Virus record (IMG/VR): IMGVR_UViG_3300017605_000956
Location: 14,479 to 78,478 of that record
DNA from: a virus
Direction: 5' to 3' (one strand)
Length of the DNA stretch: 64,000 nt
In this document: in pieces, positions 1 through 64,000 of the stretch
Layout of the letters: each line of letters starts with the position of its first letter
How positions within the stretch are numbered: the first letter of the stretch is position 1
Position numbers and translations under genes: made by a program
Notes under the pieces: model-generated
Database searches by the model: none
What the model saw: the letters and a program-made list of their open reading frames with translations, nothing else
Told to the model about the DNA's origin: nothing

Positions 1-150
1 ACGATGTCGGCGGCGACGTTCGTGCTGACCAAGAACCCGATCCTGAAGACACTCTCGATCCTGGGCGGGATCTGGGGCGTGACGGCCATCGCTCTTGAGA
101 CGTCGAAGCTCACCGGCGAGGCCAGCGACCCGATCTCGCGAGAGTACTGA
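1..150 (+). CDS. 3' end of small hydrophobic (membrane) protein, 5'-truncated
   Basis: Open frame 1 (..TLSILGGIWGVTAIALE..) ending TGA at 148-150, overlapping the next ATG (TGATG). Confidence 0.6.
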   Translation, partial: TMSAATFVLTKNPILKTLSILGGIWGVTAIALETSKLTGEASDPISREY

Positions 151-344
151 TGGACACCCCTCCTGCCGAGAAGATCGACTGCGAGGGGTGTTCCGGACGG
201 GGCTTCACGATGTCCGTCGACGAGGACACCGGAACCAGGCAGCCAAAAGAACACAGCCGGTGCAACGGCGCCGGCATTCTGATCTACAGGGGCACAGGGA
301 ATGGAGGGGAGCCGGTATACACGGCTCCGAAACTGTGGGCATGA
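150..344 (+). CDS. small Zn-ribbon protein (CxxCxGxG / HxxCxGxG)
   Basis: CEGCSGRG ... HSRCNGAG; coupled by stop/start overlaps on both sides. Confidence 0.7.
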   Translation: MDTPPAEKIDCEGCSGRGFTMSVDEDTGTRQPKEHSRCNGAGILIYRGTGNGGEPVYTAPKLWA

Positions 345-886
345 ACTGGTGGGGCCTTCACGTCAAGCACACCGTCACGTACACTAAGGCGGCCAAGTCC
401 AAGAACCGGATCGACATCCTTCGCGCGCTGATCTCGCTGCTCGACGGCGTCGGGTGGTGGGGAGGCATGGTCGCGGCGAAGGGCGGCGAGGCCAACGGGA
501 TCCTCGCCCACGGCCTGATGGCCGAGCACATCGTCGCTGCGAAGATGCTGGCCGACCAGCTCCCGGCGAACGATGAGGGCAGCGTGAAGGTGGCGCTCGA
601 GCTGCTCTCCCGGAACGCGGACTTCCAGGCGATGTTCTTCGGGGCGGCGTTCAACGAGTTCCCTCACGCCGAGTTTCGCAAGCTGATGACCGGGCACCTC
701 GAGGCGCTCAACGGCTACGTCCACGACTGGAACGCCGGGGACGAGGCCTCGTTCAACGCCCACGTCGCGGCCGCCATGAAGAACGCCGCGGACCTCGACG
801 AGTTCACGTCCAAGAACCTCGTCGTCCACCGTCGTCCGACTCCCCAGCCGGCGCCGGAGACGGAGGACGAGCCCGTCGCGCCTTGA
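341..886 (+). CDS. helical-bundle protein with spaced His residues (possible metal binding)
   Basis: ATG at 341 overlaps the upstream stop (ATGA); WxxHV, EHI and MxxHL motifs; the track's start at 95 is an extension. Confidence 0.6.
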   Translation: MNWWGLHVKHTVTYTKAAKSKNRIDILRALISLLDGVGWWGGMVAAKGGEANGILAHGLMAEHIVAAKMLADQLPANDEGSVKVALELLSRNADFQAMFFGAAFNEFPHAEFRKLMTGHLEALNGYVHDWNAGDEASFNAHVAAAMKNAADLDEFTSKNLVVHRRPTPQPAPETEDEPVAP

Positions 887-910
887 CCTGCCTACGGGCA
901 GAGCTATACT
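883..910 (+). promoter_or_regulatory. sigma70-type promoter
   Basis: TTGACC-16nt-TATACT upstream of ATG 931. Confidence 0.65.
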
Positions 911-930
911 CCATCTCGAGGGATCTGCTT

Positions 931-1383
931 ATGCCGGTGTCGCACAACCTCCACCTCCGGAAGAAAGACCTGCGTGCCGCCCTCCAGAAGGCAGAGGACG
1001 ACATCCGCATCACCTGCGAGACGAGGGAGATCGGATCCGGCTGCGTCCAGCAGTGCAAGGTCGGTGGGATGATCGTCATCGGCCGGATGTACGAAGAGAT
1101 CAACCGCGTTCGTGCGAACGAGGGCATGGGCATGAAGAAGATCAGGCTCGCCGGCGGGAAGCTCGGCATCATCGTCTCCCCGATGGAAGACTGCCCCAAG
1201 GGCTTCGAGGAGATCGTCGTCCGCGGCGGCAAGAACCCTCGCGTCAAAATCTGCCGCCTGGACGAGAACCACCGGAAGAAGTGGGCGCCCAAGGGCAAGC
1301 CCGCCCACAAGGGCGCGCTGCGCCGGAAGACGAAGCCCCGCTACCTGCCGGGCGTCACCACCCGGGACATCCGCGAGGGATAG
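931..1383 (+). CDS. basic Cys-containing protein (CPxG..C motif), putative virion core protein
   Basis: RBS GAGGGA; K/R-rich C-terminus; CPKGF...C. Confidence 0.65.
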   Translation: MPVSHNLHLRKKDLRAALQKAEDDIRITCETREIGSGCVQQCKVGGMIVIGRMYEEINRVRANEGMGMKKIRLAGGKLGIIVSPMEDCPKGFEEIVVRGGKNPRVKICRLDENHRKKWAPKGKPAHKGALRRKTKPRYLPGVTTRDIREG

Positions 1384-1560
1384 ATGGCGAAGCCCCGACT
1401 GTCCTGCCGTGAGGTCCAGGTCTTCGTCGAGATGGGCGTCTTCAAGTCGGGCGACGTCGCCAAGCTGGCCCGACAGGGCGTGATCTCGATGAGCTGCGCC
1501 GAAGAGACTCGGCTCAAGATCGCCCGCAAGATCCAGATGAACGGTCGACGGAGGAAGTGA
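1384..1560 (+). CDS. 58-aa basic protein sharing a domain with 6263..6760
   Basis: Not in ORF track; MAKPRLSCREVQVFVEMGVFKSGDVAKLARQGVIS...MNGRRRK; abuts both neighbours. Confidence 0.7.
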   Translation: MAKPRLSCREVQVFVEMGVFKSGDVAKLARQGVISMSCAEETRLKIARKIQMNGRRRK

Positions 1561-1760
1561 TGGCTCGCAAGAAGGGCAAGCGCCGCCTCGCCGGCGAGAT
1601 CACCGGCACCGACCTCCAGACGGCAATCCGCCTCGGCAAGAAGAACTGCGAGCGAACCTACGCCGACGACAACAAGGTCAAGATCAACGCCTGCTTCGAC
1701 GGGGTGATCCAGGGAGCTCAGGCTCTCGACTGGGTCCATCGTGGAAAGGGAAGGTCGTAA
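1560..1760 (+). CDS. small basic protein
   Basis: MARKKGKRRLAG...; translationally coupled. Confidence 0.65.
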   Translation: MARKKGKRRLAGEITGTDLQTAIRLGKKNCERTYADDNKVKINACFDGVIQGAQALDWVHRGKGRS

Positions 1761-2551
1761 TGGACAGCGTCTTCAAGCTGACCGCGCTCGACAAACCCCT
1801 GCGGCCGATCATCGGGTACCCGGGCGGCAAGAACCGCCTGGCGAAGAAGATCCTCGAGCACGCGCCCAAGCACACGATCTACGTCGAGCCCTTCATGGGC
1901 TCGGCCTCCGTCTTCTTCGCGAAGCCTCCCGCGGCGAAGAACGTGCTGAACGACATCGACCCCCAGCTCGTGAAGTTCCACCGGGACTTCTCGTGCCCCC
2001 GGCTCACGTCCTGCGTCGCGCGGAATCCCGCCACGATCGCCAACCGGAAGAAGTTCACCCAGCGGTTCCGGAAGGGCTCGACCGACACGTGCGATTACTT
2101 CATGGCCCGCCGGCTGTCCTTCAACTCCAACGGCAAGGACGTCAACCTGTCCAAGCCGTCGACGGCCCACGTCGGGAAGCACACCGTGAAGCACTGCTGG
2201 GAGCTCCGCGCGAAGCTGAACAAGGCGACGATCCTGAATCAGGACTTCCGGAAGGTCGCCAAGGACAACGACAAGGCGGGCGCGTTCCAGTTCTGGGATC
2301 CGCCCTACGAGGGTCGCGCCAAGGGCCTCTACAAGTTCGAGGAGGGCACATCGCCCCAGGCGGTCTGCGACGCCGCTCGAGGCCTGAAGAAAGCGAAGGT
2401 CCTGATCACGCACTACAACACGACCGAGGTGCGCGAGGCCTGCGCCGGCCTCTACATGAAGACGATCCCGTACCAGTACGTCTCCCGGAACCGCAACCAC
2501 GGCAAGGTCCACCAGGTGAAGGAGCTGCTGGTCGCGAACTACCCCCTCTAG
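1760..2551 (+). CDS. D12-class N6-adenine DNA methyltransferase (Dam-like)
   Basis: YPGGK, EPFMGSASV (motif I), NDID, DPPY (motif IV). Confidence 0.92.
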   Translation: MDSVFKLTALDKPLRPIIGYPGGKNRLAKKILEHAPKHTIYVEPFMGSASVFFAKPPAAKNVLNDIDPQLVKFHRDFSCPRLTSCVARNPATIANRKKFTQRFRKGSTDTCDYFMARRLSFNSNGKDVNLSKPSTAHVGKHTVKHCWELRAKLNKATILNQDFRKVAKDNDKAGAFQFWDPPYEGRAKGLYKFEEGTSPQAVCDAARGLKKAKVLITHYNTTEVREACAGLYMKTIPYQYVSRNRNHGKVHQVKELLVANYPL

Positions 2552-2561
2552 CTCCATTCCA

Positions 2562-2610
2562 GCCGGGGAGCGGCTCCTCCGAGGTCCCAAGCCGCTCTCC
2601 GGTTTTTTTT
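2562..2610 (+). terminator. Rho-independent terminator
   Basis: GCCGGGGAGCGGCT/AGCCGCTCTCCGGT stem followed by a T-run. Confidence 0.8.
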
Positions 2611-2692
2611 ATCGACCCGATCCCGCGGGGAGTCGACACTTTCGTCGGCTCCCCGTTTTTTCTCCCGGCCGACCGATTCCCCCATGCGTCCT

Positions 2693-2735
2693 ATCGCGAC
2701 TGGGGCTTGCCCCAGTCGCGATGTGGGGCTATAGT
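2693..2735 (+). promoter_or_regulatory. sigma70-type promoter whose -35 lies in a 14-bp inverted repeat
   Basis: ATCGCGACTGGGGC-TT-GCCCCAGTCGCGAT (2693-2722); TTGCCC(2707)-17nt-TATAGT(2730). Confidence 0.55.
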
Positions 2736-2743
2736 CCCCTTTG

Positions 2744-4117
2744 ATGCCAACGAAGATGCCAAGGCAACCTAACATCCTCGTCGGAGACAAGATCAGGCTT
2801 CCCGACGGCCGAAGAGTGCCCACCTTCGAGTTCATCTCGTGGTGGCGAGGACTGAGGCGTCGCTCATCTCGCACCAACCGCAAAGGCGGCCAGGCAGCTC
2901 CCACCAACATCTTCGTCGACCTCCTCACCGCGATCACCTTCGTGCCCGTCACCTACACCAACACGGTCAACGTTTCCGGTGGAGGCGCAGCACTTCAGAC
3001 CGCGATCGACGCCGCTGGCCCGAACACGCGCCTTCTGGTCGCGACCGGAAATTACGACGCGATCACCATCGTCAACTGTCTCGACCTCACGATCGAGGCC
3101 GACGACGGCGCGAGCGTCACGATCCTCGCCAGCGGTGGCGCCGGAGGCCACTGCGTCACGATTCAGGGCGGGAACGTTGGGCTCGCCATCATCGGCATCG
3201 ACTTCGTCGGTGGCGGCAACGTCTCCGGCACGCAGCAGAATAACGGCCTGATCTGCGGGTCGAACACGACGACAGGCATGGCGAGCCTCTCGCGTCTTCA
3301 GATCATCAACTGCACTTTCTACGAGCCCGGCAATCCCGCCAACGGCACGGTCGGCATCGTGCTGGTCGGAGTCAGCGGTGTCTCCCACACTGGCGTCGAG
3401 ATCAGCGGCTGCACATTCACGAACGTCGGATGCAGCACGAGCGCCGGCCTCAGCAACCTGGGCGTCATCACGGTCGCTGGCTTCGACAACTCCGTCTTCA
3501 TCCGGAACTGCGCGATCTACCGTAGAGAAGTCGACATCCCTCGCATCTCGAGCTCCATGAAGGGCATCCTCGTCAACAATCTCGGGACGACGATCGAGGA
3601 CGTCCTCTGCTACGACCTGGGTTCGGCAGGCAACAACGAAAACTTCATGCACGCCGCAAGCCTCAGCGCGGTGAGCGGCGGCGTGACGACTATCCGCAAT
3701 TGCGTCGCCTTCCGTGCGAAGCGCGGCTTCCGCTCGAATAACAACACTGCGACGGTGACGATCTCGAACTCGGTCTGGTACCAGGACACCACGGGAGTCT
3801 CCAGCGGGCAGACGATCTTCCTCCGCAGCGCCGGCAGCATGACCGTCCACGACTGCGTGCTGTCGGGCCTGCTCGAGGGCACGGCCTTCAGCCTGACCGG
3901 AATCACCGAGGACCACAACTGCGTCTACAAGATCACGGCGGGACCTGCGCTCGACCCCACGGACACGATCCTCGATCCCACGATCTCCGACGTCGGCCTG
4001 AACGACTACCGCGTGACCGCGGAGCCGGCTCTCTCCGGAGGAACGGCCGGTCTTCCAATGGGCGTGATTTATCAGGGACCGACGGATATCATCTGGGCCG
4101 GAATACTGACGCCGTAA
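2744..4117 (+). CDS. pectin-lyase-like right-handed beta-helix protein (putative spike/depolymerase)
   Basis: LQTAIDAAGPNTRLLVATGNY beta-helix cap; repeated I/V-x-N-C-x-F turns; start could be 2741, 2744 or 2756. Confidence 0.8.
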   Translation: MPTKMPRQPNILVGDKIRLPDGRRVPTFEFISWWRGLRRRSSRTNRKGGQAAPTNIFVDLLTAITFVPVTYTNTVNVSGGGAALQTAIDAAGPNTRLLVATGNYDAITIVNCLDLTIEADDGASVTILASGGAGGHCVTIQGGNVGLAIIGIDFVGGGNVSGTQQNNGLICGSNTTTGMASLSRLQIINCTFYEPGNPANGTVGIVLVGVSGVSHTGVEISGCTFTNVGCSTSAGLSNLGVITVAGFDNSVFIRNCAIYRREVDIPRISSSMKGILVNNLGTTIEDVLCYDLGSAGNNENFMHAASLSAVSGGVTTIRNCVAFRAKRGFRSNNNTATVTISNSVWYQDTTGVSSGQTIFLRSAGSMTVHDCVLSGLLEGTAFSLTGITEDHNCVYKITAGPALDPTDTILDPTISDVGLNDYRVTAEPALSGGTAGLPMGVIYQGPTDIIWAGILTP

Positions 4118-4141
4118 CCTGTTCACCTACGGAGGAATGGA

Positions 4142-4351
4142 ATGGCCGCGAAAGTGAAGCTCGGGTACTGTGACGCCTGCAAGCCCGTCGTCGCCCTCGC
4201 CGTGGGCGCTCTGCCCTCGGCTCCCTCGCACGTCGTCGACGGCGAGAAGCACGTCGGCAAGACCGTCGTGATCCAGGCGGAGGACGCCACGCGGAAGCCC
4301 GACGAGAAGATCCAGACCTACCTCAATCGCCTCGTCAAGAAGTACGTGTAG
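4142..4351 (+). CDS. small CxxC protein
   Basis: RBS GGAGG; YCDAC. Confidence 0.65.
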   Translation: MAAKVKLGYCDACKPVVALAVGALPSAPSHVVDGEKHVGKTVVIQAEDATRKPDEKIQTYLNRLVKKYV

Positions 4352-4354
4352 GCG

Positions 4355-4507
4355 ATGTTCGTCAACACCTGGCACTCGGACCCCTGGGGCTCGTACTGGT
4401 TCCATCGGTGGGAGAACACGCCGGCGCCGATCGTCCCGCAGTTCGTGGACAAGTTCAAGGCCTGGCGACCCCAGCAGCAGCGAGCTCGGGATGGGCTTCA
4501 CTCCTGA
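4355..4507 (+). CDS. 50-aa Trp-rich hypothetical protein
   Basis: Not in track; MFVNTWHSDPWGSYWFHRWEN...; typical codon usage. Confidence 0.5.
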   Translation: MFVNTWHSDPWGSYWFHRWENTPAPIVPQFVDKFKAWRPQQQRARDGLHS

Positions 4508-4711
4508 ACCATCAGCACGGCTCGAGGCCTCCCACCTCGAGCATCCTAATACCCACCCCGTCGCCCGAGCTCGGTCGCACTGGCCCAGCGCGGGCGATCT
4601 TGTTTCCCGACCTGGAGTTTTCTGTTTTGTGGAATCGTTTCATGAATTCTGGAATCTCGCCCAGACTGGGAGCGTTTGGAGCGTGACGACCACACCAGCA
4701 CACGTACTCAC

Positions 4712-4789
4712 TACTCTCTAGAGAGTACGGTACTCTACTAGCACTCAGAGGAATACGGCTCTCTTACCAGCGTAGCTGGTAAGAGAGCC
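4712..4789. repeat. 16-bp palindrome plus 15-bp hairpin in a TA-rich island
   Basis: TACTCTCTAGAGAGTA (4712-4727); GGCTCTCTTACCAGC-GTA-GCTGGTAAGAGAGCC (4757-4789). Confidence 0.85.
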
Positions 4790-4847
4790 AGAGGGATACG
4801 TGTAGTGTCTCTCGTCTCTCGTAGAAAGGAATGGAGGAGGAACACGT

Positions 4848-5393
4848 ATGGGATCACAGGCCGCCAGCACCGCCGAGCTCCTGCGCGAGCGCGGATACTT
4901 CGTCGAGAAGGTCGAGCAGGTCGTCCACGGGACCTTCATCAAGCGGGACTGCTTCGGGGCGTTCGACTTCATCGCGGTGAAGGCGGACGAGTCGGGAGTC
5001 ACGGGCGTCCAGGTCTGCGCCAGCGATCGCAAGGCCGACCACATCGCGAAGCTCAAGGAGATCGAGGCGGTCTGGGCCTGGCTGCGCGCCGGCAACCGCA
5101 TCCTCGTCCACTCGTGGAGGAAGAGGAAAGAGCGGCACCCGGTGACGAAGAACTGGAGCACGCCGCGGTGGGCCGTCATCGAGTTCCCGCTCACCGAGGA
5201 GGAGCTGCTCCCGGAGCCGGACTGGCAGATCGTTCGGGCCAAGCTCGCCAAGATCGCGGAGGAGCGGAAGGCCGCCTCCCTCGCGAAGCGCCAGAAGACC
5301 ATCGCGGAGAGGAAGGCGGTCTCGGCCGCTGCGAAGGCGGCGGCGATCCCGCCCGCGGCGCCGGTGCTGCCCGAGGCGGTGCCCGGCCTCTAA
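4848..5393 (+). CDS. PD-(D/E)XK nuclease, Holliday-junction-resolvase-like
   Basis: LRERGYFVEK, DCFGAFDFIAV, GVQV; RBS GGAGG. Confidence 0.7.
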   Translation: MGSQAASTAELLRERGYFVEKVEQVVHGTFIKRDCFGAFDFIAVKADESGVTGVQVCASDRKADHIAKLKEIEAVWAWLRAGNRILVHSWRKRKERHPVTKNWSTPRWAVIEFPLTEEELLPEPDWQIVRAKLAKIAEERKAASLAKRQKTIAERKAVSAAAKAAAIPPAAPVLPEAVPGL

Positions 5394-5692
5394 TCCCGGG
5401 GTCCTGGGCTCGTTGGGGGCTGACGCCCCCAACTCGCCCACCCCCTCTTTTGGGAGCCATCCCCGGCTGGCTGGCTGGCTGCCAGTCTAACGCATTGGGG
5501 CTGGGGGCGACCCAAGACCCACCCCCACCCCTTCGACGCGCCAAATCGAAGAATAAAGCGTCACGCTGGGAGGCGTGGGGGATCTCTCTTCTCTTGGGGG
5601 TCGAGACGATGGGGGAGCCAAGGAGAGCGAGCGCAGCGGAGTCCGCGGAGCGGAGCGAGCTCGACGCGGCGAGCCCAGCGGCTCGGCCACCC

Positions 5693-5899
5693 AGCACGTG
5701 CAGAGGGGGAGGAGGAGAGAGGACGACGGACGCACGGGACCGTACCATCGTATTCCTTCTCCCCAAAGACCTTGCACGTGCATGGGTTGAGCCGCGCGAG
5801 ACGCGCGGACGCCGCGCGCTCCGCGCGCGTCGTGCGGTCTTGGGCATCCGCGCCCTCTGCACCTGCATGGGGGCTTGCAGATGCAGCCCTGCACCTGCA
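5693..5899. repeat. cluster of TGCA-NN-TGCA boxes
   Basis: Copies at 5693 (AGCACGTGCA), 5773, 5858, 5876, 5890. Confidence 0.8.
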
Positions 5900-6262
5900 G
5901 GAGGAGCGGAGCCAGGCGTCCGCATCGAAGGAAAGGACCAGGACGTCCGCCGGCGAAGAAGGACAAAAGAACCGCGTAAAAGAGCGCGGAGAGAAGAGAG
6001 AGGACAGAGAAAAGCGGACTGTTTCAGATCCGCTGGGGGAATCCGCTTTTCCAGTCCGCTTCTTTGTTCTTCCGCTTTGTGACGTTTTCCGTCGTTTGTG
6101 GACACTTTGCGTCAAACGTCAAAACGTCATCGCGATTTCTGGCGCGCAAATCGCGTTGCGCCCCATGGCGGGTCATTTGCAACAATGGCTCGCGTCGTTC
6201 GACAGTCTGCCCAGTATCACTGGGCGGTCGAACGAAGTCCGCGTATGGAATGGAGGTTCCAG

Positions 6263-6760
6263 ATGGCTCAGAAGAACATGGCGACCCCGGCGAAGCCCGC
6301 GTCTCCCGCTCCGGCCGCTCCCACCACCGAGAAGGCGGCGGACCCCAAGAAGCCGACGAAGATGTCCCGCGCCAACGTCATCGCGATGATCGCGGCGGGC
6401 GTCTTCCCGGCGGACACGCTGGAGAAGATGGAGAAGCAGGGCCTCGTGACCAGCGGCGATGGTGGCGGTGAGGACATCTTCGTCCAGCTCAAGGAAGGCG
6501 GCATCGACGAGAAGCTGATCGAGAAGTTCAAGGGCGTCCTGGCGGAGGTCAACGCCGCGCTCTGGAAGGACGCGAAGACGTACATCGGGAAGAACCCGAA
6601 GCACAAGTTCACCTTCCGCGACGACGCGAAGAAGGAGTACTCCTACGAAGCGCCCGCCGAGATCGAGCTGGCCGCGTGGGTGAAGCACTTCGACCCGAAG
6701 CAGAAGGAGAACCGCGAGGCCGCCGTGAAGGCCGCCAGCGCGACTCCCGCGAAGAGCTAA
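6263..6760 (+). CDS. isolated hypothetical protein between two long non-coding regions
   Basis: RBS GGAGG 6252-6256, ATG 6263, strongly biased codon usage, own terminator. Confidence 0.85.
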   Translation: MAQKNMATPAKPASPAPAAPTTEKAADPKKPTKMSRANVIAMIAAGVFPADTLEKMEKQGLVTSGDGGGEDIFVQLKEGGIDEKLIEKFKGVLAEVNAALWKDAKTYIGKNPKHKFTFRDDAKKEYSYEAPAEIELAAWVKHFDPKQKENREAAVKAASATPAKS

Positions 6761-6767
6761 CACCGCG

Positions 6768-6804
6768 AGCGGGGTGGCGGGCAACCGCCACCCCGCTTTT
6801 TTTT
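6768..6804 (+). terminator. Rho-independent terminator
   Basis: AGCGGGGTGGCGG-GCAA-CCGCCACCCCGCT plus a T-run. Confidence 0.9.
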
Positions 6805-6816
6805 ATCCGCACTTCC

Positions 6817-6989
6817 TGCACCTGCATGATCCAGAGCCATCCCCATGCACCTGCAGGACCCCATGCACCTGCTACGCTGCGGAAGAAAAGAACACCGCGC
6901 ACAACACGCGGAGAAAAGACCCTTTCCCACTTCGGACAAACGAACACCGCATCCCATCGCGCGCTGCACCTGCAAGGGATGCACCTGCA
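6817..6989. repeat. second cluster of TGCACCTGCA boxes
   Basis: Copies at 6817, 6846, 6864 (TGCACCTGCT), 6965, 6980. Confidence 0.85.
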
Positions 6990-7413
6990 AGAGATCCGGG
7001 GGGCCTGGCTGCGGATGTTTCGTCCGCTCGATCGACGGAGAAGAAAAGCCGCGCCTGGCAGCGCCGCGGCCGGCTCGCGGTTCTTCTTCCTCGTGGACTG
7101 GGGCGCGCAGCGGATCTCCGCGCGCGCTCGCCCAGGGGAGCTGGTTCTGCCTCGAGAATCGGCATCCGTGGCCTGGCACGGGGGGCGTTTCGCGAGGAAG
7201 AACAGCCCGACAAAGCGACTTTTCGCGCCATTTTGTGACACTTTTTGTATTTTGTATGACAGAACTTGTCATTTCTGGTCATTCTGGGTGGGGGTGGGAT
7301 CTACCCCCACTATAACCCCATGATTTCGCATGGGTTACGATTGGACGTTTTTGGACACGTTCGGCGGGTCATTTGCTGCAACCCCCATGGGTTCTATTTG
7401 GGGGGTGACGAAA

Positions 7414-8052
7414 ATGCGGTCGAGTGATGTCGAAGTGATGCGCGCCGCTGGCCTGAGCGAGGAGATCATCGCGAAGGCCTTGGCGCTGAGTCCGATCAAG
7501 ACGCGGGAGCCGAGAGTGCGGATTGACGTCTGCCCGGCGTGTGGGCAGAAGTCGATGCGCGGCGACTTCGTCTGTGGCGCGTGTAGCGCCCTCAAGGCGA
7601 AGTCCGACCGGCGCTTCTGGCAGCTCGTAGACAACCGCACCCGTGGCTTCGATGGTCGCCCCATCTACGAGAAGCCCGGCCCGCAGCAGCTCCCCGCGCA
7701 GACGCCGAAACCGGTGGCCCACAAGATCGTCGCGCTGCGGGAGACGACGCCCACGGTTGAGCGCGAGCCCGAGCGCCGGGAGTTCCTCGTCACCGTCGGC
7801 AAGCTGGGGCGCGTGGTCGTGGCGACCAGCGCGCCGCGCGCGGCAGCGGTGGCCCACGCGATCAACGAAGACCCCGAGACCGCCGGGCACGCGATCCTCG
7901 ACCTGGGCGTCACCGTGGAGCCCGAGACGGAGATCCCGGCGAAGGTGGGCAAGATGGGGGCGCCGGTCGCGGTCGAGCGCCGCTTCCGCGTCGCCGGCCC
8001 GGGAATGGAGATCGAGGTGGCGACGAATGCCGTGACCCAGAAGCGCGGATAG
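7414..8052 (+). CDS. Zn-finger (CPACG..CGAC) hypothetical protein
   Basis: ATG 7414 chosen because coding-like composition starts there. Confidence 0.65.
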   Translation: MRSSDVEVMRAAGLSEEIIAKALALSPIKTREPRVRIDVCPACGQKSMRGDFVCGACSALKAKSDRRFWQLVDNRTRGFDGRPIYEKPGPQQLPAQTPKPVAHKIVALRETTPTVEREPERREFLVTVGKLGRVVVATSAPRAAAVAHAINEDPETAGHAILDLGVTVEPETEIPAKVGKMGAPVAVERRFRVAGPGMEIEVATNAVTQKRG

Positions 8053-8167
8053 CGCGTCCACTCGCTCCCCACGTTCGACCCCCACAATAGATGGGGGCGA
8101 ATGGGTGGGGGGCGCGATGGGTGCGCGGGGGTTGTCCCCGCGACGTGAATGTGAGGAGGTCCCAGAT

Positions 8168-9229
8168 ATGTTGAGCGTGACAAGTCCACAGTATCAGCGG
8201 ATTCTGCGTACCGCTTTGGCGGCGCGGTACAAGTCGGGCAACGGAGCCTTCAACGGCTCGATCATGTTGCTGGGCGACACGGGCATCGGGAAGACCGATT
8301 CGACGGAGCACGCCTTCGACGGCGTTCTCTGCCCCCGCTGCCAGAAGCACGACGTGATCGTCCTGCCGTTCTATCTCTCGCAGATGGCGACGGAGGACAT
8401 CAAGGGCCTGTACATCTACTCCCCGCAGCACGACAAGGTGAAGCTCCACCCGAACCCCGACTTCCAGCTCGACGAAGAGTGCCCGCGCGTCTACTTCCTC
8501 GACGAGTTCACGACGGTCGAGCGTCCGATGCAGAAGTCCTCGCTCGAGTTCACCCTGAAGCATTCGATCGGCGGCACGAAGCTCCCGAAGGGGTCGATCG
8601 TGGTTCTGGGCGGCAACCGGGTCGAAGACGGCGCGGACGTCGAAGACATGGTGCGCCCCCAGCGGACGCGCATGACCTTCCTCCAGTTCGAGTTCTCGTC
8701 GGAGGCGTGGTTCGACTGGGCGCTGAAGAAGGGCATCCACCCCTACGTGATCTCCTTCCTCCACAACAAGGAGTCGATGATCTACAAGCCCGACGTCAAC
8801 GCGCAGCACGGCGAGCCGCTCCCCCGCACCTGGGAGAGGACGTCGGAGGTCCTGCACACGTTCGATCAGGCCGACTGGGAACCGCTCGTGAACGGCACGA
8901 TCGGGGACGGCGCGGCGACCGAGTTCATGGCGTGGACCGCGACGGCCGGAACGCTGATGCCGCTCGTCGACCGGATCATCGCTGGCGAGAACATCGCGGC
9001 GCCGGAGCTGTCCGCGCAGTTCTTCATCTCGGGCGTCCTGGTGGACCGCTTCGTGAAGAACGCGAAGCTGGCGGAGCGCCTGTGCCAGTACGCGATCTGG
9101 TCGGCTGACAAGAACCCGGAGGCCGCGGCGGTGATGGTGAAGGACTCCACTCGCGTCGCGAAAGACAAGATCACCGTGGCGCCCTCGTGGAAGAAGACCG
9201 TGGCCCGCCTGGCGGACTACGTGGTCTAG
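8168..9229 (+). CDS. MoxR-family AAA+ ATPase
   Basis: Walker A GDTGIGKT, Walker B YFLDE, GGNR sensor I, PRTW sensor II; RBS GAGGAGG; adjacent VWA gene. Confidence 0.9.
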   Translation: MLSVTSPQYQRILRTALAARYKSGNGAFNGSIMLLGDTGIGKTDSTEHAFDGVLCPRCQKHDVIVLPFYLSQMATEDIKGLYIYSPQHDKVKLHPNPDFQLDEECPRVYFLDEFTTVERPMQKSSLEFTLKHSIGGTKLPKGSIVVLGGNRVEDGADVEDMVRPQRTRMTFLQFEFSSEAWFDWALKKGIHPYVISFLHNKESMIYKPDVNAQHGEPLPRTWERTSEVLHTFDQADWEPLVNGTIGDGAATEFMAWTATAGTLMPLVDRIIAGENIAAPELSAQFFISGVLVDRFVKNAKLAERLCQYAIWSADKNPEAAAVMVKDSTRVAKDKITVAPSWKKTVARLADYVV

Positions 9230-9328
9230 GGACGGCGAGCGACCGGGCAGCCCCGCATCCGGGGCTGGTCGCTGGCGCGACCAGCCCCCCGTGTGTGAGC
9301 CATCCGAGTCTTGAGAAAGGAGAATGGC

Positions 9329-10540
9329 GTGGACGAGATGCAGAGAATGAAGCGAGCCCGAACGATGCTCCTTCTACACTACCCCTTCTTCGGCTACTTG
9401 GCGGCGAAGCTGAAGATCGTCGAATCGACGGCGTATCCGACGATGGCGACGGACGGGCGGCACATCTTCTTCAACCCGGACTTCACGAAGAAGCTGTCCG
9501 CGAACCAGACGCTCACGGGCATCGCCCACGAGGTCATGCACAACGCCTGCGAGCACTTCAGCCGCGCCGGCTCGCGGGACCCCGAGAAGTGGAAGAAGGC
9601 GGCGGACTACGCGATCAACCTGATCCTGAAGGACTCGGGCTTCGCGCCGATCGACATCCCCGGCGTCTTCTCGTGGCTGCTCGACGAACAGTGGCGCGGC
9701 ATGACGGCGGAGCGGATCTGCGACACGATGCCCAGCTCCCCGCCGTGCCCGAGCTGCGTGATCGTGAAGGTGAGCGGAGGCGGGCTGCCCGGGGCCGAGT
9801 CGAACGAGGATCCTGGGGAAGACCCCCAGAAGCAGGACCCGACGGCCCCCGACCACAGCCAGTCGAAAGATCCCATCCCCCCGCCGGTCAACTGGAAGCG
9901 GGCGCTCGTCGAGGCGGCCCAGTTCGCCAAGATGCGCGGCAAGCTCCCCGCCGGGATGGAGGAGATGGTCGACGGCATCATCCACCCGAAGGTCAACTGG
10001 AAGCAGATCATCCGGAACTCGTTCGCCGCGGCGAAGAAGACGGACTGGACGTACCGCCGACCCAACAGGCGCTACGCCCACACGGGGATCGCGATGCCGG
10101 TGCCGTTCGGGTACCGCTCGTCGGTCGAGTGGTGGGGCGACTCCTCCGGGTCGGTCGGAGCCCAGGAATGGAAGATGGGGCTCGGGATCTGCGTGGACAT
10201 CGCCAAGTCGATGCGGATTCCGATCAACGTCGGGGTCTGCGACGCGCAGGTCCACCTGTTCGAGGAGAACGTGAAGGACAACGACATCGCGAAGAGAGTG
10301 AAGTTCCTCGGTCGCGGCGGCACCGACTTCCGTCCGATCTTCGAGCACATCACGAAGGGCAAGCGCAAGCCCGACTGCGTGGTCGTCTGGACGGACGGCT
10401 ATGGGACGTTCCCGCAGAACTGGAAGCCGAAGTACCAGGTCATCTGGGCGATGCCGGAGAGCTCGGCCACGGTCAAAGTGCCGTTCGGCCGGAAGCTCCT
10501 CATCGACATGAAGAACCTGGTTGGGGCGGTGAGCGCATGA
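9329..10540 (+). CDS. VWA-domain protein with N-terminal HEXXH metallopeptidase-like domain (DUF2201-like)
   Basis: TMATDG, HEVMH, MIDAS DSSGS, GRGGTDF, WTDG. Confidence 0.9.
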   Translation: MDEMQRMKRARTMLLLHYPFFGYLAAKLKIVESTAYPTMATDGRHIFFNPDFTKKLSANQTLTGIAHEVMHNACEHFSRAGSRDPEKWKKAADYAINLILKDSGFAPIDIPGVFSWLLDEQWRGMTAERICDTMPSSPPCPSCVIVKVSGGGLPGAESNEDPGEDPQKQDPTAPDHSQSKDPIPPPVNWKRALVEAAQFAKMRGKLPAGMEEMVDGIIHPKVNWKQIIRNSFAAAKKTDWTYRRPNRRYAHTGIAMPVPFGYRSSVEWWGDSSGSVGAQEWKMGLGICVDIAKSMRIPINVGVCDAQVHLFEENVKDNDIAKRVKFLGRGGTDFRPIFEHITKGKRKPDCVVVWTDGYGTFPQNWKPKYQVIWAMPESSATVKVPFGRKLLIDMKNLVGAVSA

Positions 10541-11250
10541 TCCCGATGCGATGCTGTATCTGTGGGGAAGCCGAACGGCTCCCCGGCACCGTCGTCTGCA
10601 AGAACTGCAAGGCGGAGATCGTGCTGACCGAGGGCCAGGCGGGCCTCAAAGCCATCGAGGCGCTCCACGAGCTGCCGTCGCATACGACGGTCGCGATCGG
10701 GTCACAGCCAGGTGGCCCGATGCTCGCGAAGGCGATCAAGTGCGAGAGCTGCGGGAAGTCGGAGGTGTACAACCCTCAGAAGCGCAAGGCCTCGTACTTC
10801 TGCGATCTCTGCGGCAAGCAGCTCTGCACCGCGTGCGCCGCCTACTGCAACCACAAGGACTGGAACTATCAGGCGAAGATCGTCTGCAAGCTCTGCCGCG
10901 CCGAGACGTCGCTGACCGGGCAGCCCGTCGAAGAAGTCGAGGGCTCGCTCCCCGGCCAGGGCGACGAGGTGAAGCGTGTGCCGAAGCCCCACTGCGGTCG
11001 GGCGACGTGCGTGGAGGACCCGGAAATGACCGCGCACCCGTGCCCGACTCCAGGCTGCGACCACAAGCCCTTTTGCGAGTGCAAGTGTCCGAAGTGCCGC
11101 GAGGCTGTTGCGTCGGGATTCGTGGAGCCCATGTTCGGCAAGATGCCGCCCGACCCGGATCCGGAGCCCCCGAAGCCGCCGCCGGCACCGGACGATGAAG
11201 ACCTCGAAGACGAGATGGAAGCCCATCGTCGGGAGGCGGAGCAGGCATGA
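10537..11250 (+). CDS. multi-Zn-finger Cys-rich protein with two AExxLT motifs
   Basis: ATG overlaps the VWA gene stop; many CxxC; CKNCKAEIVLT, CKLCRAETSLT. Confidence 0.75.
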   Translation: MIPMRCCICGEAERLPGTVVCKNCKAEIVLTEGQAGLKAIEALHELPSHTTVAIGSQPGGPMLAKAIKCESCGKSEVYNPQKRKASYFCDLCGKQLCTACAAYCNHKDWNYQAKIVCKLCRAETSLTGQPVEEVEGSLPGQGDEVKRVPKPHCGRATCVEDPEMTAHPCPTPGCDHKPFCECKCPKCREAVASGFVEPMFGKMPPDPDPEPPKPPPAPDDEDLEDEMEAHRREAEQA

Positions 11251-11567
11251 TCCTCAGAACGAAGTGGGCCGCCGCTTACGAGGCGGTGAAAGAGCGGATC
11301 GAGAAGACCAGACCGAAGAACGTGGTCATCTTCGAGCTTGTCTGCAAGGGGCTCTATCCGCCCGACGTGCGGATGAAGGACGACGCCGACAAATGCTCGG
11401 CATGCCGCGTGTCGTGGTACAGCTTCGAGCCCGCTTTCGGACACGCGAACGGGCTCCCGCACTTCGTCGCCTGGTGCCTTGAGCACCCGACCGAAGTGCG
11501 GGAGCGGTTCCCGGAGGCGGTCATGGTGTTGACCGAGACGACGCTCATCAAGAAGGAGGCCGTATGA
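11247..11567 (+). CDS. hypothetical protein, partial paralog of 29958..30407
   Basis: HFVAWC..FPE motif; coupled starts. Confidence 0.7.
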   Translation: MILRTKWAAAYEAVKERIEKTRPKNVVIFELVCKGLYPPDVRMKDDADKCSACRVSWYSFEPAFGHANGLPHFVAWCLEHPTEVRERFPEAVMVLTETTLIKKEAV

Positions 11568-12307
11568 AGACGATCGCGATGATCATGCTTCCTCTGGCTC
11601 TTCAGGGATACGAAGAGTCGTCCCAGAAGCTCGCGGACGATCTGGCGAAAGCCGATACCGCCCCGGCCAAGGTCGCTGTGGCGGACGAGTTCGTGAAGCT
11701 CGCGAAGAAGTTCCCGAAGCAGCGCCAGGAGGCGATCGACGGGGCCTCAAGCGCGTACCGCGCAGCGTGGCCGGATCTGGACCCGGTGTGGAAGATGAAG
11801 ACGCGGGAGCGCCTGGCTCGGCTCTACGTCCCTCTCGCTCCGGTACCGGAGAAGAAGCTGCCTGTCGCTGGCTGGGGTGCGATCAGTGGCGCGAAGGCGG
11901 ACTCGTTGCGCGTCCACTCAGGATCCGCATCGCTCCACCTGAAGATCGCGAGGAAGGATGGTGGGCTGGCCGACATGGGCGGCACCGACTTCTTCGAGGT
12001 GAAGCCGGGCAAGGAGCTCGAGCTCTCCGCCTGGGTGCTCACCGATGGGACGGATGGGCTCGACGACAAGTTCGGGTTCGTCCTCTACGATGCTGCGGGC
12101 AAGTCGCTCGTGACGAAGGAACTCGTCGCGCCGAAGGACATTCCGGCCTGGACGCGGCTGTCTGATCGGTTCGAGGTTCCTGCCGGCGCCGTGAAGGCGA
12201 AGATCGGCATCCTCGTGTCGTCGAAGGGCGGCGATCTCTGGTGGGACGACTTCTCCGTCAAGATCGACGGCAAAGAGCAGCTCCGGAATGGGGGCTTCGA
12301 GAAATGA
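11564..12307 (+). CDS. exported protein with a carbohydrate-binding (CBM4/9, galactose-binding-like) domain
   Basis: Hydrophobic N-terminus; VHSGSASL, LSAWV, WTRL, WWDDF, LRNGGFE. Confidence 0.75.
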   Translation: MKTIAMIMLPLALQGYEESSQKLADDLAKADTAPAKVAVADEFVKLAKKFPKQRQEAIDGASSAYRAAWPDLDPVWKMKTRERLARLYVPLAPVPEKKLPVAGWGAISGAKADSLRVHSGSASLHLKIARKDGGLADMGGTDFFEVKPGKELELSAWVLTDGTDGLDDKFGFVLYDAAGKSLVTKELVAPKDIPAWTRLSDRFEVPAGAVKAKIGILVSSKGGDLWWDDFSVKIDGKEQLRNGGFEK

Positions 12308-12513
12308 GCAGGAAAGAAGACCCTAACCAGTACTGGTTCTGGCTCCAGCCCCTTCCCCCGTTCGAGGTACGGTACGCCCCGAACTGGGAGGGCCGGGGTC
12401 GCGGCTTCGTCGGCCCCTTCACGTTCCGCGCTTGCGCGGAACGTGAGAGGACCGATCGGCTTCTCGCTGGGGCGCCCCTGCGACTGATCGGGCCAAAGAG
12501 AAAGGAGCAATAG
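12304..12513 (+). CDS. hypothetical protein
   Basis: ATG overlaps the upstream stop. Confidence 0.5.
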   Translation: MSRKEDPNQYWFWLQPLPPFEVRYAPNWEGRGRGFVGPFTFRACAERERTDRLLAGAPLRLIGPKRKEQ

Positions 12514-12514
12514 C

Positions 12515-13183
12515 ATGGCCGCGAAACCGCTGGTCAAGCCGAAGCACAAGGTGCTGTCGGTGCCGATCGGGATGGTGAACTACAACATCCCGAGCCCCGA
12601 GGCGGCGAAGAAGCGCAACGCCCCCGAGGAGACCGTCAAGTTTCTCTCCCGCGCGACGTGGAGCATCCCCGGAGCGATGCGCCGCGTGTCGATCCCTTGG
12701 GATGGCAGCTTCTACATCTACGCGATGGTGAACGACGCGGAGATCAAGAAGATCCGGGACGAGTGGAACGAGGAGAAGGGCATCCGGTTCCACGTCGTCG
12801 AGGACTGGACCTCGAAGAACCCGGAGGAGACCGCCGAGATCGTTCGGGGCTGTATCGCCCGCAGCCTGGGCGACATCATCGGCTCGAAGGGCGAGGAGCC
12901 CGGGGACGAGCCCAGCGGCCTCCGTGGGTCGCTCGCGAAGCTCTCGAAGCGGTACGAGGAGCTGGACTCGACGGACGCCGATGGCCTCATCGTCGACCGC
13001 ATCCAGGACGCGAAGAAGAAGCTGGAGGACGCCATGGTCGTCGCCGCTTCCTTCGCTCTCACCGAGGACTACGAGGAGCTGCGGAAGACGGTTGTCACGA
13101 CGATCGAGGCGGAGCTGGAACTGGCCCGCATCGAAGTCGGCAAGGTGGCCCTCTCGCGCATGAAGGCAGCCGGGGTGATCTAG
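12515..13183 (+). CDS. helical hypothetical protein
   Basis: RBS AAGGAG; strong coding bias. Confidence 0.75.
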   Translation: MAAKPLVKPKHKVLSVPIGMVNYNIPSPEAAKKRNAPEETVKFLSRATWSIPGAMRRVSIPWDGSFYIYAMVNDAEIKKIRDEWNEEKGIRFHVVEDWTSKNPEETAEIVRGCIARSLGDIIGSKGEEPGDEPSGLRGSLAKLSKRYEELDSTDADGLIVDRIQDAKKKLEDAMVVAASFALTEDYEELRKTVVTTIEAELELARIEVGKVALSRMKAAGVI

Positions 13184-13213
13184 GAGAGCCGGGACCTCCT
13201 CTCCTGGGTACGG

Positions 13214-13242
13214 GTGGGGTGGGGGCGCAGCCCCCACCCCAC
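13214..13242. repeat. perfect hairpin with GCA triloop
   Basis: GTGGGGTGGGGGC-GCA-GCCCCCACCCCAC. Confidence 0.9.
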
Positions 13243-13287
13243 TTCGGGAGAGCGACGAAGGGGAAACGACCGAAAGATTTTTGGAGG

Positions 13288-13653
13288 ATGACCATGACCA
13301 CGATGCTCGGCACGTTTGGGGTAGCCGAAGAGGAGATCGGGAGATTCAACCGGACGCTCCCGCCTCAGACCAAGGTGAAGTACGACGCCCGGTGGGAGCT
13401 GGGGCTCGAAGTCGTGCGGTGGTTCCACTACCGCTACAACGTCGACCACACGTTCATCGGCCGGATCAACTCGGTGGAGGAGCTGCGGAAGAACATGGTC
13501 CCGCGGTACCAGGCCTACTTCATGTCGAGAGGCGTCCCGAAGAAGATGTTCCCGGCCCTCGACACGATCCTCATTGAGCCGCGGATCCAGGAGTTCTGCG
13601 AGATGTTCAAGGACGTCCTGGCGGAGATCGAACTTCTCCGGGAGGCACAATGA
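13288..13653 (+). CDS. hypothetical protein with C-terminal AExxL motif
   Basis: RBS GGAGG; ..FKDVLAEIELL. Confidence 0.7.
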   Translation: MTMTTMLGTFGVAEEEIGRFNRTLPPQTKVKYDARWELGLEVVRWFHYRYNVDHTFIGRINSVEELRKNMVPRYQAYFMSRGVPKKMFPALDTILIEPRIQEFCEMFKDVLAEIELLREAQ

Positions 13654-13955
13654 AGACGAAGCCGACGAAGTGGACCCTCGTGCAGCACTCGGGCTACGGC
13701 TACGCCGCGAAGCCCGCGTTCAAGCTCGGGGTCGAGACGCGACAGGTCGAAGGCGCCAAGGAGATCGAGCGCGTCCGCCGCGCCGGCGGGATGCTCTTCG
13801 ACTCCTACGGCGAGGCCGAGGACCAGGCGGACATCGAGAACTACCCGAAGGGGTACGAGGGGCTCGAGCCGCGAGTTCTCGGTACGTTCGCGGACGCGGA
13901 GGTGGATCAGCTTCGGGTGTACATCCCGAAGCTGGTATCCGCAGCATCGAGATGA
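13650..13955 (+). CDS. hypothetical protein
   Basis: Coupled start, RBS GGAGG. Confidence 0.7.
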   Translation: MKTKPTKWTLVQHSGYGYAAKPAFKLGVETRQVEGAKEIERVRRAGGMLFDSYGEAEDQADIENYPKGYEGLEPRVLGTFADAEVDQLRVYIPKLVSAASR

Positions 13956-14010
13956 AAAGAGCGTGCGGGGGCGCGGTCGTTTTGACCGCGCTTCCCGGCT
14001 CTCGAGGGTT

Positions 14011-14046
14011 TGCACGTGCTGGCCTTCCTGCGGCTTTGCACGTGCT
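14011..14046. promoter_or_regulatory. two TGCACGTGCT operator-like boxes upstream of the XRE regulator
   Basis: Copies at 14011 and 14037. Confidence 0.55.
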
Positions 14047-14205
14047 GACGAAAGATTGGCGGACGAAAAATGCTCCGCGTTTGGACGACGCGGCTGTATG
14101 GCTGGCCGGGGCCTTTTCCGGCAGGGAAAAGAGTGAGGCGAGAGGTGGACGATGGTTCTTCGAGGTTCAGCGTAATCGCCCCTCACGGGGCGGAAGGAGT
14201 GATGA

Positions 14206-14469
14206 ATGTCGCAGGTGAAGATCAACGGGTCGAAGCTGAGAGAGGTTCGGATGGGGAAACGCATGACGACCAAGGAGCTCGCGGAGCGGTCGGGTGTGTC
14301 CCCCCGGACGATCGACCGCATCGAATCCGGGGCGCTGAAGGAGGGCGTGAGGGAAGGAACCCTCTTCGCCATCACGAAGGCGCTCGAGGTCGAGCTGGAC
14401 GTTCTGATCGAGTCCGCGCCGATTCCCGCGGAAGTCGGAGAGAAGAGTGAAGACAAGAAAACCGCGTAA
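14206..14469 (+). CDS. XRE-family HTH transcriptional regulator
   Basis: LREVR..MTTKELAERSGVSPRTIDRIESG..ITKALEV. Confidence 0.9.
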   Translation: MSQVKINGSKLREVRMGKRMTTKELAERSGVSPRTIDRIESGALKEGVREGTLFAITKALEVELDVLIESAPIPAEVGEKSEDKKTA

Positions 14470-14971
14470 CGCCGCTCTTGAATTCGCCAAGGGCTTCACG
14501 GTCCTCGTGGCGCGGGAGGCGCTGCGGCAGGGCCGCAAGAGAGTCCTGAACCCGGCGAAGTTCGAGAAGTGGGCGCGCAGCGCGATCCGGTCGGGCGGTG
14601 GGGACCCCGACCGGATCGGGGAGGCCGTCGGAAGGCGGCTTCACTGGATGGTATTCCCTCAGAAGGCGAAGTGGCAGCAGGACGTGGAGTACTGCATCCG
14701 TCGCGGGCGTTCGTTCGCCCGCCGGCATAAGGTGCTGATTGCCGAGCAGGTGCTGACGGGAGACGCGGAGAGGACCCAACTTGAGATGGCAGCGGAAGAG
14801 ATGGTCCGCATCCTTGGGCCGAAGAAGGTCTTGGACCTTCTCGGCAAAGGGAAAGAGAGTAGGGCGTGCGTAAGTCGAAGTCGGAAGCGTTCGAGGATCT
14901 CGCGGCGCCGCTTGGCGAGTTCGTGTTCGAGCTGCGGGCGTCGTGGGGGACGAAAGCGATCGGCACGGTGA
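14447..14971 (+). CDS. hypothetical protein with AExxLT motif
   Basis: ..FARRHKVLIAEQVLT; 3' end overlaps the next gene. Confidence 0.55.
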   Translation: MKTRKPRNAALEFAKGFTVLVAREALRQGRKRVLNPAKFEKWARSAIRSGGGDPDRIGEAVGRRLHWMVFPQKAKWQQDVEYCIRRGRSFARRHKVLIAEQVLTGDAERTQLEMAAEEMVRILGPKKVLDLLGKGKESRACVSRSRKRSRISRRRLASSCSSCGRRGGRKRSAR

Positions 14972-15186
14972 GGGACCTGTCGTGGGGGCTGAGGAATGGT
15001 CTTCGCCTCGTCGTGGTGTCACCGGAGCCGGAGCTGGCCCTGGCGTTCATGATGACGGCGGTGGTCTTGAACGTGTCGGCTGACAAGCTCGACCGGCCGG
15101 ATCCGATCGTTGAGCGGTACGCGCAGGACTTTATCGAGAAGCATCGGAGAGAATTTGCGGAGGCGATCCTGACGTGGCAGGCATAA
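14866..15186 (+). CDS. hypothetical protein with C-terminal AExxLT motif
   Basis: ..FIEKHRREFAEAILTWQA*. Confidence 0.65.
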   Translation: MRKSKSEAFEDLAAPLGEFVFELRASWGTKAIGTVRDLSWGLRNGLRLVVVSPEPELALAFMMTAVVLNVSADKLDRPDPIVERYAQDFIEKHRREFAEAILTWQA

Positions 15187-15191
15187 GCAAA

Positions 15192-15656
15192 ATGAATGGG
15201 AAGCCGCTGATCATCGAGGGCTTTTGCGATTTCGACCAGCCGCTTCGGCGAGTCGAGATCGGGAAGCACACGACGATCGAGGCGTTCGAGCGGTCGAAGA
15301 AGCGCGCCCAGTCCGGGGGCGAGTCGACCTATGGCTGGGTCTGGGCGGAGTTCCCTGATCCGCAGAGCGTCAACCCCATTCCGATGCGGCCGTGGAAGAT
15401 GCACGAGGTCATCGTGGGAAGCCACCAGGCGGGCTGGCTCGCGGCGAGGGATCGCGCCCATGCGGAGCGTCCCGGCGTGTGCTGGTGGACGGCCACGCCA
15501 TCCTGCTGCTCGAAGCTCGTCGCCGTTCCGCTCGGGGAGCATCAGAAGTCGGTGCGGCATTTCTTCTACACCGCCATGGAGTTCCAAGAGCTGACGGTGA
15601 GGCTGTGGCCCTGGATGAAGCCTTTGATCGCGGAGGAGGTCTTGTGCGAAAAGTAG
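15192..15656 (+). CDS. hypothetical protein with C-terminal AExxL motif
   Basis: ..WMKPLIAEEVLCEK*. Confidence 0.65.
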   Translation: MNGKPLIIEGFCDFDQPLRRVEIGKHTTIEAFERSKKRAQSGGESTYGWVWAEFPDPQSVNPIPMRPWKMHEVIVGSHQAGWLAARDRAHAERPGVCWWTATPSCCSKLVAVPLGEHQKSVRHFFYTAMEFQELTVRLWPWMKPLIAEEVLCEK

Positions 15657-16027
15657 AGCCTCAGATCCAGCTCGCCAATTACTACCTCGCGCTGTGCTAC
15701 TCGCTGTGGGCGAGGTACGAGTGGCTCGGGATCAACCTGAACTACGCGGGCATCCAGAGGGTCATGGAGCGTTTGGCGCTGGGGATACCGCTCCGGTGGC
15801 AACGTGATGGGGAAGCGCCGAAGGACATGGAAGAGCGGCTCGCGCAACATCTCACCTGGCTTGTGGTGTCGCGCGGCCGAAAGGTCGAGGACAGCGTCGT
15901 GAAGGACCTGCGCGTCGAAGCTGCGGCGTTCGTCGCGAAGCATCGAGAGCTGTTCGCGGAGATCAAGCTCGCCGGCGCGAGCAAAGACCTGAACAAAGAA
16001 TTGGCGGAGACGGGGAGCAGGGTATGA
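15644..16027 (+). CDS. hypothetical protein with AExxL motif
   Basis: GTG start after GGAGGAGG; ..FVAKHRELFAEIKL. Confidence 0.65.
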   Translation: MRKVEPQIQLANYYLALCYSLWARYEWLGINLNYAGIQRVMERLALGIPLRWQRDGEAPKDMEERLAQHLTWLVVSRGRKVEDSVVKDLRVEAAAFVAKHRELFAEIKLAGASKDLNKELAETGSRV

Positions 16028-16353
16028 GCAGGATGACGCGGATCCAGGTGATCGCGATCCTCGAGAAGAGGATCAAGGACTTCGTCGAGTCCGCTACCAA
16101 CGAGAAGATGTGGCCTCCGTTGTCGCTGACTTCGGGCCAGCTCTCGAATCAGGAAGCGATGATCGGGCTGATCATGATGAGGCTGTCGAAGCCCCGGTTC
16201 CTGAGAGAGCATTTCACGGATCAGCACGTCCCGCAACACTGCAACCTGTGTCAGACGTTCATCTCGAACTACCGGTATGAGTTCGAGGGCAAGGCCAGAG
16301 AGTTTCTGAGCACGAACCGTGAGCTCTTCGCGGAGCTCAACCTGTTGGGCTAA
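16024..16353 (+). CDS. hypothetical protein with C-terminal AExxL motif
   Basis: ..FLSTNRELFAELNLLG*. Confidence 0.7.
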   Translation: MSRMTRIQVIAILEKRIKDFVESATNEKMWPPLSLTSGQLSNQEAMIGLIMMRLSKPRFLREHFTDQHVPQHCNLCQTFISNYRYEFEGKAREFLSTNRELFAELNLLG

Positions 16354-16375
16354 TTTTACGAGGGTGGGGTAGCAG

Positions 16376-16879
16376 ATGAGAGAGATGGCAGAGCCGAAGT
16401 GTCCGAAGGGGTGCCGGGCGCCCGTTGCGCGCCTGGCGGGGACGGATGGCTACAAGCGATACCAATGCGGAAACATGGACTGCCTCGAGACGTGGGATGT
16501 TCCCATCGAGAAGAGACGGTCAGATACGCCGGAGCCCGAAGCTCCGGAGACTCAGGAGGACGACGTGGCGAAGCCCAAGCTGACGTGCCAGTACAACTGC
16601 GGGCACAAACCCTTCTCGTCGGAGAAGTGGAAGCTGAAGCACGAGGAGGCTTGCGCGAAGGAGAAGGACGGCTCCGTCGAAGAGAGCCCGGATCTCCCCC
16701 ACACGCCGGCGACGGAGACGGCGAGGAGCGCCATGGGCTCGGTGATCGACTCCCTCAGGAACAAGCGCGAGTCGATGATCCGGGACAACGAGGAGATCCA
16801 GAAGATCATCGCGGAGCACCCCGACATCAGGAAGATCGACGCCGCGATCAAGCTGCTGGAGTCGGTTCAGGATGTGTAG
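16376..16879 (+). CDS. Zn-ribbon + C2H/C finger + coiled-coil protein
   Basis: CPKGC..CGNMDC; CQYNC..HEEAC. Confidence 0.65.
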   Translation: MREMAEPKCPKGCRAPVARLAGTDGYKRYQCGNMDCLETWDVPIEKRRSDTPEPEAPETQEDDVAKPKLTCQYNCGHKPFSSEKWKLKHEEACAKEKDGSVEESPDLPHTPATETARSAMGSVIDSLRNKRESMIRDNEEIQKIIAEHPDIRKIDAAIKLLESVQDV

Positions 16880-17162
16880 GCTCTGCGACGCCGAGTGCGC
16901 GCTGACCGGCGAGATGGAGCGGGTGATCCTCGAGAACACGAACCCGGGTCACAACAAGCAGTACACCGTCTTCATCGAGCTGGTCGAGGACAACGGCACC
17001 GGCAACGTCCGGGTCATGGGCCGCTGGGGACCTATTGGCGAGAAGTGGACGAGGTCCCAGGAAAAGGGTCGCTTCGTGGCGATCTCGAGTGCGCGGCAGG
17101 CGGTCTATGACCTGGTGCGAGAAAAAGAGGGCCGTGGCTACAAGAGGAGGATCTGTCCGTGA
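16872..17162 (+). CDS. WGR-domain protein
   Basis: HNKQY, GRWGPIG, EKEGRGY. Confidence 0.8.
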   Translation: MCRLCDAECALTGEMERVILENTNPGHNKQYTVFIELVEDNGTGNVRVMGRWGPIGEKWTRSQEKGRFVAISSARQAVYDLVREKEGRGYKRRICP

Positions 17163-17449
17163 AGCCGACGACCACGCGCACCCTCGCCTCCCGCTTCGTT
17201 CGGTTCTGCCTGGATGAGGCGGAGGCGAGGGGCGTTTGGCCCCGTGATCTGCGGTTGGCTTTTGTCGAGCGGGAGTTCTCGGACTTCGGCTCGAAGAATT
17301 TGGTGAACCGGTTGACGAACGTCTACCGACGCATTCTTTACGGGAGGCCGGGAAGCCACCTCGAGGACGAGCTGAAGGTCCGGGTGGAGTTTTGGATGGG
17401 CCTCCCAGAGAACAGGGAGTTCTTGGCGGAGATCGTGCTGACGAGATAG
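17159..17449 (+). CDS. hypothetical protein with C-terminal AExxLT motif
   Basis: ..ENREFLAEIVLTR*. Confidence 0.7.
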   Translation: MKPTTTRTLASRFVRFCLDEAEARGVWPRDLRLAFVEREFSDFGSKNLVNRLTNVYRRILYGRPGSHLEDELKVRVEFWMGLPENREFLAEIVLTR

Positions 17450-17451
17450 CG

Positions 17452-17772
17452 ATGCCGAAAGAGAAGGCGACGCACACGAGGTTTCGGACCTACTGGTCGC
17501 TCTCGTCGACGGGCCAGCGGTCGACGTGCAGCGATTGCGGCCGGCGCGAGCTGCGGGTCGGGTACCAGTGCCGCGGCATGGACTACGGGCACGGCTTCTG
17601 CCAGCGGGTGCGCTGCTGGCTGTGTGCCGGGATCAAGAGAGTCGAGAAGAAGACGATGACCGATATGTGGACGCTCTGCCTCTACTTCGCGGTGATCGAG
17701 AACCAGCTCTGCAAGCCCTGTCGCGCGGAGAACGAGCTGCTTGGCGAGATAAAGGTCATGGTGTCCTCGTGA
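17452..17772 (+). CDS. Zn-finger protein with CxxC-AExxL end
   Basis: CSDC, CWLC, CKPCRAENELL. Confidence 0.6.
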   Translation: MPKEKATHTRFRTYWSLSSTGQRSTCSDCGRRELRVGYQCRGMDYGHGFCQRVRCWLCAGIKRVEKKTMTDMWTLCLYFAVIENQLCKPCRAENELLGEIKVMVSS

Positions 17773-18143
17773 GCTGCGCTCTCTGTCACCGAGGGGTCGA
17801 GACGCTCGCGCTGAACATGAACGACCTCTCGCGCGGACGCCAGCTTGCCGAGAAGCTCGGGGTGAAGTGGGGCGAGAGTGCAGCGGTCTGTATCTGCAAG
17901 CTATGTGTTGCGGAGTTTGAGTTTACGGGAGAATGGACCGTGATCTGCTCGGCTTGCAAGAAGGGGTTCGCCAAGGTGCCGCCGCTCTGCGATAGCTGCG
18001 GGCAGCCCACGTGCGAGGATTGCGCTGCGAAGGAGATACCGCCTGGTCGGTGGGAGATCAGGCACAGCGCGGTGCTGCGGGCCGGAGATCGAATCCGGAT
18101 CTGCAAGAACTGTCGAGCGGAACGAGTGCTTACGGAGGACTGA
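17769..18143 (+). CDS. multi-Zn-finger protein with two AExx(L/F)T motifs
   Basis: CKLCVAEFEFT; CKNCRAERVLTED*. Confidence 0.65.
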   Translation: MSCALCHRGVETLALNMNDLSRGRQLAEKLGVKWGESAAVCICKLCVAEFEFTGEWTVICSACKKGFAKVPPLCDSCGQPTCEDCAAKEIPPGRWEIRHSAVLRAGDRIRICKNCRAERVLTED

Positions 18144-18679
18144 TGGAGACCGCCGAGATTCAGATGTCGCCCAGGGCTGCACGTACCGAAGCCGAGAGGT
18201 ATTCACGGTGCCGGGACCTGACGAAGACCGACCGCCTGATCATGAAGGCGTACAAGTCGATCGCGCACGGGAGCCGGATCATCGACCTCAAGAAGACGAT
18301 GGAGATTGCGGGCTTCGACGACAACGGGCGGCCGCGGCTGGCGATCTGCTGCGCCAATGCGACGCGGGTCGACGTGCGCTGCTGGCCGGGGTCGACGGAG
18401 TTCAAGTGGAACCATCGGTACTACGACCGGAGCTCGATGAGGATCGTGGGCTTTGGGAACAACAGGACCTCCACCGTCGATGGGTGGGCGACGACGCCGT
18501 ACATCCCGCCGTACATCCGGCGCGCTCGGATGAGCCGGTACTTCGTGCTGTGGGAGGCGACGTGGCACAACGTTCCGGCGGGAGATCCCTACCTGCTGGA
18601 GCAGATCGACCAGAACCTCTTCCGCGTGGTCGCGGCGTGGGACATCACGCCGCTCGAGGCGGCGGTGCTGAGGCGATGA
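18143..18679 (+). CDS. phage hypothetical protein
   Basis: TGATG coupling; PRLA, PYIPP, DPYLL, AAWD. Confidence 0.7.
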   Translation: METAEIQMSPRAARTEAERYSRCRDLTKTDRLIMKAYKSIAHGSRIIDLKKTMEIAGFDDNGRPRLAICCANATRVDVRCWPGSTEFKWNHRYYDRSSMRIVGFGNNRTSTVDGWATTPYIPPYIRRARMSRYFVLWEATWHNVPAGDPYLLEQIDQNLFRVVAAWDITPLEAAVLRR

Positions 18680-19017
18680 GAAGAAGAACGATCAATCGGC
18701 CTCCGGTCCACACGTTCTCCCGCCGTCTCGTCCACGAGGCGAACGAGTACGCGAAGAGGGTGGGCCTGAAGCAGATCGACAAGGACCTGCATCTCCCGGC
18801 GTGGGAACAGCTCGAGGATATTATGGCATTGGGCGACGCCTGGAAGGTGGCTGACGTGCTGGCTCTGCACTTCACGAAGGTCTACGATCCGACCGGGAAG
18901 GTGGAGCGGCACGTGGAGGTCATGAGGAAGTTCGTGAGCGACAACAAGGAGCTGGTGGCCGAGGTCGTGTTGACCTATGTGCCTCGACCCAAGATCAAAG
19001 GGAGGAGATTTCCGTGA
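18676..19017 (+). CDS. hypothetical protein with AExxLT motif
   Basis: ..FVSDNKELVAEVVLT. Confidence 0.7.
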   Translation: MRRRTINRPPVHTFSRRLVHEANEYAKRVGLKQIDKDLHLPAWEQLEDIMALGDAWKVADVLALHFTKVYDPTGKVERHVEVMRKFVSDNKELVAEVVLTYVPRPKIKGRRFP

Positions 19018-19220
19018 AGGGGCAACTGATCCGGGCGATCCACGTCGAGGCCTCGAGGCTGTCGACGGCCGGCAGGATGATCCGGGAGGACCAGCTCGAG
19101 AAGATGGACGAGCTTTCCCTCCGGGCGCTCCTGTCGACGCTGCGGGACGCGCAGGGCGAGATAGATCGGGCGAAGAGGACGTTCCGGCCGTTTCCCGGTG
19201 GCCCCAGGATGCGAATGTAG
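19014..19220 (+). CDS. small hypothetical protein
   Basis: RBS GGAGG; coupled. Confidence 0.6.
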   Translation: MKGQLIRAIHVEASRLSTAGRMIREDQLEKMDELSLRALLSTLRDAQGEIDRAKRTFRPFPGGPRMRM

Positions 19221-19230
19221 GAGGTGGTCG

Positions 19231-19782
19231 ATGAAGCTGTGGGTCAAGATTAGAGTCCACGTCCTGTTGGCGCTTTGCGGAGTCGCGTCAACGATGCACG
19301 CCTGGAACGACGGTCGGAAGGCCGGCGTCCAGCAGAAGATCGGCGGGCCGGGAGAGTTCCGAACGGCGATCGTGGAGTGGCAGGACTTCAACACGAAGAA
19401 GGTGGTGCTGTACCTGAACGACGGGGCCAACGGGTACGCCTTCTGGATGAAGCTGGACCCGGGCTTCCTCCACTACACCGCGGCCGCGAAGGTCTTCGTA
19501 TGCGACAACGAGGACCCGGTCGACATGAAGGAGAAGCTTGACTGGGCTCGCGAGTGGTGCCGCGAGGACAAGGAAGGTCACGACTCGAGAATCATCGGTG
19601 GCGAGCTGAAGCCGCGCGCCGATGACGACGAAGCCCCGGCGGGCCTGGATGAGCGGGACTGGCACGCGATCCAGTACGACCGCGAATGCCTGGAGCAGGC
19701 GCGGAAGGACATCAGCCAGTTGGCCCTCGAACGGGATCTTCTCCGGTCGAGGCTTGAGAAGTACGAGAGCTTGAGCCGATAG
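19231..19782 (+). CDS. hypothetical protein with hydrophobic N-terminus and coiled-coil end
   Basis: RBS AGGAGG. Confidence 0.65.
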   Translation: MKLWVKIRVHVLLALCGVASTMHAWNDGRKAGVQQKIGGPGEFRTAIVEWQDFNTKKVVLYLNDGANGYAFWMKLDPGFLHYTAAAKVFVCDNEDPVDMKEKLDWAREWCREDKEGHDSRIIGGELKPRADDDEAPAGLDERDWHAIQYDRECLEQARKDISQLALERDLLRSRLEKYESLSR

Positions 19783-19792
19783 GAGGTATGGG

Positions 19793-20242
19793 ATGGGGAA
19801 GTTCAAGGCGTCGTTCGAGGGGTACTCGAACGATCTGGTCATGATGGTCGGGATGTCGATGAACGCCTGCGTGCGGAAAATCTGCGAGGAGCAGAGCTGC
19901 AAGCCCGCGAAGTCGTCGTTCCTCGTGCCCGAGACGGCGAACCCCGAGTGGCTACGGAACAACATCGCCTGGCAGGTCGCCACGGCGATCTTCGCGAAGC
20001 CCACGGAGAAGCGCAACGTCAACGAGCTGCACCGCAAGGTGCTCGAGGTCTACGCCGACGTGATCGAGGAGTGGATTCAGGAGAACAAGGCGAACCTGGC
20101 GGAGATCGGCTTCCTCTTCACGCCAGAGGACACCGTGATCCAGACCCAGTCGCCTCCGGTGCAGCACTTCGCCCCCGCGGCAGCGCCTGCGGCGCTGCCG
20201 CCGGGGATCAACGCCATCGTTTGCAGAAGGGGACGGAGATAG
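19793..20242 (+). CDS. hypothetical protein with AExxF motif
   Basis: RBS AGGAGG; ..WIQENKANLAEIGF. Confidence 0.7.
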   Translation: MGKFKASFEGYSNDLVMMVGMSMNACVRKICEEQSCKPAKSSFLVPETANPEWLRNNIAWQVATAIFAKPTEKRNVNELHRKVLEVYADVIEEWIQENKANLAEIGFLFTPEDTVIQTQSPPVQHFAPAAAPAALPPGINAIVCRRGRR

Positions 20243-20245
20243 CCG

Positions 20246-20536
20246 GTGAAGAAAGCGCAGCAACGCGGCGGGGACAGACCCGCAGCGACAACGACTAGCG
20301 CCGAGTCAAAGAAGAGGTCGACCGGATCCGGCGAAGGCAAGCCCGGAAAGGATGACTCTCGGCAGCCGGTAGGAGAACGACCGGCCGTTGCTGCGCCCTG
20401 TGATTGTCGGACGACGCACCCCGCGGCGGCGTGGAGGTGCGAGGGGTGTGGTCGATGCCTGTGGCGGCATGGGTACCATACCACGGGGATCTACTACATC
20501 TGCACGGCGTGCGGTGTTCCGAACGCCAGAGCTTAG
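20246..20536 (+). CDS. possible Zn-finger protein
   Basis: CEGC, CTAC; fills the gap between genes. Confidence 0.4.
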   Translation: MKKAQQRGGDRPAATTTSAESKKRSTGSGEGKPGKDDSRQPVGERPAVAAPCDCRTTHPAAAWRCEGCGRCLWRHGYHTTGIYYICTACGVPNARA

Positions 20537-20545
20537 GAATGGAGG

Positions 20546-21496
20546 ATGGGTGTGGGAAAGAAGCTGAAGGGAAAGTATCGGTCCTATTCGCAGTTCTCTA
20601 CTTTCGGGATGTGTCCCCGGAAGTGGCAGCTCTCGAAGAAGTTCGAGCCGAAGATCATCGCGGCGCCGCTCGCGGAGGGTGACATCTTCCACCTCGCGGT
20701 GGGCAAGATGTACGCCCAGAACGACCCCAACGCCGGGAAGGCGGTCTTCGACTTCGCGAGGAACGACTATCTCCAGCGGCTCAGTACCGCGAAGGCCAGC
20801 CAGGAGCAGATCGACCGGCTGACGGTGAAGTTCGCCGCCCTCGAGGCCATGATCACCTGCTACGCGAAGTCGATCTTCTCGATGGACATGACGCGGTTCG
20901 AGGTGCTCGAGACGGAGAAGGAATTCCGGGTGAAGGCCGGCCCCGGCCTGGTGCTCGGAGGGTTCATCGACGGGATCTGGCGCGACAAGCAGAGCGGGGT
21001 GCGCTTCATCGTGGAGCATAAATACAAATCTGCACACGAGCCAGAGCTTATGCCCCTTGACTTGCAAGTCTCGCTCTATACACTGGCACTTCTCGAGGAA
21101 TATGGACCCCTTCCCACGCTCTACAACGTCGCGCTGAAGCCAGCGAACCGGCAGGGGAAAAACGAGACGACTGCCGAGTTCGTAACGAGGCTGACTGCCT
21201 CGATCGACGAGGAGATGCAGGCCTTCCGGTGGACGCCGGGAGACTTCAAGGAGAAGAGGTTCGTCAGGCAGACGTATTCGAGAGGACGAGCAGAGCTCAC
21301 CGCGGCGCTGTCGCAGATCAGGACGCAGCACAAGGCGATGACGGCCGTGGCGAGGACGGGAGAGGCATGGCGCAACGTCGGGGACCACTGCCTGTGGATG
21401 TGCCCGTTCAAGAACATCTGCATCGAGGAAGACGCTCTCGTGATTGATCGGTTCTTCGACCGGAAGGACTTGGGGAAGCCCGCGCCGGCGAAGTAG
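20546..21496 (+). CDS. PD-(D/E)XK exonuclease, Cas4/RecB-like with four Fe-S Cys
   Basis: SYSQ..CPRKW, GxxFH, GFIDG, IVEHK, CLWMCPFKNIC. Confidence 0.88.
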   Translation: MGVGKKLKGKYRSYSQFSTFGMCPRKWQLSKKFEPKIIAAPLAEGDIFHLAVGKMYAQNDPNAGKAVFDFARNDYLQRLSTAKASQEQIDRLTVKFAALEAMITCYAKSIFSMDMTRFEVLETEKEFRVKAGPGLVLGGFIDGIWRDKQSGVRFIVEHKYKSAHEPELMPLDLQVSLYTLALLEEYGPLPTLYNVALKPANRQGKNETTAEFVTRLTASIDEEMQAFRWTPGDFKEKRFVRQTYSRGRAELTAALSQIRTQHKAMTAVARTGEAWRNVGDHCLWMCPFKNICIEEDALVIDRFFDRKDLGKPAPAK

Positions 21497-21529
21497 GGGT
21501 AGAGGTTCGGTTTTCGAGGGAAGGACGAC

Positions 21530-21799
21530 ATGGACGCAATCACAGCATCTCAGTCTCCCGCTATCGACGGAGTGCTGCTCTTCGACCTGTTTTCGATCAG
21601 GACGAGCGAGCCGTTCCTGGTGATGTACGGGATCTCCGCCGCCTTCGGGTACAAGCCCACCGCGGATCAGGTGAAGCTGATCCGGAAGAACATGGGCAAC
21701 CGCGCCATCTTCGAGAAGTGGGAGAAGCTCGGCCAGGAGATGAAGGCCGGGACGCGCCCCTTCCCCGAGTGGCTGACGAAGGTGGAGGCGGTGCGATGA
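21530..21799 (+). CDS. hypothetical protein
   Basis: RBS AAGGA. Confidence 0.6.
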   Translation: MDAITASQSPAIDGVLLFDLFSIRTSEPFLVMYGISAAFGYKPTADQVKLIRKNMGNRAIFEKWEKLGQEMKAGTRPFPEWLTKVEAVR

Positions 21800-22065
21800 A
21801 CGGAAAACTGTTCCAGAACTTCTCGGGCGTCATCCCGCAGCACGCCCAGGTGAAGGGGTCGGGCAATACGATGTCGAACGCGACGTCGGACACGCCCTTC
21901 TTGACGCTCGGGCTCTACTCGGATTCTGACGGCTCGGGGACCGTCCCGTGGCTGCTGTGCCTGCTCCAGGGCGGCCAGGTGGTCTCGGTTCGGGCGACTG
22001 ACGTGTGCATCGAGATGACGGATGAGATGAAAAAGTCGCTGGCCGAAGTGGTGCTGAAGTCATGA
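21796..22065 (+). CDS. small beta protein with C-terminal AExxL motif (paralog of the next gene)
   Basis: ..MKKSLAEVVLKS*. Confidence 0.65.
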   Translation: MNGKLFQNFSGVIPQHAQVKGSGNTMSNATSDTPFLTLGLYSDSDGSGTVPWLLCLLQGGQVVSVRATDVCIEMTDEMKKSLAEVVLKS

Positions 22066-22280
22066 CGTTCTCGAGGCCGCTTCCGGGGATCGTGAACATC
22101 AACAGGGAGCCTGAAGCCGTGGCCGTACTCGGGGTCGAGTCCGGGTCGAGCGGAGGCATCGCGATCGTGTGCCTCAACGGCAAGGGCCAGATATTCACGA
22201 TGCCGCCCGGCTCGGTGAAGGTGCTGGTGGATAAAGAGCTCCGCGAGTGTATCGCGGAAGCAGAGTTGCAGAAACCCTAG
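22062..22280 (+). CDS. small beta protein with C-terminal AExxL motif
   Basis: ..LRECIAEAELQKP*. Confidence 0.65.
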   Translation: MTFSRPLPGIVNINREPEAVAVLGVESGSSGGIAIVCLNGKGQIFTMPPGSVKVLVDKELRECIAEAELQKP

Positions 22281-22297
22281 TTGGAGGAGGTGGAAGC

Positions 22298-23050
22298 GTG
22301 GATTTCGACACGTACCTGTCCCAGTGGACCTTCTTGAAGACGTTCGTGAAGGGTCCTCCGGGCAGCGGCAAGACGTTCTTTGCCGCTCAGATGACGCACC
22401 TGTGGAGGACGCTCTACATCGACGTGGAAGGCGGCCTGTTCAGCGCCTTCCCCACGGTGAAGCGGGACAACATCGAAGTCCGGCTGATCCGTGAGCCCGA
22501 GCCGAAAGAGTTCTTCGAGAAGCTCGGGGACGCGGTGGGCGAGGCCGAGAGCGGGAAGTACGAAGCCGTGGTGGTCGACTCCCTGACCGAGATTTCGGGC
22601 AGGATGGAAGACGACTACGCGCAGAAGTCCGCGAGCGGCAAGCTCGAGTTCGGGGCCTGGTACGAGCTCCAGGAGCGGCTCCGTCGTATGTGCCGCCGGC
22701 TCAAGGACCTGAACTGCCACGTCTGCGTCACGAGCCTGACGAAGCCCCAGGGCGGGGACAAGGCGGAAGCGGCGTTCGAGCCGGTGTTCCCCGGCCAGAG
22801 CGCGACCGTCATCCCCAGCTTCTTCGACACCGTCGGGCTCATGCGGAAGTCGTCGACCAAGACCGGGTCCGAGTTCGTCTTCACGACGGACGGCCCCGCG
22901 ATCTACCAGGTGCGCGATCGGTACCGGGCTCTCCGGCCGGAGGAGCGCGTGTCCGAGAAGGACCCGCTCGCGGTCTGGAAGAAGCTCAAGGACGGCATCG
23001 TCTCGATGGCGAGCAGCGGAAAGGAGGCCCAGACGGCAAGCGCGAAATAG
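22298..23050 (+). CDS. AAA_24 / Sak4-like P-loop ATPase (single-strand annealing)
   Basis: Walker A GPPGSGKT, IDVEGG, Walker B VVVDS; lies between exonuclease and SSB. Confidence 0.85.
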   Translation: MDFDTYLSQWTFLKTFVKGPPGSGKTFFAAQMTHLWRTLYIDVEGGLFSAFPTVKRDNIEVRLIREPEPKEFFEKLGDAVGEAESGKYEAVVVDSLTEISGRMEDDYAQKSASGKLEFGAWYELQERLRRMCRRLKDLNCHVCVTSLTKPQGGDKAEAAFEPVFPGQSATVIPSFFDTVGLMRKSSTKTGSEFVFTTDGPAIYQVRDRYRALRPEERVSEKDPLAVWKKLKDGIVSMASSGKEAQTASAK

Positions 23051-23123
23051 AGAGCGTTTCGCGGCCTCGCCTGTCGCGAGGCCGCTGGGGTTTGAGAGAA
23101 ACGAAATTCGGAGACACGCGACC

Positions 23124-23669
23124 ATGGCAAAGTTCACGACCGATCCGAGCGAGAAGTGGAAGTCCGTTCCCAAGGGCGAGTACAACGTGATGATCACCAA
23201 GGCCGAGATCAAGGAGTCCCGGCCCGACAAGAACGACCCGTCGAAGGAGAAGTTCCCCTACATCGAGGTCTCGATGCAGATCCTCGACGGCGAGTACACC
23301 GGAGAAGTCGTCTCGGACCGGCTCTCGCTGTCGCCCAAGGCGAAGCCCCGGCTCAACGGGTTCCTCTACGCCGCGAACCTGGCGGCCGCGGACGCGAAGG
23401 GCGAGATGGAGTTCGACACCGACGACTTCGTCAACAAGTGCCTGACCGTCAAGGGCGACGTCGAGGTCTTCAACGGCCAGGAGCGGTTCCGGCCGTCGAG
23501 CTTCAAGCAGCACCCGGACGTGGCGCGCACGAACGAGGCCCAGGCGGCGGGAACGCCCCCGGCCCCGGCGCCCACGCCGACCGGCGCTGCTCCCGCTCCG
23601 GCCCCGGCGGCGCGTCCGGCTCCCGCTCCGGCGCGTCCCGCCCCGGCTCCGGCCCGGAGGCCCATCTAG
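23124..23669 (+). CDS. DUF669-like single-stranded DNA-binding protein
   Basis: VPKGEYNVMI, ILDGEYTG; Pro/Ala tail; follows the Sak4-like gene. Confidence 0.8.
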   Translation: MAKFTTDPSEKWKSVPKGEYNVMITKAEIKESRPDKNDPSKEKFPYIEVSMQILDGEYTGEVVSDRLSLSPKAKPRLNGFLYAANLAAADAKGEMEFDTDDFVNKCLTVKGDVEVFNGQERFRPSSFKQHPDVARTNEAQAAGTPPAPAPTPTGAAPAPAPAARPAPAPARPAPAPARRPI

Positions 23670-23689
23670 TTCTCCCAGGCGGTTCCTCA

Positions 23690-23720
23690 TGCTGCCAGCG
23701 GGCTCTGCCCGCTGGCAGCA
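23690..23720. repeat. perfect 14-bp hairpin with triloop
   Basis: TGCTGCCAGCGGGC-TCT-GCCCGCTGGCAGCA. Confidence 0.85.
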
Positions 23721-23781
23721 CCGGAGGCGCCTTGGGGAAACGGGGCGCGGTTTTCGAGTCGCGAGTTGAGAGGGTAGAGAG

Positions 23782-23958
23782 ATGGGGCTTGAGGTGACGT
23801 CGGAGGACCCGGACGAATTGATCCGGATCGCGGTGCGCCTGTGGGGGCGCATCAAGGAATCGAAGGACAAGACGAGGACGCTGGAAATGGAGCTGGCGAA
23901 GATCGAGGACAAGATCGCGCTCAAGATGCCAGGGAATCGGGAGGCGGCAAGTGCTTAG
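23782..23958 (+). CDS. 58-aa coiled-coil protein
   Basis: Not in track; MGLEVTSEDPDELIRIAVRLWGRIKE.. Confidence 0.55.
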   Translation: MGLEVTSEDPDELIRIAVRLWGRIKESKDKTRTLEMELAKIEDKIALKMPGNREAASA

Positions 23959-24943
23959 GTTCGCGGACTTTCTATCGAAGGCGCATTCGGTCTTCGACAA
24001 GGCCGACTGGGTCGATCCCGACCTGAAGATCCCGCCGCTGTCGGAGAGCCACGTCTTCCTGCTCGGGGAGGACGCGGACTTCAACGAGGCGCTGAAGGAG
24101 ATCGACCGGGACCTGCTGGACGAGATGAAGGATGGCGTGCCGCTCCCCTTCAACGACGTCGCGGTCTGCTCGCTCGTTCGCAAGCCGATGGACCCGCAGC
24201 GCGAGATGGAGCTGCACAACACAGTGAAGGAGATGTGGCCCACGAAGGTCGAGGTGTCGGGCGATCTGATCGTCGCCTCCGGCGGAAAGCCGGTATGGGT
24301 GATGGACCGGCTGATCCAGGTCGACGTGAGCCACCCCGCGGTGCAGGAGATCGTCCGCGCGCCCGGCTCTGGCCCGATCGACAGGGTCAAGCAGTGGTTC
24401 GTCATGATCCGGTACCACGGGGTCGAGGGCATGAAGAATATGCCGATGGCGTGGGCCTTCGGCTACGCCGGTGTCGGCCAGCGAGGGGACCTGAGCGTCG
24501 TCGCGCTCTCCATCGCCTCGCCCCTCTGCAACGAAATGTGCGAGAGCATGAGGTACATCGCGGCGATCTCGCACCCGGCGAACTACGTCGTCCGCGTGAC
24601 GCCGGAGCTGACGCCAAGGGAGAGACGCCGCGTGACCGAAGGCAAGCAGGTTCCCCGAGAGAAGACCCCGCACTTCATCGTGTGCGACCACGAGGTGATC
24701 GTCGGACTGCGGCGGGACCCCGTCACGAAGCACGCGAGCCCGGTACCCCACGAGAGGCGCGGCCACTGGGCTCGCCTGGCGGAGCGGTGCCGGCACGCCC
24801 GCCTGCTCGGGAAGGACAAGGTGTGGAAGCGGCCCACGTTCGTTGGTGAGCGAACTTTCCGTGACGAAAAGAACCTTTACGAGGTACTCTTGGATTTCGG
24901 GAAACGAGATAATGTGAATTCCGGTATGGGGACGCCCCAATGA
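23951..24943 (+). CDS. phage protein with HxRRGHW motif
   Basis: SPVPHERRGHW..VWKRPTFVG. Confidence 0.7.
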   Translation: MLRFADFLSKAHSVFDKADWVDPDLKIPPLSESHVFLLGEDADFNEALKEIDRDLLDEMKDGVPLPFNDVAVCSLVRKPMDPQREMELHNTVKEMWPTKVEVSGDLIVASGGKPVWVMDRLIQVDVSHPAVQEIVRAPGSGPIDRVKQWFVMIRYHGVEGMKNMPMAWAFGYAGVGQRGDLSVVALSIASPLCNEMCESMRYIAAISHPANYVVRVTPELTPRERRRVTEGKQVPREKTPHFIVCDHEVIVGLRRDPVTKHASPVPHERRGHWARLAERCRHARLLGKDKVWKRPTFVGERTFRDEKNLYEVLLDFGKRDNVNSGMGTPQ

Positions 24944-25539
24944 CGCTACCGGTATCGGTTGTGATCCCCCACCTGAAGACTCGCGAGGAGTTCTTCCACA
25001 CGGTCTGCCTGCCCTCGGTTGAGGCGGCCAGGCCCGCGCAGATCATCGTGGTGGATCGCGAGGGTGGGGCTGCGGAGAAGCGCAACGAAGGGGCCGCCAA
25101 GGCTCGCTTCCCGTACCTGATCTTCCTCGACGACGACGCGGAGCTCGAGCTGGGCGCTCTCGATGTCGCGCTCCACTGGCTCGGCGTGGACCCGGGCGCA
25201 GCGTTCGCCTACGGCGACACGCGCTTCGTATCGCACGTGCATCCCGTGGGGGAGTTCACCAAGGTCGCCGTCGGGTGGAACGCGGAGACGCTCCGCCGAT
25301 CGAACTTCATCGACGTGACGGCGCTGATCCGGACTGAGAAGTTCCCTGGCTTCGATGTGAGAGTGAGGCGGTTCCAGGACTGGGATCTCTGGCTCACCAT
25401 GGCGGCGCGCGGCGATCGCGGGGTGTACTGCCGGCGCGCGCTCCACCGCACCCACCGGCTGTCGAACGAGAGGATTTCGGAGAGGGAAGACTACGACATG
25501 AATTCGGAGTTCGTGAAACGTAAGCACGGTATTTCGTAG
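24940..25539 (+). CDS. GT2 glycosyltransferase
   Basis: VSVVIP, RNEGA, FLDDD (DXD), QDWDLWL. Confidence 0.9.
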   Translation: MTLPVSVVIPHLKTREEFFHTVCLPSVEAARPAQIIVVDREGGAAEKRNEGAAKARFPYLIFLDDDAELELGALDVALHWLGVDPGAAFAYGDTRFVSHVHPVGEFTKVAVGWNAETLRRSNFIDVTALIRTEKFPGFDVRVRRFQDWDLWLTMAARGDRGVYCRRALHRTHRLSNERISEREDYDMNSEFVKRKHGIS

Positions 25540-25561
25540 GCCACTTTTTCTGGAGGACGGC

Positions 25562-27205
25562 ATGACCGAGGTCAAGGACGCAACCCCGCGAGAAGTGCTC
25601 GCGGAGGTCAACTTCGAGGAGATCGAGCTCTCGAAGCTGATCGAGTCGCGGAGGAATCCGCGAAAGGCATTCGACGCGACGGCCATGAGGGGGCTGGTCG
25701 AGTCGATCAAGAGGTACGGGGTGCTCACGCCGCTGATCGTGAGGGCGGTGGGAAACGACGGGAAATTCGAGATCCTGGCTGGCGCCAGGCGCAGCAGGGC
25801 ATCGAGAGAGGCGGGCCTCGAAAAGGTTCCGTGTCGCGTCATCGAGGCTGAGAACGATCTCGCCTTGGACGTGATCGTCGTCGAGAACCTCCAGCGGCAG
25901 AACGTCCACCCCCTCGAGGAGGCGGACAGCTTCGCTGAGATCCTCGAGCTCTCCGGTGGCGATCTCCATGGCCTGTGCAACAAGGTCGGCAAGGACAGGC
26001 CCTACGTCATGAAGCGACTGGCCCTCAACAAGCTGGTCGATTCGGGCAAGAAGATGTTCCTCCAGGGCAAGATGTCGGAGGGACACGCGATGCTGATCTC
26101 GCGGCTCACGCCCGAGGACCAGAAGGACGCGATGGAGTACCTCGAGAACGACGAGCCTTCGGTCACGATCATGCGGGAGTGGATTGAGTCGACGCTGATG
26201 CTCGACCTCGCGAAGGCGGGCTTCTCGAAGACGGATCCGGCGCTGGACAAGAAGGCCGGTCCCTGCACGACGTGCCCCAAGCGGACTGGCTGCTCGAAGG
26301 ACCTCTTCGACGACATCAAGAGCGGGGACCGCTGCACCGATGTCGAGTGCTTCCAGGGCAAGATGCGGGCGCACATCACCCAGCTCGAGAACGCCCTCCG
26401 CGGGAAGGGCTACAAGGTGTACGGCGTCTACGAGAGCTATCAGTCGAAGCCCGGGAAGGGCACGCTGGCATCGGGCCAGTGGGTCGAGATCAAGAAGAAG
26501 GACTTCTGCGACAACGCGGCGAAGATGATCATCCTCGACCAACCCCGTGCCGGCCACTACGTCGACGGATGCGCCAACCTGGAGAACTGCAAGATCCACG
26601 GGCGGACCGGGATGCACGGCTCGAACTCCACCATGCAGGAGCAGACGCGAAAGCAGGTCCTCGCCAACAAGATCGAGGCCGAGGTTCGCCTTCGGACCTT
26701 CAAGCTGATCTACGAGAAGCAGGAGAAGCTGACCGTCTCCGACAAGAGGCTGCTGGCCGAACACTGCTTCAGTCGCCTCTGGTTCGGAGCCAAGGTGCGG
26801 CTCTGCCGGGCGCTGGGCATCGAGCCCAAGGTGTCGAAGATCGGCGGCAAGGACTACGAGACGCCCTTCTCGAGAGTGGTGACCGAGGCGGTGAAGGAAG
26901 AGACGCTCGACAAGCTGCTCATCTCTCTGGCGTGTGGCGGCGATCTCGACCCGAACTACCGGCACGCCGAGAACATCGACTTCTACGCCAACAAGCTCAA
27001 GCTGGACGTGAAGGCCATCGAGACGGAGGTCAAAGCGTCCTTCGAGAAGAAGTCGAAGAAGATGCCCAAGGAGAAGCCCATCGAGGCTGAGGGCAAGAAG
27101 CCGAAGAAGGCCAAGGCGAAATCTGTGGCGAAGGCCCAGACGAAGCCCATGGAGGTCGATCCCCTGGAGCACAGCGAGGGCATGGGGGATGACCTTCCGG
27201 AGTAG
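25562..27205 (+). CDS. parB: ParB/RepB/Spo0J-family protein
   Basis: NPRK.F, SIK.YGVLTPLIVR, AGARR, ENLQR, HTH. Confidence 0.9.
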   Translation: MTEVKDATPREVLAEVNFEEIELSKLIESRRNPRKAFDATAMRGLVESIKRYGVLTPLIVRAVGNDGKFEILAGARRSRASREAGLEKVPCRVIEAENDLALDVIVVENLQRQNVHPLEEADSFAEILELSGGDLHGLCNKVGKDRPYVMKRLALNKLVDSGKKMFLQGKMSEGHAMLISRLTPEDQKDAMEYLENDEPSVTIMREWIESTLMLDLAKAGFSKTDPALDKKAGPCTTCPKRTGCSKDLFDDIKSGDRCTDVECFQGKMRAHITQLENALRGKGYKVYGVYESYQSKPGKGTLASGQWVEIKKKDFCDNAAKMIILDQPRAGHYVDGCANLENCKIHGRTGMHGSNSTMQEQTRKQVLANKIEAEVRLRTFKLIYEKQEKLTVSDKRLLAEHCFSRLWFGAKVRLCRALGIEPKVSKIGGKDYETPFSRVVTEAVKEETLDKLLISLACGGDLDPNYRHAENIDFYANKLKLDVKAIETEVKASFEKKSKKMPKEKPIEAEGKKPKKAKAKSVAKAQTKPMEVDPLEHSEGMGDDLPE

Positions 27206-27265
27206 CGTACGGCGCCTGGCTTTGGACTGAGGGGAACGTAGCCCGGCCGGTGTGCCACGGAAGAC

Positions 27266-27829
27266 GTGTCGCGCCGGCCGGCCAAAATTCGAGTCGAGGA
27301 CGAGATGAACGAGGACGAAAGGCACGAGGTGTTCAAGTGGCTCCTGAAGAAGAGCTTTTTCTACCAGGGGCTAGTTTGGTGTTACCTACGCGGAAATGAT
27401 GTCCCAGCGATTCTCGGAAAGATGCAGGTCTGGGAAAAGAACCCCGGCCGGAAGTTCTTCGACGAAGACGGCGGCGACATCATGGTGGGGGACCTGATCA
27501 TCGAGGTGAAGAGCATCGGGCTTGAGTTCACCTGCGTAGACGACTACCCCTACGGAGACGTGGTCGTCGACAACATCGGGCAGCACGACGAGAAGGTTCG
27601 CAAGGGCTACTGCCCGAACATCTACGTCTTCGTGTCTCAGGTTACCGGCGCGATGATCTGGACCTCGGTGAAGGAGTGGAAGCACGAGTGGCAGAAGAAG
27701 GTAATTCCGCACAGGTGGACAAAGGAGATGAGGCACGTTTACACCTGTTGGAAAAGCCACTGCAATCCGATCAGGGCGCTGGTGAGTGACCTGAAAGACA
27801 TCTTGGGAGATCAGGCGGTAGCAGGATGA
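27266..27829 (+). CDS. restriction-endonuclease-fold (PD-(D/E)XK) protein
   Basis: DGGDI....IEVK; lower GC than flanks. Confidence 0.65.
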   Translation: MSRRPAKIRVEDEMNEDERHEVFKWLLKKSFFYQGLVWCYLRGNDVPAILGKMQVWEKNPGRKFFDEDGGDIMVGDLIIEVKSIGLEFTCVDDYPYGDVVVDNIGQHDEKVRKGYCPNIYVFVSQVTGAMIWTSVKEWKHEWQKKVIPHRWTKEMRHVYTCWKSHCNPIRALVSDLKDILGDQAVAG

Positions 27830-28134
27830 ATGCGGCGTGGCTGGATGGCGAGTTCTCTCGCGGAGGGCCGGAATGGAAGCTGGTGATCCGGTGGACCCAT
27901 TTCGTCGCGAGGAAGAAGCAGGGAATCACTTCCAGCGAGAGGCACACGTGGAACAAGGGCGTGGTCAACGTCTCGGTCAAGTTCATGGCGCAGGCAATCA
28001 AGAAGGGTGAGATCGTGCTCCTGCCCGAAGCGTTCGGGCGGGGCATGAGCACTTGGGAGCTGCTGAGGGCGTGGTGGCCGGAGTTCATGCAAACAGAAAA
28101 GGAGCTGATCGCAGAGCTGGTGTTGACGCGGTAG
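27826..28134 (+). CDS. hypothetical protein with C-terminal AExxLT motif
   Basis: ..FMQTEKELIAELVLTR*. Confidence 0.7.
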   Translation: MNAAWLDGEFSRGGPEWKLVIRWTHFVARKKQGITSSERHTWNKGVVNVSVKFMAQAIKKGEIVLLPEAFGRGMSTWELLRAWWPEFMQTEKELIAELVLTR

Positions 28135-28163
28135 AGGCAGGGTTAGAGAGAGGATTCGGCATC

Positions 28164-29330
28164 ATGTGGATTGACGACTGGAAGGCGGAGCTCGAGCAAC
28201 ATCTCGACACGCCGGACGAATTCATTGAGGCAGTCGGGTATTTCGCCGTGGGTGCGGCGCTTGCGAATAAGGTCTACGTCAGAAGTCCGAAGTACGTCGG
28301 GACCAATATGTACGTGATCCTGACGTCGCCGCCTGGGTGGATGCACAAGTCGTCCACGGTGGGCGTCGGGGTCGAGCTGCTGCGGCAGGTCATCCCGTCG
28401 GACGAGGTGTTGCCGTCGAATCCGTCGATCGAGGCGCTGGGCCGGAAGATCCCGGGCCTGTGCCATGGCGACGTGGGTCACGGCGTCCTGCTGTACGACG
28501 AGTTCCGGTCGTTTCTGACGCACGTCCGGAAGGAGTACGCCTCGAGCTTGGCGTCGCTGGTGACGGAGAAGCTCGAGCGGGGGCTTCCGGTGACGTTCTC
28601 GAAGACGAAGGATTCGGGGACGGAGGAGTTCACGATCCCCGGGAAGTTCGTGTTCTCGTTCGTGGCGTCTACGACGACGCCGTGGCTGCTGGAGAACATG
28701 AAGGGCAGCGACATCGCGGGAGGCATGATGGCGCGCTTCCTGCTGGTCGAGGCGAGGAAGCAGACGCGGCTCTACGAGCTCCCGCCGCCGATCGACGACC
28801 AGGCGATCCAGAGGCTCGCGCAGGATCTGCTGAGGATCCGGGCGCACTACACGGGAGTCGAGTTCACGTTCCGGAGCGACTCGTCGAGGATGTACGCGGC
28901 GCTGTATCGGGACCTGAAGAAGGACGCCGAAGGACATGGGCACCCGGAGTACTCGTCGCTCGTGTCCCGTGGCCCCCTCTACCTGAAGAAGCTCTCGCTG
29001 CTGCGCGCGGCGCTGGCGGAGCGCGGATCCACGGTGATCCACCCGGAGGACGTGGACGCGGCCGCGGAGATGGTCTGGAAGAGCGTGAAGTCCTGCCAGG
29101 CCCTCGTCGACGAGGCATCGGCTCACGATGGGGTGTGGGGGAAGACGGTGATGCGGGTCAAGAAGATCGTCTCGGGAGCCAACCGCATCTCCAAGAGCGA
29201 TTTACTGAAGTTCGTCCACGTGCGGCCTCGGGAGCTCGATGAGGTCCTCGAGAGCCTCGTCGCCCAGGAGTCGGTCTGCATGGAGAAAGACGGGAATCGC
29301 CCCGTGGTCGTCTGGGTGGGCGAAGACTAG
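28164..29330 (+). CDS. DUF3987/YfjI-like AAA+ replicative helicase domain protein
   Basis: NMYVILTSPPGWMHKSS, SIEAL, LLYDEF, GMMARF, C-terminal winged helix. Confidence 0.8.
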   Translation: MWIDDWKAELEQHLDTPDEFIEAVGYFAVGAALANKVYVRSPKYVGTNMYVILTSPPGWMHKSSTVGVGVELLRQVIPSDEVLPSNPSIEALGRKIPGLCHGDVGHGVLLYDEFRSFLTHVRKEYASSLASLVTEKLERGLPVTFSKTKDSGTEEFTIPGKFVFSFVASTTTPWLLENMKGSDIAGGMMARFLLVEARKQTRLYELPPPIDDQAIQRLAQDLLRIRAHYTGVEFTFRSDSSRMYAALYRDLKKDAEGHGHPEYSSLVSRGPLYLKKLSLLRAALAERGSTVIHPEDVDAAAEMVWKSVKSCQALVDEASAHDGVWGKTVMRVKKIVSGANRISKSDLLKFVHVRPRELDEVLESLVAQESVCMEKDGNRPVVVWVGED

Positions 29331-29337
29331 CGTTTAT

Positions 29338-29405
29338 ACGTCGATTTGGCGCGTCGTTGGGGGTGGGATGGGTCTGTGACCCATCCCACCCCCAGCACGT
29401 CGATT
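29338..29405. repeat. 17-bp hairpin flanked by 9-bp direct repeats
   Basis: ACGTCGATT at 29338 and 29397; TGGGGGTGGGATGGGTC-TGT-GACCCATCCCACCCCCA. Confidence 0.8.
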
Positions 29406-29445
29406 GGGGGCCATGTGTGGCCCAACTGGAATGGAGGGTACTGGT

Positions 29446-29961
29446 ATGGGACTCGGTGCTATTTTCGTGGATGGCGGCAACGTCTCGTTCGCGCTGAAGA
29501 AGCGATCTCGGGACCAGGGCACGCCGCGGCAGAAGCTCGAGTACGGCGAGCTGGTCAAGGCGCTCGAGGGGAAGCTGGGCGTCAGCCTGGCGTTCAAGGC
29601 ATACTACACGGCGCATCACGATCCGGCCCTCTTGGTGCATCGGGCCGGGTTCTACACGCATCTCCGGCTGAACGGCTGGTCGATCTTCGACACGCCCTCG
29701 AAGCTCTGTCCCGACGGCATCTGGAGGGACAAGGGCGTCGACATGGCGATCGGCCTGGACGCCTACGCGCTGGCCCTCAAGACGCAGATCGACACGCTGG
29801 TCCTCCTGTCCCATGACGAGGACTTCGTCGAGCTGTTCAAGCGGCTGCCAGACGGCATGAGGGGCGTCTCCGTGGGCTTCAAGGATCGCACCGCGATGGC
29901 GATCCAGAAGGTCGCGACGGAGGTGATCTGGCTCGAGGAGCTGGCCGGGGTGATCCGGTGA
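29446..29961 (+). CDS. NYN (LabA/DUF88, PIN-fold) nuclease
   Basis: IFVDGGNV, KGVD, SHDEDF. Confidence 0.9.
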   Translation: MGLGAIFVDGGNVSFALKKRSRDQGTPRQKLEYGELVKALEGKLGVSLAFKAYYTAHHDPALLVHRAGFYTHLRLNGWSIFDTPSKLCPDGIWRDKGVDMAIGLDAYALALKTQIDTLVLLSHDEDFVELFKRLPDGMRGVSVGFKDRTAMAIQKVATEVIWLEELAGVIR

Positions 29962-30407
29962 ACAAAGGCGGTACCTGGCCTGAGACAAAGTACTGGCGCG
30001 AGGCGATGGAGGCTGCTCAGAAGAGGCTCGGCAAGGTCAACCTCTTCAACGGGACCAATGGGACCGGGAGCGGCTACTACGTGGCTCACGACTCACGGGC
30101 GATGTGCTGCTCGCAGTTCGTCCCGTCGGCCAGGAACTCTCAGGGGCCACGCAAGGTGAAGGAACACCTGAGGACCGCGGTCCATTTCAGGACGTGGTGC
30201 GTCGGGAATCGGGAGAAGGCCCTGGAGCTGTTCCCGGAAGTGAAGCCGCTGTTCGCGGAGTACGAGCTGACGAAGGACGCGATCCGTCCTGGCGTCTCGT
30301 CGACTACGTCGATCGAGATGGTCGGATCGAAGCTCACAATCGTCAGGACGACGGTCGATGCGTCGAAGGCGAAGTTCACGATCAGGGATGGAGGGAGGAA
30401 ACCTTGA
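29958..30407 (+). CDS. hypothetical protein with AExxLT motif
   Basis: HFRTWC..FPEVKPLFAEYELT. Confidence 0.65.
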   Translation: MNKGGTWPETKYWREAMEAAQKRLGKVNLFNGTNGTGSGYYVAHDSRAMCCSQFVPSARNSQGPRKVKEHLRTAVHFRTWCVGNREKALELFPEVKPLFAEYELTKDAIRPGVSSTTSIEMVGSKLTIVRTTVDASKAKFTIRDGGRKP

Positions 30408-30799
30408 GTCGCAAGCGGAAGGAGGTGGTTGATCCGGATCTGGTGGAGGTGGCCCCAGGCCTTCAGCTCTGGGAGCTGGATCTCTACCGGAAGCTGATCA
30501 TGTTCGGAGAATGGCACAACCTGGACTTTCTTTTTCCCCGCGCAGGTCCACTTGTGCCGACGCCGTTGTTCAACGTGCTCGTGAAAGCGGGGAGGAAGAA
30601 GGAGCCGATGTCGATCGACGACGTGGAACTCTCGGAGGAGACGAAGGCGCTCCTCGAGCAGCGGGCAAAGGCCGGCTGCGTCTGCTGCCAGTACATCCTC
30701 GATGACTGGAAGGCGAACAACAAGCTGACCGACTACGGGAACTTCCCCGGAGAGGCGAAGCTGAACCACATCCAGGCTGAGAAGGATTGCCAGGTATGA
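30404..30799 (+). CDS. hypothetical protein
   Basis: TTG start after GGAGG, overlapping the upstream stop. Confidence 0.6.
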   Translation: MSRKRKEVVDPDLVEVAPGLQLWELDLYRKLIMFGEWHNLDFLFPRAGPLVPTPLFNVLVKAGRKKEPMSIDDVELSEETKALLEQRAKAGCVCCQYILDDWKANNKLTDYGNFPGEAKLNHIQAEKDCQV

Positions 30800-31068
30800 C
30801 GGACGTAGATGCGGTGATCGTCCCGGAGAGTCGTGCCAACGAGACGTTCAAGGCCCTCGGGTTCTCGGTCTTCATGGTGAAGGGCACCGTGGGGATCGCG
30901 ATGGTCGAGGTGGTCCAGCGGGCCGAGCGTCTCAACAAGGTCTACACGGCGTGGATGAAGCGAGGAGTCAACACCAACATCTCGAAGGTACTTCGGGAGC
31001 TGGCGTCCGTTTCTGACGCGGTGGAGAAGTATCAGGACGCGCAGAAGAAGGCGAGAGGAGGGGTCTGA
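30796..31068 (+). CDS. hypothetical protein
   Basis: ATGA coupling. Confidence 0.6.
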   Translation: MTDVDAVIVPESRANETFKALGFSVFMVKGTVGIAMVEVVQRAERLNKVYTAWMKRGVNTNISKVLRELASVSDAVEKYQDAQKKARGGV

Positions 31069-31556
31069 TGTCGAGGTACCTGATGTTTTTCGATGGCGCC
31101 TGTCCAGGCGGGATTCCGCACTTTGGGTGGATCTTGGAGACGGACGACGGCAAGCCCGTCACCGAGGGGAATGGTCCAGTGTTCCTCCTCGGGACTGAGC
31201 AGACGACGAACATCGCGGAGTATGGCGGCCTGATCCACGGGCTCGCCGGCGCCATCGCGCATCTGAAGGACGGGGACGCGCTCGCGGTCTTCGGGGACAG
31301 CCAGCTCATCGTGCGGCAGGTGAACGGCTGGTACCGGATCAAGAAGGAGCACCTGCTCCCCTACGTGAGGAAGGCCCACGAGCTGATCAAGGCGCTGCAG
31401 GAGAAGAAGGTCACCGTGTCGATCGACTGGGTCCCGCGCGAGAGGAATGAGAAGGCGGACAGGCTCTCGAAAAGGTCGACCTTGACCTATCCGACAGATG
31501 CGGAGCGTGCGCCGAAGGACCAGACGCTGAACGACGAATGCAAGAGCGATGAATAG
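31068..31556 (+). CDS. rnhA: ribonuclease HI
   Basis: FDGAC, TNIAEY, GDSQL, WVPRERNEKAD. Confidence 0.92.
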   Translation: MSRYLMFFDGACPGGIPHFGWILETDDGKPVTEGNGPVFLLGTEQTTNIAEYGGLIHGLAGAIAHLKDGDALAVFGDSQLIVRQVNGWYRIKKEHLLPYVRKAHELIKALQEKKVTVSIDWVPRERNEKADRLSKRSTLTYPTDAERAPKDQTLNDECKSDE

Positions 31557-31767
31557 CATCGAGGAGAAGCTCGCGGAATTCCGTGAGCAGTACCGTCGTG
31601 AGCGAGAGCTGGAGAGGCTCTGGAACGCGGCCTCGCGGCCGGTCCAGGCCCTGTTCTACTACTTCGAGATGGAGTACTACTTCATCCGCTGGAACTGGCG
31701 GTCCATGACCAAGGAAGAGGCCACGATTGTGTGGCCCAAAGAGGTCGATAAGCCCCGAAAGAAATGA
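31549..31767 (+). CDS. hypothetical protein
   Basis: Coupled ORF. Confidence 0.55.
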   Translation: MNSIEEKLAEFREQYRRERELERLWNAASRPVQALFYYFEMEYYFIRWNWRSMTKEEATIVWPKEVDKPRKK

Positions 31768-32156
31768 TCCCGCAGAAGGAACCGCTCGGAAGTGAGAGCG
31801 GTCTCTTTCTGCCCGAAGATCAGAAGCGATCGTCGGGGCTGCCGCCGATGAAGCGTGTCAGGGTAAAGGTCTACTTCAAGAAGATGGAGAAGGTGATGGA
31901 AGGCGAAGAGATCGTGCTGTCTCCCGAGACGCAGGCGTACCTCGAGACGCAGCGGAACAAGTGTATGCTCTGCAAAATGATCCTCGAGGATCACGCCCAG
32001 CACGGGAAACTGACCGGGTACCCGAAGGAGATCGACGGGCGAGGGCAGTTCCCGGTCGAAGCGAAGATCCGGCACGTCCAGATCGAGAAGCTCCACGCGC
32101 CGGAGGTTCCGGCTGGGGCGCAGCCCCAGCCGGAAGGGGGAGCCGATGGGGAATAA
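31764..32156 (+). CDS. hypothetical protein
   Basis: Coupled ORF. Confidence 0.6.
   Translation: MIPQKEPLGSESGLFLPEDQKRSSGLPPMKRVRVKVYFKKMEKVMEGEEIVLSPETQAYLETQRNKCMLCKMILEDHAQHGKLTGYPKEIDGRGQFPVEAKIRHVQIEKLHAPEVPAGAQPQPEGGADGE
32107..32135. repeat. perfect hairpin with GCA triloop inside a CDS
   Basis: TTCCGGCTGGGGC-GCA-GCCCCAGCCGGAA. Confidence 0.85.
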
Positions 32157-32406
32157 CGGCGTCTACCAGGCCAGCCTGATCATCGAGGGAATCCGTCGCG
32201 ACGCGATCGACTGGGCCGCGAAGGAAGGGCTTGGCATGGCGCGAAAGGGCCGGCCCAAAAGCGAGCTTCAGGTCATGGGAGTCGCCGTGACCGACTTCGG
32301 GTTCAAGGTGACGGTGGTCGAGAAGACCGGGGACCGGATGGCGACCTGCACGTTCCTGTCGACGGGCGCGCGGTCGATGTACGAGCTCGACAAGAAAGGA
32401 GGGTGA
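32146..32406 (+). CDS. hypothetical protein
   Basis: Coupled ORF. Confidence 0.6.
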   Translation: MGNNGVYQASLIIEGIRRDAIDWAAKEGLGMARKGRPKSELQVMGVAVTDFGFKVTVVEKTGDRMATCTFLSTGARSMYELDKKGG

Positions 32407-32407
32407 T

Positions 32408-32551
32408 GTGCCCGAGAAAACGTGCTGCGGCCGGAAGTTGAAGTCGCTGGGCGGGATCGGCTGGTGGAAGTTCTTCTCGTGCCCAAAGTGCGCGACGATC
32501 TGGCGACAGCATCGTGGATCGAAGGCGTGGAAGAAGGAAGGCGGCTGCTGA
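32408..32551 (+). CDS. 47-aa Zn-ribbon protein
   Basis: Not in track; RBS AAGGAGG; CCG..CPKC. Confidence 0.55.
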   Translation: MPEKTCCGRKLKSLGGIGWWKFFSCPKCATIWRQHRGSKAWKKEGGC

Positions 32552-32586
32552 GGGCCGAAGAGGAAGGCCCGTGTGGCCGGATCAAG

Positions 32587-32778
32587 ATGACGACCTGTAT
32601 GGCCTGTGGGAAATCGCTGAAGAAAGGCGTAGACTATCCGCGGGAGACGACGGAGATCCACGGGATCGTCGTCACGCCGGAGACGCCAATCCTCTGCTGG
32701 GACCCGGACGCCTGTATCAAGCGCGCTCGTGAGAGGCGCGACTTGCCAGGGTCCGTGAGAAAGGAGCTGTTCAAATGA
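32587..32778 (+). CDS. small Zn-finger protein
   Basis: CMAC..CWDPDAC. Confidence 0.55.
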   Translation: MTTCMACGKSLKKGVDYPRETTEIHGIVVTPETPILCWDPDACIKRARERRDLPGSVRKELFK

Positions 32779-32996
32779 CCAAGTACTTCTTTTTCGGAAA
32801 CGTGCGTTCCGAAGGAAGCCTCGACGATCAGGATCGTGTGACGCGGGGCAAGGGTTTCGTGGTCGCCGGCGGCAACGCGAAGGACCACAAAGAGACGGTC
32901 GAGATCACTCGCCTGGTGCAGGAGGGCGTCCAGATGGACGGCATCCACCACGTCGAGGAGATCATCAAGGACGTGGTCAAGAAGGTGAAGGGATGA
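32775..32996 (+). CDS. hypothetical protein
   Basis: RBS AAGGAG. Confidence 0.6.
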   Translation: MTKYFFFGNVRSEGSLDDQDRVTRGKGFVVAGGNAKDHKETVEITRLVQEGVQMDGIHHVEEIIKDVVKKVKG

Positions 32997-33121
32997 GCTG
33001 CAAGAAGAGGAAGATCCAGCACCGCCCCTGCCGATGGAAGGGCGGCTGGATGTGCTTCAACTGCGGCCGTCGGTGGAAGAACTATCCGAGCAACGTGGAC
33101 CCGAGAAAGGTGAAGGCCTAG
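32993..33121 (+). CDS. 42-aa basic Cys/His protein
   Basis: Not in track; MSCKKRKIQH..CFNCG. Confidence 0.5.
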   Translation: MSCKKRKIQHRPCRWKGGWMCFNCGRRWKNYPSNVDPRKVKA

Positions 33122-33310
33122 ATGGCGACCAACGACGAAGTCGAGCAGTCGTTCCTGCGCCAGCTTCCGCCGCGTGTCTTGCGGTGGCTCGAGGACTACC
33201 ACCGCTGCGCGCCCGAGCTGAAGGATCTCAACTTGGCCCGCCTACTGGTCAACACCTACGGACATGGGTTGGAAGACGGCGCGAAAGCTAAACCCAAGGA
33301 AAGGAGCTAG
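33122..33310 (+). CDS. hypothetical protein
   Basis: Abuts the upstream stop. Confidence 0.55.
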   Translation: MATNDEVEQSFLRQLPPRVLRWLEDYHRCAPELKDLNLARLLVNTYGHGLEDGAKAKPKERS

Positions 33311-33314
33311 GCCG

Positions 33315-33611
33315 ATGTCGATGCCGATCGTGAAGTACGACAAGAAGGGCAGACTGATCTGCCCGACCTGCGAGATGACGATTCCGATCCCGGAGACGCA
33401 CTGGCTCGGCAAGGGGCCGGGGACGTGTCCAAACACCCAGTGGCGCGGAGGTCTGCACCGCTTCTGGATCACGGAGGACGTGTCCTACGCGGTGAACGAC
33501 ATCCGCTCGAAGAGCAATCCCGACGGCGAGCAGAAGCGCCTCCTCAAGACGTTCGAGGAGATCCCGCGCGAGATCCGGCCGGAGCAGGAGGGCGGAATCG
33601 TCCATGGATGA
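33315..33611 (+). CDS. Zn-ribbon protein
   Basis: CPTC..CPN..H. Confidence 0.6.
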   Translation: MSMPIVKYDKKGRLICPTCEMTIPIPETHWLGKGPGTCPNTQWRGGLHRFWITEDVSYAVNDIRSKSNPDGEQKRLLKTFEEIPREIRPEQEGGIVHG

Positions 33612-33948
33612 GCGGTGGACCGTCATCCTGGAGTTGGCGCCTCCTACGAAGAACAAGCTCGAGGCCGCGGAGCGCGCCCTGAAGGGTGAGGACTACGGGG
33701 CGGAGTACGTCGCCACGAAGAAGAGCGTCCTTCTGTCCGTCGACGTGAGCGGTCAGTTCAAGGCCATCGTGAAGATGTTCCTCGTCGGCCGCCTGATGAC
33801 GCAGTTCTACGTCGATCAGAGCGGGTCGTACCACTGGGAAGCGCCTCCCGGCGTGGAGATGAACCAGGGAGAGCGGCTCTTCTTCGTACTCGACGAGTTG
33901 GAGGAAGGCGGGGGCAGAGCTAAGGTTACGTTGGTAGGGATGCGATGA
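33604..33948 (+). CDS. hypothetical protein
   Basis: Coupled ORF. Confidence 0.6.
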   Translation: MDERWTVILELAPPTKNKLEAAERALKGEDYGAEYVATKKSVLLSVDVSGQFKAIVKMFLVGRLMTQFYVDQSGSYHWEAPPGVEMNQGERLFFVLDELEEGGGRAKVTLVGMR

Positions 33949-34184
33949 GCCTGATGAAAGGGTCGATCGGAGTGGCGCGTCGGATCCACTATCTCGACCA
34001 GGTGGATCGGCCTCAGTTCGGCGTGTGGGCGAGCTCGGCCTGCGGGTCCTGGGCCGGCTCGGTGAAGGTCGTGCCGGAGAAGGTCCCGGTGTCGTGCGGC
34101 GCGTGTCGAAAGCTCGACCCGTCGAAGATCGAGACGAAGGACATCTCGAACCGGCCTTACGAGCCGGGCAAAGGCGTTTTCTAG
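33945..34184 (+). CDS. small His/Cys Zn-finger protein
   Basis: H..ACG..CGAC. Confidence 0.55.
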   Translation: MSLMKGSIGVARRIHYLDQVDRPQFGVWASSACGSWAGSVKVVPEKVPVSCGACRKLDPSKIETKDISNRPYEPGKGVF

Positions 34185-34200
34185 GATCGAGGGGGACATC

Positions 34201-34452
34201 ATGGATATTGGCGATCTTGCGGTCTTTCCAGCGGGGCTGCCGATCAAGGATCGGAGCAGGGCCTTCCAGTACGAGATCGTGCGGCGATGCGAGTGCGGGA
34301 AGGTCGACTGCTGGATTGGACGATTGACGTCGGGCTTGGAGATGCACTTCCAGGCCAGCAAAGCCCGCATCGTGAAGACGAAGGAGCAGCGCGCCGAGGA
34401 GCTGCTGGTCTACGGACCTGAAGACGAGCTTGAGGAGAACCCGGGTCTATGA
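34201..34452 (+). CDS. small SH3-like protein
   Basis: IGDLA start; ends EQRAEELL. Confidence 0.55.
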   Translation: MDIGDLAVFPAGLPIKDRSRAFQYEIVRRCECGKVDCWIGRLTSGLEMHFQASKARIVKTKEQRAEELLVYGPEDELEENPGL

Positions 34453-34922
34453 TCTGCGACGAGTGCAACGAGCGGGTGAAGACGCTTCACCAGAACTTCT
34501 ACGGAGCCTACTGCGACAAGTGCGTGGGAGGTGCCGATGACCGGGCGAAGAAGCTCTATGCGGAGCTCCGGAAGGAGGAGCTGCTGTCGGGACCTGAGTT
34601 CTTCACCCTGAAGGACTTCGAGCGGTTCATGATGAAGTTCTCGCTCTACTTCCTCGACAACATGAGCCGGGAGAGCACGAAGCGGATCCGGGGGACGATC
34701 CCCCAGCTCCTCCAGCCGGTGTTCATGTGCTTGCACCTGAAGGACCTCGTGGTCGAGAAGATGCCGTTGAACTACGTGTCGTCGATGAAGTCGGAAGGAC
34801 GGGACCGGTTCCACTACGGGGCGACCTACCAGTTCAAGAGGGATGTCCCGAAGGCAGTGGTCATCAAGGCGATGGAAGACGCAGGTTTGATACGAGCAGG
34901 GGAACGAGAGGAGGGTTCATGA
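34449..34922 (+). CDS. Zn-finger hypothetical protein
   Basis: CDEC..CDKC. Confidence 0.6.
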   Translation: MICDECNERVKTLHQNFYGAYCDKCVGGADDRAKKLYAELRKEELLSGPEFFTLKDFERFMMKFSLYFLDNMSRESTKRIRGTIPQLLQPVFMCLHLKDLVVEKMPLNYVSSMKSEGRDRFHYGATYQFKRDVPKAVVIKAMEDAGLIRAGEREEGS

Positions 34923-35104
34923 CGGGTTACAGGATCGCGGTGTACTGGGAGAAGTTCGGAGGGACGGAAGAGGGCTCGATGAACGACGAGCGGCAGATCG
35001 TCGTCGACCGGAAGCCCTCGGGTCAGGAGATGCGAGATGTCGAGGACGCGCTCCACCTGAAGCTGATGGAGATGGGACTCAAGAAGCAGGGGGACACGCG
35101 ATGA
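34919..35104 (+). CDS. hypothetical protein
   Basis: RBS GGAGG; coupled. Confidence 0.55.
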   Translation: MTGYRIAVYWEKFGGTEEGSMNDERQIVVDRKPSGQEMRDVEDALHLKLMEMGLKKQGDTR

Positions 35105-36924
35105 GGCGCAGCATTGTAGCGGTAGACCTGTTTTGTGGCGCAGGCGGAACGAGCACGGGCCTCGCCCAGGCGTGCGAGCAGCTCGGCCTGAAGGTCGAGC
35201 TCACGGCGATCAACCACTGGAAGGTCGCCATCGCGTCCCACAAGAAAAACCATCCGTGGGCGAGGCACATCGACTCCACCATCGAGAAGGTCGACCCGTT
35301 GGACGTGGCGCCAGGGCGGCGCATCGACCTCCTGGTGGCGAGCCCGGAGTGCAGGCACCACTCGACGGCCCGCGGCGGCCGGCCGATCAACGACCAGAAG
35401 CGGTCGAGCGCGTGGCACATCCTCCGCTGGGCGGAGCTGCTCTACGTGAAGAACATCCTGATCGAGAACGTCCCCGAGTTCAGGAAGTGGGGGCCGGTGA
35501 ATTCCAAGGGCAAGCGGATCAAGTCGCTCGAGGGGAAGACCTACGAGGCCTTCGTCAACGCGCTGCGCGCCCTCGGCTACCACGTCGAGGAGCGGATCCT
35601 CAATGCGGCGGACTACGGCGACGCCACGACCCGCAAGAGGCTCTTCATCATCGCCAGGCGGCACAAACGGACGATCCCTTGGCCGAAGCCGTCCCACTCC
35701 CAGGCTCAGTGGACGCCGGCGAAGAAGATCATCAACTGGGCGCTCCCGGGAACCTCGATCTTCCGGCGCAAGGAGGCCGGGCTTCAGCCGCTCGCGGCGA
35801 AGACGATCGACCGGATCGCGGAGGGCATCAAGAAGTTCGCCGGGCCGTGGGCCGAGCCGTTCCTGGTGCTGCTCCGTGGTACCGGGAAGTCCAGGTCGAT
35901 CAAGCTCCCCCTCCCGGCGCTGACCGCGCAGGGGAACCACGTCGCACTGTGCGAACCCTTCCTGCTGTCGCACCGCGTGTTCAAGCAGAGCAACGTCGAC
36001 TCGATCAAGAAGCCGATGCGGACGATCACGTCGACGGCGAGGGACATCGCTCTCGCCCAGCCGTTCCTGATCAACCTCGAGCACTACGGCGGAAACGGGA
36101 AGAACGTCCGGTCGATGAAGGACCCGATCTACACGATTTCCACGAAGACCGGGATGGGGATAGCGGTGCCCTTCATGGTACCGCAGTTCGGGGAGAACAA
36201 GGGGCAGAAGCCCAGGACTCACTCTGTCGGGAAGCCTCTGCCCGCACCCACCAGTCATGGCGCCGGCGCGCTGGTCGCTCCGATCATCATCACCCCCGGA
36301 GGTCCAAATCTCAGGAAGGGACGAAGCGTGAACGAGCCGCTGCCCACGGTGACGTGCAAGGACCGCTTCGCCGTGGCGACGCCGTTCATCCTGCCCAGGA
36401 AGGGCTTCTACCAGAGCACGGGCAACATCCCGCGATCGGTGGAGAAGCCCATCCCGACGGCCACGACCCGCGGCGCCGGGTTCCTGGTCGAGCCGTACAT
36501 GGTGAAGGTCAACCACGGCCAGAACGACACGAAGAAGGGCTCTGTGGGACGTCGAGCCCACTCGCTCAAGAAGCCCCTGCCCACGCTGACGACGCACAAC
36601 GGGATGGCGCTCGTCGCGCCCATGCTGGTGAAGTACTACGGCACCGGGCAAGCCAAGAGCGTGACGGATCCGGTTCCGACGATGACCACGAAGGCGAGGG
36701 CCGGGCTCTGCACGCCCATCGCGGCCGGGGAGTACGCGATCGACATCCTGTTCCGGATGCTGACCCCGCAGGAGCTGGCGGCCGCGATGAGCTTCCCAAA
36801 GGGATACGAGTTCGCAGGGCGCAAAGAGGACCAGGTGAAGCAGATCGGGAATGCCGTGGCGGTGAAGAAGGCGCGCGCCCTCTGCACGGCGATCCTCAAG
36901 GAAGAGTTTCGAGTCAGGGCGTAG
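35101..36924 (+). CDS. C5-cytosine DNA methyltransferase with repeat-expanded variable region
   Basis: DLFCGAGG (I), SPEC (IV), ENV (VI), RKRLF (VIII), IGNAV (X). Confidence 0.95.
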   Translation: MRRSIVAVDLFCGAGGTSTGLAQACEQLGLKVELTAINHWKVAIASHKKNHPWARHIDSTIEKVDPLDVAPGRRIDLLVASPECRHHSTARGGRPINDQKRSSAWHILRWAELLYVKNILIENVPEFRKWGPVNSKGKRIKSLEGKTYEAFVNALRALGYHVEERILNAADYGDATTRKRLFIIARRHKRTIPWPKPSHSQAQWTPAKKIINWALPGTSIFRRKEAGLQPLAAKTIDRIAEGIKKFAGPWAEPFLVLLRGTGKSRSIKLPLPALTAQGNHVALCEPFLLSHRVFKQSNVDSIKKPMRTITSTARDIALAQPFLINLEHYGGNGKNVRSMKDPIYTISTKTGMGIAVPFMVPQFGENKGQKPRTHSVGKPLPAPTSHGAGALVAPIIITPGGPNLRKGRSVNEPLPTVTCKDRFAVATPFILPRKGFYQSTGNIPRSVEKPIPTATTRGAGFLVEPYMVKVNHGQNDTKKGSVGRRAHSLKKPLPTLTTHNGMALVAPMLVKYYGTGQAKSVTDPVPTMTTKARAGLCTPIAAGEYAIDILFRMLTPQELAAAMSFPKGYEFAGRKEDQVKQIGNAVAVKKARALCTAILKEEFRVRA

Positions 36925-36926
36925 CT

Positions 36927-37136
36927 ATGTGCCTGAGCTGCAAGCGGTGCGCGTGTCCCCACGGCGCCGGTCCCTGTGACCTGTACACGCCGAATGGGGT
37001 TTGCGTCGCCTGTCGTAACTTTTGCGAGAAGGGGTTGAACCGTGGCCTGTCGTGGGCACATTTGGGACGTGCCTCGTCTGGAGCACCTGGACTTCGGGAC
37101 GGGGCCGCGGCACAGGAAGTACAGGAAGTGCCTTAG
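36927..37136 (+). CDS. possible small Cys-rich protein
   Basis: MCLSCKRCAC..CVAC; overlaps an alternative Cys-rich frame starting at 37042. Confidence 0.35.
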   Translation: MCLSCKRCACPHGAGPCDLYTPNGVCVACRNFCEKGLNRGLSWAHLGRASSGAPGLRDGAAAQEVQEVP

Positions 37137-37198
37137 GTGCGAGAAGCGTCAAACGGAGTTTTCGGTTCCCTGTAATTGCGAAGGAATGGAGAAGAGAG

Positions 37199-37651
37199 AT
37201 GGGCAAGTACGCGGAGGGGACGAGCGTCCCCGTGGAGAGAAGTCAGACCGAGATCAACCGGGTCCTGGCGAAGTTCGGCGCGGACCAGTTCGCGCAGGCC
37301 TCGAGCACGACGCCTCCGGCGGTCCTGATCGGGTTCAGGGCCAAGGGCAAGCTGATCAAGTTCCACCTGCCCATGCCGACGGGAAAGGACTTCCGGGGCA
37401 CGGAGCTCCAGATCGAGAAGCAGTTCCAGGCGGAGTGCCGGCGCCGGTGGCGCGCGCTGCTCCTCGTGCTGAAGGCGAAGCTCGAAGCGGTCGACTCGGG
37501 CATCACCACGTTTGAGCAGGAGTTCTACGCCCACATGGTCCTGCCTGGCGGGATGACGGTCTTCGAGTCGACGAACAAGGAGGTCTCGCGGGCGATCGAG
37601 ACGGGAACGCCTCCTTCGTTCATGATCGGCTTCGACGGGGGAAAGAAGTGA
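37199..37651 (+). CDS. phage hypothetical protein
   Basis: YAEGTSVPVERS.., RRRWRALLLVLKAKLEAV, EQEF. Confidence 0.75.
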   Translation: MGKYAEGTSVPVERSQTEINRVLAKFGADQFAQASSTTPPAVLIGFRAKGKLIKFHLPMPTGKDFRGTELQIEKQFQAECRRRWRALLLVLKAKLEAVDSGITTFEQEFYAHMVLPGGMTVFESTNKEVSRAIETGTPPSFMIGFDGGKK

Positions 37652-38433
37652 GCGACAACATCGAGCTGGTCTTGGGGGACGGCATCCGCTGGCTCGAGCG
37701 CCAGTCGGCCAGCTCGCTCGACGGGATCTTCACGGATCCGCCATGGGGCGCAGGCCCGGAGATCAAGGGCCAGGCCCAGTGGAAGGAGCTGATCTCGAAG
37801 ATGTCGCGTGCCGCGTTTCGGGCGTTGAAGCCGAGCGGTCGGCTCCTGCTGTGGGTGGGGATCAACCGGATGGACGGGGCGATCCGTTCAGTGACGAAAC
37901 GCCTGACCTTCTCTGGAGCGATCGTTATTCGCACCATCCCGCCCACGTGCCGCGGCCGCTGGGTGCTCGGTGGCGACCACGTTCTGATCTACGGCCGCTA
38001 CGGGTACGCGAGGCCTGTCGCGAAGATGGCTGCCGGGGAGATCACGCTGCCGTCGCTCTACGGGAACTTCACGAGCTCCGGCGTCCGGACGGGACCGGAC
38101 ACCGATCACCCATGCGCGCGGGACCTGCGGCCGGCGACGATCATCGCGCGGCAGTGGTTCCGAGCTGGGGAGCGAGTCGCTGACCCGTTCGGCGGATCCG
38201 CCGTGCTGGCGTGCGCCCTCGCGGACGTCGGAGCGAAAGCCACGTCGATCGAGATCGACCCGAAGATGCACAAGACCGCGGTGAACCGTGTGGCTCACCG
38301 CACGCCGAATCTGTTTAGGGAGAGGGACCATGGCCCACAAGATCAGGACCATCTGTTCGATCTGCGACAAGGAGCTCGCACCCAGGAACGGCGCCCCCGG
38401 CGATCCCGCGCACATCCGGTACGTGGACGATGA
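37648..38433 (+). CDS. beta-class N4-C/N6-A DNA methyltransferase
   Basis: TDPPW (IV) preceding DPFGGS (I); HP motif; IEID. Confidence 0.85.
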   Translation: MSDNIELVLGDGIRWLERQSASSLDGIFTDPPWGAGPEIKGQAQWKELISKMSRAAFRALKPSGRLLLWVGINRMDGAIRSVTKRLTFSGAIVIRTIPPTCRGRWVLGGDHVLIYGRYGYARPVAKMAAGEITLPSLYGNFTSSGVRTGPDTDHPCARDLRPATIIARQWFRAGERVADPFGGSAVLACALADVGAKATSIEIDPKMHKTAVNRVAHRTPNLFRERDHGPQDQDHLFDLRQGARTQERRPRRSRAHPVRGR

Positions 38434-38587
38434 GCGCCACAGCGGGTGCAGCCGGCCGTCCTCGATCGGGAAGAAGCCGATCCGGGTCGGCGGCTACGAC
38501 CCGGAGAAGAAGCGCGACACGACCGGCGAGTCGGTGCGCGCCCTGGATGGGACCGGTCTGACGGAGCGCCCGGCTCCGGTCGTCTAA
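38330..38587 (+). CDS. small CxxC protein
   Basis: CSIC..HSGC. Confidence 0.5.
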   Translation: MAHKIRTICSICDKELAPRNGAPGDPAHIRYVDDERHSGCSRPSSIGKKPIRVGGYDPEKKRDTTGESVRALDGTGLTERPAPVV

Positions 38588-38603
38588 CTTTTCTGGCCTG
38601 GTA

Positions 38604-38634
38604 TCGGGGGGTGGGGCGGAGCCCCACCCCCCGA
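38604..38634. repeat. perfect hairpin with GGA triloop
   Basis: TCGGGGGGTGGGGC-GGA-GCCCCACCCCCCGA. Confidence 0.9.
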
Positions 38635-38653
38635 CCGAAGACGCGAGGAGAAT

Positions 38654-39061
38654 ATGGATCTGCCCTGCCCGTACTGCCGGGGGTCCGGCAAGTTTCGTCA
38701 CGAGCGTCCGAAGAACGTCTCGGACAAGTGGTGGTTCGACATGGTCGGTCAGAGGATGGCTTGCCCCCTGTGCAAGGGCGCGGGCAAGATCGTCCGAGGC
38801 GCGGACTCGCTGGTCGTGGACACCGGCCTGATCTTCATCAAGAACCTCGACCGCAGGGTTCTGGTGGGATGCCCGGACCAGACCTGCACCCTCTGGGTCG
38901 ATGCGACGGACGCCTTCGGCCGGCGCGAGATGAGCGCACCCACCGGGCGCGCGAAGACCGTGGCCGACACGCCCCAGGCCGACTTCGCGGTGAAGTGCAA
39001 GAACGGCCACGACGTCGTTCTCTCGATGACTCCGGGAGCTGCTCGGTGGAAGCCCCATTGA
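38654..39061 (+). CDS. DnaJ-type CxxCxGxG Zn-finger protein
   Basis: CPYCRGSG, CPLCKGAG; RBS AGGAG. Confidence 0.7.
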   Translation: MDLPCPYCRGSGKFRHERPKNVSDKWWFDMVGQRMACPLCKGAGKIVRGADSLVVDTGLIFIKNLDRRVLVGCPDQTCTLWVDATDAFGRREMSAPTGRAKTVADTPQADFAVKCKNGHDVVLSMTPGAARWKPH

Positions 39062-39312
39062 TCGGCATCGCGAAGTCGCTGGTGAAGCACCTCGAGGAGG
39101 CTGGGGTCGAGGTCACTCCCGATCTCGACTTCGCGGTCGAGGCCTGCAGGGGCTCCCTCAAGAAGGGGGTCCGGGAGTTCATGGACCTGGCCGAGAAGAC
39201 GTTCACGAATCGGATCAGGCCGAGGCGGAAGGCGCTGGGCGTCTTCAGGAAGTTCCGGGAGGACGTGAAGGTGTGGCTGGCGGAATTGGTGCTCACGGAG
39301 AGAGAGGTCTGA
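39046..39312 (+). CDS. hypothetical protein with C-terminal AExxLT motif
   Basis: ..FREDVKVWLAELVLTEREV*. Confidence 0.6.
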   Translation: MEAPLIGIAKSLVKHLEEAGVEVTPDLDFAVEACRGSLKKGVREFMDLAEKTFTNRIRPRRKALGVFRKFREDVKVWLAELVLTEREV

Positions 39313-39749
39313 TGAACACGCACGATGCGGTGATGCCGTTCGGGAAGTACCAGGGAGAGCGGGTGACGAGGGTCCCCGTGAGCTACCTGAAGTGGGCCGT
39401 CTCGGTGAGGGCCGAGGCGCCAGTCGAGACGAAGGAGGGCAGCTTCCCGTTCCACGAGGTCGCGAAGTCGGAGATGCAGCGCCGCGGGGAGCGGCTCGAG
39501 AACATCGACGTCTCGCTCCATGCGATCGACCGGGCGAGCCTGTACTTCGTCCCGAAGTTCCGCCTGGAGCACGGGCACATGGAGGGGATCGCGAGCTGGC
39601 TGGGCCGGCTGGCGTGGGAGGCGTGGCAGCGCCGGACGGAGCTCGGCGCGCGCAAGGAAGACGGGACCTGGAAGCTGATCCACAACGGGATCAAGTTCGT
39701 GATCGAGGAACAGGCGATCCCGGTCGTGAAGACCGTGGAGACGCTGTAG
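39312..39749 (+). CDS. DUF3820-like domain protein
   Basis: MPFGKYQGE..VPVSYLKW. Confidence 0.75.
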   Translation: MNTHDAVMPFGKYQGERVTRVPVSYLKWAVSVRAEAPVETKEGSFPFHEVAKSEMQRRGERLENIDVSLHAIDRASLYFVPKFRLEHGHMEGIASWLGRLAWEAWQRRTELGARKEDGTWKLIHNGIKFVIEEQAIPVVKTVETL

Positions 39750-39759
39750 GGAGGACGCG

Positions 39760-40164
39760 ATGACAAAGTTCAAGACCGACCTGTTCGGCGGGGCGAAGAG
39801 GGGGGCGCAGCCCCCCTCTGAGCCCAGCGACCCCAATGCCCCTCCGCCGGGGCCGTTCGCCCAGGAGCCGCCCAAGCCCGAGAAGGCCAAGGGCCGGAAG
39901 GCGATCCACCCCGGGCTGGAGCTGACCACCCGGCGATGCTTGAAATGCTCGGCGTTTCTACACTTCAGGGTCTACGCCGTTGACGAGCAGGACCTAGTAT
40001 TGCTGGCCCCCTTCATCCACGTCAAAATCGCCTACTGCGAGTGCGGGATCTGGACGATGGATAGTCGTGACCGGATCCGCTGGATCAGGTATTCTTCCGG
40101 GGAGGCCGTGCCGGGCGGTGGCCCGCTCTACGCGCCGGAGAAGCAGCATGAGCCCAAGGAATGA
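39760..40164 (+). CDS. Zn-ribbon hypothetical protein
   Basis: RBS GGAGG; CLKC..CECG. Confidence 0.55.
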   Translation: MTKFKTDLFGGAKRGAQPPSEPSDPNAPPPGPFAQEPPKPEKAKGRKAIHPGLELTTRRCLKCSAFLHFRVYAVDEQDLVLLAPFIHVKIAYCECGIWTMDSRDRIRWIRYSSGEAVPGGGPLYAPEKQHEPKE

Positions 40165-40370
40165 AGACGATCAACACGGGCTTCCTGGGACTCCTCAGGA
40201 GCAGGGTGACGACCCTGGAACTGGAGCGCCGGTACCAGGAGGCGGCAGCCTGCCGTTCCCTGCTCAGGCAGGCGGAGCGGGCGGTGCTCAAGCCCGAGCA
40301 AATGCTACCGGACGCACTCAAATTGCTGGACCTGGAAATCCGCAAGATTCTGGGCATCCGCCCGGAGTGA
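40161..40370 (+). CDS. small coiled-coil protein
   Basis: Coupled ORF. Confidence 0.55.
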   Translation: MKTINTGFLGLLRSRVTTLELERRYQEAAACRSLLRQAERAVLKPEQMLPDALKLLDLEIRKILGIRPE

Positions 40371-40867
40371 GAAAGGGCCGTCGGTCGGCCGTCCGGGGTG
40401 AGCAGGACTTCTTCGCCGGCCAGGTGATCAAGGCCCAGATCGTCAACCGGATGCCCCAGGCCTACTTCAAGAAGCTCATGAAGAAGGGCTGGGACCCGGG
40501 GTACTTCGTGGAGCTGGAGCCCGACGACTACCCGACGCTGGCGACCCGCATCAGGTTCGAGAGGTTCGGGATGGTCGACCACGGCAACGGCAAGAAGGTC
40601 CCGATCCTCAACGAGTACAGGACGCGGGCCGTGGTCCTCTCGAAGGGTATCGACGACACCAACCGCCGGATTGTTGGGCAGGGAGACGGGTGGGTGATCG
40701 GTCTGTGGATCTCGATCCTCCGGCGCCAGATCAAGCAGGGGTCCCTGGACGTGAAGGCGTGGGCGTTCGAGGTCCTGACCGGGCTGGAGCGCGACGACGC
40801 CTACTGGCACACCCAGGCCGACAACTGGACGACGGACCTTCTGCAAAAAAACGCGCCGGAGGCGTGA
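40367..40867 (+). CDS. hypothetical protein
   Basis: GTGA coupling; strong coding bias. Confidence 0.65.
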   Translation: MRKGRRSAVRGEQDFFAGQVIKAQIVNRMPQAYFKKLMKKGWDPGYFVELEPDDYPTLATRIRFERFGMVDHGNGKKVPILNEYRTRAVVLSKGIDDTNRRIVGQGDGWVIGLWISILRRQIKQGSLDVKAWAFEVLTGLERDDAYWHTQADNWTTDLLQKNAPEA

Positions 40868-40879
40868 CCGCCGCGCGCA

Positions 40880-41010
40880 TAGTACTCGAGTACTAGAGGA
40901 GAGTAGAGTAGTACGTATCGGGCTCGGCCACCCCTTCGGGGTGGCCTCGCCCGAACTGGGTGAATGGTGTCTCGCGCCCCCCCTACCCCCCGGAGGGGGG
41001 TTATGGGGGG
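40880..41010. repeat. 16-bp palindrome, AGTAG repeats and two triloop hairpins
   Basis: TAGTACTCGAGTACTA (40880-40895); GGCCACCCC-TTC-GGGGTGGCC (40926-40946); CCCCCC-GGA-GGGGGG (40986-41000). Confidence 0.8.
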
Positions 41011-41064
41011 AAACGGGATTTTTGTCAAGATGGAAAACGCTTTTCGATTTCGGATAAGCTACAA

Positions 41065-41781
41065 ATGCTGATGACGCGAAATCTGCTGTTCCACCTGTAC
41101 CCGAAGCGGAAGACTTTCTGGCGGTGGCACGTCGAGCAGCTCATCCGCTTCCGCGACGTGTGGAACGGCAAGAAGATCATCGTCGTCGTCGAGGACGATC
41201 ACACCGAGCCGTGGCAGGACGTGTTCGAGGCACTCAGCCCGGTCGACGCCCTGGTGTACTTCAAGCGCAACACCCCCGAGCTGGGCGAGGTGAAGTACTT
41301 CATCCCGATGCTGCGCCTCCTCGAGTCGCTCGACCCCAACGAGGCCACGTTCTACGCGCACGCCAAGGGCGTGTCGCACGACTCGATGCTGGCCCAGATC
41401 CAGATGTGGTCGAAGGCGATGTACGAGCTCAACCTGTCCTTCCCGGAGATCGTCGATCGACGGCTCGAGAAGGCGGCCACGGTCGGAGCCTTCCGCGTCC
41501 AGATCAAGCACTCGGGCGCCCCCTGGTGTTACGCGGGGACCTACTTCTGGCTCAAGCACTCCGAGCTGTTTTCTCGGAATTGGACCGAGATCGAGCAGAC
41601 GCGGTATGGGGTCGAGGGGTACCCCGGGCGCCACTTCAAGTTCAGCGAGTCCTCGGCGCTCACGGTGAACTCGATGCCCGACCACGAGCTCCCCAACTGG
41701 CTCTACGCCCGCAACAGTATGGCTGGCGTGACCCAGGCCCATCTCGGTAGGATGCTCGAGCATTTGCAGAAGGAGGGGTGA
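41065..41781 (+). CDS. putative glycosyltransferase-like protein (YxHxKG motif)
   Basis: TFYAHAKGVS, YAGTYFW, RYGVEGYPG; adjacent to a SAM methyltransferase. Confidence 0.55.
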   Translation: MLMTRNLLFHLYPKRKTFWRWHVEQLIRFRDVWNGKKIIVVVEDDHTEPWQDVFEALSPVDALVYFKRNTPELGEVKYFIPMLRLLESLDPNEATFYAHAKGVSHDSMLAQIQMWSKAMYELNLSFPEIVDRRLEKAATVGAFRVQIKHSGAPWCYAGTYFWLKHSELFSRNWTEIEQTRYGVEGYPGRHFKFSESSALTVNSMPDHELPNWLYARNSMAGVTQAHLGRMLEHLQKEG

Positions 41782-42317
41782 TGCACCCGAGCGTGATGGA
41801 CTTCCTGGCCGCCGACATCCAGAGGTCGGAGATCGCTGGGAAGGATGTGCTGGAGGTCGGCTCCCAGGACGTGAACGGCTCGCCGCGGCAGGTGCTGGGC
41901 AAGTTCTCCCCGCAGAAGTACGTCGGGGTGGACTTCGCGGCTGGCAAGGGCGTGGACCTCGTGCTCGACGTCGCGAGGCTGTCCTCGCACTTCGGCTGCG
42001 AGAGCTTCGACGTGGTGATCTCGACGGAGATGCTGGAGCACGCCCAGGACTGGCGGACGGCCGTGAACCAGATGAAGGACGTCCTCCGGCCTGGCGGCCT
42101 TCTCGTGGTGACGACCCGCGGGCCGGGGTTCCCCTACCACGGCTACCCCCACGACTACTGGAGATACGAGATCCAGCATTTTCTCAGGATCTTCGCGGAT
42201 ATGCGGATCGACCGGCTGATCAGCGACCCGCAGTTCCCGGGGGTGTTCCTGAAGGCTCAGAAGGTCGACGGGACGGCCTCGATCGACCTGTCGAAGATCG
42301 AAGTGAAGAGGGTCTGA
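41781..42317 (+). CDS. class I SAM-dependent methyltransferase (glycan-associated type)
   Basis: VLEVGS, YVGVD, STEMLEH, LRPGG, YHGYPHDYWR. Confidence 0.9.
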   Translation: MHPSVMDFLAADIQRSEIAGKDVLEVGSQDVNGSPRQVLGKFSPQKYVGVDFAAGKGVDLVLDVARLSSHFGCESFDVVISTEMLEHAQDWRTAVNQMKDVLRPGGLLVVTTRGPGFPYHGYPHDYWRYEIQHFLRIFADMRIDRLISDPQFPGVFLKAQKVDGTASIDLSKIEVKRV

Positions 42318-42487
42318 TGAACAACGGCGTGGACCACAACAACCGGGTGCAGAGGATGTACCTCCCGCCGGCCAAGAACTCGCCGGTGGTGAACTGCTTC
42401 GCGATCCTGATCCTGGCGACGGCGATAATCTGCGGGCTGGCGACGCTCGGCTGCTTCGCAGCCATGATCTACTACTCGAGGCGATGA
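42317..42487 (+). CDS. 56-aa single-TM membrane protein
   Basis: Not in track; FAILILATAIICGLATLGCFAAMIYY. Confidence 0.6.
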   Translation: MNNGVDHNNRVQRMYLPPAKNSPVVNCFAILILATAIICGLATLGCFAAMIYYSRR

Positions 42488-42753
42488 TGGCGAAGAAGAC
42501 GAAGCTCAAGAAGCTCACGATCGAGGACCTCATGCACGAGGTCTCGAAGGTCCAGGCGGCTCTCGGGCCGGTGCTGAAGCTCAACGAGACGCTCCAGCAG
42601 CTCCAGCCCACCATGAACCAGTTGCTCGGGGAGCTCCGCGCGGTGCGGATCCTGCTCGACGAGAAAAAGCAGTACGCCTTCATGGACAAGCCCAGGGTCA
42701 AGCCCGAGGACCAGCGTCCGATTCCAGAGAGCCTCGGCCTTCCCAGGCTCTGA
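42487..42753 (+). CDS. coiled-coil hypothetical protein
   Basis: Coupled ORF. Confidence 0.6.
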   Translation: MAKKTKLKKLTIEDLMHEVSKVQAALGPVLKLNETLQQLQPTMNQLLGELRAVRILLDEKKQYAFMDKPRVKPEDQRPIPESLGLPRL

Positions 42754-42824
42754 ATCCAGCTAAGGCGGGGGCATACCGGAGAAATTACTCGGAGCAAATA
42801 CTCAGCCGCATTCTGGCTATCTGC

Positions 42825-42853
42825 TTGACAAACTTCTGAGGTCGCCATACACT
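42825..42853 (+). promoter_or_regulatory. sigma70-type promoter
   Basis: TTGACA-17nt-TACACT. Confidence 0.75.
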
Positions 42854-42880
42854 TCCGACCAAGAAACCTCGGAGGATGGA

Positions 42881-44623
42881 ATGGCAGGCGCAAAGCCGAA
42901 CGACATCGAGAAGGCCCAGATCCTCGACATGGTGAAGGGGAACTACCGCATCGAGGAGATCCAGCAAAAGTTCCCGCACGTCGATGGCCGGTCGATCTCC
43001 GGAATCCACATGAGGCACAACCGGAGAGCCCCCAGCCCGGAAACCCTGCACTCCGCGACCCTGGCGCCGCCCGGCTCGCCCGCGGCCGCCATGGCACCCC
43101 CGATGGCCCCCGCGCCCGTCGGCAACCGCACTCCCCAGGACGAGGCCACCGAGTCGACCGGTTTCACCCCCGCGGCCCAGACCGTCCACACCCCCCAGGG
43201 CTTCAAGCCCGGCTACCGCGAGTACTTCGTCGTCAAGAAGCTCGACCCGCCCGGCGACGGCGTCATGAAGACCGAGTACCCGCCCTTCGGCATCCACGAG
43301 CTGATGGACCGCTACTCGAGCGGCGACTACGAGATCCAGCACTACCGCGAGGGCCGGCTGTTCAACACCTACCGTGAGAAGATCGCGACGAAGGCCACGT
43401 CGCTGATCTCGTCCGCTCCTGGCGTGCAGCGCGAGGCGACGCGCCCGGAGAGCCCGACCGATGCGCTGGTGAAGACGATCGACATCTACCACAAGATCCA
43501 CACCGAGGGTCGCAGCGAGGCCGCGGCGTCCCGCCGTGACGAGGTCATCGCGAAATCCGAGGAGACGAAGGCCAAGGCCCAGGTCGAGACCGCGGCCACC
43601 GTCGGACTGATCGAGCTCGTCAAGACGATGGGCACCCCGAAGCCCACCGGCAACGAGGGCTCCATCGACCGGCTCTTCGCGCTGATGCAGGAGGACCGGA
43701 AGAACGCCGAGTCGCGCATGAAGACCGAGATCGAGATGATGCGCGAGCGGTCGAAGCTCGACCTCGAGGCCGCGCGCGAGCAGGCGAAGCTCGAGCGCCA
43801 GAAGGCGCAGGACGAAGCCGCCGAGCGCCTCCAGCGCGAGCGCGACTTCATGGGCAAGCTCCAGGAGCTCGACAAGGACCGCCAGGCTCTCTGGAAGGAG
43901 AGCTACGACAAGATGACCGAGGAACTCCGCGGGATGCAGGAGGCCCTCAGTCGCGAGCTCGACGAAAAGAAGAAGTGGTTCGACTCCTACTTCGAGATCC
44001 AGAAGGCACACACCGACGAGCTGATCGCCATCAAGAAGTCCGCCGGGACCGGCGCCGACTCCCTCAAGATGGCCGAGATCGTGCGCGACGGCTTCGTCCA
44101 GGGGCTCGATCGCGTGGGCGCCCGCATCGACATGATGGTCGACAAGGGCGTGATCCCCGGCAGCGTGAAGAATCCGGGCAACGGCAAGAAACTGGGACAC
44201 ACGGACGGTGGGACCACGCCGGCGGCCGCGGGTGGAGCCGCAGCTCCGGCAGCGAAGGAGGAGAAAGCCGTGCTCACGAAGGAAGGAATCCAGAAGGCGC
44301 TCAAGGAGCCGTGGTTCCTGGACCTGCAGGATGAGATCGTCAGGACCGTGAAGAAGCGCAAGGCGGCGACCAATCCGCGCCTCAAGCCTCACGGGACGCT
44401 GCTGGGCCAGGCGTTCATCGACAACATGAACGAGGACGTGTCCCTGCGGAAGTATATGCACTTCCTGATCTCGCGGAACTGGCAGGAGATCCTGGCCGAG
44501 GTCGGCGAAGGCTTCAAGCCGGAGTACGCAGAGGTCTTCCGCGATCCCGAGGCCGAGGTGTGGTTCGGTGAGTTCCAGGAGTTCCTCAGCGCCGCCTGGA
44601 ACGCCTCGATTGGGGTGAAATAA
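42881..44623 (+). CDS. large coiled-coil protein (putative morphogenesis/scaffold)
   Basis: RBS GGAGG; long E/K/R heptad region; first gene of the C-rich block. Confidence 0.8.
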   Translation: MAGAKPNDIEKAQILDMVKGNYRIEEIQQKFPHVDGRSISGIHMRHNRRAPSPETLHSATLAPPGSPAAAMAPPMAPAPVGNRTPQDEATESTGFTPAAQTVHTPQGFKPGYREYFVVKKLDPPGDGVMKTEYPPFGIHELMDRYSSGDYEIQHYREGRLFNTYREKIATKATSLISSAPGVQREATRPESPTDALVKTIDIYHKIHTEGRSEAAASRRDEVIAKSEETKAKAQVETAATVGLIELVKTMGTPKPTGNEGSIDRLFALMQEDRKNAESRMKTEIEMMRERSKLDLEAAREQAKLERQKAQDEAAERLQRERDFMGKLQELDKDRQALWKESYDKMTEELRGMQEALSRELDEKKKWFDSYFEIQKAHTDELIAIKKSAGTGADSLKMAEIVRDGFVQGLDRVGARIDMMVDKGVIPGSVKNPGNGKKLGHTDGGTTPAAAGGAAAPAAKEEKAVLTKEGIQKALKEPWFLDLQDEIVRTVKKRKAATNPRLKPHGTLLGQAFIDNMNEDVSLRKYMHFLISRNWQEILAEVGEGFKPEYAEVFRDPEAEVWFGEFQEFLSAAWNASIGVK

Positions 44624-44656
44624 AGCGTCCGAAAAAACGCTTCCCGCAATCGAAAG

Positions 44657-44685
44657 TTGACCTCGCCCGTTCTCTGGAATATAGT
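44657..44685 (+). promoter_or_regulatory. sigma70-type promoter
   Basis: TTGACC-17nt-TATAGT. Confidence 0.7.
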
Positions 44686-44843
44686 CCGTACAGCCCGGGG
44701 TGCCCTCGACGCCCTGGGTTACGTTTCCCCCTCTCCCCGGGGCCAGGTCGCGCAGGGCGCGTCCTCCCTTGTGACCTGGCTCCCACGAGAGAGGGCGGCG
44801 AAGCAGCTCCGCGAGGTAGAATGGTGGAATGGAGGGGAACAAG

Positions 44844-45146
44844 ATGCCTCAGAGCTTGACGAAACTGAAATGGGCGGAGCTCAAGGAAGTCCTGCTTCAC
44901 GTCCCGATCCGCGCGAGGACGGCCGTGTGGCGCGAGTCCATGGACTTCGTCGACAAGGTCCTCGCCGGCCGCAACAACCTCTCTCCCACGATCGACCTCA
45001 AGACGATGCAGTACTCGGTCGCGTGCGACATCTGCAAGGAAACGCTCCGCGTCGAGGACGACTACGTCTTCCACGCGATCACCGCGAAGTTCGTCCACTA
45101 CGACTGTCACCACAGGTCCACTGGGAATATCGGGGAAACCACCTGA
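44844..45146 (+). CDS. protein with C-terminal CxxC..HxxC Zn finger
   Basis: CDIC..HYDC; start 44829 or 44844. Confidence 0.65.
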   Translation: MPQSLTKLKWAELKEVLLHVPIRARTAVWRESMDFVDKVLAGRNNLSPTIDLKTMQYSVACDICKETLRVEDDYVFHAITAKFVHYDCHHRSTGNIGETT

Positions 45147-45159
45147 CCGGAGATCCGCT

Positions 45160-45921
45160 ATGTCGAATCCCATCTCTCGCCGCCGCCAGTCCCAGCTCGA
45201 CGCGCTGAACGATGCGCCGCCCGGCCGCGGCGAGTCGATCCAGCGCCCCATGTCCGCCGGCGCCGACGGGATTCGCAAGCTCGAGGTCCCGAAGATGGTG
45301 CAGTACGTCCAGACCTTCAACTCGGATCCGAAGGTTGTCACCCTCGCGCAGCGCGTCATCCAGCTCTGCGAGGCGAAGGACAAGATGTGCGAGATGAACA
45401 CCCTGTTCCAGTGGACGAAGAACCACTTCCGCTACGTCAACGATCCGATCGACAAGGAAGCGATCAAGACCGCGCCGCGCATGATTGGCGAGATCATGAC
45501 GCCGCCCGAGGTGATCGAGCACATCCTGGGACCCGAGCTCATCACGCAGATGAATGGCTTCGGCCTGGGTCACGGCTCGCTGCTCGAGGGCGACCCGCGC
45601 AAGCGTCTCGTCCTCTGCATGGGCTGCTTCGATCAGCGCCTCTCCGGCCCGGTCCACTCGAAGGGCTCCGGTGACTGCGACGACGGCGCGACGTTCCTGG
45701 CGACGCTGCTCGCGGCTGTCGGCATCACGCCGCGCTTCCGCTTTGGCGGCCAGGAAGACGATTCCATGTCCGACGGCTGCAATTACCACCACGTCTGGGT
45801 GCAGGGCCAGGACGACAAGGGCGACTGGCACGACATGGACGTCACCGAGAAACGCTCGAAGCTCGGCTGGTTCTACGAAGGCTTCTCCTGCACCGGTGTT
45901 GCGGCCATCTTCGCGGAGTAG
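45160..45921 (+). CDS. transglutaminase-like cysteine protease
   Basis: FRYVNDP, GDCDD (Cys), HHVW (His), MDVT (Asp) triad. Confidence 0.88.
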   Translation: MSNPISRRRQSQLDALNDAPPGRGESIQRPMSAGADGIRKLEVPKMVQYVQTFNSDPKVVTLAQRVIQLCEAKDKMCEMNTLFQWTKNHFRYVNDPIDKEAIKTAPRMIGEIMTPPEVIEHILGPELITQMNGFGLGHGSLLEGDPRKRLVLCMGCFDQRLSGPVHSKGSGDCDDGATFLATLLAAVGITPRFRFGGQEDDSMSDGCNYHHVWVQGQDDKGDWHDMDVTEKRSKLGWFYEGFSCTGVAAIFAE

Positions 45922-46107
45922 AGTGCCCGGCAGCGGGTCGGGGTTCGGTGGATCGGGACGGATACGCTGAAGAAGTCCCGCGCGGTTGAGTCATCCGCGC
46001 AGAGTCCATCGCCCGACTCGCGGGGTTTTCCCCTCACCGTGCTCCCCCTGCGACGGCCCGCAACGCGGGCCGGCGCATGAGCGGAATTCTTTCTGTACGA
46101 TTTAGGC

Positions 46108-46136
46108 TTGACACACCGAGCCACTGCGGTAATACT
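46108..46136 (+). promoter_or_regulatory. sigma70-type promoter
   Basis: TTGACA followed 16-17 nt later by (T)AATACT. Confidence 0.55.
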
Positions 46137-46186
46137 CCGTCTCGATGAGGTCGTCACACCCGAGCCGCCGAAATAAGGAGATGCCC

Positions 46187-46780
46187 ATGAGCTCGAAGTG
46201 CCCGCCGGTCACCGTCAACCTCGACGAAGTCGTCGACACCGTCAAGGCGAAGATCCTGAGCGAGCACCCCGAGCTGACCTCCAAGAAGGTCGACGGGAAC
46301 GTCCACAGCGTCGGCATCCGCGGCCTCGGCGAGATCCGTCTCGTCGAGCCCACCGTCGATCCGAGCCAGTTCGTGATCGGCTTCGTGTCGATCCCGAGCG
46401 TCGTCAACATGGCGACGAAGCTGATGCAGGTCGGCGTCATCTTCCCGAAGGTCGACCTCGCGCTCTCGCGCGGCATCTTCGCGGGCGTCACGCTCGCGGG
46501 CACCCTCATCTCCGGCGGCAAGTCCTTTCTCCTCGGCGCCTTCCTCGGCCAGGTCCCCTCGACGATCGACGCGCTCGCGGACATCGCGGTCGCGGCCATC
46601 ACGAAGGCCAAGGCAGGCTCGGCGGCGGTCCAGGGCATCGACCTGGGCGGCCTGGGCGCGACGCAGGAGGAGGAGCTGCTGAAGCTCCGCGCCGACCTGA
46701 TGCAGCTCCAGGGCATCGGGCGCGACGGCGGCGAGCAGATGTCGGGCCACCGCGGCGGCTCGGTCGTGTTCCACCGGTAA
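46187..46780 (+). CDS. putative virion membrane/core protein with hydrophobic-Gly motifs
   Basis: RBS AAGGAG; hydrophobic core; IRGLG, VQGIDLGGLG, LQGIG, MSG. Confidence 0.7.
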   Translation: MSSKCPPVTVNLDEVVDTVKAKILSEHPELTSKKVDGNVHSVGIRGLGEIRLVEPTVDPSQFVIGFVSIPSVVNMATKLMQVGVIFPKVDLALSRGIFAGVTLAGTLISGGKSFLLGAFLGQVPSTIDALADIAVAAITKAKAGSAAVQGIDLGGLGATQEEELLKLRADLMQLQGIGRDGGEQMSGHRGGSVVFHR

Positions 46781-46882
46781 CCTAAAAAAAAGAGCCGTAC
46801 CAAGGCTCTCGGGAAGTCGTGGCCTGTAGCCGCGGCGTCAAGTAGCCCGGGTTCGCTTGGGCGGAGTTGAAGGAGAAGTCTC

Positions 46883-47476
46883 ATGAACGTCGGATTGCTG
46901 CCCCTGTTCCCGCGCGGCGTCGACTTCCGCGCCCGTCGGTTCCGGCTCCTGAAGGACCGGCACCTGTTCGACACCGAGGACATCGCCACGACGGACACGA
47001 CGAAGCAGTTCTTCGTCTCGATCTCGTCGAAGCGCAAGAGCCAGGCGATCTTCACCGGCGACTTCTCGCTGGTGAAGGAGGCGAACCTGTTCCTGGTGGT
47101 CGGCCTGCAGGCGCTGGTCCGGGACCAGACCCTGACGGTCTCCATCTGGCGCACCTTCTTCAACAAGGGTGCGTTCCAGTGGAACGTCATCGTCCCCGAG
47201 ACGGTGACGGTCGACGAGGACCGCCTCTCGGCCATCGCGCCGGGACCGGACTGGTACTCGTCCAACTCCGCCGACGCGGTGACCGCGGCGGGGACGAAGT
47301 ACGAGGACCGTCGCTCGTACCTCACCGGCGCGAACAAGATCGTCCCCGGCGGCCGGGCGATCGAGTTCACGGTGAACTGGCAGGAGTCGGCCGGCAACGG
47401 CCTCTCCACCACGACCAGCCTGAGCATCGTGTTCGCCGGGGGCGAGTACGAGCCCGGCCAGGTCGTCGGCAAGTAG
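46883..47476 (+). CDS. beta-rich protein, candidate single-jelly-roll capsid protein
   Basis: RBS AAGGAG; alternating beta pattern; strongly biased codons; CDS is clear, the fold is inference. Confidence 0.5.
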   Translation: MNVGLLPLFPRGVDFRARRFRLLKDRHLFDTEDIATTDTTKQFFVSISSKRKSQAIFTGDFSLVKEANLFLVVGLQALVRDQTLTVSIWRTFFNKGAFQWNVIVPETVTVDEDRLSAIAPGPDWYSSNSADAVTAAGTKYEDRRSYLTGANKIVPGGRAIEFTVNWQESAGNGLSTTTSLSIVFAGGEYEPGQVVGK

Positions 47477-47493
47477 TCCGCTTCGGCGGGCGC

Positions 47494-47563
47494 TTGACCA
47501 GCGTCACCTTTCACGGTAGCGTGTAACCGGGTGGTGGCTGGGGGTCGCTGACCCCCAGCCACC
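47494..47563 (+). promoter_or_regulatory. sigma70-type promoter followed by a 14-bp triloop hairpin
   Basis: TTGACC-17nt-TAGCGT; GGTGGCTGGGGGTC-GCT-GACCCCCAGCCACC (47533-47563). Confidence 0.55.
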
Positions 47564-47600
47564 CATCCTCACAAGAACGACGAGCTCGAGAGGGACCAAG

Positions 47601-48116
47601 ATGGCCGAAATCGACATCGGCAACCTGAAGATCGTCAACGTCACCAAGGACCTTTCCGCGGCGACCGAAGACGACTTCTCCTTCCGCGTCCCCCCGGGCG
47701 GCGTCGGGCTCATGAAGGAGTCCACGTACCACCTGCTGCGTTCCGCTCCCCTCTCGGGGACCGTGGACGCCGCGACGGTGCTGACCCCCGGCGAAGGGGG
47801 CAACGCCTACACCTCCGAGGCCGTGATCGTCAAGTCCCTCGAGGTGACGAAGCAGGGCGCCAGCGAGCGCACCAACCTGCTCTCGGGCAGCCCGAACATC
47901 AAGGAGTTCGCGGGCGACGGAAAGCTCTCCAAACTCTTCACCGTGATCGAGACCCTGGAGAACAACGAGGACGTCGTCATCAAGGTCCGCAACGACGACT
48001 CCGTCGAGGTCAAGGTCTCCATCACGCTCTGGTTCGCGATCAAGCCGCGCGAGCGGCGTATCGCCGGCCAGCCCGGAAGGGAGAAGGCCCCGATCGTCCC
48101 CGGCATCGACGAGTAG
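47601..48116 (+). CDS. beta-rich protein, candidate single-jelly-roll capsid protein
   Basis: FSFRVPPG, VVIKVRND..VKVSITLWF strands. Confidence 0.5.
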   Translation: MAEIDIGNLKIVNVTKDLSAATEDDFSFRVPPGGVGLMKESTYHLLRSAPLSGTVDAATVLTPGEGGNAYTSEAVIVKSLEVTKQGASERTNLLSGSPNIKEFAGDGKLSKLFTVIETLENNEDVVIKVRNDDSVEVKVSITLWFAIKPRERRIAGQPGREKAPIVPGIDE

Positions 48117-48155
48117 CGTCGCGCCCCTTGGGGCGGCGCATAACAAGGGGACGAC

Positions 48156-48716
48156 ATGGCTCGCCAGAAACTCGGTGAGGTCCGGGCAAGGATCAAGAAG
48201 CGGTACCAGGATGCCGCTGAAGAGGTCCGGCACTACTCCGTCCCCGACCTGATCCAGAACAAGCTGGAGCGGACCATCTGGGGGTTCCTCAACGAGTTCG
48301 GGATCAACTACCCCATCGACCTCGACCGTCCGCCGCCGGACGTCTACGTGCCGGCCCGGCAGGGTACCGGCTGCCTCGAGCCCCAGGGTTCGACCGACGA
48401 GAGAACGCCCCCGAGCCACACCGACGAGAAGTGCCTGACGTGGCGGGCTCGCGACGGTGGCATCCTCGTCATCGACTCCCTGGACTTCATCATGGAGGAC
48501 CCGATCGCGGAGGAGTTCTTCACGATCACGTACCAGTTCGACCAGCAGTACAACAGCGCGACCTTCCAGCGCAACAACGGCGACGTCGAGTTCGGCCACT
48601 GGAAGTTCAACCGCGTGGTGCTGGTCGATGGCGAGGTGCTCACGGTCTGCATCGCCAACTCGAACCCTTACGCGGGCGGTTGTTTCTCTCTCGAGTCCCG
48701 GAGCTGGAGCCTGTAG
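48156..48716 (+). CDS. beta-rich putative capsid/penton protein
   Basis: LVDGEVLTVCIANSN strand pattern parallels 47601. Confidence 0.45.
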   Translation: MARQKLGEVRARIKKRYQDAAEEVRHYSVPDLIQNKLERTIWGFLNEFGINYPIDLDRPPPDVYVPARQGTGCLEPQGSTDERTPPSHTDEKCLTWRARDGGILVIDSLDFIMEDPIAEEFFTITYQFDQQYNSATFQRNNGDVEFGHWKFNRVVLVDGEVLTVCIANSNPYAGGCFSLESRSWSL

Positions 48717-49463
48717 ATGGCATCGAAAGCCAAGTCCGGAATGTCCGCCGTCCGGATGTTCACCGAGAAGATCGTTGAACCTCCGAACACCTTCGTCGAG
48801 GGCGACACGTCGTTCTCGACGTCCGTCCGCGACGGCAAGGGTCATGCCGCGCTTCACGCCGGCGCGCTGAACGACACGACCGGAACGCTGGAGATCCTGC
48901 AGGCTTGGCGTGCGGCTGGACCGTTCGCCGTGCTCTTCTCGAAAGCGACCACGCTCGATTCCGAGAGCGGCCTCTATACCGTGGACATGACGGTTCCAGT
49001 GGTTCGCCGGTTCGTGAAGGTTCGCTTCACGCCCGCCGCGGATCCGCCCGGCCTGGGCGTGAACTTCGAGCTGGGCGCCTACTTCCTGCCGCGAGCCGAC
49101 TCGACGCCCTTCGAGAGCGAGTCGGGCGGTGCGGTGGTGGTCGAGGTCGCCGGCAGCCCCGGCAGCGTGATCGACGCAGGGGCCGATACCACCGTCAACG
49201 TGGGCACGACCGTTCCCCTCCCGGCCATCCCCGCCGGCACGCGCCGGATGACGGTCCAGAACACCGGCCCAGCCGGGACCTGGATCCGCGTCCGGAAGGT
49301 GGGCGGCGCAGCCGGTTCCGGAAGACTCCTCCCCCGCCTGGGCGAGTACACCTACGGCGGCGCCGATGGCGCCATCGCGGCGCTCGAGGTGGAAGACGTT
49401 TCCCTCGCCGTGGGAGGTTCGGCCGTTGCGACGACGGTCCTCCTCGAATTCGAGGAGGACTAA
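48717..49463 (+). CDS. two-domain beta-rich virion protein
   Basis: RFVKVRFT; RRMTVQNTG patterns. Confidence 0.55.
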   Translation: MASKAKSGMSAVRMFTEKIVEPPNTFVEGDTSFSTSVRDGKGHAALHAGALNDTTGTLEILQAWRAAGPFAVLFSKATTLDSESGLYTVDMTVPVVRRFVKVRFTPAADPPGLGVNFELGAYFLPRADSTPFESESGGAVVVEVAGSPGSVIDAGADTTVNVGTTVPLPAIPAGTRRMTVQNTGPAGTWIRVRKVGGAAGSGRLLPRLGEYTYGGADGAIAALEVEDVSLAVGGSAVATTVLLEFEED

Positions 49464-49466
49464 ACG

Positions 49467-50171
49467 ATGGGCGCTCCGACCTTCCTCGATCTCGCAGCCG
49501 CGATCGACCGAGTCCTCCACCGGAACATCAACTTCCCGTTCCGCTCGATCTCGTCGTCGCCCGACTCGATCATCGACACGGACCTGTACCTCAAGATCGA
49601 CGCGAGCGGCGGGAACCGCGTGCTCACGCTGCCCTCGGCGGCCACGGTCGGCGCCGGCATGGGCTTCAAGCTGATGCGGGTCGACAGCACGCTCGCCAAC
49701 ACCGTCACGATCGGGACGACGGGTGGCGAGACGATCAACGGCGCGTCTTCCGTCGGGATCACGAAGCAGTACGGCGCGCTCGAGATCGTCTCCGACGGCG
49801 CGAACTGGCTGCTCTACGCGAGCCCCGAGGCCTTCGCGCTCAAGAGCGACGTCCTCTGGACGTTCCCCAACACCGTCGCGAACGACCAGAACGCGGGCCT
49901 GTACACGTACTATGCCGCGCGGGCGACCTCGTTCGTCGCGCTCGACATCTACATGAACTCGGCCCCCACCGGCCAGGACATCATCGTGGACTGGGCGGTG
50001 AACGGCGTCATCAATCCGGCCTACCGGCTCACGCTGCCGGTCTCGACGCAGTACCTCGAGCTCGTGGTGGCTGTCTCTCTGGCCGTCGGAGACACGCTCA
50101 AGCCGTCGATCGTGCAGGTCGGTACGATCCAGCCCGGTCAGACGATGGCACTTCGTGCGAGGGGGGTCTAG
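49467..50171 (+). CDS. fibre/spike-like virion protein
   Basis: IDASGGNRVLTLPSA, TINGA, SDGANW fibre motif; APTG..LAVGD C-terminal domain. Confidence 0.7.
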   Translation: MGAPTFLDLAAAIDRVLHRNINFPFRSISSSPDSIIDTDLYLKIDASGGNRVLTLPSAATVGAGMGFKLMRVDSTLANTVTIGTTGGETINGASSVGITKQYGALEIVSDGANWLLYASPEAFALKSDVLWTFPNTVANDQNAGLYTYYAARATSFVALDIYMNSAPTGQDIIVDWAVNGVINPAYRLTLPVSTQYLELVVAVSLAVGDTLKPSIVQVGTIQPGQTMALRARGV

Positions 50172-50956
50172 TGACGGTTCCCGTCTATCTCCAGCCGTCC
50201 TTCAACTTCCTCGAGACGACGCTCGTCACGGACGTCGCCAACACGATCATCCGTATGAAGGCGCGCGCGGCGCTGCTCGGCTGGACGAATCCCGTGGGCG
50301 ACACCATCGTCAGCCCGGCGAATGCGGTCGGCCAGCAGATCACCATCGCGCTCTCGAGGATCGGTGCGACGAACATCCAGATGGTCGTGACCGATTCCCA
50401 GGGCCGGAGCTGCACCAGGCGGTGTCAGACGCCGGCCAGCTTCACCGAGCGGCTCTACTTCAACACCTATGGCTTCTTCTTCGATCCGGGGAACGGCGAG
50501 GGGCTGTGGTTCAGCCTGCTCGACCTCTCGCCCGACCTCCAGAGCTCGCACGACCAGTTCGCCGCGGGCCACGGAACGAGGAACAACGCGGACGCCGTCG
50601 ACGTCACGATGAGCGTGATGGCGGCGATGCAGCTCAGTTCCGCCACTCCACGGGTCTACACTGCCGTTGCCGCGGCGACCTGGGTGCCGAGAGGCAGCCT
50701 CGATTGCGGCGGAACCCAGAAGTTCAGCCAGGCGGGCTCCCGGATGTGGTACCCGCTCGTCCAGGCTGGCCCGTCGGTCGGTACCACGCTTCGCATTCGT
50801 GGCCGCGTCTATCAGGCCATTCTGGTTTCCAACGGAGAGGCCCCTCAGTCGGAATTCACGGTTCCTCTGGACCAGGCGACGACCGGACTCTTCAAGGTCC
50901 TCTCCTGGACGAATCAGGCGGGCGCCCTCTACTTCCTTGCCGTGAGAAAGGGATAG
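50171..50956 (+). CDS. virion protein (paralog of 50960..51766)
   Basis: GTG overlapping the upstream stop; TDV, WTN, SPA, YQ, VP.D..G.F shared with the next gene. Confidence 0.7.
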   Translation: MTVPVYLQPSFNFLETTLVTDVANTIIRMKARAALLGWTNPVGDTIVSPANAVGQQITIALSRIGATNIQMVVTDSQGRSCTRRCQTPASFTERLYFNTYGFFFDPGNGEGLWFSLLDLSPDLQSSHDQFAAGHGTRNNADAVDVTMSVMAAMQLSSATPRVYTAVAAATWVPRGSLDCGGTQKFSQAGSRMWYPLVQAGPSVGTTLRIRGRVYQAILVSNGEAPQSEFTVPLDQATTGLFKVLSWTNQAGALYFLAVRKG

Positions 50957-50959
50957 GCG

Positions 50960-51766
50960 ATGGCGATCCCGAATATCTTCCAGAGCAACTTCAAGTTCAC
51001 CGCTCTCGCCGCCGGAATCACCGACGTCCAGACGCTCATGGACGCGATCGTCACCATGCTCACCTCGACGCTCGACGTCGCGGATCGGTGGACGAACTCC
51101 CCGGCCTACACGTTGACGAGTCCGGCGGATCCGGTCACGGGCTACAAGATGACGCTCGTGCTCACCAGGGTCACGATCCTGCGAATGGGCTTCGTCCTCA
51201 AGGATCAGAACGGCAATACACTCCTCTCCACCGCCGAAGTGATCCTCTCGAGTGGCGAGGCGTTCAAGATCAGCGCCGGCCCGAAGCACCTCTACATCTG
51301 GGGATCGAGCGGAACGAACTTCGGCGGCTGCACGCTGGTCGACCCTGCCCCCGAGGCCCCCAACGCGCCGACGGTGGTCGTCTTCCAGAAGGCAAGTCAT
51401 GCCAGCGGCAGCGGCATCGCTTTCGGCAACCTGCCGGAGCGGTGGTTTGCCTTCGGCCCGGCCAATAGCGGGCAGGCTCTCGGACCCTACTACGTCGTGA
51501 ACACCGGGGTGCAGCAGTGCATGACCGCGGCCGGAAGCATGGTCTACGTTCCGGTCGCGCTGTGCGGGCTGGTGGGTGCGGTCGGTACCTTCGAGGGGTA
51601 CGCATACCAGTTGATCTGGGCGGACATCTCCATCGCGGCTCCTGCCCGCGTCGAAGTTCCCATCGACGACGGCGTCGTCGGCATCTTCGAGCGCATCGGC
51701 TTCCTGACCACGATGGGAGCCGGCTTCGCGACCCAGTGCGTGTCCCTTCTCGCTCGGGTGGGGTAA
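50960..51766 (+). CDS. virion protein (paralog of 50171..50956)
   Basis: Shares the motifs listed for the previous gene. Confidence 0.7.
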   Translation: MAIPNIFQSNFKFTALAAGITDVQTLMDAIVTMLTSTLDVADRWTNSPAYTLTSPADPVTGYKMTLVLTRVTILRMGFVLKDQNGNTLLSTAEVILSSGEAFKISAGPKHLYIWGSSGTNFGGCTLVDPAPEAPNAPTVVVFQKASHASGSGIAFGNLPERWFAFGPANSGQALGPYYVVNTGVQQCMTAAGSMVYVPVALCGLVGAVGTFEGYAYQLIWADISIAAPARVEVPIDDGVVGIFERIGFLTTMGAGFATQCVSLLARVG

Positions 51767-51772
51767 TGTCCG

Positions 51773-53758
51773 ATGTCGAGACTCAGTCGCTGGTGGCACC
51801 GTCGCCGTAAGAAGCGGCGTCGTCTCTTCATCTTCGGAGTCTGGATCGGCGGCGGCGACGAACCAACGGACGTCCCCGATCCCATCGTCCCGCCGGACCC
51901 CTACAACGGCGAGCTCGCCCTCGTGTCGGACACGTTCAACGTCACTGACACCGACGCGAACTACGTCGACATCTTCGTCACCAGAACGAACGGCTTCGAC
52001 GGCGCCGTCAGTGTGCAGTACCGCCTCATCCCAGGTACCGCCACGGCTGGAGTCGACTATACCGACGTGAGCGGCACGCTCAACTGGTCGAACCTCGACC
52101 AGTCGCAGAAGAGCTTCCGCATCCCGATCCTGGCCCGTTCGGTGAGCGGCGACTTCGACTTCCAGGTGGAGCTGCACACTCCCGCCGGAGGCGCCACGCT
52201 CGCGCTCGACACCGCCGACGTCACGATCGCGCGCCGCGGGAATGGTGAGGCTGCCTTCGCCGGCGCGATCTACTACAAGCAGAATCCGACCCCGGCGCCG
52301 TCGGCCAACCTGACGCTCCAGGTCCAGCGAAACAAGGCGTTCAAGGACGGCGTCACGGTGAACTGGCACACCGTGAATGGCACGGCGATCGCCGGAACCG
52401 ACTACACCGCCGGATCCGGCACGCTCACCTGGGTGAACGGCGACGGCGCCGCGAAGTCCATCATCATCGCGATCCTTGGAAGAGCGGGAGGTCCGTTCGG
52501 CGACCGTCTCTTCACCGTCGTCCTCGACACCCCTACGGGCGGCATCGTCATCGCGTCACCCAGCGTCGCAACCGTGACACTCACCGATGGCGTTCCTCCG
52601 GCGAACCCATCGGTCTCTGCATCCTACCCCAATCAGATCGCGGACGCCTTCTACACGGCCTCGGATGAGATCCTGGCCGGTGACGACTTCGCGGTCACGA
52701 ACTTCAACCTCCTGATCAATTCCTATGCCGGGTCGATCGACGCGGCAGACCCTGTCGGCAATCCGATCAACAACGTCATCGACAACCGCCTGACCGACCT
52801 GCTCGCCGTCTCGGTCTTCTTCGCATCGAACGTGGGCGTCGGCGTCGGGAATGGCGGGATGATCATGAGGACGGCCGACAACGGGCTCACCTGGTTCAAG
52901 CCTTACGGAGGAACGTCGAAACACCTCCGCGCGGTCTACATGGCGAGCGCCTCGGTCGGCTGGGCCGTGGGCGACGACGGCACGATCATCAAGACGACGG
53001 ACGGCGGAAACTCGTGGACCGCTCAGACCAGCGGAACGACGGAGCACCTCTACGGGATCTGGGCCGAGAGCACGAGCATCGTCTACGTGGTCGGAGCCAA
53101 CGGCACGATCCTGAGAACCTCGAACGGCGGGACGAACTGGGGCGCCCAGACCAGCGGCGTCTCGGAGCACCTTCGCTCCGTCAGCACCAACGGCGCCGGC
53201 ACCGGCTGGGTCGTGGGAGACAGCGGCCGGGTCCTCAAGACCGTCAACAACGGCACCAACTGGAACACGCAGACCAGCGGCACCTCCGAAAACCTTCGCA
53301 GCGTGTGGGTGCGCGACGCGACGAACGTCTGGGCCTGCGGCACCAACGGGAAGATCATCAAGGGCGACGGCACCAACTGGGCGTCCCAGAATAGCGGTGG
53401 CGGCCACCTGAACAGCATCGCGATGATCAGCACGACCGTCGGCTGGGCGGTGGGCGACAGCGGCCGCATCTTGAAGACCACCAACGGATCGACATGGTCC
53501 GCTCAAACCAGCAACACGACGAAGAACCTCTACGGCGTGGTCTACACCGAGGTTGGAGCGAACCAGGTCATCGCCGTGGGCGAAGACATGACCTCGGATC
53601 GGACCGCCAACGGCGGGACGGCCTGGGCCACCGTCGGTACTCCTGCCATCACCATCGGCCCGCCCTTCGCGGCCAGGAATGGAGGCATGGACTACTCGAA
53701 CGAAGACGACACGTTCGCCCCGACGTCGAGATTTGCCCTTGGCGGCATGATCTCGTAG
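51773..53758 (+). CDS. adhesin/spike: two Calx-beta domains + YCF48/BNR beta-propeller
   Basis: GTATAGVDY/GTAIAGTDY..GTL.W Calx-beta; repeated GWAVGD.G.I.KT..GG..W..QTSG. Confidence 0.88.
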   Translation: MSRLSRWWHRRRKKRRRLFIFGVWIGGGDEPTDVPDPIVPPDPYNGELALVSDTFNVTDTDANYVDIFVTRTNGFDGAVSVQYRLIPGTATAGVDYTDVSGTLNWSNLDQSQKSFRIPILARSVSGDFDFQVELHTPAGGATLALDTADVTIARRGNGEAAFAGAIYYKQNPTPAPSANLTLQVQRNKAFKDGVTVNWHTVNGTAIAGTDYTAGSGTLTWVNGDGAAKSIIIAILGRAGGPFGDRLFTVVLDTPTGGIVIASPSVATVTLTDGVPPANPSVSASYPNQIADAFYTASDEILAGDDFAVTNFNLLINSYAGSIDAADPVGNPINNVIDNRLTDLLAVSVFFASNVGVGVGNGGMIMRTADNGLTWFKPYGGTSKHLRAVYMASASVGWAVGDDGTIIKTTDGGNSWTAQTSGTTEHLYGIWAESTSIVYVVGANGTILRTSNGGTNWGAQTSGVSEHLRSVSTNGAGTGWVVGDSGRVLKTVNNGTNWNTQTSGTSENLRSVWVRDATNVWACGTNGKIIKGDGTNWASQNSGGGHLNSIAMISTTVGWAVGDSGRILKTTNGSTWSAQTSNTTKNLYGVVYTEVGANQVIAVGEDMTSDRTANGGTAWATVGTPAITIGPPFAARNGGMDYSNEDDTFAPTSRFALGGMIS

Positions 53759-53761
53759 AAT
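53733..53761 (+). promoter_or_regulatory. sigma70-type promoter
   Basis: TTGCCC-17nt-TAGAAT. Confidence 0.5.
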
Positions 53762-53792
53762 GAAGGTGCGACCGGGGATCAGGAAAGGTTGA

Positions 53793-54077
53793 ATGATGCA
53801 GCTCGCGACGATACTGCTCCTGACCCTCCAGGATATTGCCCGCTCGATCGACCCCACGACCGCGTGGACGATCATCGCGGCTGAAGGCGGCTTTATCGCG
53901 ACCCTGGTCGGCATCATCGCGGCGCAGCAGAAGCGCCACGAGAAAAAGGTGACCGAGATGGGAGAGAAGATCAACGGCCTCTACGACAAGCGTCTGGAGG
54001 AGATGAAATCCGCTCTGGACCTTGTCGCGACACTGGAAGGTGTCGTATATAAGCAGCGCAAAGGAGGTAAGCCGTGA
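53793..54077 (+). CDS. small membrane protein with coiled-coil
   Basis: TM AWTIIAAEGGFIATLVGIIAA. Confidence 0.65.
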   Translation: MMQLATILLLTLQDIARSIDPTTAWTIIAAEGGFIATLVGIIAAQQKRHEKKVTEMGEKINGLYDKRLEEMKSALDLVATLEGVVYKQRKGGKP

Positions 54078-54337
54078 ACGCTCCCAGCCCGAGCACCTGG
54101 CACGGGAAATCCGCGATCCGGGAGCAGGAGGTCGAGCGCCTGAGTGACGAGTTCAAGCGCAGGATCTCCGAGCTCCAGCTCGCGATCCTGTCGGGCAAGC
54201 TCTCCGACGAAGAGCTGAGGAAGGCCGGAGACGAGCTCAAGGCCATGCGGATCCAGCTCTCGGAGCAGCTCGCCACCGCCACCCGCGAAGAGACGAGCCG
54301 GCGCGTTCGTCCTCCGGAGAAAAAGCAGATCGGATAA
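54074..54337 (+). CDS. coiled-coil protein
   Basis: RBS AAGGAGG. Confidence 0.65.
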   Translation: MNAPSPSTWHGKSAIREQEVERLSDEFKRRISELQLAILSGKLSDEELRKAGDELKAMRIQLSEQLATATREETSRRVRPPEKKQIG

Positions 54338-54338
54338 A

Positions 54339-54506
54339 ATGGCGTCCGAGCTCTGCGCGATCGTGGCGGCATTGGCCGCCGTGTGGTTCTTTGTGTTGTG
54401 GGTATCCGCCCGAGTGGATCTCGTGCGGGAGAAGGAAGAAAAGGTGTCCATCCTGACCGAGCTCCGGAGGCACGCGGAGCAGAAGCGTCACTCGAGGTCC
54501 TCTTGA
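54339..54506 (+). CDS. 55-aa single-TM protein
   Basis: Not in track; LCAIVAALAAVWFFVLWV. Confidence 0.55.
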   Translation: MASELCAIVAALAAVWFFVLWVSARVDLVREKEEKVSILTELRRHAEQKRHSRSS

Positions 54507-54730
54507 TCCTCTCACGACGGATCAAGAACGCCGATAAGAAGGCCCGCGCCATCATCGCTGATCTCCTCCCCATGCTGGACGATCCCGAGGTTGCGACCGA
54601 CCCCTGCTTCCTCGCCCTCCTCGACCAGGCCCTTCTCGTAGCCGAGCGCCGGCTCGATCGCCACAAGCGTCCGACCGAGCGCAAGATGCGCGAGACGATC
54701 ACTCACCACGGGAAAACCGTGGAATCTTGA
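54503..54730 (+). CDS. hypothetical protein
   Basis: TTGA coupling. Confidence 0.45.
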   Translation: MILSRRIKNADKKARAIIADLLPMLDDPEVATDPCFLALLDQALLVAERRLDRHKRPTERKMRETITHHGKTVES

Positions 54731-54755
54731 CTCCGTCACTTCCGCTTTGTATTCT
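54727..54755 (+). promoter_or_regulatory. sigma70-type promoter, probably giving a leaderless mRNA
   Basis: TTGACT-17nt-TATTCT, ATG 6 nt later, no SD. Confidence 0.6.
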
Positions 54756-54761
54756 TCCGGC

Positions 54762-55439
54762 ATGACGAATCGACGCATCCTCATTGGCATCCCCCAGTTC
54801 GGCCAGAACGACCCGCGCACCACCGTCACGCTCTTCATGCTGGCGAAGTACCCCGGCACCGAGCTGATGCAGGTCCGCCGCTCGATGCCCGACATCGCCC
54901 GCAACGCGCTGGCCGAGCACGCCCTGAAGATGAAGCACGAGTTCGTCTTCCTCCTCGACGACGACATGACGATCGAGGAAGGCCACCCGGCTGCCATGCT
55001 CGACGCCCTGGTGCAGGCGATGGACAAAGATCCGCTGCTGGGCATCGTGGCGCCACGAGCGTACAAGCGGACCACCCCGTTCTACCCCTGCGTGTTCCGC
55101 AAGCAGGGAGACAAGCTCTACAAGCCGGTCGATACCGTGGGCAAAGGACTCGTCGAGGTCGACGCGATCCACTGCGCCGCGACGCTCATTCGCCCGAGCG
55201 TCTTCGAGAAGGTCGCGAAGCCCTGGTTCGAGTTCACGCAGCTCGGGGAGACGCGCCTGGGCGAGGACATCTCCTTTACCCGGAAGGTGAAGGAGGCCGG
55301 GATTCGGATGATGTGCCACACGGACCTGCAGGTCCAGCACATCTCCGACCCGGTCCTGGTGGACTACAACGCCTACCAGGCGTACAACTTCGCCAAGGCG
55401 GAGGCCGACAAACAGGCCTCCCCCATTGTGCGTCCTTGA
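54762..55439 (+). CDS. GT2-like glycosyltransferase
   Basis: ILIGIP, ARN, LLDDD, VEVDA, GEDISF. Confidence 0.85.
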   Translation: MTNRRILIGIPQFGQNDPRTTVTLFMLAKYPGTELMQVRRSMPDIARNALAEHALKMKHEFVFLLDDDMTIEEGHPAAMLDALVQAMDKDPLLGIVAPRAYKRTTPFYPCVFRKQGDKLYKPVDTVGKGLVEVDAIHCAATLIRPSVFEKVAKPWFEFTQLGETRLGEDISFTRKVKEAGIRMMCHTDLQVQHISDPVLVDYNAYQAYNFAKAEADKQASPIVRP

Positions 55440-55464
55440 CGCCCGCCCTGGTCGGGGTTATAGT
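55436..55464 (+). promoter_or_regulatory. sigma70-type promoter
   Basis: TTGACG-17nt-TATAGT. Confidence 0.7.
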
Positions 55465-55481
55465 CCGACCGGAGGTGCATC

Positions 55482-55853
55482 GTGGAAAACCTGCCCATCA
55501 AGACCTTCGACGTCCTCTCGTTCACCGGCCTGATCGCGCTCCTGCCCTTCCTCCTCGAGGGGGTCAAGAAGCTCGCCCCCGGCTTCATCAGCGGGAAGGA
55601 GAACTGGCTCTGCGTGATCCTGGCCTATGCCATCGGCATCCCGGTCAAGATCGCCACCCCCACCGCCTACAACGGGCTGATCGGCCCGATGGGCTGGATC
55701 GTCACGATCATCGGCCTTTTCCTCACCGCGATCGCCGCGATGATGGTCCACGACAAGGTCCTGGCCGGAATGTTCGGCTGGGAGGACAAGGACGGCGCCC
55801 CGCCTAGTACCGGCGGCGGTCAGGGGGGTGCGAATCAGGGAGGTGGCGCGTGA
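55482..55853 (+). CDS. holin-like 3-TM protein
   Basis: LEGVKK after TM1; three hydrophobic segments. Confidence 0.65.
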   Translation: MENLPIKTFDVLSFTGLIALLPFLLEGVKKLAPGFISGKENWLCVILAYAIGIPVKIATPTAYNGLIGPMGWIVTIIGLFLTAIAAMMVHDKVLAGMFGWEDKDGAPPSTGGGQGGANQGGGA

Positions 55854-56119
55854 AGTCGATTTTCGGCCGGCTCCGTTCCCTCGTACTGCTCTTCATCGTG
55901 GCGGCGCTGTGCGCCGCCACGACCGGGTGCGCCCTGTTCAAGAGCCCTGACAAGGCATTCGTCACCGGGGTCAACGCCTACGCGGTGGACTCCGGGCTCC
56001 TCGACGAGTACGACAAGTACGTGGACGCCGACCCCAGCCTCAAGCCCGAGTCCAAGAAGATCCGCCACGACAGCGCCACGGGCCTTCGCAAGATCATCAA
56101 GGACGCTCAGGCTCGGTAG
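55850..56119 (+). CDS. small lipoprotein
   Basis: Signal peptide with lipobox-like TTGC. Confidence 0.65.
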   Translation: MKSIFGRLRSLVLLFIVAALCAATTGCALFKSPDKAFVTGVNAYAVDSGLLDEYDKYVDADPSLKPESKKIRHDSATGLRKIIKDAQAR

Positions 56120-56170
56120 CCTGCGATGTGCCAGGTTTGCGACGCTGAAGACCTTGAGGAGGCTCTGATC

Positions 56171-56509
56171 ATGCCGAATCCGTGGGACAAGCTCTCGGGC
56201 GAGCTGCTCGAAACCCTGAAGATCAGCGTCCACGACTTCATCGACACTGAGAAGCAGGAGGTCGTCGATTTCCTCCGCGAGAAGTCGGTGGAGATCGCCA
56301 AGCAGACCTGGGTGTCCCTCAACGGGACCGACGAAGAGCGGGCCGAGGCCATCGGCAACCTCCGCCACCTGAAGGCTCAGGTGGTGGGCCAGGCCGCGAG
56401 CATGGAGCTCGTGGCGACGACGGCCGCGGTGAAGCTGCTCGGGAAGGTCTTCGAGGTCGTGGTGAACGTCGCGCTCCAGTATGGCGTGAAACTGCTGGTC
56501 GCACTCTAG
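56171..56509 (+). CDS. helical hypothetical protein
   Basis: RBS GAGGAGG before ATG 56171. Confidence 0.65.
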   Translation: MPNPWDKLSGELLETLKISVHDFIDTEKQEVVDFLREKSVEIAKQTWVSLNGTDEERAEAIGNLRHLKAQVVGQAASMELVATTAAVKLLGKVFEVVVNVALQYGVKLLVAL

Positions 56510-56611
56510 CGAAAACGCGCTAGAATGCCCCCAGATCGACGCATTGGCGAGGGGTGGTAGCGCGAGTCGTTGTGGCTCGAATTGGCGCGACTGGTGGCGA
56601 CTGGACGAGTG

Positions 56612-56642
56612 TTCGCATGGGGGGCGCAGCCCCCCATGCGAA
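56612..56642. repeat. perfect hairpin with GCA triloop
   Basis: TTCGCATGGGGGGC-GCA-GCCCCCCATGCGAA. Confidence 0.9.
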
Positions 56643-56660
56643 GAAGGCAGGAAGGAACGA

Positions 56661-58010
56661 ATGCCGAGCCAGCTTCTTGAACTGGGCGCAACGCAGCTCC
56701 TCGAGCTGGGCAACACCCGGCGCATCTACATGGGCGACACGCCCATGCCCCAGACCGTCAAGGCGGTCTACGACTTCGTCAATATCTTCGAGGACCCGCT
56801 CGCCGCGACCGGGATCAGCGACGACGACCTGACCCCCGAGGCGCTCTCGATCGTCAACCGGATCCGGACCGTCAACAAGCGCGTCCGGAACAGTCTCGAT
56901 TCCACCCTTTCGCTCGGAGACATCTCGGGGTACGACGACGTCCAGAACCTCGCGTACCAGCTCAACGGCCTCTACCTGGGCAAGAGCTTCTTCAAGCGCG
57001 CGGTCAAGGCGGTGAAGCGGATCCACAAGACCGTCGCGAAGAAGATCGTGAACGTGGTGAAGTCGCCGGCGTTCCTCTCGGTGGCGGCGCTGGTCGTGAA
57101 CGTGATCCCCGGCGTGGGCCAGGCGGCCTCCGTGGCGCTGGCGGCGGCCGCCGCGGCGCGCAAGGTGTACGCCCAGAAGGTCGACGAGAAGAAGGCCAAG
57201 CGGGCGCAGAACGCCTTCAACGCCCAGCAGCAGGCCGAGTTCCTGAAGGAAGTGAAGGACTACAATCGGAAGACGCAGGAGTACTACGAGGCGGCGAACT
57301 ACCCGATCCCCAACGGCCAGCTCATCGACGCGAACGGCAACCCGACGAGCGACCCGAAGCAGGCCCCCGGAATCAAGTACCCGATCAACATCAACGGGAC
57401 GATCTACCAGGACCCGAACCCGGTCGCTACCCCCGGCCCCGGAGTCGTGACCCAGCCCAACCCGGCGACCCCCGGCGCCGTCTCGGTGTCTCCGATTCCG
57501 GTGCAGGCTCCTCCGACCCAGCAGCAGATCACGCAGGCGGCCGCGCTGCCGGCGGCCATGGCCCTCACCAACGGCCAGGGCGCGTGGCAGGCGAACGCGA
57601 TCCTGCACTCCTTTGACATGGGGACGCAGCAGCAGATCGCGGGCGAGGTCTCCGAGATCCAGAAGTTCGTGAACGACCCGAGCTTCCGCCCGACGTCCGT
57701 GAAGGCCATCGGGCAGTTCGTGGCGATGTCCGAGTTCGACCGTGGCGCCGGCACGAACATCATGACCGAGGAGCAGCACGCTCTGGCCGATGCGGTGAAG
57801 GCTCACGCGACCCCCGAAGTGTGGAAGGCGATCGAAGCGGGCCGTCAGGCTCTGGTCACGTCCGCCGCGATCGACGGCAAGGATGCCGCCGCAGCCATCC
57901 AGGCTGCCATCGACAAGGGGGCGAGCTCTGGCGTCCCCTGGACCTACATCCTGGTGGGCCTCGGGGTTGCGGCCGCGGGCGGAGTGGGTTATGCTCTTGC
58001 GCGGAGATAA
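56661..58010 (+). CDS. C-terminally membrane-anchored virion protein with internal basic amphipathic helix
   Basis: LYLG-KSFFKRAVKAVKRIHK..IPGVG; C-terminal TM followed by RR. Confidence 0.75.
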   Translation: MPSQLLELGATQLLELGNTRRIYMGDTPMPQTVKAVYDFVNIFEDPLAATGISDDDLTPEALSIVNRIRTVNKRVRNSLDSTLSLGDISGYDDVQNLAYQLNGLYLGKSFFKRAVKAVKRIHKTVAKKIVNVVKSPAFLSVAALVVNVIPGVGQAASVALAAAAAARKVYAQKVDEKKAKRAQNAFNAQQQAEFLKEVKDYNRKTQEYYEAANYPIPNGQLIDANGNPTSDPKQAPGIKYPININGTIYQDPNPVATPGPGVVTQPNPATPGAVSVSPIPVQAPPTQQQITQAAALPAAMALTNGQGAWQANAILHSFDMGTQQQIAGEVSEIQKFVNDPSFRPTSVKAIGQFVAMSEFDRGAGTNIMTEEQHALADAVKAHATPEVWKAIEAGRQALVTSAAIDGKDAAAAIQAAIDKGASSGVPWTYILVGLGVAAAGGVGYALARR

Positions 58011-58013
58011 ACG

Positions 58014-59072
58014 ATGAGCATCATGGTCGTTCCCAACCGGATCCGCGACCTGGGTCGCTTCACCATGGGCGCGGAACCCGCGTCGATGATGAATCCCGCC
58101 GACCTCAAGATCCTGATGCTCCTGTCGACGAAGGACCTCCTGCGCCTCGGGCAGATGATCTCGGCAGGCCGGAAGATCGTGTCGCAGAAGATGGGCGGCC
58201 TGATCGGGCAGCTCAAGCCCGCTCTCGACTTCCTGGGCTCGGTTCGTTCCACCCTCTCGATCCTCGGGATGAAAGCGGATGAGTCGACGCTCGAGGCGAC
58301 GGCCGAACAGGCCAGCGTCTTCAAGGCCTCGAGCGATGCCGTGACGCTGATCACCGACCAGGCCGACATCGTCCTCGACGGCATCGCTCGGCTGGTCAGC
58401 AGCCGCGAGCAGAGCTGGCAGGTCGGCTACACGAGGTACACGAGCTTCGAGGGCGTCCAGGTCGTCGGCAGCGGCGTCCAGGGCGGCATGAAGCTGGTGT
58501 CGCTCGACTTCCCCGGCCAGAGCCTCTGGGACTGCGTGGAGTACCTCTACGACAATCGTGGTCTGGTCGACACCGTGAAGAAGGCCTCGGCCGAAGCCGG
58601 TCTGAGCGGCCTGCCGCTGGTGATCGGCATCGTCGTGGTCATCCTGGCGCTGATCCTCGCGATCTACAATCTCGCGAAGTACCTCATGGACTCCAAGAGC
58701 CGCGAGGCCGAGAAGCTGCGCGACGCGAAGCGCAAGAACGTCGAGACGCGGGTCCTGAACCAGGTGGTCATCGACCAGCGCCAGTCGGAGCTCAACCGGA
58801 TCCTGAACACGCCCCCCGAAGAGCGGACGCAGTCCGACGCCGGCCGGATCGCGGCCCTCAAGGTGGAGCTCAACTCGCTCACCGCGGCGAACGCCGGCCT
58901 CGAGGCTCAGGACAACGAGATCGACAAGAGCCTCGAGCAGGCCAAGAACGCCGATGACATTGTCGAGAGGCTGAACAAGGCGGTGGGCTCCGGGATGACC
59001 GTCCTGACCTACGGCCTGGCGGGGCTCGGCCTCCTGCTCGCGGGTTACGTGACGTGGAAGGTGATCGCGTGA
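58014..59072 (+). CDS. two-TM coiled-coil virion membrane protein
   Basis: TM LPLVIGIVVVILALILAIY after GLSG; C-terminal TM. Confidence 0.75.
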   Translation: MSIMVVPNRIRDLGRFTMGAEPASMMNPADLKILMLLSTKDLLRLGQMISAGRKIVSQKMGGLIGQLKPALDFLGSVRSTLSILGMKADESTLEATAEQASVFKASSDAVTLITDQADIVLDGIARLVSSREQSWQVGYTRYTSFEGVQVVGSGVQGGMKLVSLDFPGQSLWDCVEYLYDNRGLVDTVKKASAEAGLSGLPLVIGIVVVILALILAIYNLAKYLMDSKSREAEKLRDAKRKNVETRVLNQVVIDQRQSELNRILNTPPEERTQSDAGRIAALKVELNSLTAANAGLEAQDNEIDKSLEQAKNADDIVERLNKAVGSGMTVLTYGLAGLGLLLAGYVTWKVIA

Positions 59073-59593
59073 AGAAGACCTGGCTCAAGGGTGGCATCTC
59101 CAACCCGACGCCCTCGGGCGGCTCGGGCGGGAAGGGTCGCCTCAAGGGCGTCCCCTTCTTCTCGAAGTACTTCGCCAAGCGCGAGGTCTCGAAGCGTGAG
59201 AAATCGGTGAAGGCCGTCTCGGACAAGATCAAGAATCTCGTGAACGCCGAGAGCACGAAGGTCGAGAACGCGATCCGCAAGGCTGAGGACACCAACGACC
59301 ACAAGCTGATCGTCCGGGCGCGGTCGCTGCGCGACCAGCTCGAGCGCGCGTCGTGCAAGGAGCCCGACTTCGAGGAGGGACCGGACGAGGGCTCCGAGCC
59401 GAAGGCTCCCAAGATGACGAAGGCCGAGCGGGAGGCGCTGCTCAGGGACTGCGCGGCCGCCGCGAACACGGCCACTGGCATGAACTGGGAGTCGACCCGC
59501 GGCCACTTCTCGACGAAGGATCCGGCCAAGCTCGAGGTCGCGAAGCTCTGGCAGTCCACCTACGAAAGTTGCCAGGCCCAGAAGGGCCTTTGA
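59069..59593 (+). CDS. basic helical protein
   Basis: GTGA coupling; LKG motifs. Confidence 0.65.
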   Translation: MKKTWLKGGISNPTPSGGSGGKGRLKGVPFFSKYFAKREVSKREKSVKAVSDKIKNLVNAESTKVENAIRKAEDTNDHKLIVRARSLRDQLERASCKEPDFEEGPDEGSEPKAPKMTKAEREALLRDCAAAANTATGMNWESTRGHFSTKDPAKLEVAKLWQSTYESCQAQKGL

Positions 59594-59616
59594 TTTCATA
59601 TCTCTGGAGGAATGGA

Positions 59617-60174
59617 ATGGAGAGCATCCACAAGGACACCACGGTCAAAATGCAGCCCCGCAACGAGCTCGCCTCGGAGCAGGCGAAGTGGGATCGCGAC
59701 GTCTCGGCCATCCTGAAGAAGGTCCAGTTCCGGGGCACCGTCTACATGATGCTCGGCTACATCGTGTACGGCCTGGGCTCGGTGGCGATCATGTGGTTCA
59801 TGAGGAGCCAGGCCGCCCTTGCGACGGCGATGGTGATGTTCTTCTTCCAGCTCTGCGTGATCTACTTCGGGTGCAAGGTCATTTTCCCCAACATCGCCGG
59901 GGCCTTCCAGGTCGGACTCCTCGCCAACCGAAACTCGATGCCCGCCTTCATCAAGCTGGCCGAGGTCGCCGGCGACCAGGACAACTCCCCCCTGATCAAG
60001 TCGATCAAACAGGCGGGACTTGACATCAAGGCGACCGGGGATACAATCCGACAAGAGATCGCGGGGTTGAGGGAGGCGATGGTGAAGCCCATCGCCCCGC
60101 CGTTCAAGAAGATCGTGCCGCCCCCGATCGCGGAGACGAAGAGTGCCGAACCCGCCCAGACCTCCGGCGCCTAA
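59617..60174 (+). CDS. two-TM membrane protein
   Basis: RBS GGAGG; two hydrophobic helices. Confidence 0.7.
   Translation: MESIHKDTTVKMQPRNELASEQAKWDRDVSAILKKVQFRGTVYMMLGYIVYGLGSVAIMWFMRSQAALATAMVMFFFQLCVIYFGCKVIFPNIAGAFQVGLLANRNSMPAFIKLAEVAGDQDNSPLIKSIKQAGLDIKATGDTIRQEIAGLREAMVKPIAPPFKKIVPPPIAETKSAEPAQTSGA
60020..60047 (+). promoter_or_regulatory. intragenic sigma70-type promoter upstream of the repeat protein
   Basis: TTGACA-16nt-TACAAT. Confidence 0.55.
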
Positions 60175-60288
60175 AACGACGGCTCCCGTCCAGCCGTCGG
60201 TGAATATCAACATCGTCCAGCGCGGCAAGCCCGCCAAGACCGTTTCGGTCAAGCCGGGGTGCTGCCTGAGTAAGAAGGGAGCCACCAA

Positions 60289-61830
60289 ATGAGCCGGAAC
60301 GCCCACTTCTCGCTGCTCGGCAACATGGGCACGTCCTATGCGCCCGACGCGGAAGGCTCCGCCGAAGGAGACATCCTCGGCGTCTCGGCTTACGACCTCG
60401 CCGGTCTGCGCGAGGACGATGCTTCGGTGCGTCTCGGCGTCAGCGCCTACGACCTGGCCGGTCTCCGCGAGGACGACGCGGCCGTTCGCATGGGCGTCTC
60501 GGCGTATGACCTCGCCGGGCTCCGGGAGGACGACGCCGAGGTTCGGATGGGCGTCTCCGCCTACGATCTCGCGGGCCTCCGCGAGGACGATGCGGCGGTG
60601 CGCCTGGGGCTCACCGACTTCGACGGCGCCAGCGGCAGCGCCGAGGGCTCGGCGGCCGGTCACCGGGTCGCCCAGATGGGCCTGCTCGTCTCCGACGGCC
60701 GCATGGGCGGGATGGTCGAGGACCACTACGACATCCGCATGGGCGTGTCGGCCTACGACCTCGCGGGGCTGCGCGAAGACGACGCGGCGGTCCGCATGGG
60801 CGTGAGCGCCTACGATCTCGCCGGCCTGCGGGAAGATGACGCGGCCGTCCGAATGGGCGACTCGCGCTACGGCGCCCGCTACGGCACCCAGTACCGCCTC
60901 CTGCGGTACAAGGGCGACTACGGCACCGAGTACACCCGGCTGCCGGGCCGCCGCCTGGCGAAGGGCAAGAAGCGTCGCATGGCCGACGTCGACTCCATGA
61001 GCGCCGAGGCCATGGCGATCGAGCAGTACGGCCAGATCGCGGGCGTGACCAACACGTTCCGGATGGGCTACATCCTGCGCGGCCTGCGCGAGGATGACGC
61101 CTCCGTCCGGATGGGCGTGTCCGCCTATGACCTGGCGGGCCTCCGGGAAGACGACGCCGCCGTGCGTATGGGCACGGCCTACGCCGACGATGCCACGGGC
61201 AGCGCCGAAGACCCCTCGGGCCGCGCGGGCCTGGGGGTTTCGGCCTACGACCTGGGCCGCCGGCGCGCGTACCCCTACAGCGTCGACGGCGCGGAAGTGA
61301 ACCCGCCCGCGATGCTGGCGGCCGATGGCTTCCACGAGCGGTTCCCCGTCCGCCTCCGCGGGCTGGGCCGGATCAACCTGGGCAACATCGCCTGGACCGA
61401 GGCCATGCCCCGGCTCCAGACCGCGATCGCGCAGGAAGCGAAGCTCTACGCCCGCGTCCTGCGGCTCAACGACACCTCGAAGGCCGCGATCATGACCCAG
61501 GTCGCGAACCTGAACGCGCTCGACAAGGGCCAGCTCTTCAACGGGCAGCTCACCGTCTACCTCAACGGCGGCGAAGCCCACTGGCTCGCTCACGAGGGGA
61601 CGCAGCGCCGGCTGTTCGCCACGGAGAAGATCATCCCCACGGTCGACGCGATGCTCACGGCCTACGAGCGGGGCGCCACCCCGGACGAGGCCCTGAAGGC
61701 GGCTCTCGCCAACGTCGACAAGCGGATCGACGACCTGAAGAGCGGTTTCATGCAGTACGCCCTGCCCATCGGCGGCGGAGTCGTCGCGGCGGGCATTATC
61801 ACCGCTCTGGTCCTGAGCGCCTCCAAGTAG
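60289..61830 (+). CDS. 19-aa repeat, polyprotein-like membrane-anchored protein
   Basis: 7 full VSAYDLAGLREDDAxVR(M/L)G units plus partials; C-terminal TM. Confidence 0.85.
   Translation: MSRNAHFSLLGNMGTSYAPDAEGSAEGDILGVSAYDLAGLREDDASVRLGVSAYDLAGLREDDAAVRMGVSAYDLAGLREDDAEVRMGVSAYDLAGLREDDAAVRLGLTDFDGASGSAEGSAAGHRVAQMGLLVSDGRMGGMVEDHYDIRMGVSAYDLAGLREDDAAVRMGVSAYDLAGLREDDAAVRMGDSRYGARYGTQYRLLRYKGDYGTEYTRLPGRRLAKGKKRRMADVDSMSAEAMAIEQYGQIAGVTNTFRMGYILRGLREDDASVRMGVSAYDLAGLREDDAAVRMGTAYADDATGSAEDPSGRAGLGVSAYDLGRRRAYPYSVDGAEVNPPAMLAADGFHERFPVRLRGLGRINLGNIAWTEAMPRLQTAIAQEAKLYARVLRLNDTSKAAIMTQVANLNALDKGQLFNGQLTVYLNGGEAHWLAHEGTQRRLFATEKIIPTVDAMLTAYERGATPDEALKAALANVDKRIDDLKSGFMQYALPIGGGVVAAGIITALVLSASK
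60382..61257 (+). repeat. 57-bp coding tandem repeats
   Basis: 4 copies 60382-60609, 2 copies 60745-60858, 1 copy 61117-61173, partials at 61081 and 61237. Confidence 0.9.
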
Positions 61831-62166
61831 GTGAAAATCGCCGTCTTTGCGCTGGCGGTGTACGGCGCCGCCATCTCGGTCGCGCTCCTCAAGGTAGGGG
61901 CGCCGGTCCGGTGGGTTCTCTCCCGCCTGGACTACATGATCTTTCGCAACGAGCAGGGCTCCTGGCTGAAGACGCTCTCCGAGTGTCCCGCCTGCCTGTC
62001 CTTCTGGATCTCGTTCCTGCTGTCGTACTGGCTGATGCCGATCGGGACGGCCGGACCAACGCTGCTGGAGGCGCTCCTCACGCGGGGGATCTGGTCGGTC
62101 GCGATGGTGGGCTTCACCTGGATCGTCCACGTCACGATGTCCAAGCTCGGGCAGTACGAACTCTAA
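61831..62166 (+). CDS. DUF1360-like membrane protein
   Basis: LSECPACLSFW motif with TM segments. Confidence 0.7.
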   Translation: MKIAVFALAVYGAAISVALLKVGAPVRWVLSRLDYMIFRNEQGSWLKTLSECPACLSFWISFLLSYWLMPIGTAGPTLLEALLTRGIWSVAMVGFTWIVHVTMSKLGQYEL

Positions 62167-62179
62167 GGAGGCACCTCCC

Positions 62180-62464
62180 ATGTGGTTTCTCGTGTACCCC
62201 CTGGTCGCCGCCGCCGGCGGCGCGCTCTGGGAGCTGGTCCTCCGCCCCGCGCCCAAGGACGAGGTCGTGCAGTACGACGCCGACGCCAGCCTGGTCGACG
62301 CCAACGAGGTCGCTCTCAAGAACAAGGGCATCGACTGCGACATCTTCACCAACGGGGCCTACCACTGGATCATGGTGAAGAAGGCCGATCGCGCGAACGC
62401 GGTCGCGGTCATCAGCGACTCCACGCGGCAGTGGGTCGCCACCAAGAACCGCATCCCCACATAG
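62180..62464 (+). CDS. N-terminally anchored small protein
   Basis: RBS AAGGAGG; hydrophobic N-terminus. Confidence 0.65.
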   Translation: MWFLVYPLVAAAGGALWELVLRPAPKDEVVQYDADASLVDANEVALKNKGIDCDIFTNGAYHWIMVKKADRANAVAVISDSTRQWVATKNRIPT

Positions 62465-62473
62465 GAGGCTGCC

Positions 62474-62599
62474 GTGGCGAGAATGAAACCCAAGGCGAAG
62501 TTCGTGAAGAAGGGCGGGGCGTGCCCCGTCGGCTGGAACAAGAAGGTCATCAAGGTGAACGGTGGGACGCGGGAGCTGTGTCTCGCGCCGAAGAAATAG
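62474..62599 (+). CDS. 41-aa basic peptide (CPxG..C)
   Basis: Not in track; RBS AGGAGG; MARMKPKAKFVKKGGACPVGWNKK..ELCLAPKK. Confidence 0.7.
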   Translation: MARMKPKAKFVKKGGACPVGWNKKVIKVNGGTRELCLAPKK

Positions 62600-62630
62600 T
62601 CGTCGGCTTTTTGTGTAGGAGGATCCTCAG

Positions 62631-62726
62631 ATGGCACGTCGCGTGAAGGCCCGGAAGAACGGGACCTGTCCCCGCGGCTCGCGGCACCACAAGGGCCGCA
62701 AGGGCTGCTTCAAGGTCCGTCGGTAG
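62631..62726 (+). CDS. 31-aa basic peptide (CPxG..C)
   Basis: Not in track; RBS AGGAGG; MARRVKARKNGTCPRGSRHHKGRKGCFKVRR. Confidence 0.7.
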   Translation: MARRVKARKNGTCPRGSRHHKGRKGCFKVRR

Positions 62727-62862
62727 TCGGCTCGTGCCGGTCCTCTCCTTCACGGGGGAGGACCGGCGCCCGGCTTTCCCTTCGAGCAGACTCGGGCGAA
62801 CACTTCTCGTCTGCTGCCACTTCCGCTGAAAGCGGAATAACTCGTCTCTCCCCTACGAAACC

Positions 62863-62890
62863 TTGAATTTGGCCTCAACCGCGGTATACT
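62863..62890 (+). promoter_or_regulatory. sigma70-type promoter
   Basis: TTGAAT-16nt-TATACT. Confidence 0.6.
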
Positions 62891-62956
62891 GCCCCCCAGG
62901 GCGGCTTACTACAACGGGTAGGCCGGGGCCACCTGAGGATGGAGGAAGCTGGCAGG

Positions 62957-63604
62957 ATGGCGGACATCTTCAACGTCCACCGCGGCGGCTACCGCGCAGC
63001 GAAGGGAGAGTCGAAGTCCTCGCAGGACAAGGTCCTCCAGCGCACCGAGCTGCAGGCCCTTCTCGACGCTCCCAAGAGCGATCACCGTCGGTACGGCTAC
63101 GACGCCTACGACCTCTTCGCGATCGCCGGCAACTTCGGGCTGCGGTGCAGCGAAGTTCTCAGCCTCGAGTTCGACGACTTCTCTTCGATCCGCTCGGGGT
63201 ACTTCCGCGTCTCGACGCTCAAGCGCCGGAAGAACCTCCAGGACCGCGTCTACACCGGAGACGCTGGCCGCAAGCTGCTCGAGAGCACGGTGCTCCCCTC
63301 GCGCCGGCGCGTCGTCGGACCGAAGGGCTCGATCCTCTTCCCGTTCGGCGCGCGCACCGCGCGCTACCTCTTCGCCTACTACGCCGAGAAGGCCGGGATC
63401 TCGCCCAACGTTTCGTTCCACGCGCTCCGCCACACCGCGGCTCGAATGCTGCTGATGTCGATGCGGAAGAGCGAGCTCGCCAACGAGGCGATGAACATCG
63501 TGACCTGCTTCCTCCGCCACAAGCCGTCCTCCACGCAGATTTACACGGAGCCCTCCGCCGAGGAGATGATCCAGGCGATGAATCTGCGTGGAGTCGTGCA
63601 GTGA
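62957..63604 (+). CDS. short tyrosine recombinase (catalytic domain only)
   Basis: GLRCSE (R), TLKRR (K), HALRH (HxxR), LRH, TQIY (Y); RBS GGAGG. Confidence 0.9.
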   Translation: MADIFNVHRGGYRAAKGESKSSQDKVLQRTELQALLDAPKSDHRRYGYDAYDLFAIAGNFGLRCSEVLSLEFDDFSSIRSGYFRVSTLKRRKNLQDRVYTGDAGRKLLESTVLPSRRRVVGPKGSILFPFGARTARYLFAYYAEKAGISPNVSFHALRHTAARMLLMSMRKSELANEAMNIVTCFLRHKPSSTQIYTEPSAEEMIQAMNLRGVVQ

Positions 63605-64000
63605 TCAAGGTTCTCTACGGCGCCCTGAAGTACCCCCAGCTCTCCGAGACCTACGTCACCGCCGATGTCGCCTTCATGCTCCGCACCGGGGTCGACGTGA
63701 GGGTCTGGAGCCCGATGGTCCGGACGAGCGAGGGGGAGAACCAGGTCCCGATCTACCGGGAAGGCCTTCTGGACGCCGTTCGCGCCTTCAACCCCGACAT
63801 CATCCACGTCCACCACATGACCTCGGCCCTCACGGTGTCGCGCTCGCTCGAGGGGATGAAGATCCCGATGACCGTGCGCGCCCACTCGTTCGAGTTCACC
63901 GACTCGATCGTAGCTCAGACCCTCGCGATCCCGCAGCTCGAGCGGCTCTACCTGTTCCCCCACCTGGCGCGTCTCGTGAACCACCCCAAGGTCGTCGCGC
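63601..64000 (+). CDS. GT4-like glycosyltransferase, 3'-truncated
   Basis: YPQLSETYV N-terminal motif, PDIIHVHH; open to the window end. Confidence 0.7.
   Translation, partial: MIKVLYGALKYPQLSETYVTADVAFMLRTGVDVRVWSPMVRTSEGENQVPIYREGLLDAVRAFNPDIIHVHHMTSALTVSRSLEGMKIPMTVRAHSFEFTDSIVAQTLAIPQLERLYLFPHLARLVNHPKVVA

Follow-up and report, generated by a model that had tools for sequence, protein, structure and literature searches.

The repeat gene of this uncultured ~78-kb soil virus raises the question of whether its near-identical acidic peptides are products to be released from a precursor or parts of a protein that acts through many copies of a motif. The original prediction, made from the letters of the 64,000-nucleotide stretch analysed here (the window), described a polyprotein-like precursor of 19-residue peptides delimited by R(M/L)G, possibly of the multicore RiPP kind, or else a multivalent tether or decoy for a protease.

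Layout of the repeat gene and its codons

The gene is an open reading frame at 60289–61830 on the plus strand, stop codon included, that encodes a protein of 513 aa. Its GC content by codon position (0.72/0.48/0.92) is typical for genes of the same genome; a 918-aa minus-strand reading frame that overlaps it (0.86/0.48/0.68) was rejected as a high-GC artefact. The features of the locus are as follows.

60274–60281 (+), Shine-Dalgarno-like GAAGGGAG, 7 nt 5' of the ATG, read from the sequence
60289–61830 (+), repeat-protein gene: open reading frame with GC3 of 0.92, ~55 homologues and conserved synteny
60289–60309 (+), N-terminal heptapeptide MSRNAHF; family consensus MSRNGHF (alignments A1 and A2)
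60331–60369 (+), spacer module 1 TSYAPDAEGSAEG, aa 15–27; family motif [TA]AYxPxAEGSAEGD
60382–60609 (+), array 1, four 19-aa units, aa 32–107, each VSAYDLA plus GLREDDAxVR[ML]G
60610–60648 (+), spacer module 2 LTDFDGASGSAEG, aa 108–120
60745–60858 (+), array 2, two 19-aa units, aa 153–190
60859–60984 (+), basic Tyr/Arg-rich insert, aa 191–232, pI 10.8, net charge +10
61069–61116 (+), partial unit YILRGLREDDASVRMG, aa 261–276; family motif RMGxILRGLREDDA
61117–61173 (+), seventh full 19-aa unit, aa 277–295
61174–61212 (+), spacer module 3 TAYADDATGSAED, aa 296–308
61237–61257 (+), lone VSAYDLG half-unit, aa 317–323
61330–61350 (+), FHERFPV motif, with F348, H349, R351, F352 and P353 at least 90% conserved (alignment A3)
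61354–61374 (+), candidate junction motif LRGLGRI, of the form [ILM]xGLGx[IV], with G358 and G360 invariant in A1
61381–61749 (+), C-terminal helical bundle, aa 365–487, from the AlphaFold2 model (pLDDT ~90)
61759–61824 (+), predicted transmembrane tail anchor, aa 491–512: hydropathy maximum, AlphaFold2 helix at 497–512, family-wide conservation
61831–62166 (+), 111-aa multi-TM protein downstream of the repeat gene, syntenic with it in relatives

The seven complete units, VSAYDLAGLREDDA[ASE]VR[ML]G, start at aa 32, 51, 70, 89, 153, 172 and 277 and are accompanied by two partial units and three AEGSAEG-type spacers, so that the inventory first drawn up for this gene, including the basic insert and the C-terminal TM segment, was confirmed. 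A 57-nt period is found (TRF) at 60377–60603 and 60734–60859. Of the 12 core positions, five carry charged residues; Gln and Lys are absent from the units. Residues S2 and N4 of the heptapeptide are invariant in alignment A1, and distant homologues have a ~90-aa Lys/Ala-rich segment in place of the basic insert. The GTG start of the 111-aa multi-TM gene abuts the TAG stop of the repeat gene, which suggests that the two are translationally coupled.

Pairwise comparison of the units placed 216 of 258 nucleotide differences at third positions and gave 209 synonymous codon differences versus 21 that change the amino acid (mean dN 0.059, mean dS 1.37, TCN/AGC serine switches included). Four units with an identical 19-mer peptide differ at 8–10 of their 19 codons, with a mean of 9.5 against the 9.66 expected from independent draws on the genome's codon usage. 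Likewise, the seven core codons, compared across the window and nine related loci, showed 3.0–5.0 synonymous differences per pair versus 3.5 expected from independent draws, and no non-synonymous ones except at three loci, where D and E vary at one position. These results support selection at the protein level without recent slippage, as had been proposed from the mainly synonymous differences between the copies. Because the peptides are near-constant while the DNA encoding them has fully drifted, each copy matters, most probably for docking or for cutting while the virus is assembled: every repeat copy is under constraint, by purifying selection acting copy by copy.

When the units were compared one by one with those of an 83%-identical homologue (L004), orthologous units were 10–14 nt apart and non-orthologous units 11–17 nt apart; positional orthology is uninformative here because saturation at synonymous sites extends to comparisons between relatives. 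The sequencing runs listed for the gene include none of RNA. Contigs from soil and rhizosphere DNA runs cover the gene in short, low-depth pieces only, and no copy-number joints were seen at that coverage. One run matches 60549–60851 save for one changed letter.

Motifs as separate modules in the homologues

About 55 metagenomic homologues have only ~30% overall identity, and GLREDDA is nonetheless invariant in all 412 of their units, with copy number staying at 5–10 per protein. Two motifs, (G)VSAYD and [LM]xGLREDDAx[VLI]R[LM], can each occur without the other in this set and form separate arrays. There are runs of VSAYD only and runs of GLREDDA only, the latter with a 12-aa period, and distant family members lack VSAYD wholly. 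Where the two motifs stand together, the linker between them varies from 2 to 4 residues, and among the homologues module order and spacing vary freely; the period can be 12 aa, 19 aa or longer. Arg directly follows GL in 412 of 412 units; Gly follows R[LM] in only 63% of them. The AEGSAEG spacers are, like the motif units, nearly invariant. The 19-mer is thus not the evolutionary unit, VSAYD and GLREDDA being independent modules, and the claim that the 19-mer is a product delimited by R(M/L)G is not supported in that form.

No relatives were found in IMG/VR viral contigs, cultured phage records or plasmids, or, in two scans, in 185,579 species-representative genomes. No Pfam family matches the repeat protein. 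PHROGs gave only two weak partial matches, to families of unknown function and with no significant stretch, the best NCBIfam score was 18.8 bits against a cut-off of 115, and the best hit of a PDB profile search was a designed helix bundle (E 0.003). The repeat protein matches no described family among Pfam, PHROG, NCBIfam and PDB.

Predicted arm, anchor and junction motif

In an AlphaFold2 model built on a 51-sequence alignment, aa 1–363 have pLDDT below 50 and no secondary structure; the arrays lie at 34–44 and the bundle of aa 365–487 at ~90. The ESM Atlas model (pLDDT 0.41) is uninformative for the C-terminal part. A fold search with the whole model returned nothing below E 0.007 in BFVD, and a wide VIA-align search matched nothing more specific than helical bundles of a generic kind (Z at most 8.1). 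The N-terminal part, or arm, is therefore predicted to be disordered and not a solenoid, which is the outcome of the structure-prediction check proposed for the repeats, and its predicted disorder would be compatible with folding upon binding or with ions. That the units stack instead as a solenoid or fibre, for a spike, fibre or cement protein, would suit the regular 19-aa period with its conserved Gly and hydrophobic positions. We consider this highly improbable, given the low pLDDT of the ESM Atlas model and of the arrays in AlphaFold2, beside a C-terminal domain that AlphaFold2 predicts well, the charged core positions and the free order and spacing of modules among homologues; with no strands in aa 1–363, the AlphaFold2 model does not resemble a beta-solenoid or other folded tandem repeat such as RTX or the AIDA-type 19-aa beta-helix. 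Short invariant motifs in a disordered chain resemble recognition sites.

The only strongly hydrophobic 19-mer of the protein is aa 491–509 of 513, and one residue follows the TM anchor. The N-terminus, MSRNAHFSLLGNMG, is polar and no N-terminal hydrophobic segment is present. With neither a signal nor a TM segment at the N-terminus and with its one TM helix at the very C-terminus, the protein has the form of a tail-anchored protein, and its arm is predicted to face the cytoplasm (or the virion interior).

LRGLGRI, the single conserved site where the disordered arm meets the helical bundle, is a candidate cleavage or sorting signal. Of the 14 repeat-family members checked, 12 carry it at this junction, one of them with two further matches, and the other two lack any match. 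Outside the repeat protein, [ILM]xGLG was observed 12 times versus 1.9 expected (maximum of 7 in 300 shuffles) and [ILM]xGLGx[IV] 7 times versus 0.2 expected. The proteins that carry it are small membrane proteins in which 10–25 aa separate it from a hydrophobic segment; in several it lies at residues 3–19 of the protein, and in the unrelated w46145 family the motif is invariant (G60, G62 and I64). Instead of being cut, the motif could direct sorting or packing. The repeats open with [LM]xGL, the same as the first four residues of the junction motif. AGLRE of the upstream neighbour w59353 was considered as a shared motif and rejected, as it is not conserved in w59353 homologues.

Adenain cuts adenovirus pVI at IVGL↓G, where the P1' Gly is obligatory and no side chain fits (PMC4246237). 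The likeness, one of sequence resemblance only, is that a hydrophobic-x-G-L-G motif recurs in several proteins of one virus, at domain boundaries and near N-termini, and that both viruses encode a Cys-His-Asp peptidase. Among the adenain-type patterns (M/I/L)XGX↓G and (M/I/L)XGG↓X, the repeat protein contains one site, LRGL↓G at aa 356–360, of type 2; the [LM]xGL-R of the repeats does not fit at P1'. In contrast to adenovirus, the peptidase here is transglutaminase-like (Pfam, Foldseek) and not C5, the host is presumably bacterial and cleavage is putative, and adenovirus has no tandem-motif substrate.

The enzyme concerned opens the late gene block:

45160–45921 (+), transglutaminase-like Cys-His-Asp peptidase, PF01841 at 30.2 bits versus a cut-off of 23

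It is the only Cys peptidase found among the ~50 proteins scanned, and is a candidate for the enzyme that would act on [ILM]xGLG sites. C173 and H211 are invariant and D225/D227 at least 90% conserved, and its model (pLDDT 83.5) matches transglutaminase-like proteases in Foldseek, with LapG among the hits (probability 0.99 for LapG). Further matches to PNGase, true transglutaminases and a pseudomurein endoisopeptidase make it just as possible that the enzyme is a hydrolase of the cell wall or of some other kind. LapG is a periplasmic, calcium-dependent, transglutaminase-like Cys protease that cuts a di-alanine motif. The viral peptidase shares its structural superfamily, and in LapA/LapG, as would be the case here, one cut at a specific short motif releases a long repeat part from its anchor; LapA repeats differ in being folded cell-surface domains, with no sequence relationship. 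A complex prediction of the peptidase with repeat residues 32–88, run without controls, scored 0.00 and is evidence neither way.

Possible roles of the arm

The reading we favour, tentatively and at somewhat less than an even chance, is that during morphogenesis the tail-anchored protein offers a multivalent arm for docking or scaffolding, one that is probably severed at the junction motif. The TM helix and the small helical bundle would hold at the membrane a ~360-residue acidic disordered arm, a string of short linear motifs in which [LM]xGLREDDAx[VLI]R[LM] and (G)VSAYD occur about eight times each beside a few single motifs. We infer that the arm binds one or two partners, either structural proteins of the virus or a host factor, and collects them there in many copies, and that it may then be cut from its anchor at the single [ILM]xGL↓GxI junction site, with the virus's own transglutaminase-like Cys peptidase as the candidate enzyme. 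FG-nucleoporins and the scaffold region of RNase E are similar in that a disordered chain with many copies of short motifs functions through valency; here, by difference, the spacers are also nearly invariant and the chain is viral and tail-anchored.

It is only the position of the gene that points to morphogenesis, because no known virion hallmark gene was recognised: searches of ~50 proteins (PHROG/Pfam) revealed no terminase, portal, HK97 or jelly-roll capsid, or packaging ATPase, and no gp21-like protease, of which divergent forms are possible. The repeat gene lies in a late block of membrane proteins whose order is kept in L003, L006, L008 and L012. At its end of the block, its neighbours are small, family-less TM proteins, an integrase and a block of glycosyltransferases. 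The glycosyltransferases of the genome are GT4-like, GT9-like and GT2-like, the most conserved being ~50% identical across loci; in relatives they are contiguous with the late block across the circular junction, and the block that they form looks like one for lysogenic conversion.

That the protein is instead a peptide factory, cut at every unit boundary to free ~8 acidic 19-mers or two shorter peptides, is in our view unlikely. Its products could be bioactive, or could act as internal peptides and neutralise the basic proteins of a core. In T4, gp21 degrades gp22 and the internal proteins into acidic internal peptides, those derived from gp22 neutralising basic core proteins, and T4-type prohead proteases follow an (L/I)xE rule. 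The L-R-E of each unit fits that rule, each unit also holds [LM]xGL, the start of the proteome-wide [ILM]xGL↓G motif, the peptide is very strongly conserved in each copy, and the repeat protein has 20 [LMI]G dipeptides against 10.4 expected (z 3.3). The resemblance to the T4 prohead core is that of an acidic assembly protein possibly removed or fragmented at many similar sites; T4 proteins, however, are neither membrane-anchored nor built of near-identical tandem motifs, and the gp21-like protease, HK97 capsid, portal and terminase of that system were, as noted above, not recognised among the ~50 proteins searched. Against release of peptides are the absence of a fixed 19-mer, with independent motifs, a linker of 2–4 residues, a 12-aa period and Gly at 63%, and a TM anchor and helical bundle that would be unexpected for a pure precursor. 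[LMI]G as punctuation of many late proteins was rejected: other proteins reach z of at most 1.4, the proteome total is below expectation, and the sole other outlier is one 89-aa reading frame with 3 sites (z 2.8). The proposed link to a protease thus stands as far as the conserved junction motif and the [LM]xGL shared by the repeats make it plausible, and fails for [LMI]G, which is not enriched elsewhere. Multicore RiPP precursors (cyanobactin PatE, fungal UstA) likewise carry tandem conserved short peptides with recurring boundary residues. The RiPP-like reading is not supported, since no RiPP-type maturation enzymes, ABC exporter or leader peptide were found near the repeat gene and the core peptide is not fixed between conserved cut sites on either side; the protein differs further in its 513 aa, helical bundle and TM anchor, its independently arrayed motifs and its place in a viral late block.

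Sequestration of a conserved host cytoplasmic protein by the membrane-tethered motifs, for takeover or anti-defence, is rather unlikely. An invariant 7-residue motif at ~30% overall identity would suit a slowly evolving target such as a host protein, and the gene adjoins the small membrane proteins, the integrase and the conversion-like glycosyltransferases. However, the host is hinted at only by a single homologue of the peptidase, which is binned in a Vicinamibacteria MAG, the motifs match no known class of bacterial short motif, and the gene is co-oriented and apparently translationally coupled with the late membrane-protein block. It is a little less probable still that the eight [LM]xGL-REDDA units bind the peptidase uncut as pseudo-substrates, Arg replacing the Gly needed for cleavage, and so keep the enzyme concentrated or inactive at the membrane up to the time of assembly. 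The [LM]xGL common to the repeats and the dispersed junction motif, the universal Arg after GL, in the place of the Gly that is obligatory at P1' of the adenovirus site (PMC4246237), and the lack of enrichment of [ILM]xGLR elsewhere in the proteome (3 observed versus 1.4 expected) all speak for such a tether or decoy; yet recognition of [ILM]xGLG by the peptidase is presumed only, the enzyme is not adenain-like, and the equally conserved VSAYD and AEGSAEG modules are left unexplained.

Very unlikely, finally, is a role of the units as acceptors whose VSAYD Ser/Tyr or GLREDDA Arg/Asp/Glu would be modified by the viral glycosyltransferases or by transglutaminase-type chemistry, so that the membrane protein would end up heavily modified. 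The 19-aa repeats of AIDA-I, modified by a GT9-type heptosyltransferase, are a precedent, and the genome has several glycosyltransferases, which in relatives are contiguous with the late block. Here, however, the arm is predicted to be cytoplasmic, the units have no Gln or Lys for transglutaminase cross-linking, and glycosyltransferases beside an integrase are more simply host-surface conversion genes. Likenesses to MIM1/ESCRT, SSB tails, RTX-calcium repeats and curli-like amyloid were dropped for misfits in spacing or composition.

An extension of the favoured docking-arm reading is a new logic of maturation and assembly, convergent with adenovirus, in which a shared [ILM]xGL↓GxI signal, processing by a transglutaminase fold and a repeat-protein ruler or scaffold are combined; we regard this as unlikely. 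Through the shared signal, several virion membrane proteins would be singled out for processing, and each GLREDDA or VSAYD site would hold a single structural subunit (or a single peptidase) until the arm is removed, in a bacterial virus lacking all known capsid and packaging hallmark genes.

If the docking-arm reading is true, the repeat protein would be among the clearest cases in a prokaryotic virus where a disordered chain functions through arrayed short linear motifs. Peptides of GLREDDA, VSAYD and [ILM]xGLGxI offer synthesisable handles for a search for partners and for protease specificity, and through them the architecture of a ~78-kb soil lineage with unrecognisable virion proteins becomes experimentally approachable.

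The repeat gene and its two-part units

The repeat gene and the ORFs overlapping or flanking it are as follows.

60289-61830, plus strand: repeat gene, ORF of 513 aa
60200-60277: unlisted 25-codon ORF with a GTG start, VNINIVQRGKPAKTVSVKPGCCLSK, in the gap immediately before the repeat gene
61831-62166: w61831, a 111-aa protein with three hydrophobic segments and a CPAC motif
59596-62352, minus strand: antisense ORF of 918 aa spanning the entire repeat gene, with codon-position GC of 0.86/0.48/0.68

The repeat gene carries a ribosome-binding site, GAAGGGAG, 7 nt 5' of its start, and its GC3 of 0.92 is the same as that of the other genes. The antisense ORF was rejected as a gene because its codon-position GC is wrong; it is a high-GC artefact. 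The 25-codon ORF encodes a basic product with a Cys pair, and the GTG start of w61831 directly abuts the TAG stop of the repeat gene.

Seven full and two partial copies of a 19-aa unit, three spacers of the AEGSAEG type, a basic insert and a C-terminal hydrophobic helix were located where the original prediction had placed them. Its statement that the copies differ mostly at synonymous positions was also borne out: 216 of 258 pairwise nucleotide differences among the seven units fell at third positions, and codon differences were synonymous in 209 cases and non-synonymous in 21 (dN 0.059, dS 1.37). Serine codons alternated between TCN and AGC from unit to unit. The four units with an identical 19-mer differed from one another at 8–10 of the 19 codons (mean 9.5, compared with 9.66 expected for independent draws from genome codon usage). 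Because the codon differences match independent draws, the copies have no detectable common DNA history and share only the peptide, which excludes recent slippage, an assembly artefact and concerted evolution. The codons of the seven-residue core, compared in nine related loci, showed 3.0–5.0 synonymous differences per pair (3.5 expected if independent); the sole non-synonymous changes were D/E alternations at a single position, in three of the loci.

The homologous sequences resolve the 19-mer into two modules that occur independently, (G)VSAYD and [LM]-x-G-L-R-E-D-D-A-x-[VLI]-R-[LM]. VSAYD-only runs (GVSAYDRMGVSAYDRMGVSAYDL) and GLREDDA-only runs with a 12-aa period (LRGLREDDADVRLRGLREDDADVRL) were both present among homologues, and distant members had 5–10 GLREDDA units and zero VSAYD. 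Linkers from VSAYD to GLREDDA were 2–4 residues long. In 412 units G-L-R-E was invariant, position D1 held D or E in 402, the second D was present in 410 and the A was kept in 402, with the flanking hydrophobic positions at least 94% L/M/I/V. R(M/L)G, originally taken as the delimiter of the units, did not hold, as Gly followed R[LM] in just 63% of them. Copy number in homologues was notably constant, mostly 7–9 for GLREDDA and, in nearer relatives, 7–8 for VSAYD, while order and grouping varied. Further conserved single-copy motifs were MSRNGHF (N-terminal), [TA]AYxPxAEGSAEGD, DVDSxxAEAxxIEQ, RMGxILRGLREDDA, GRRRAF and GAExxPPxxLxAxGFHERFPV.

The family and its virus

Relatives were sought among 5.8 billion proteins by a word-indexed search and, exhaustively with HMMER, among 1.84 billion cluster representatives; the latter gave 30 matches, a few of them spurious. 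The family comprises ∼55 sequences, all metagenomic, several of them on contigs of 64–80 kb. No relatives were found in cultured phages, plasmids, IMG/VR or 185,579 species-representative genomes, and the family had no match in Pfam, PHROG, NCBIfam or the PDB. It is a previously undescribed family, restricted to an uncultured lineage whose virion genes are unrecognisable.

Eleven related loci were taken from JGI. The order w56120, w56544, w59054, w59353, repeat protein, w61831, w62180, integrase was kept, and synteny of w61831 with the repeat gene held in every relative having flanking sequence. Directly after the integrase, relatives carry homologues of the genes that open the record, encoding GT4-like and GT9-like glycosyltransferases and then an M48 peptidase.

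Window 62939-63604, then 9-5810 of L013 (G000 1-14600): integrase, then the record's first genes
L003 13158-17967: the same join in a related locus
L006 8608-12989: the same join in a related locus
L012 11903-17027: the same join in a related locus

Since the integrase adjoins the record's first genes in relatives, the genome is circular or circularly permuted, and the shared gene order together with this join indicates that the element as a whole forms a conserved lineage. The glycosyltransferase block beside the integrase resembles a lysogenic-conversion module.

The record, of which the window spans bases 14479-78478, is 78,478 bp long, with direct terminal repeats according to IMG/VR; 141 bp are exactly identical at its two ends. 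GC is ∼64%, and nearly every gene is on the plus strand. The recognisable set consists of phage-type replication and modification genes (ParB, C5 and N6 DNA methylases, DUF3987 primase-helicase, PD-(D/E)XK nuclease, AAA_24 and a MoxR-like ATPase with a DUF2201/VWA protein), accompanied by a small tyrosine integrase, several glycosyltransferases and the M48 peptidase. A scan of ∼50 proteins, which took in all ORFs of at least 400 aa in window 1-64000 and L013, recognised no terminase or portal, no capsid protein of the HK97 or jelly-roll type, no tail tape measure and no packaging ATPase of the FtsK/A32 type. Walker-A motifs in plausible genes were limited to three, in the MoxR-like ATPase, AAA_24 and a 77-aa ORF. 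Language-model features gave w48717 (48717-49463) a resemblance to XepA-type two-beta-sandwich phage proteins (score 0.91), a lead only, and w49467 (49467-50171) weakly matched a PHROG baseplate protein (E 3e-6). Despite the missing head genes, the virus may have some parts resembling an adsorption apparatus.

Soil and rhizosphere metagenomes from several studies contained near-identical DNA at low depth. The sole host pointer, and only a lead, is Vicinamibacteria (Acidobacteriota), from a 61% identical homologue of the peptidase-like protein w45160 on a 3.7-kb contig of a MAG so labelled by NCBI. This pointer agrees with the soil and rhizosphere source and the GC of 64%.

Topology, the junction motif and a candidate peptidase

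AlphaFold2 with a 51-sequence alignment predicted a helical bundle at residues 365–487 (pLDDT ∼90), followed by a helix at 497–512. Residues 1–363, the arm, had pLDDT 32–44, and the only secondary structure modelled there was a pair of short helices at 239–265. A fold search of the bundle returned only generic helical-bundle neighbours (Z of at most 8.1, below the meaningful level for helical proteins), and BFVD and ESM Atlas searches of the protein added nothing. The protein has no N-terminal signal or TM segment, and its single TM helix stops one residue short of the C-terminus; it is thus tail-anchored, with an arm predicted to be cytoplasmic.

Precisely between the arm and the bundle lies LRGLGRI (aa 356–362), whose G358 and G360 were invariant in a 19-sequence alignment. 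The site was present in 12 of 14 homologues checked, one of them with two extra matches, and the pattern was missing from the other 2. The GLREDDA units start with the same [LM]xGL, followed by their invariant Arg. In ∼100 called proteins GLGxI occurred 9 times (0.7 expected from 300 shuffles, maximum 3), with I/L/M two residues upstream in 8 of the 9. Leaving out the repeat protein, there were 12 [ILM]xGLG (1.9 expected, maximum 7) and 7 [ILM]xGLGx[IV] (0.2 expected, maximum 3). In the virus's small membrane proteins [ILM]xGLGx[IV] is strongly over-represented; its instances are as follows.

Window 46316-46330
Window 61354-61374
L013 ORF 786-1469
L013 ORF 12995-13312
L013 ORF 13323-13817
G000 14356-14628

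Four [ILM]xGLG instances lie within TM helices, where they may serve in helix packing. The remainder have a charged x (IRGLG, IKGLG, IHGLG, IEGLG, LKGLG) and occur in small membrane proteins, 10–25 residues away from a hydrophobic segment; three of these sites fall at residues 3–19 of the protein. The w46145 family, unrelated to the repeat protein and encoded next to the peptidase gene, keeps [VI]G[IV]xGLGxI (G60, G62 and I64 invariant) and has a second motif, h-x-G-[LM]-G-A (G169 and G171 invariant), on the other side of its hydrophobic core. The junction motif fits the pattern of type-2 sites of the adenovirus protease, exemplified by IVGL|G in pVI (PMC4246237), a five-residue likeness that is not evidence of homology. 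[ILM]xGLGx[IV] may be a cleavage or sorting signal; its short N-terminal positions in three other proteins favor cleavage over a packing role.

The first gene of the late block encodes w45160 (45160-45921, plus strand), which matched Pfam Transglut_core with 30.2 bits (gathering score 23). In its ∼90 homologues C173 and H211 were invariant and D225/D227 at least 90% conserved. The nearest solved structures to its model (pLDDT 83.5) were transglutaminase-like: the putative Cys protease 3isr (E 4e-5), PNGase, transglutaminases, LapG and PeiP. The protein is not adenain-like, and on these predictions could be a protease, isopeptidase or cell-wall hydrolase. An M48 and a DUF2201 metallopeptidase are also encoded in the genome.

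Possible roles of the arm

We tentatively favor, at somewhat less than even chances, the reading that the arm is a multivalent docking platform or scaffold tethered to the membrane, and that it is probably released at the junction. The arm would be a disordered array of recognition motifs in which the number of copies matters, held on the membrane by the tail anchor. Function by valency would account for invariant copies despite codon drift, stable copy number despite changing order, and motifs that can be shuffled. Conservation of the junction motif suggests that machinery shared by the small membrane proteins of the virus either detaches the arm or sorts the protein. We infer the binding, its partners and the cleavage.

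A peptide factory, the reading to which an R(M/L)G delimiter belonged, is unlikely, and a host-directed trap slightly more so. The arm as a pseudo-substrate tether for the peptidase, whose candidate is w45160, would be a longer shot again, and a modification acceptor is improbable. A folded repeat is very improbable: a known solenoid, the outcome that the original prediction had named as refuting its own reading, was not seen in the AlphaFold2 model.

In a particle whose capsid encloses the membrane, the arm would be located between membrane and shell; with a budded envelope, it would be inside the particle. Taken singly, protease sites in viral assembly proteins, tail-anchored proteins and multivalent arrays of motifs are all known already. 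A specialist would be surprised by three features, all of them directly testable with peptides: identical peptide repeats whose synonymous positions are fully randomised, a modular grammar of two motifs, and the sharing of the [ILM]xGLGxI signal.
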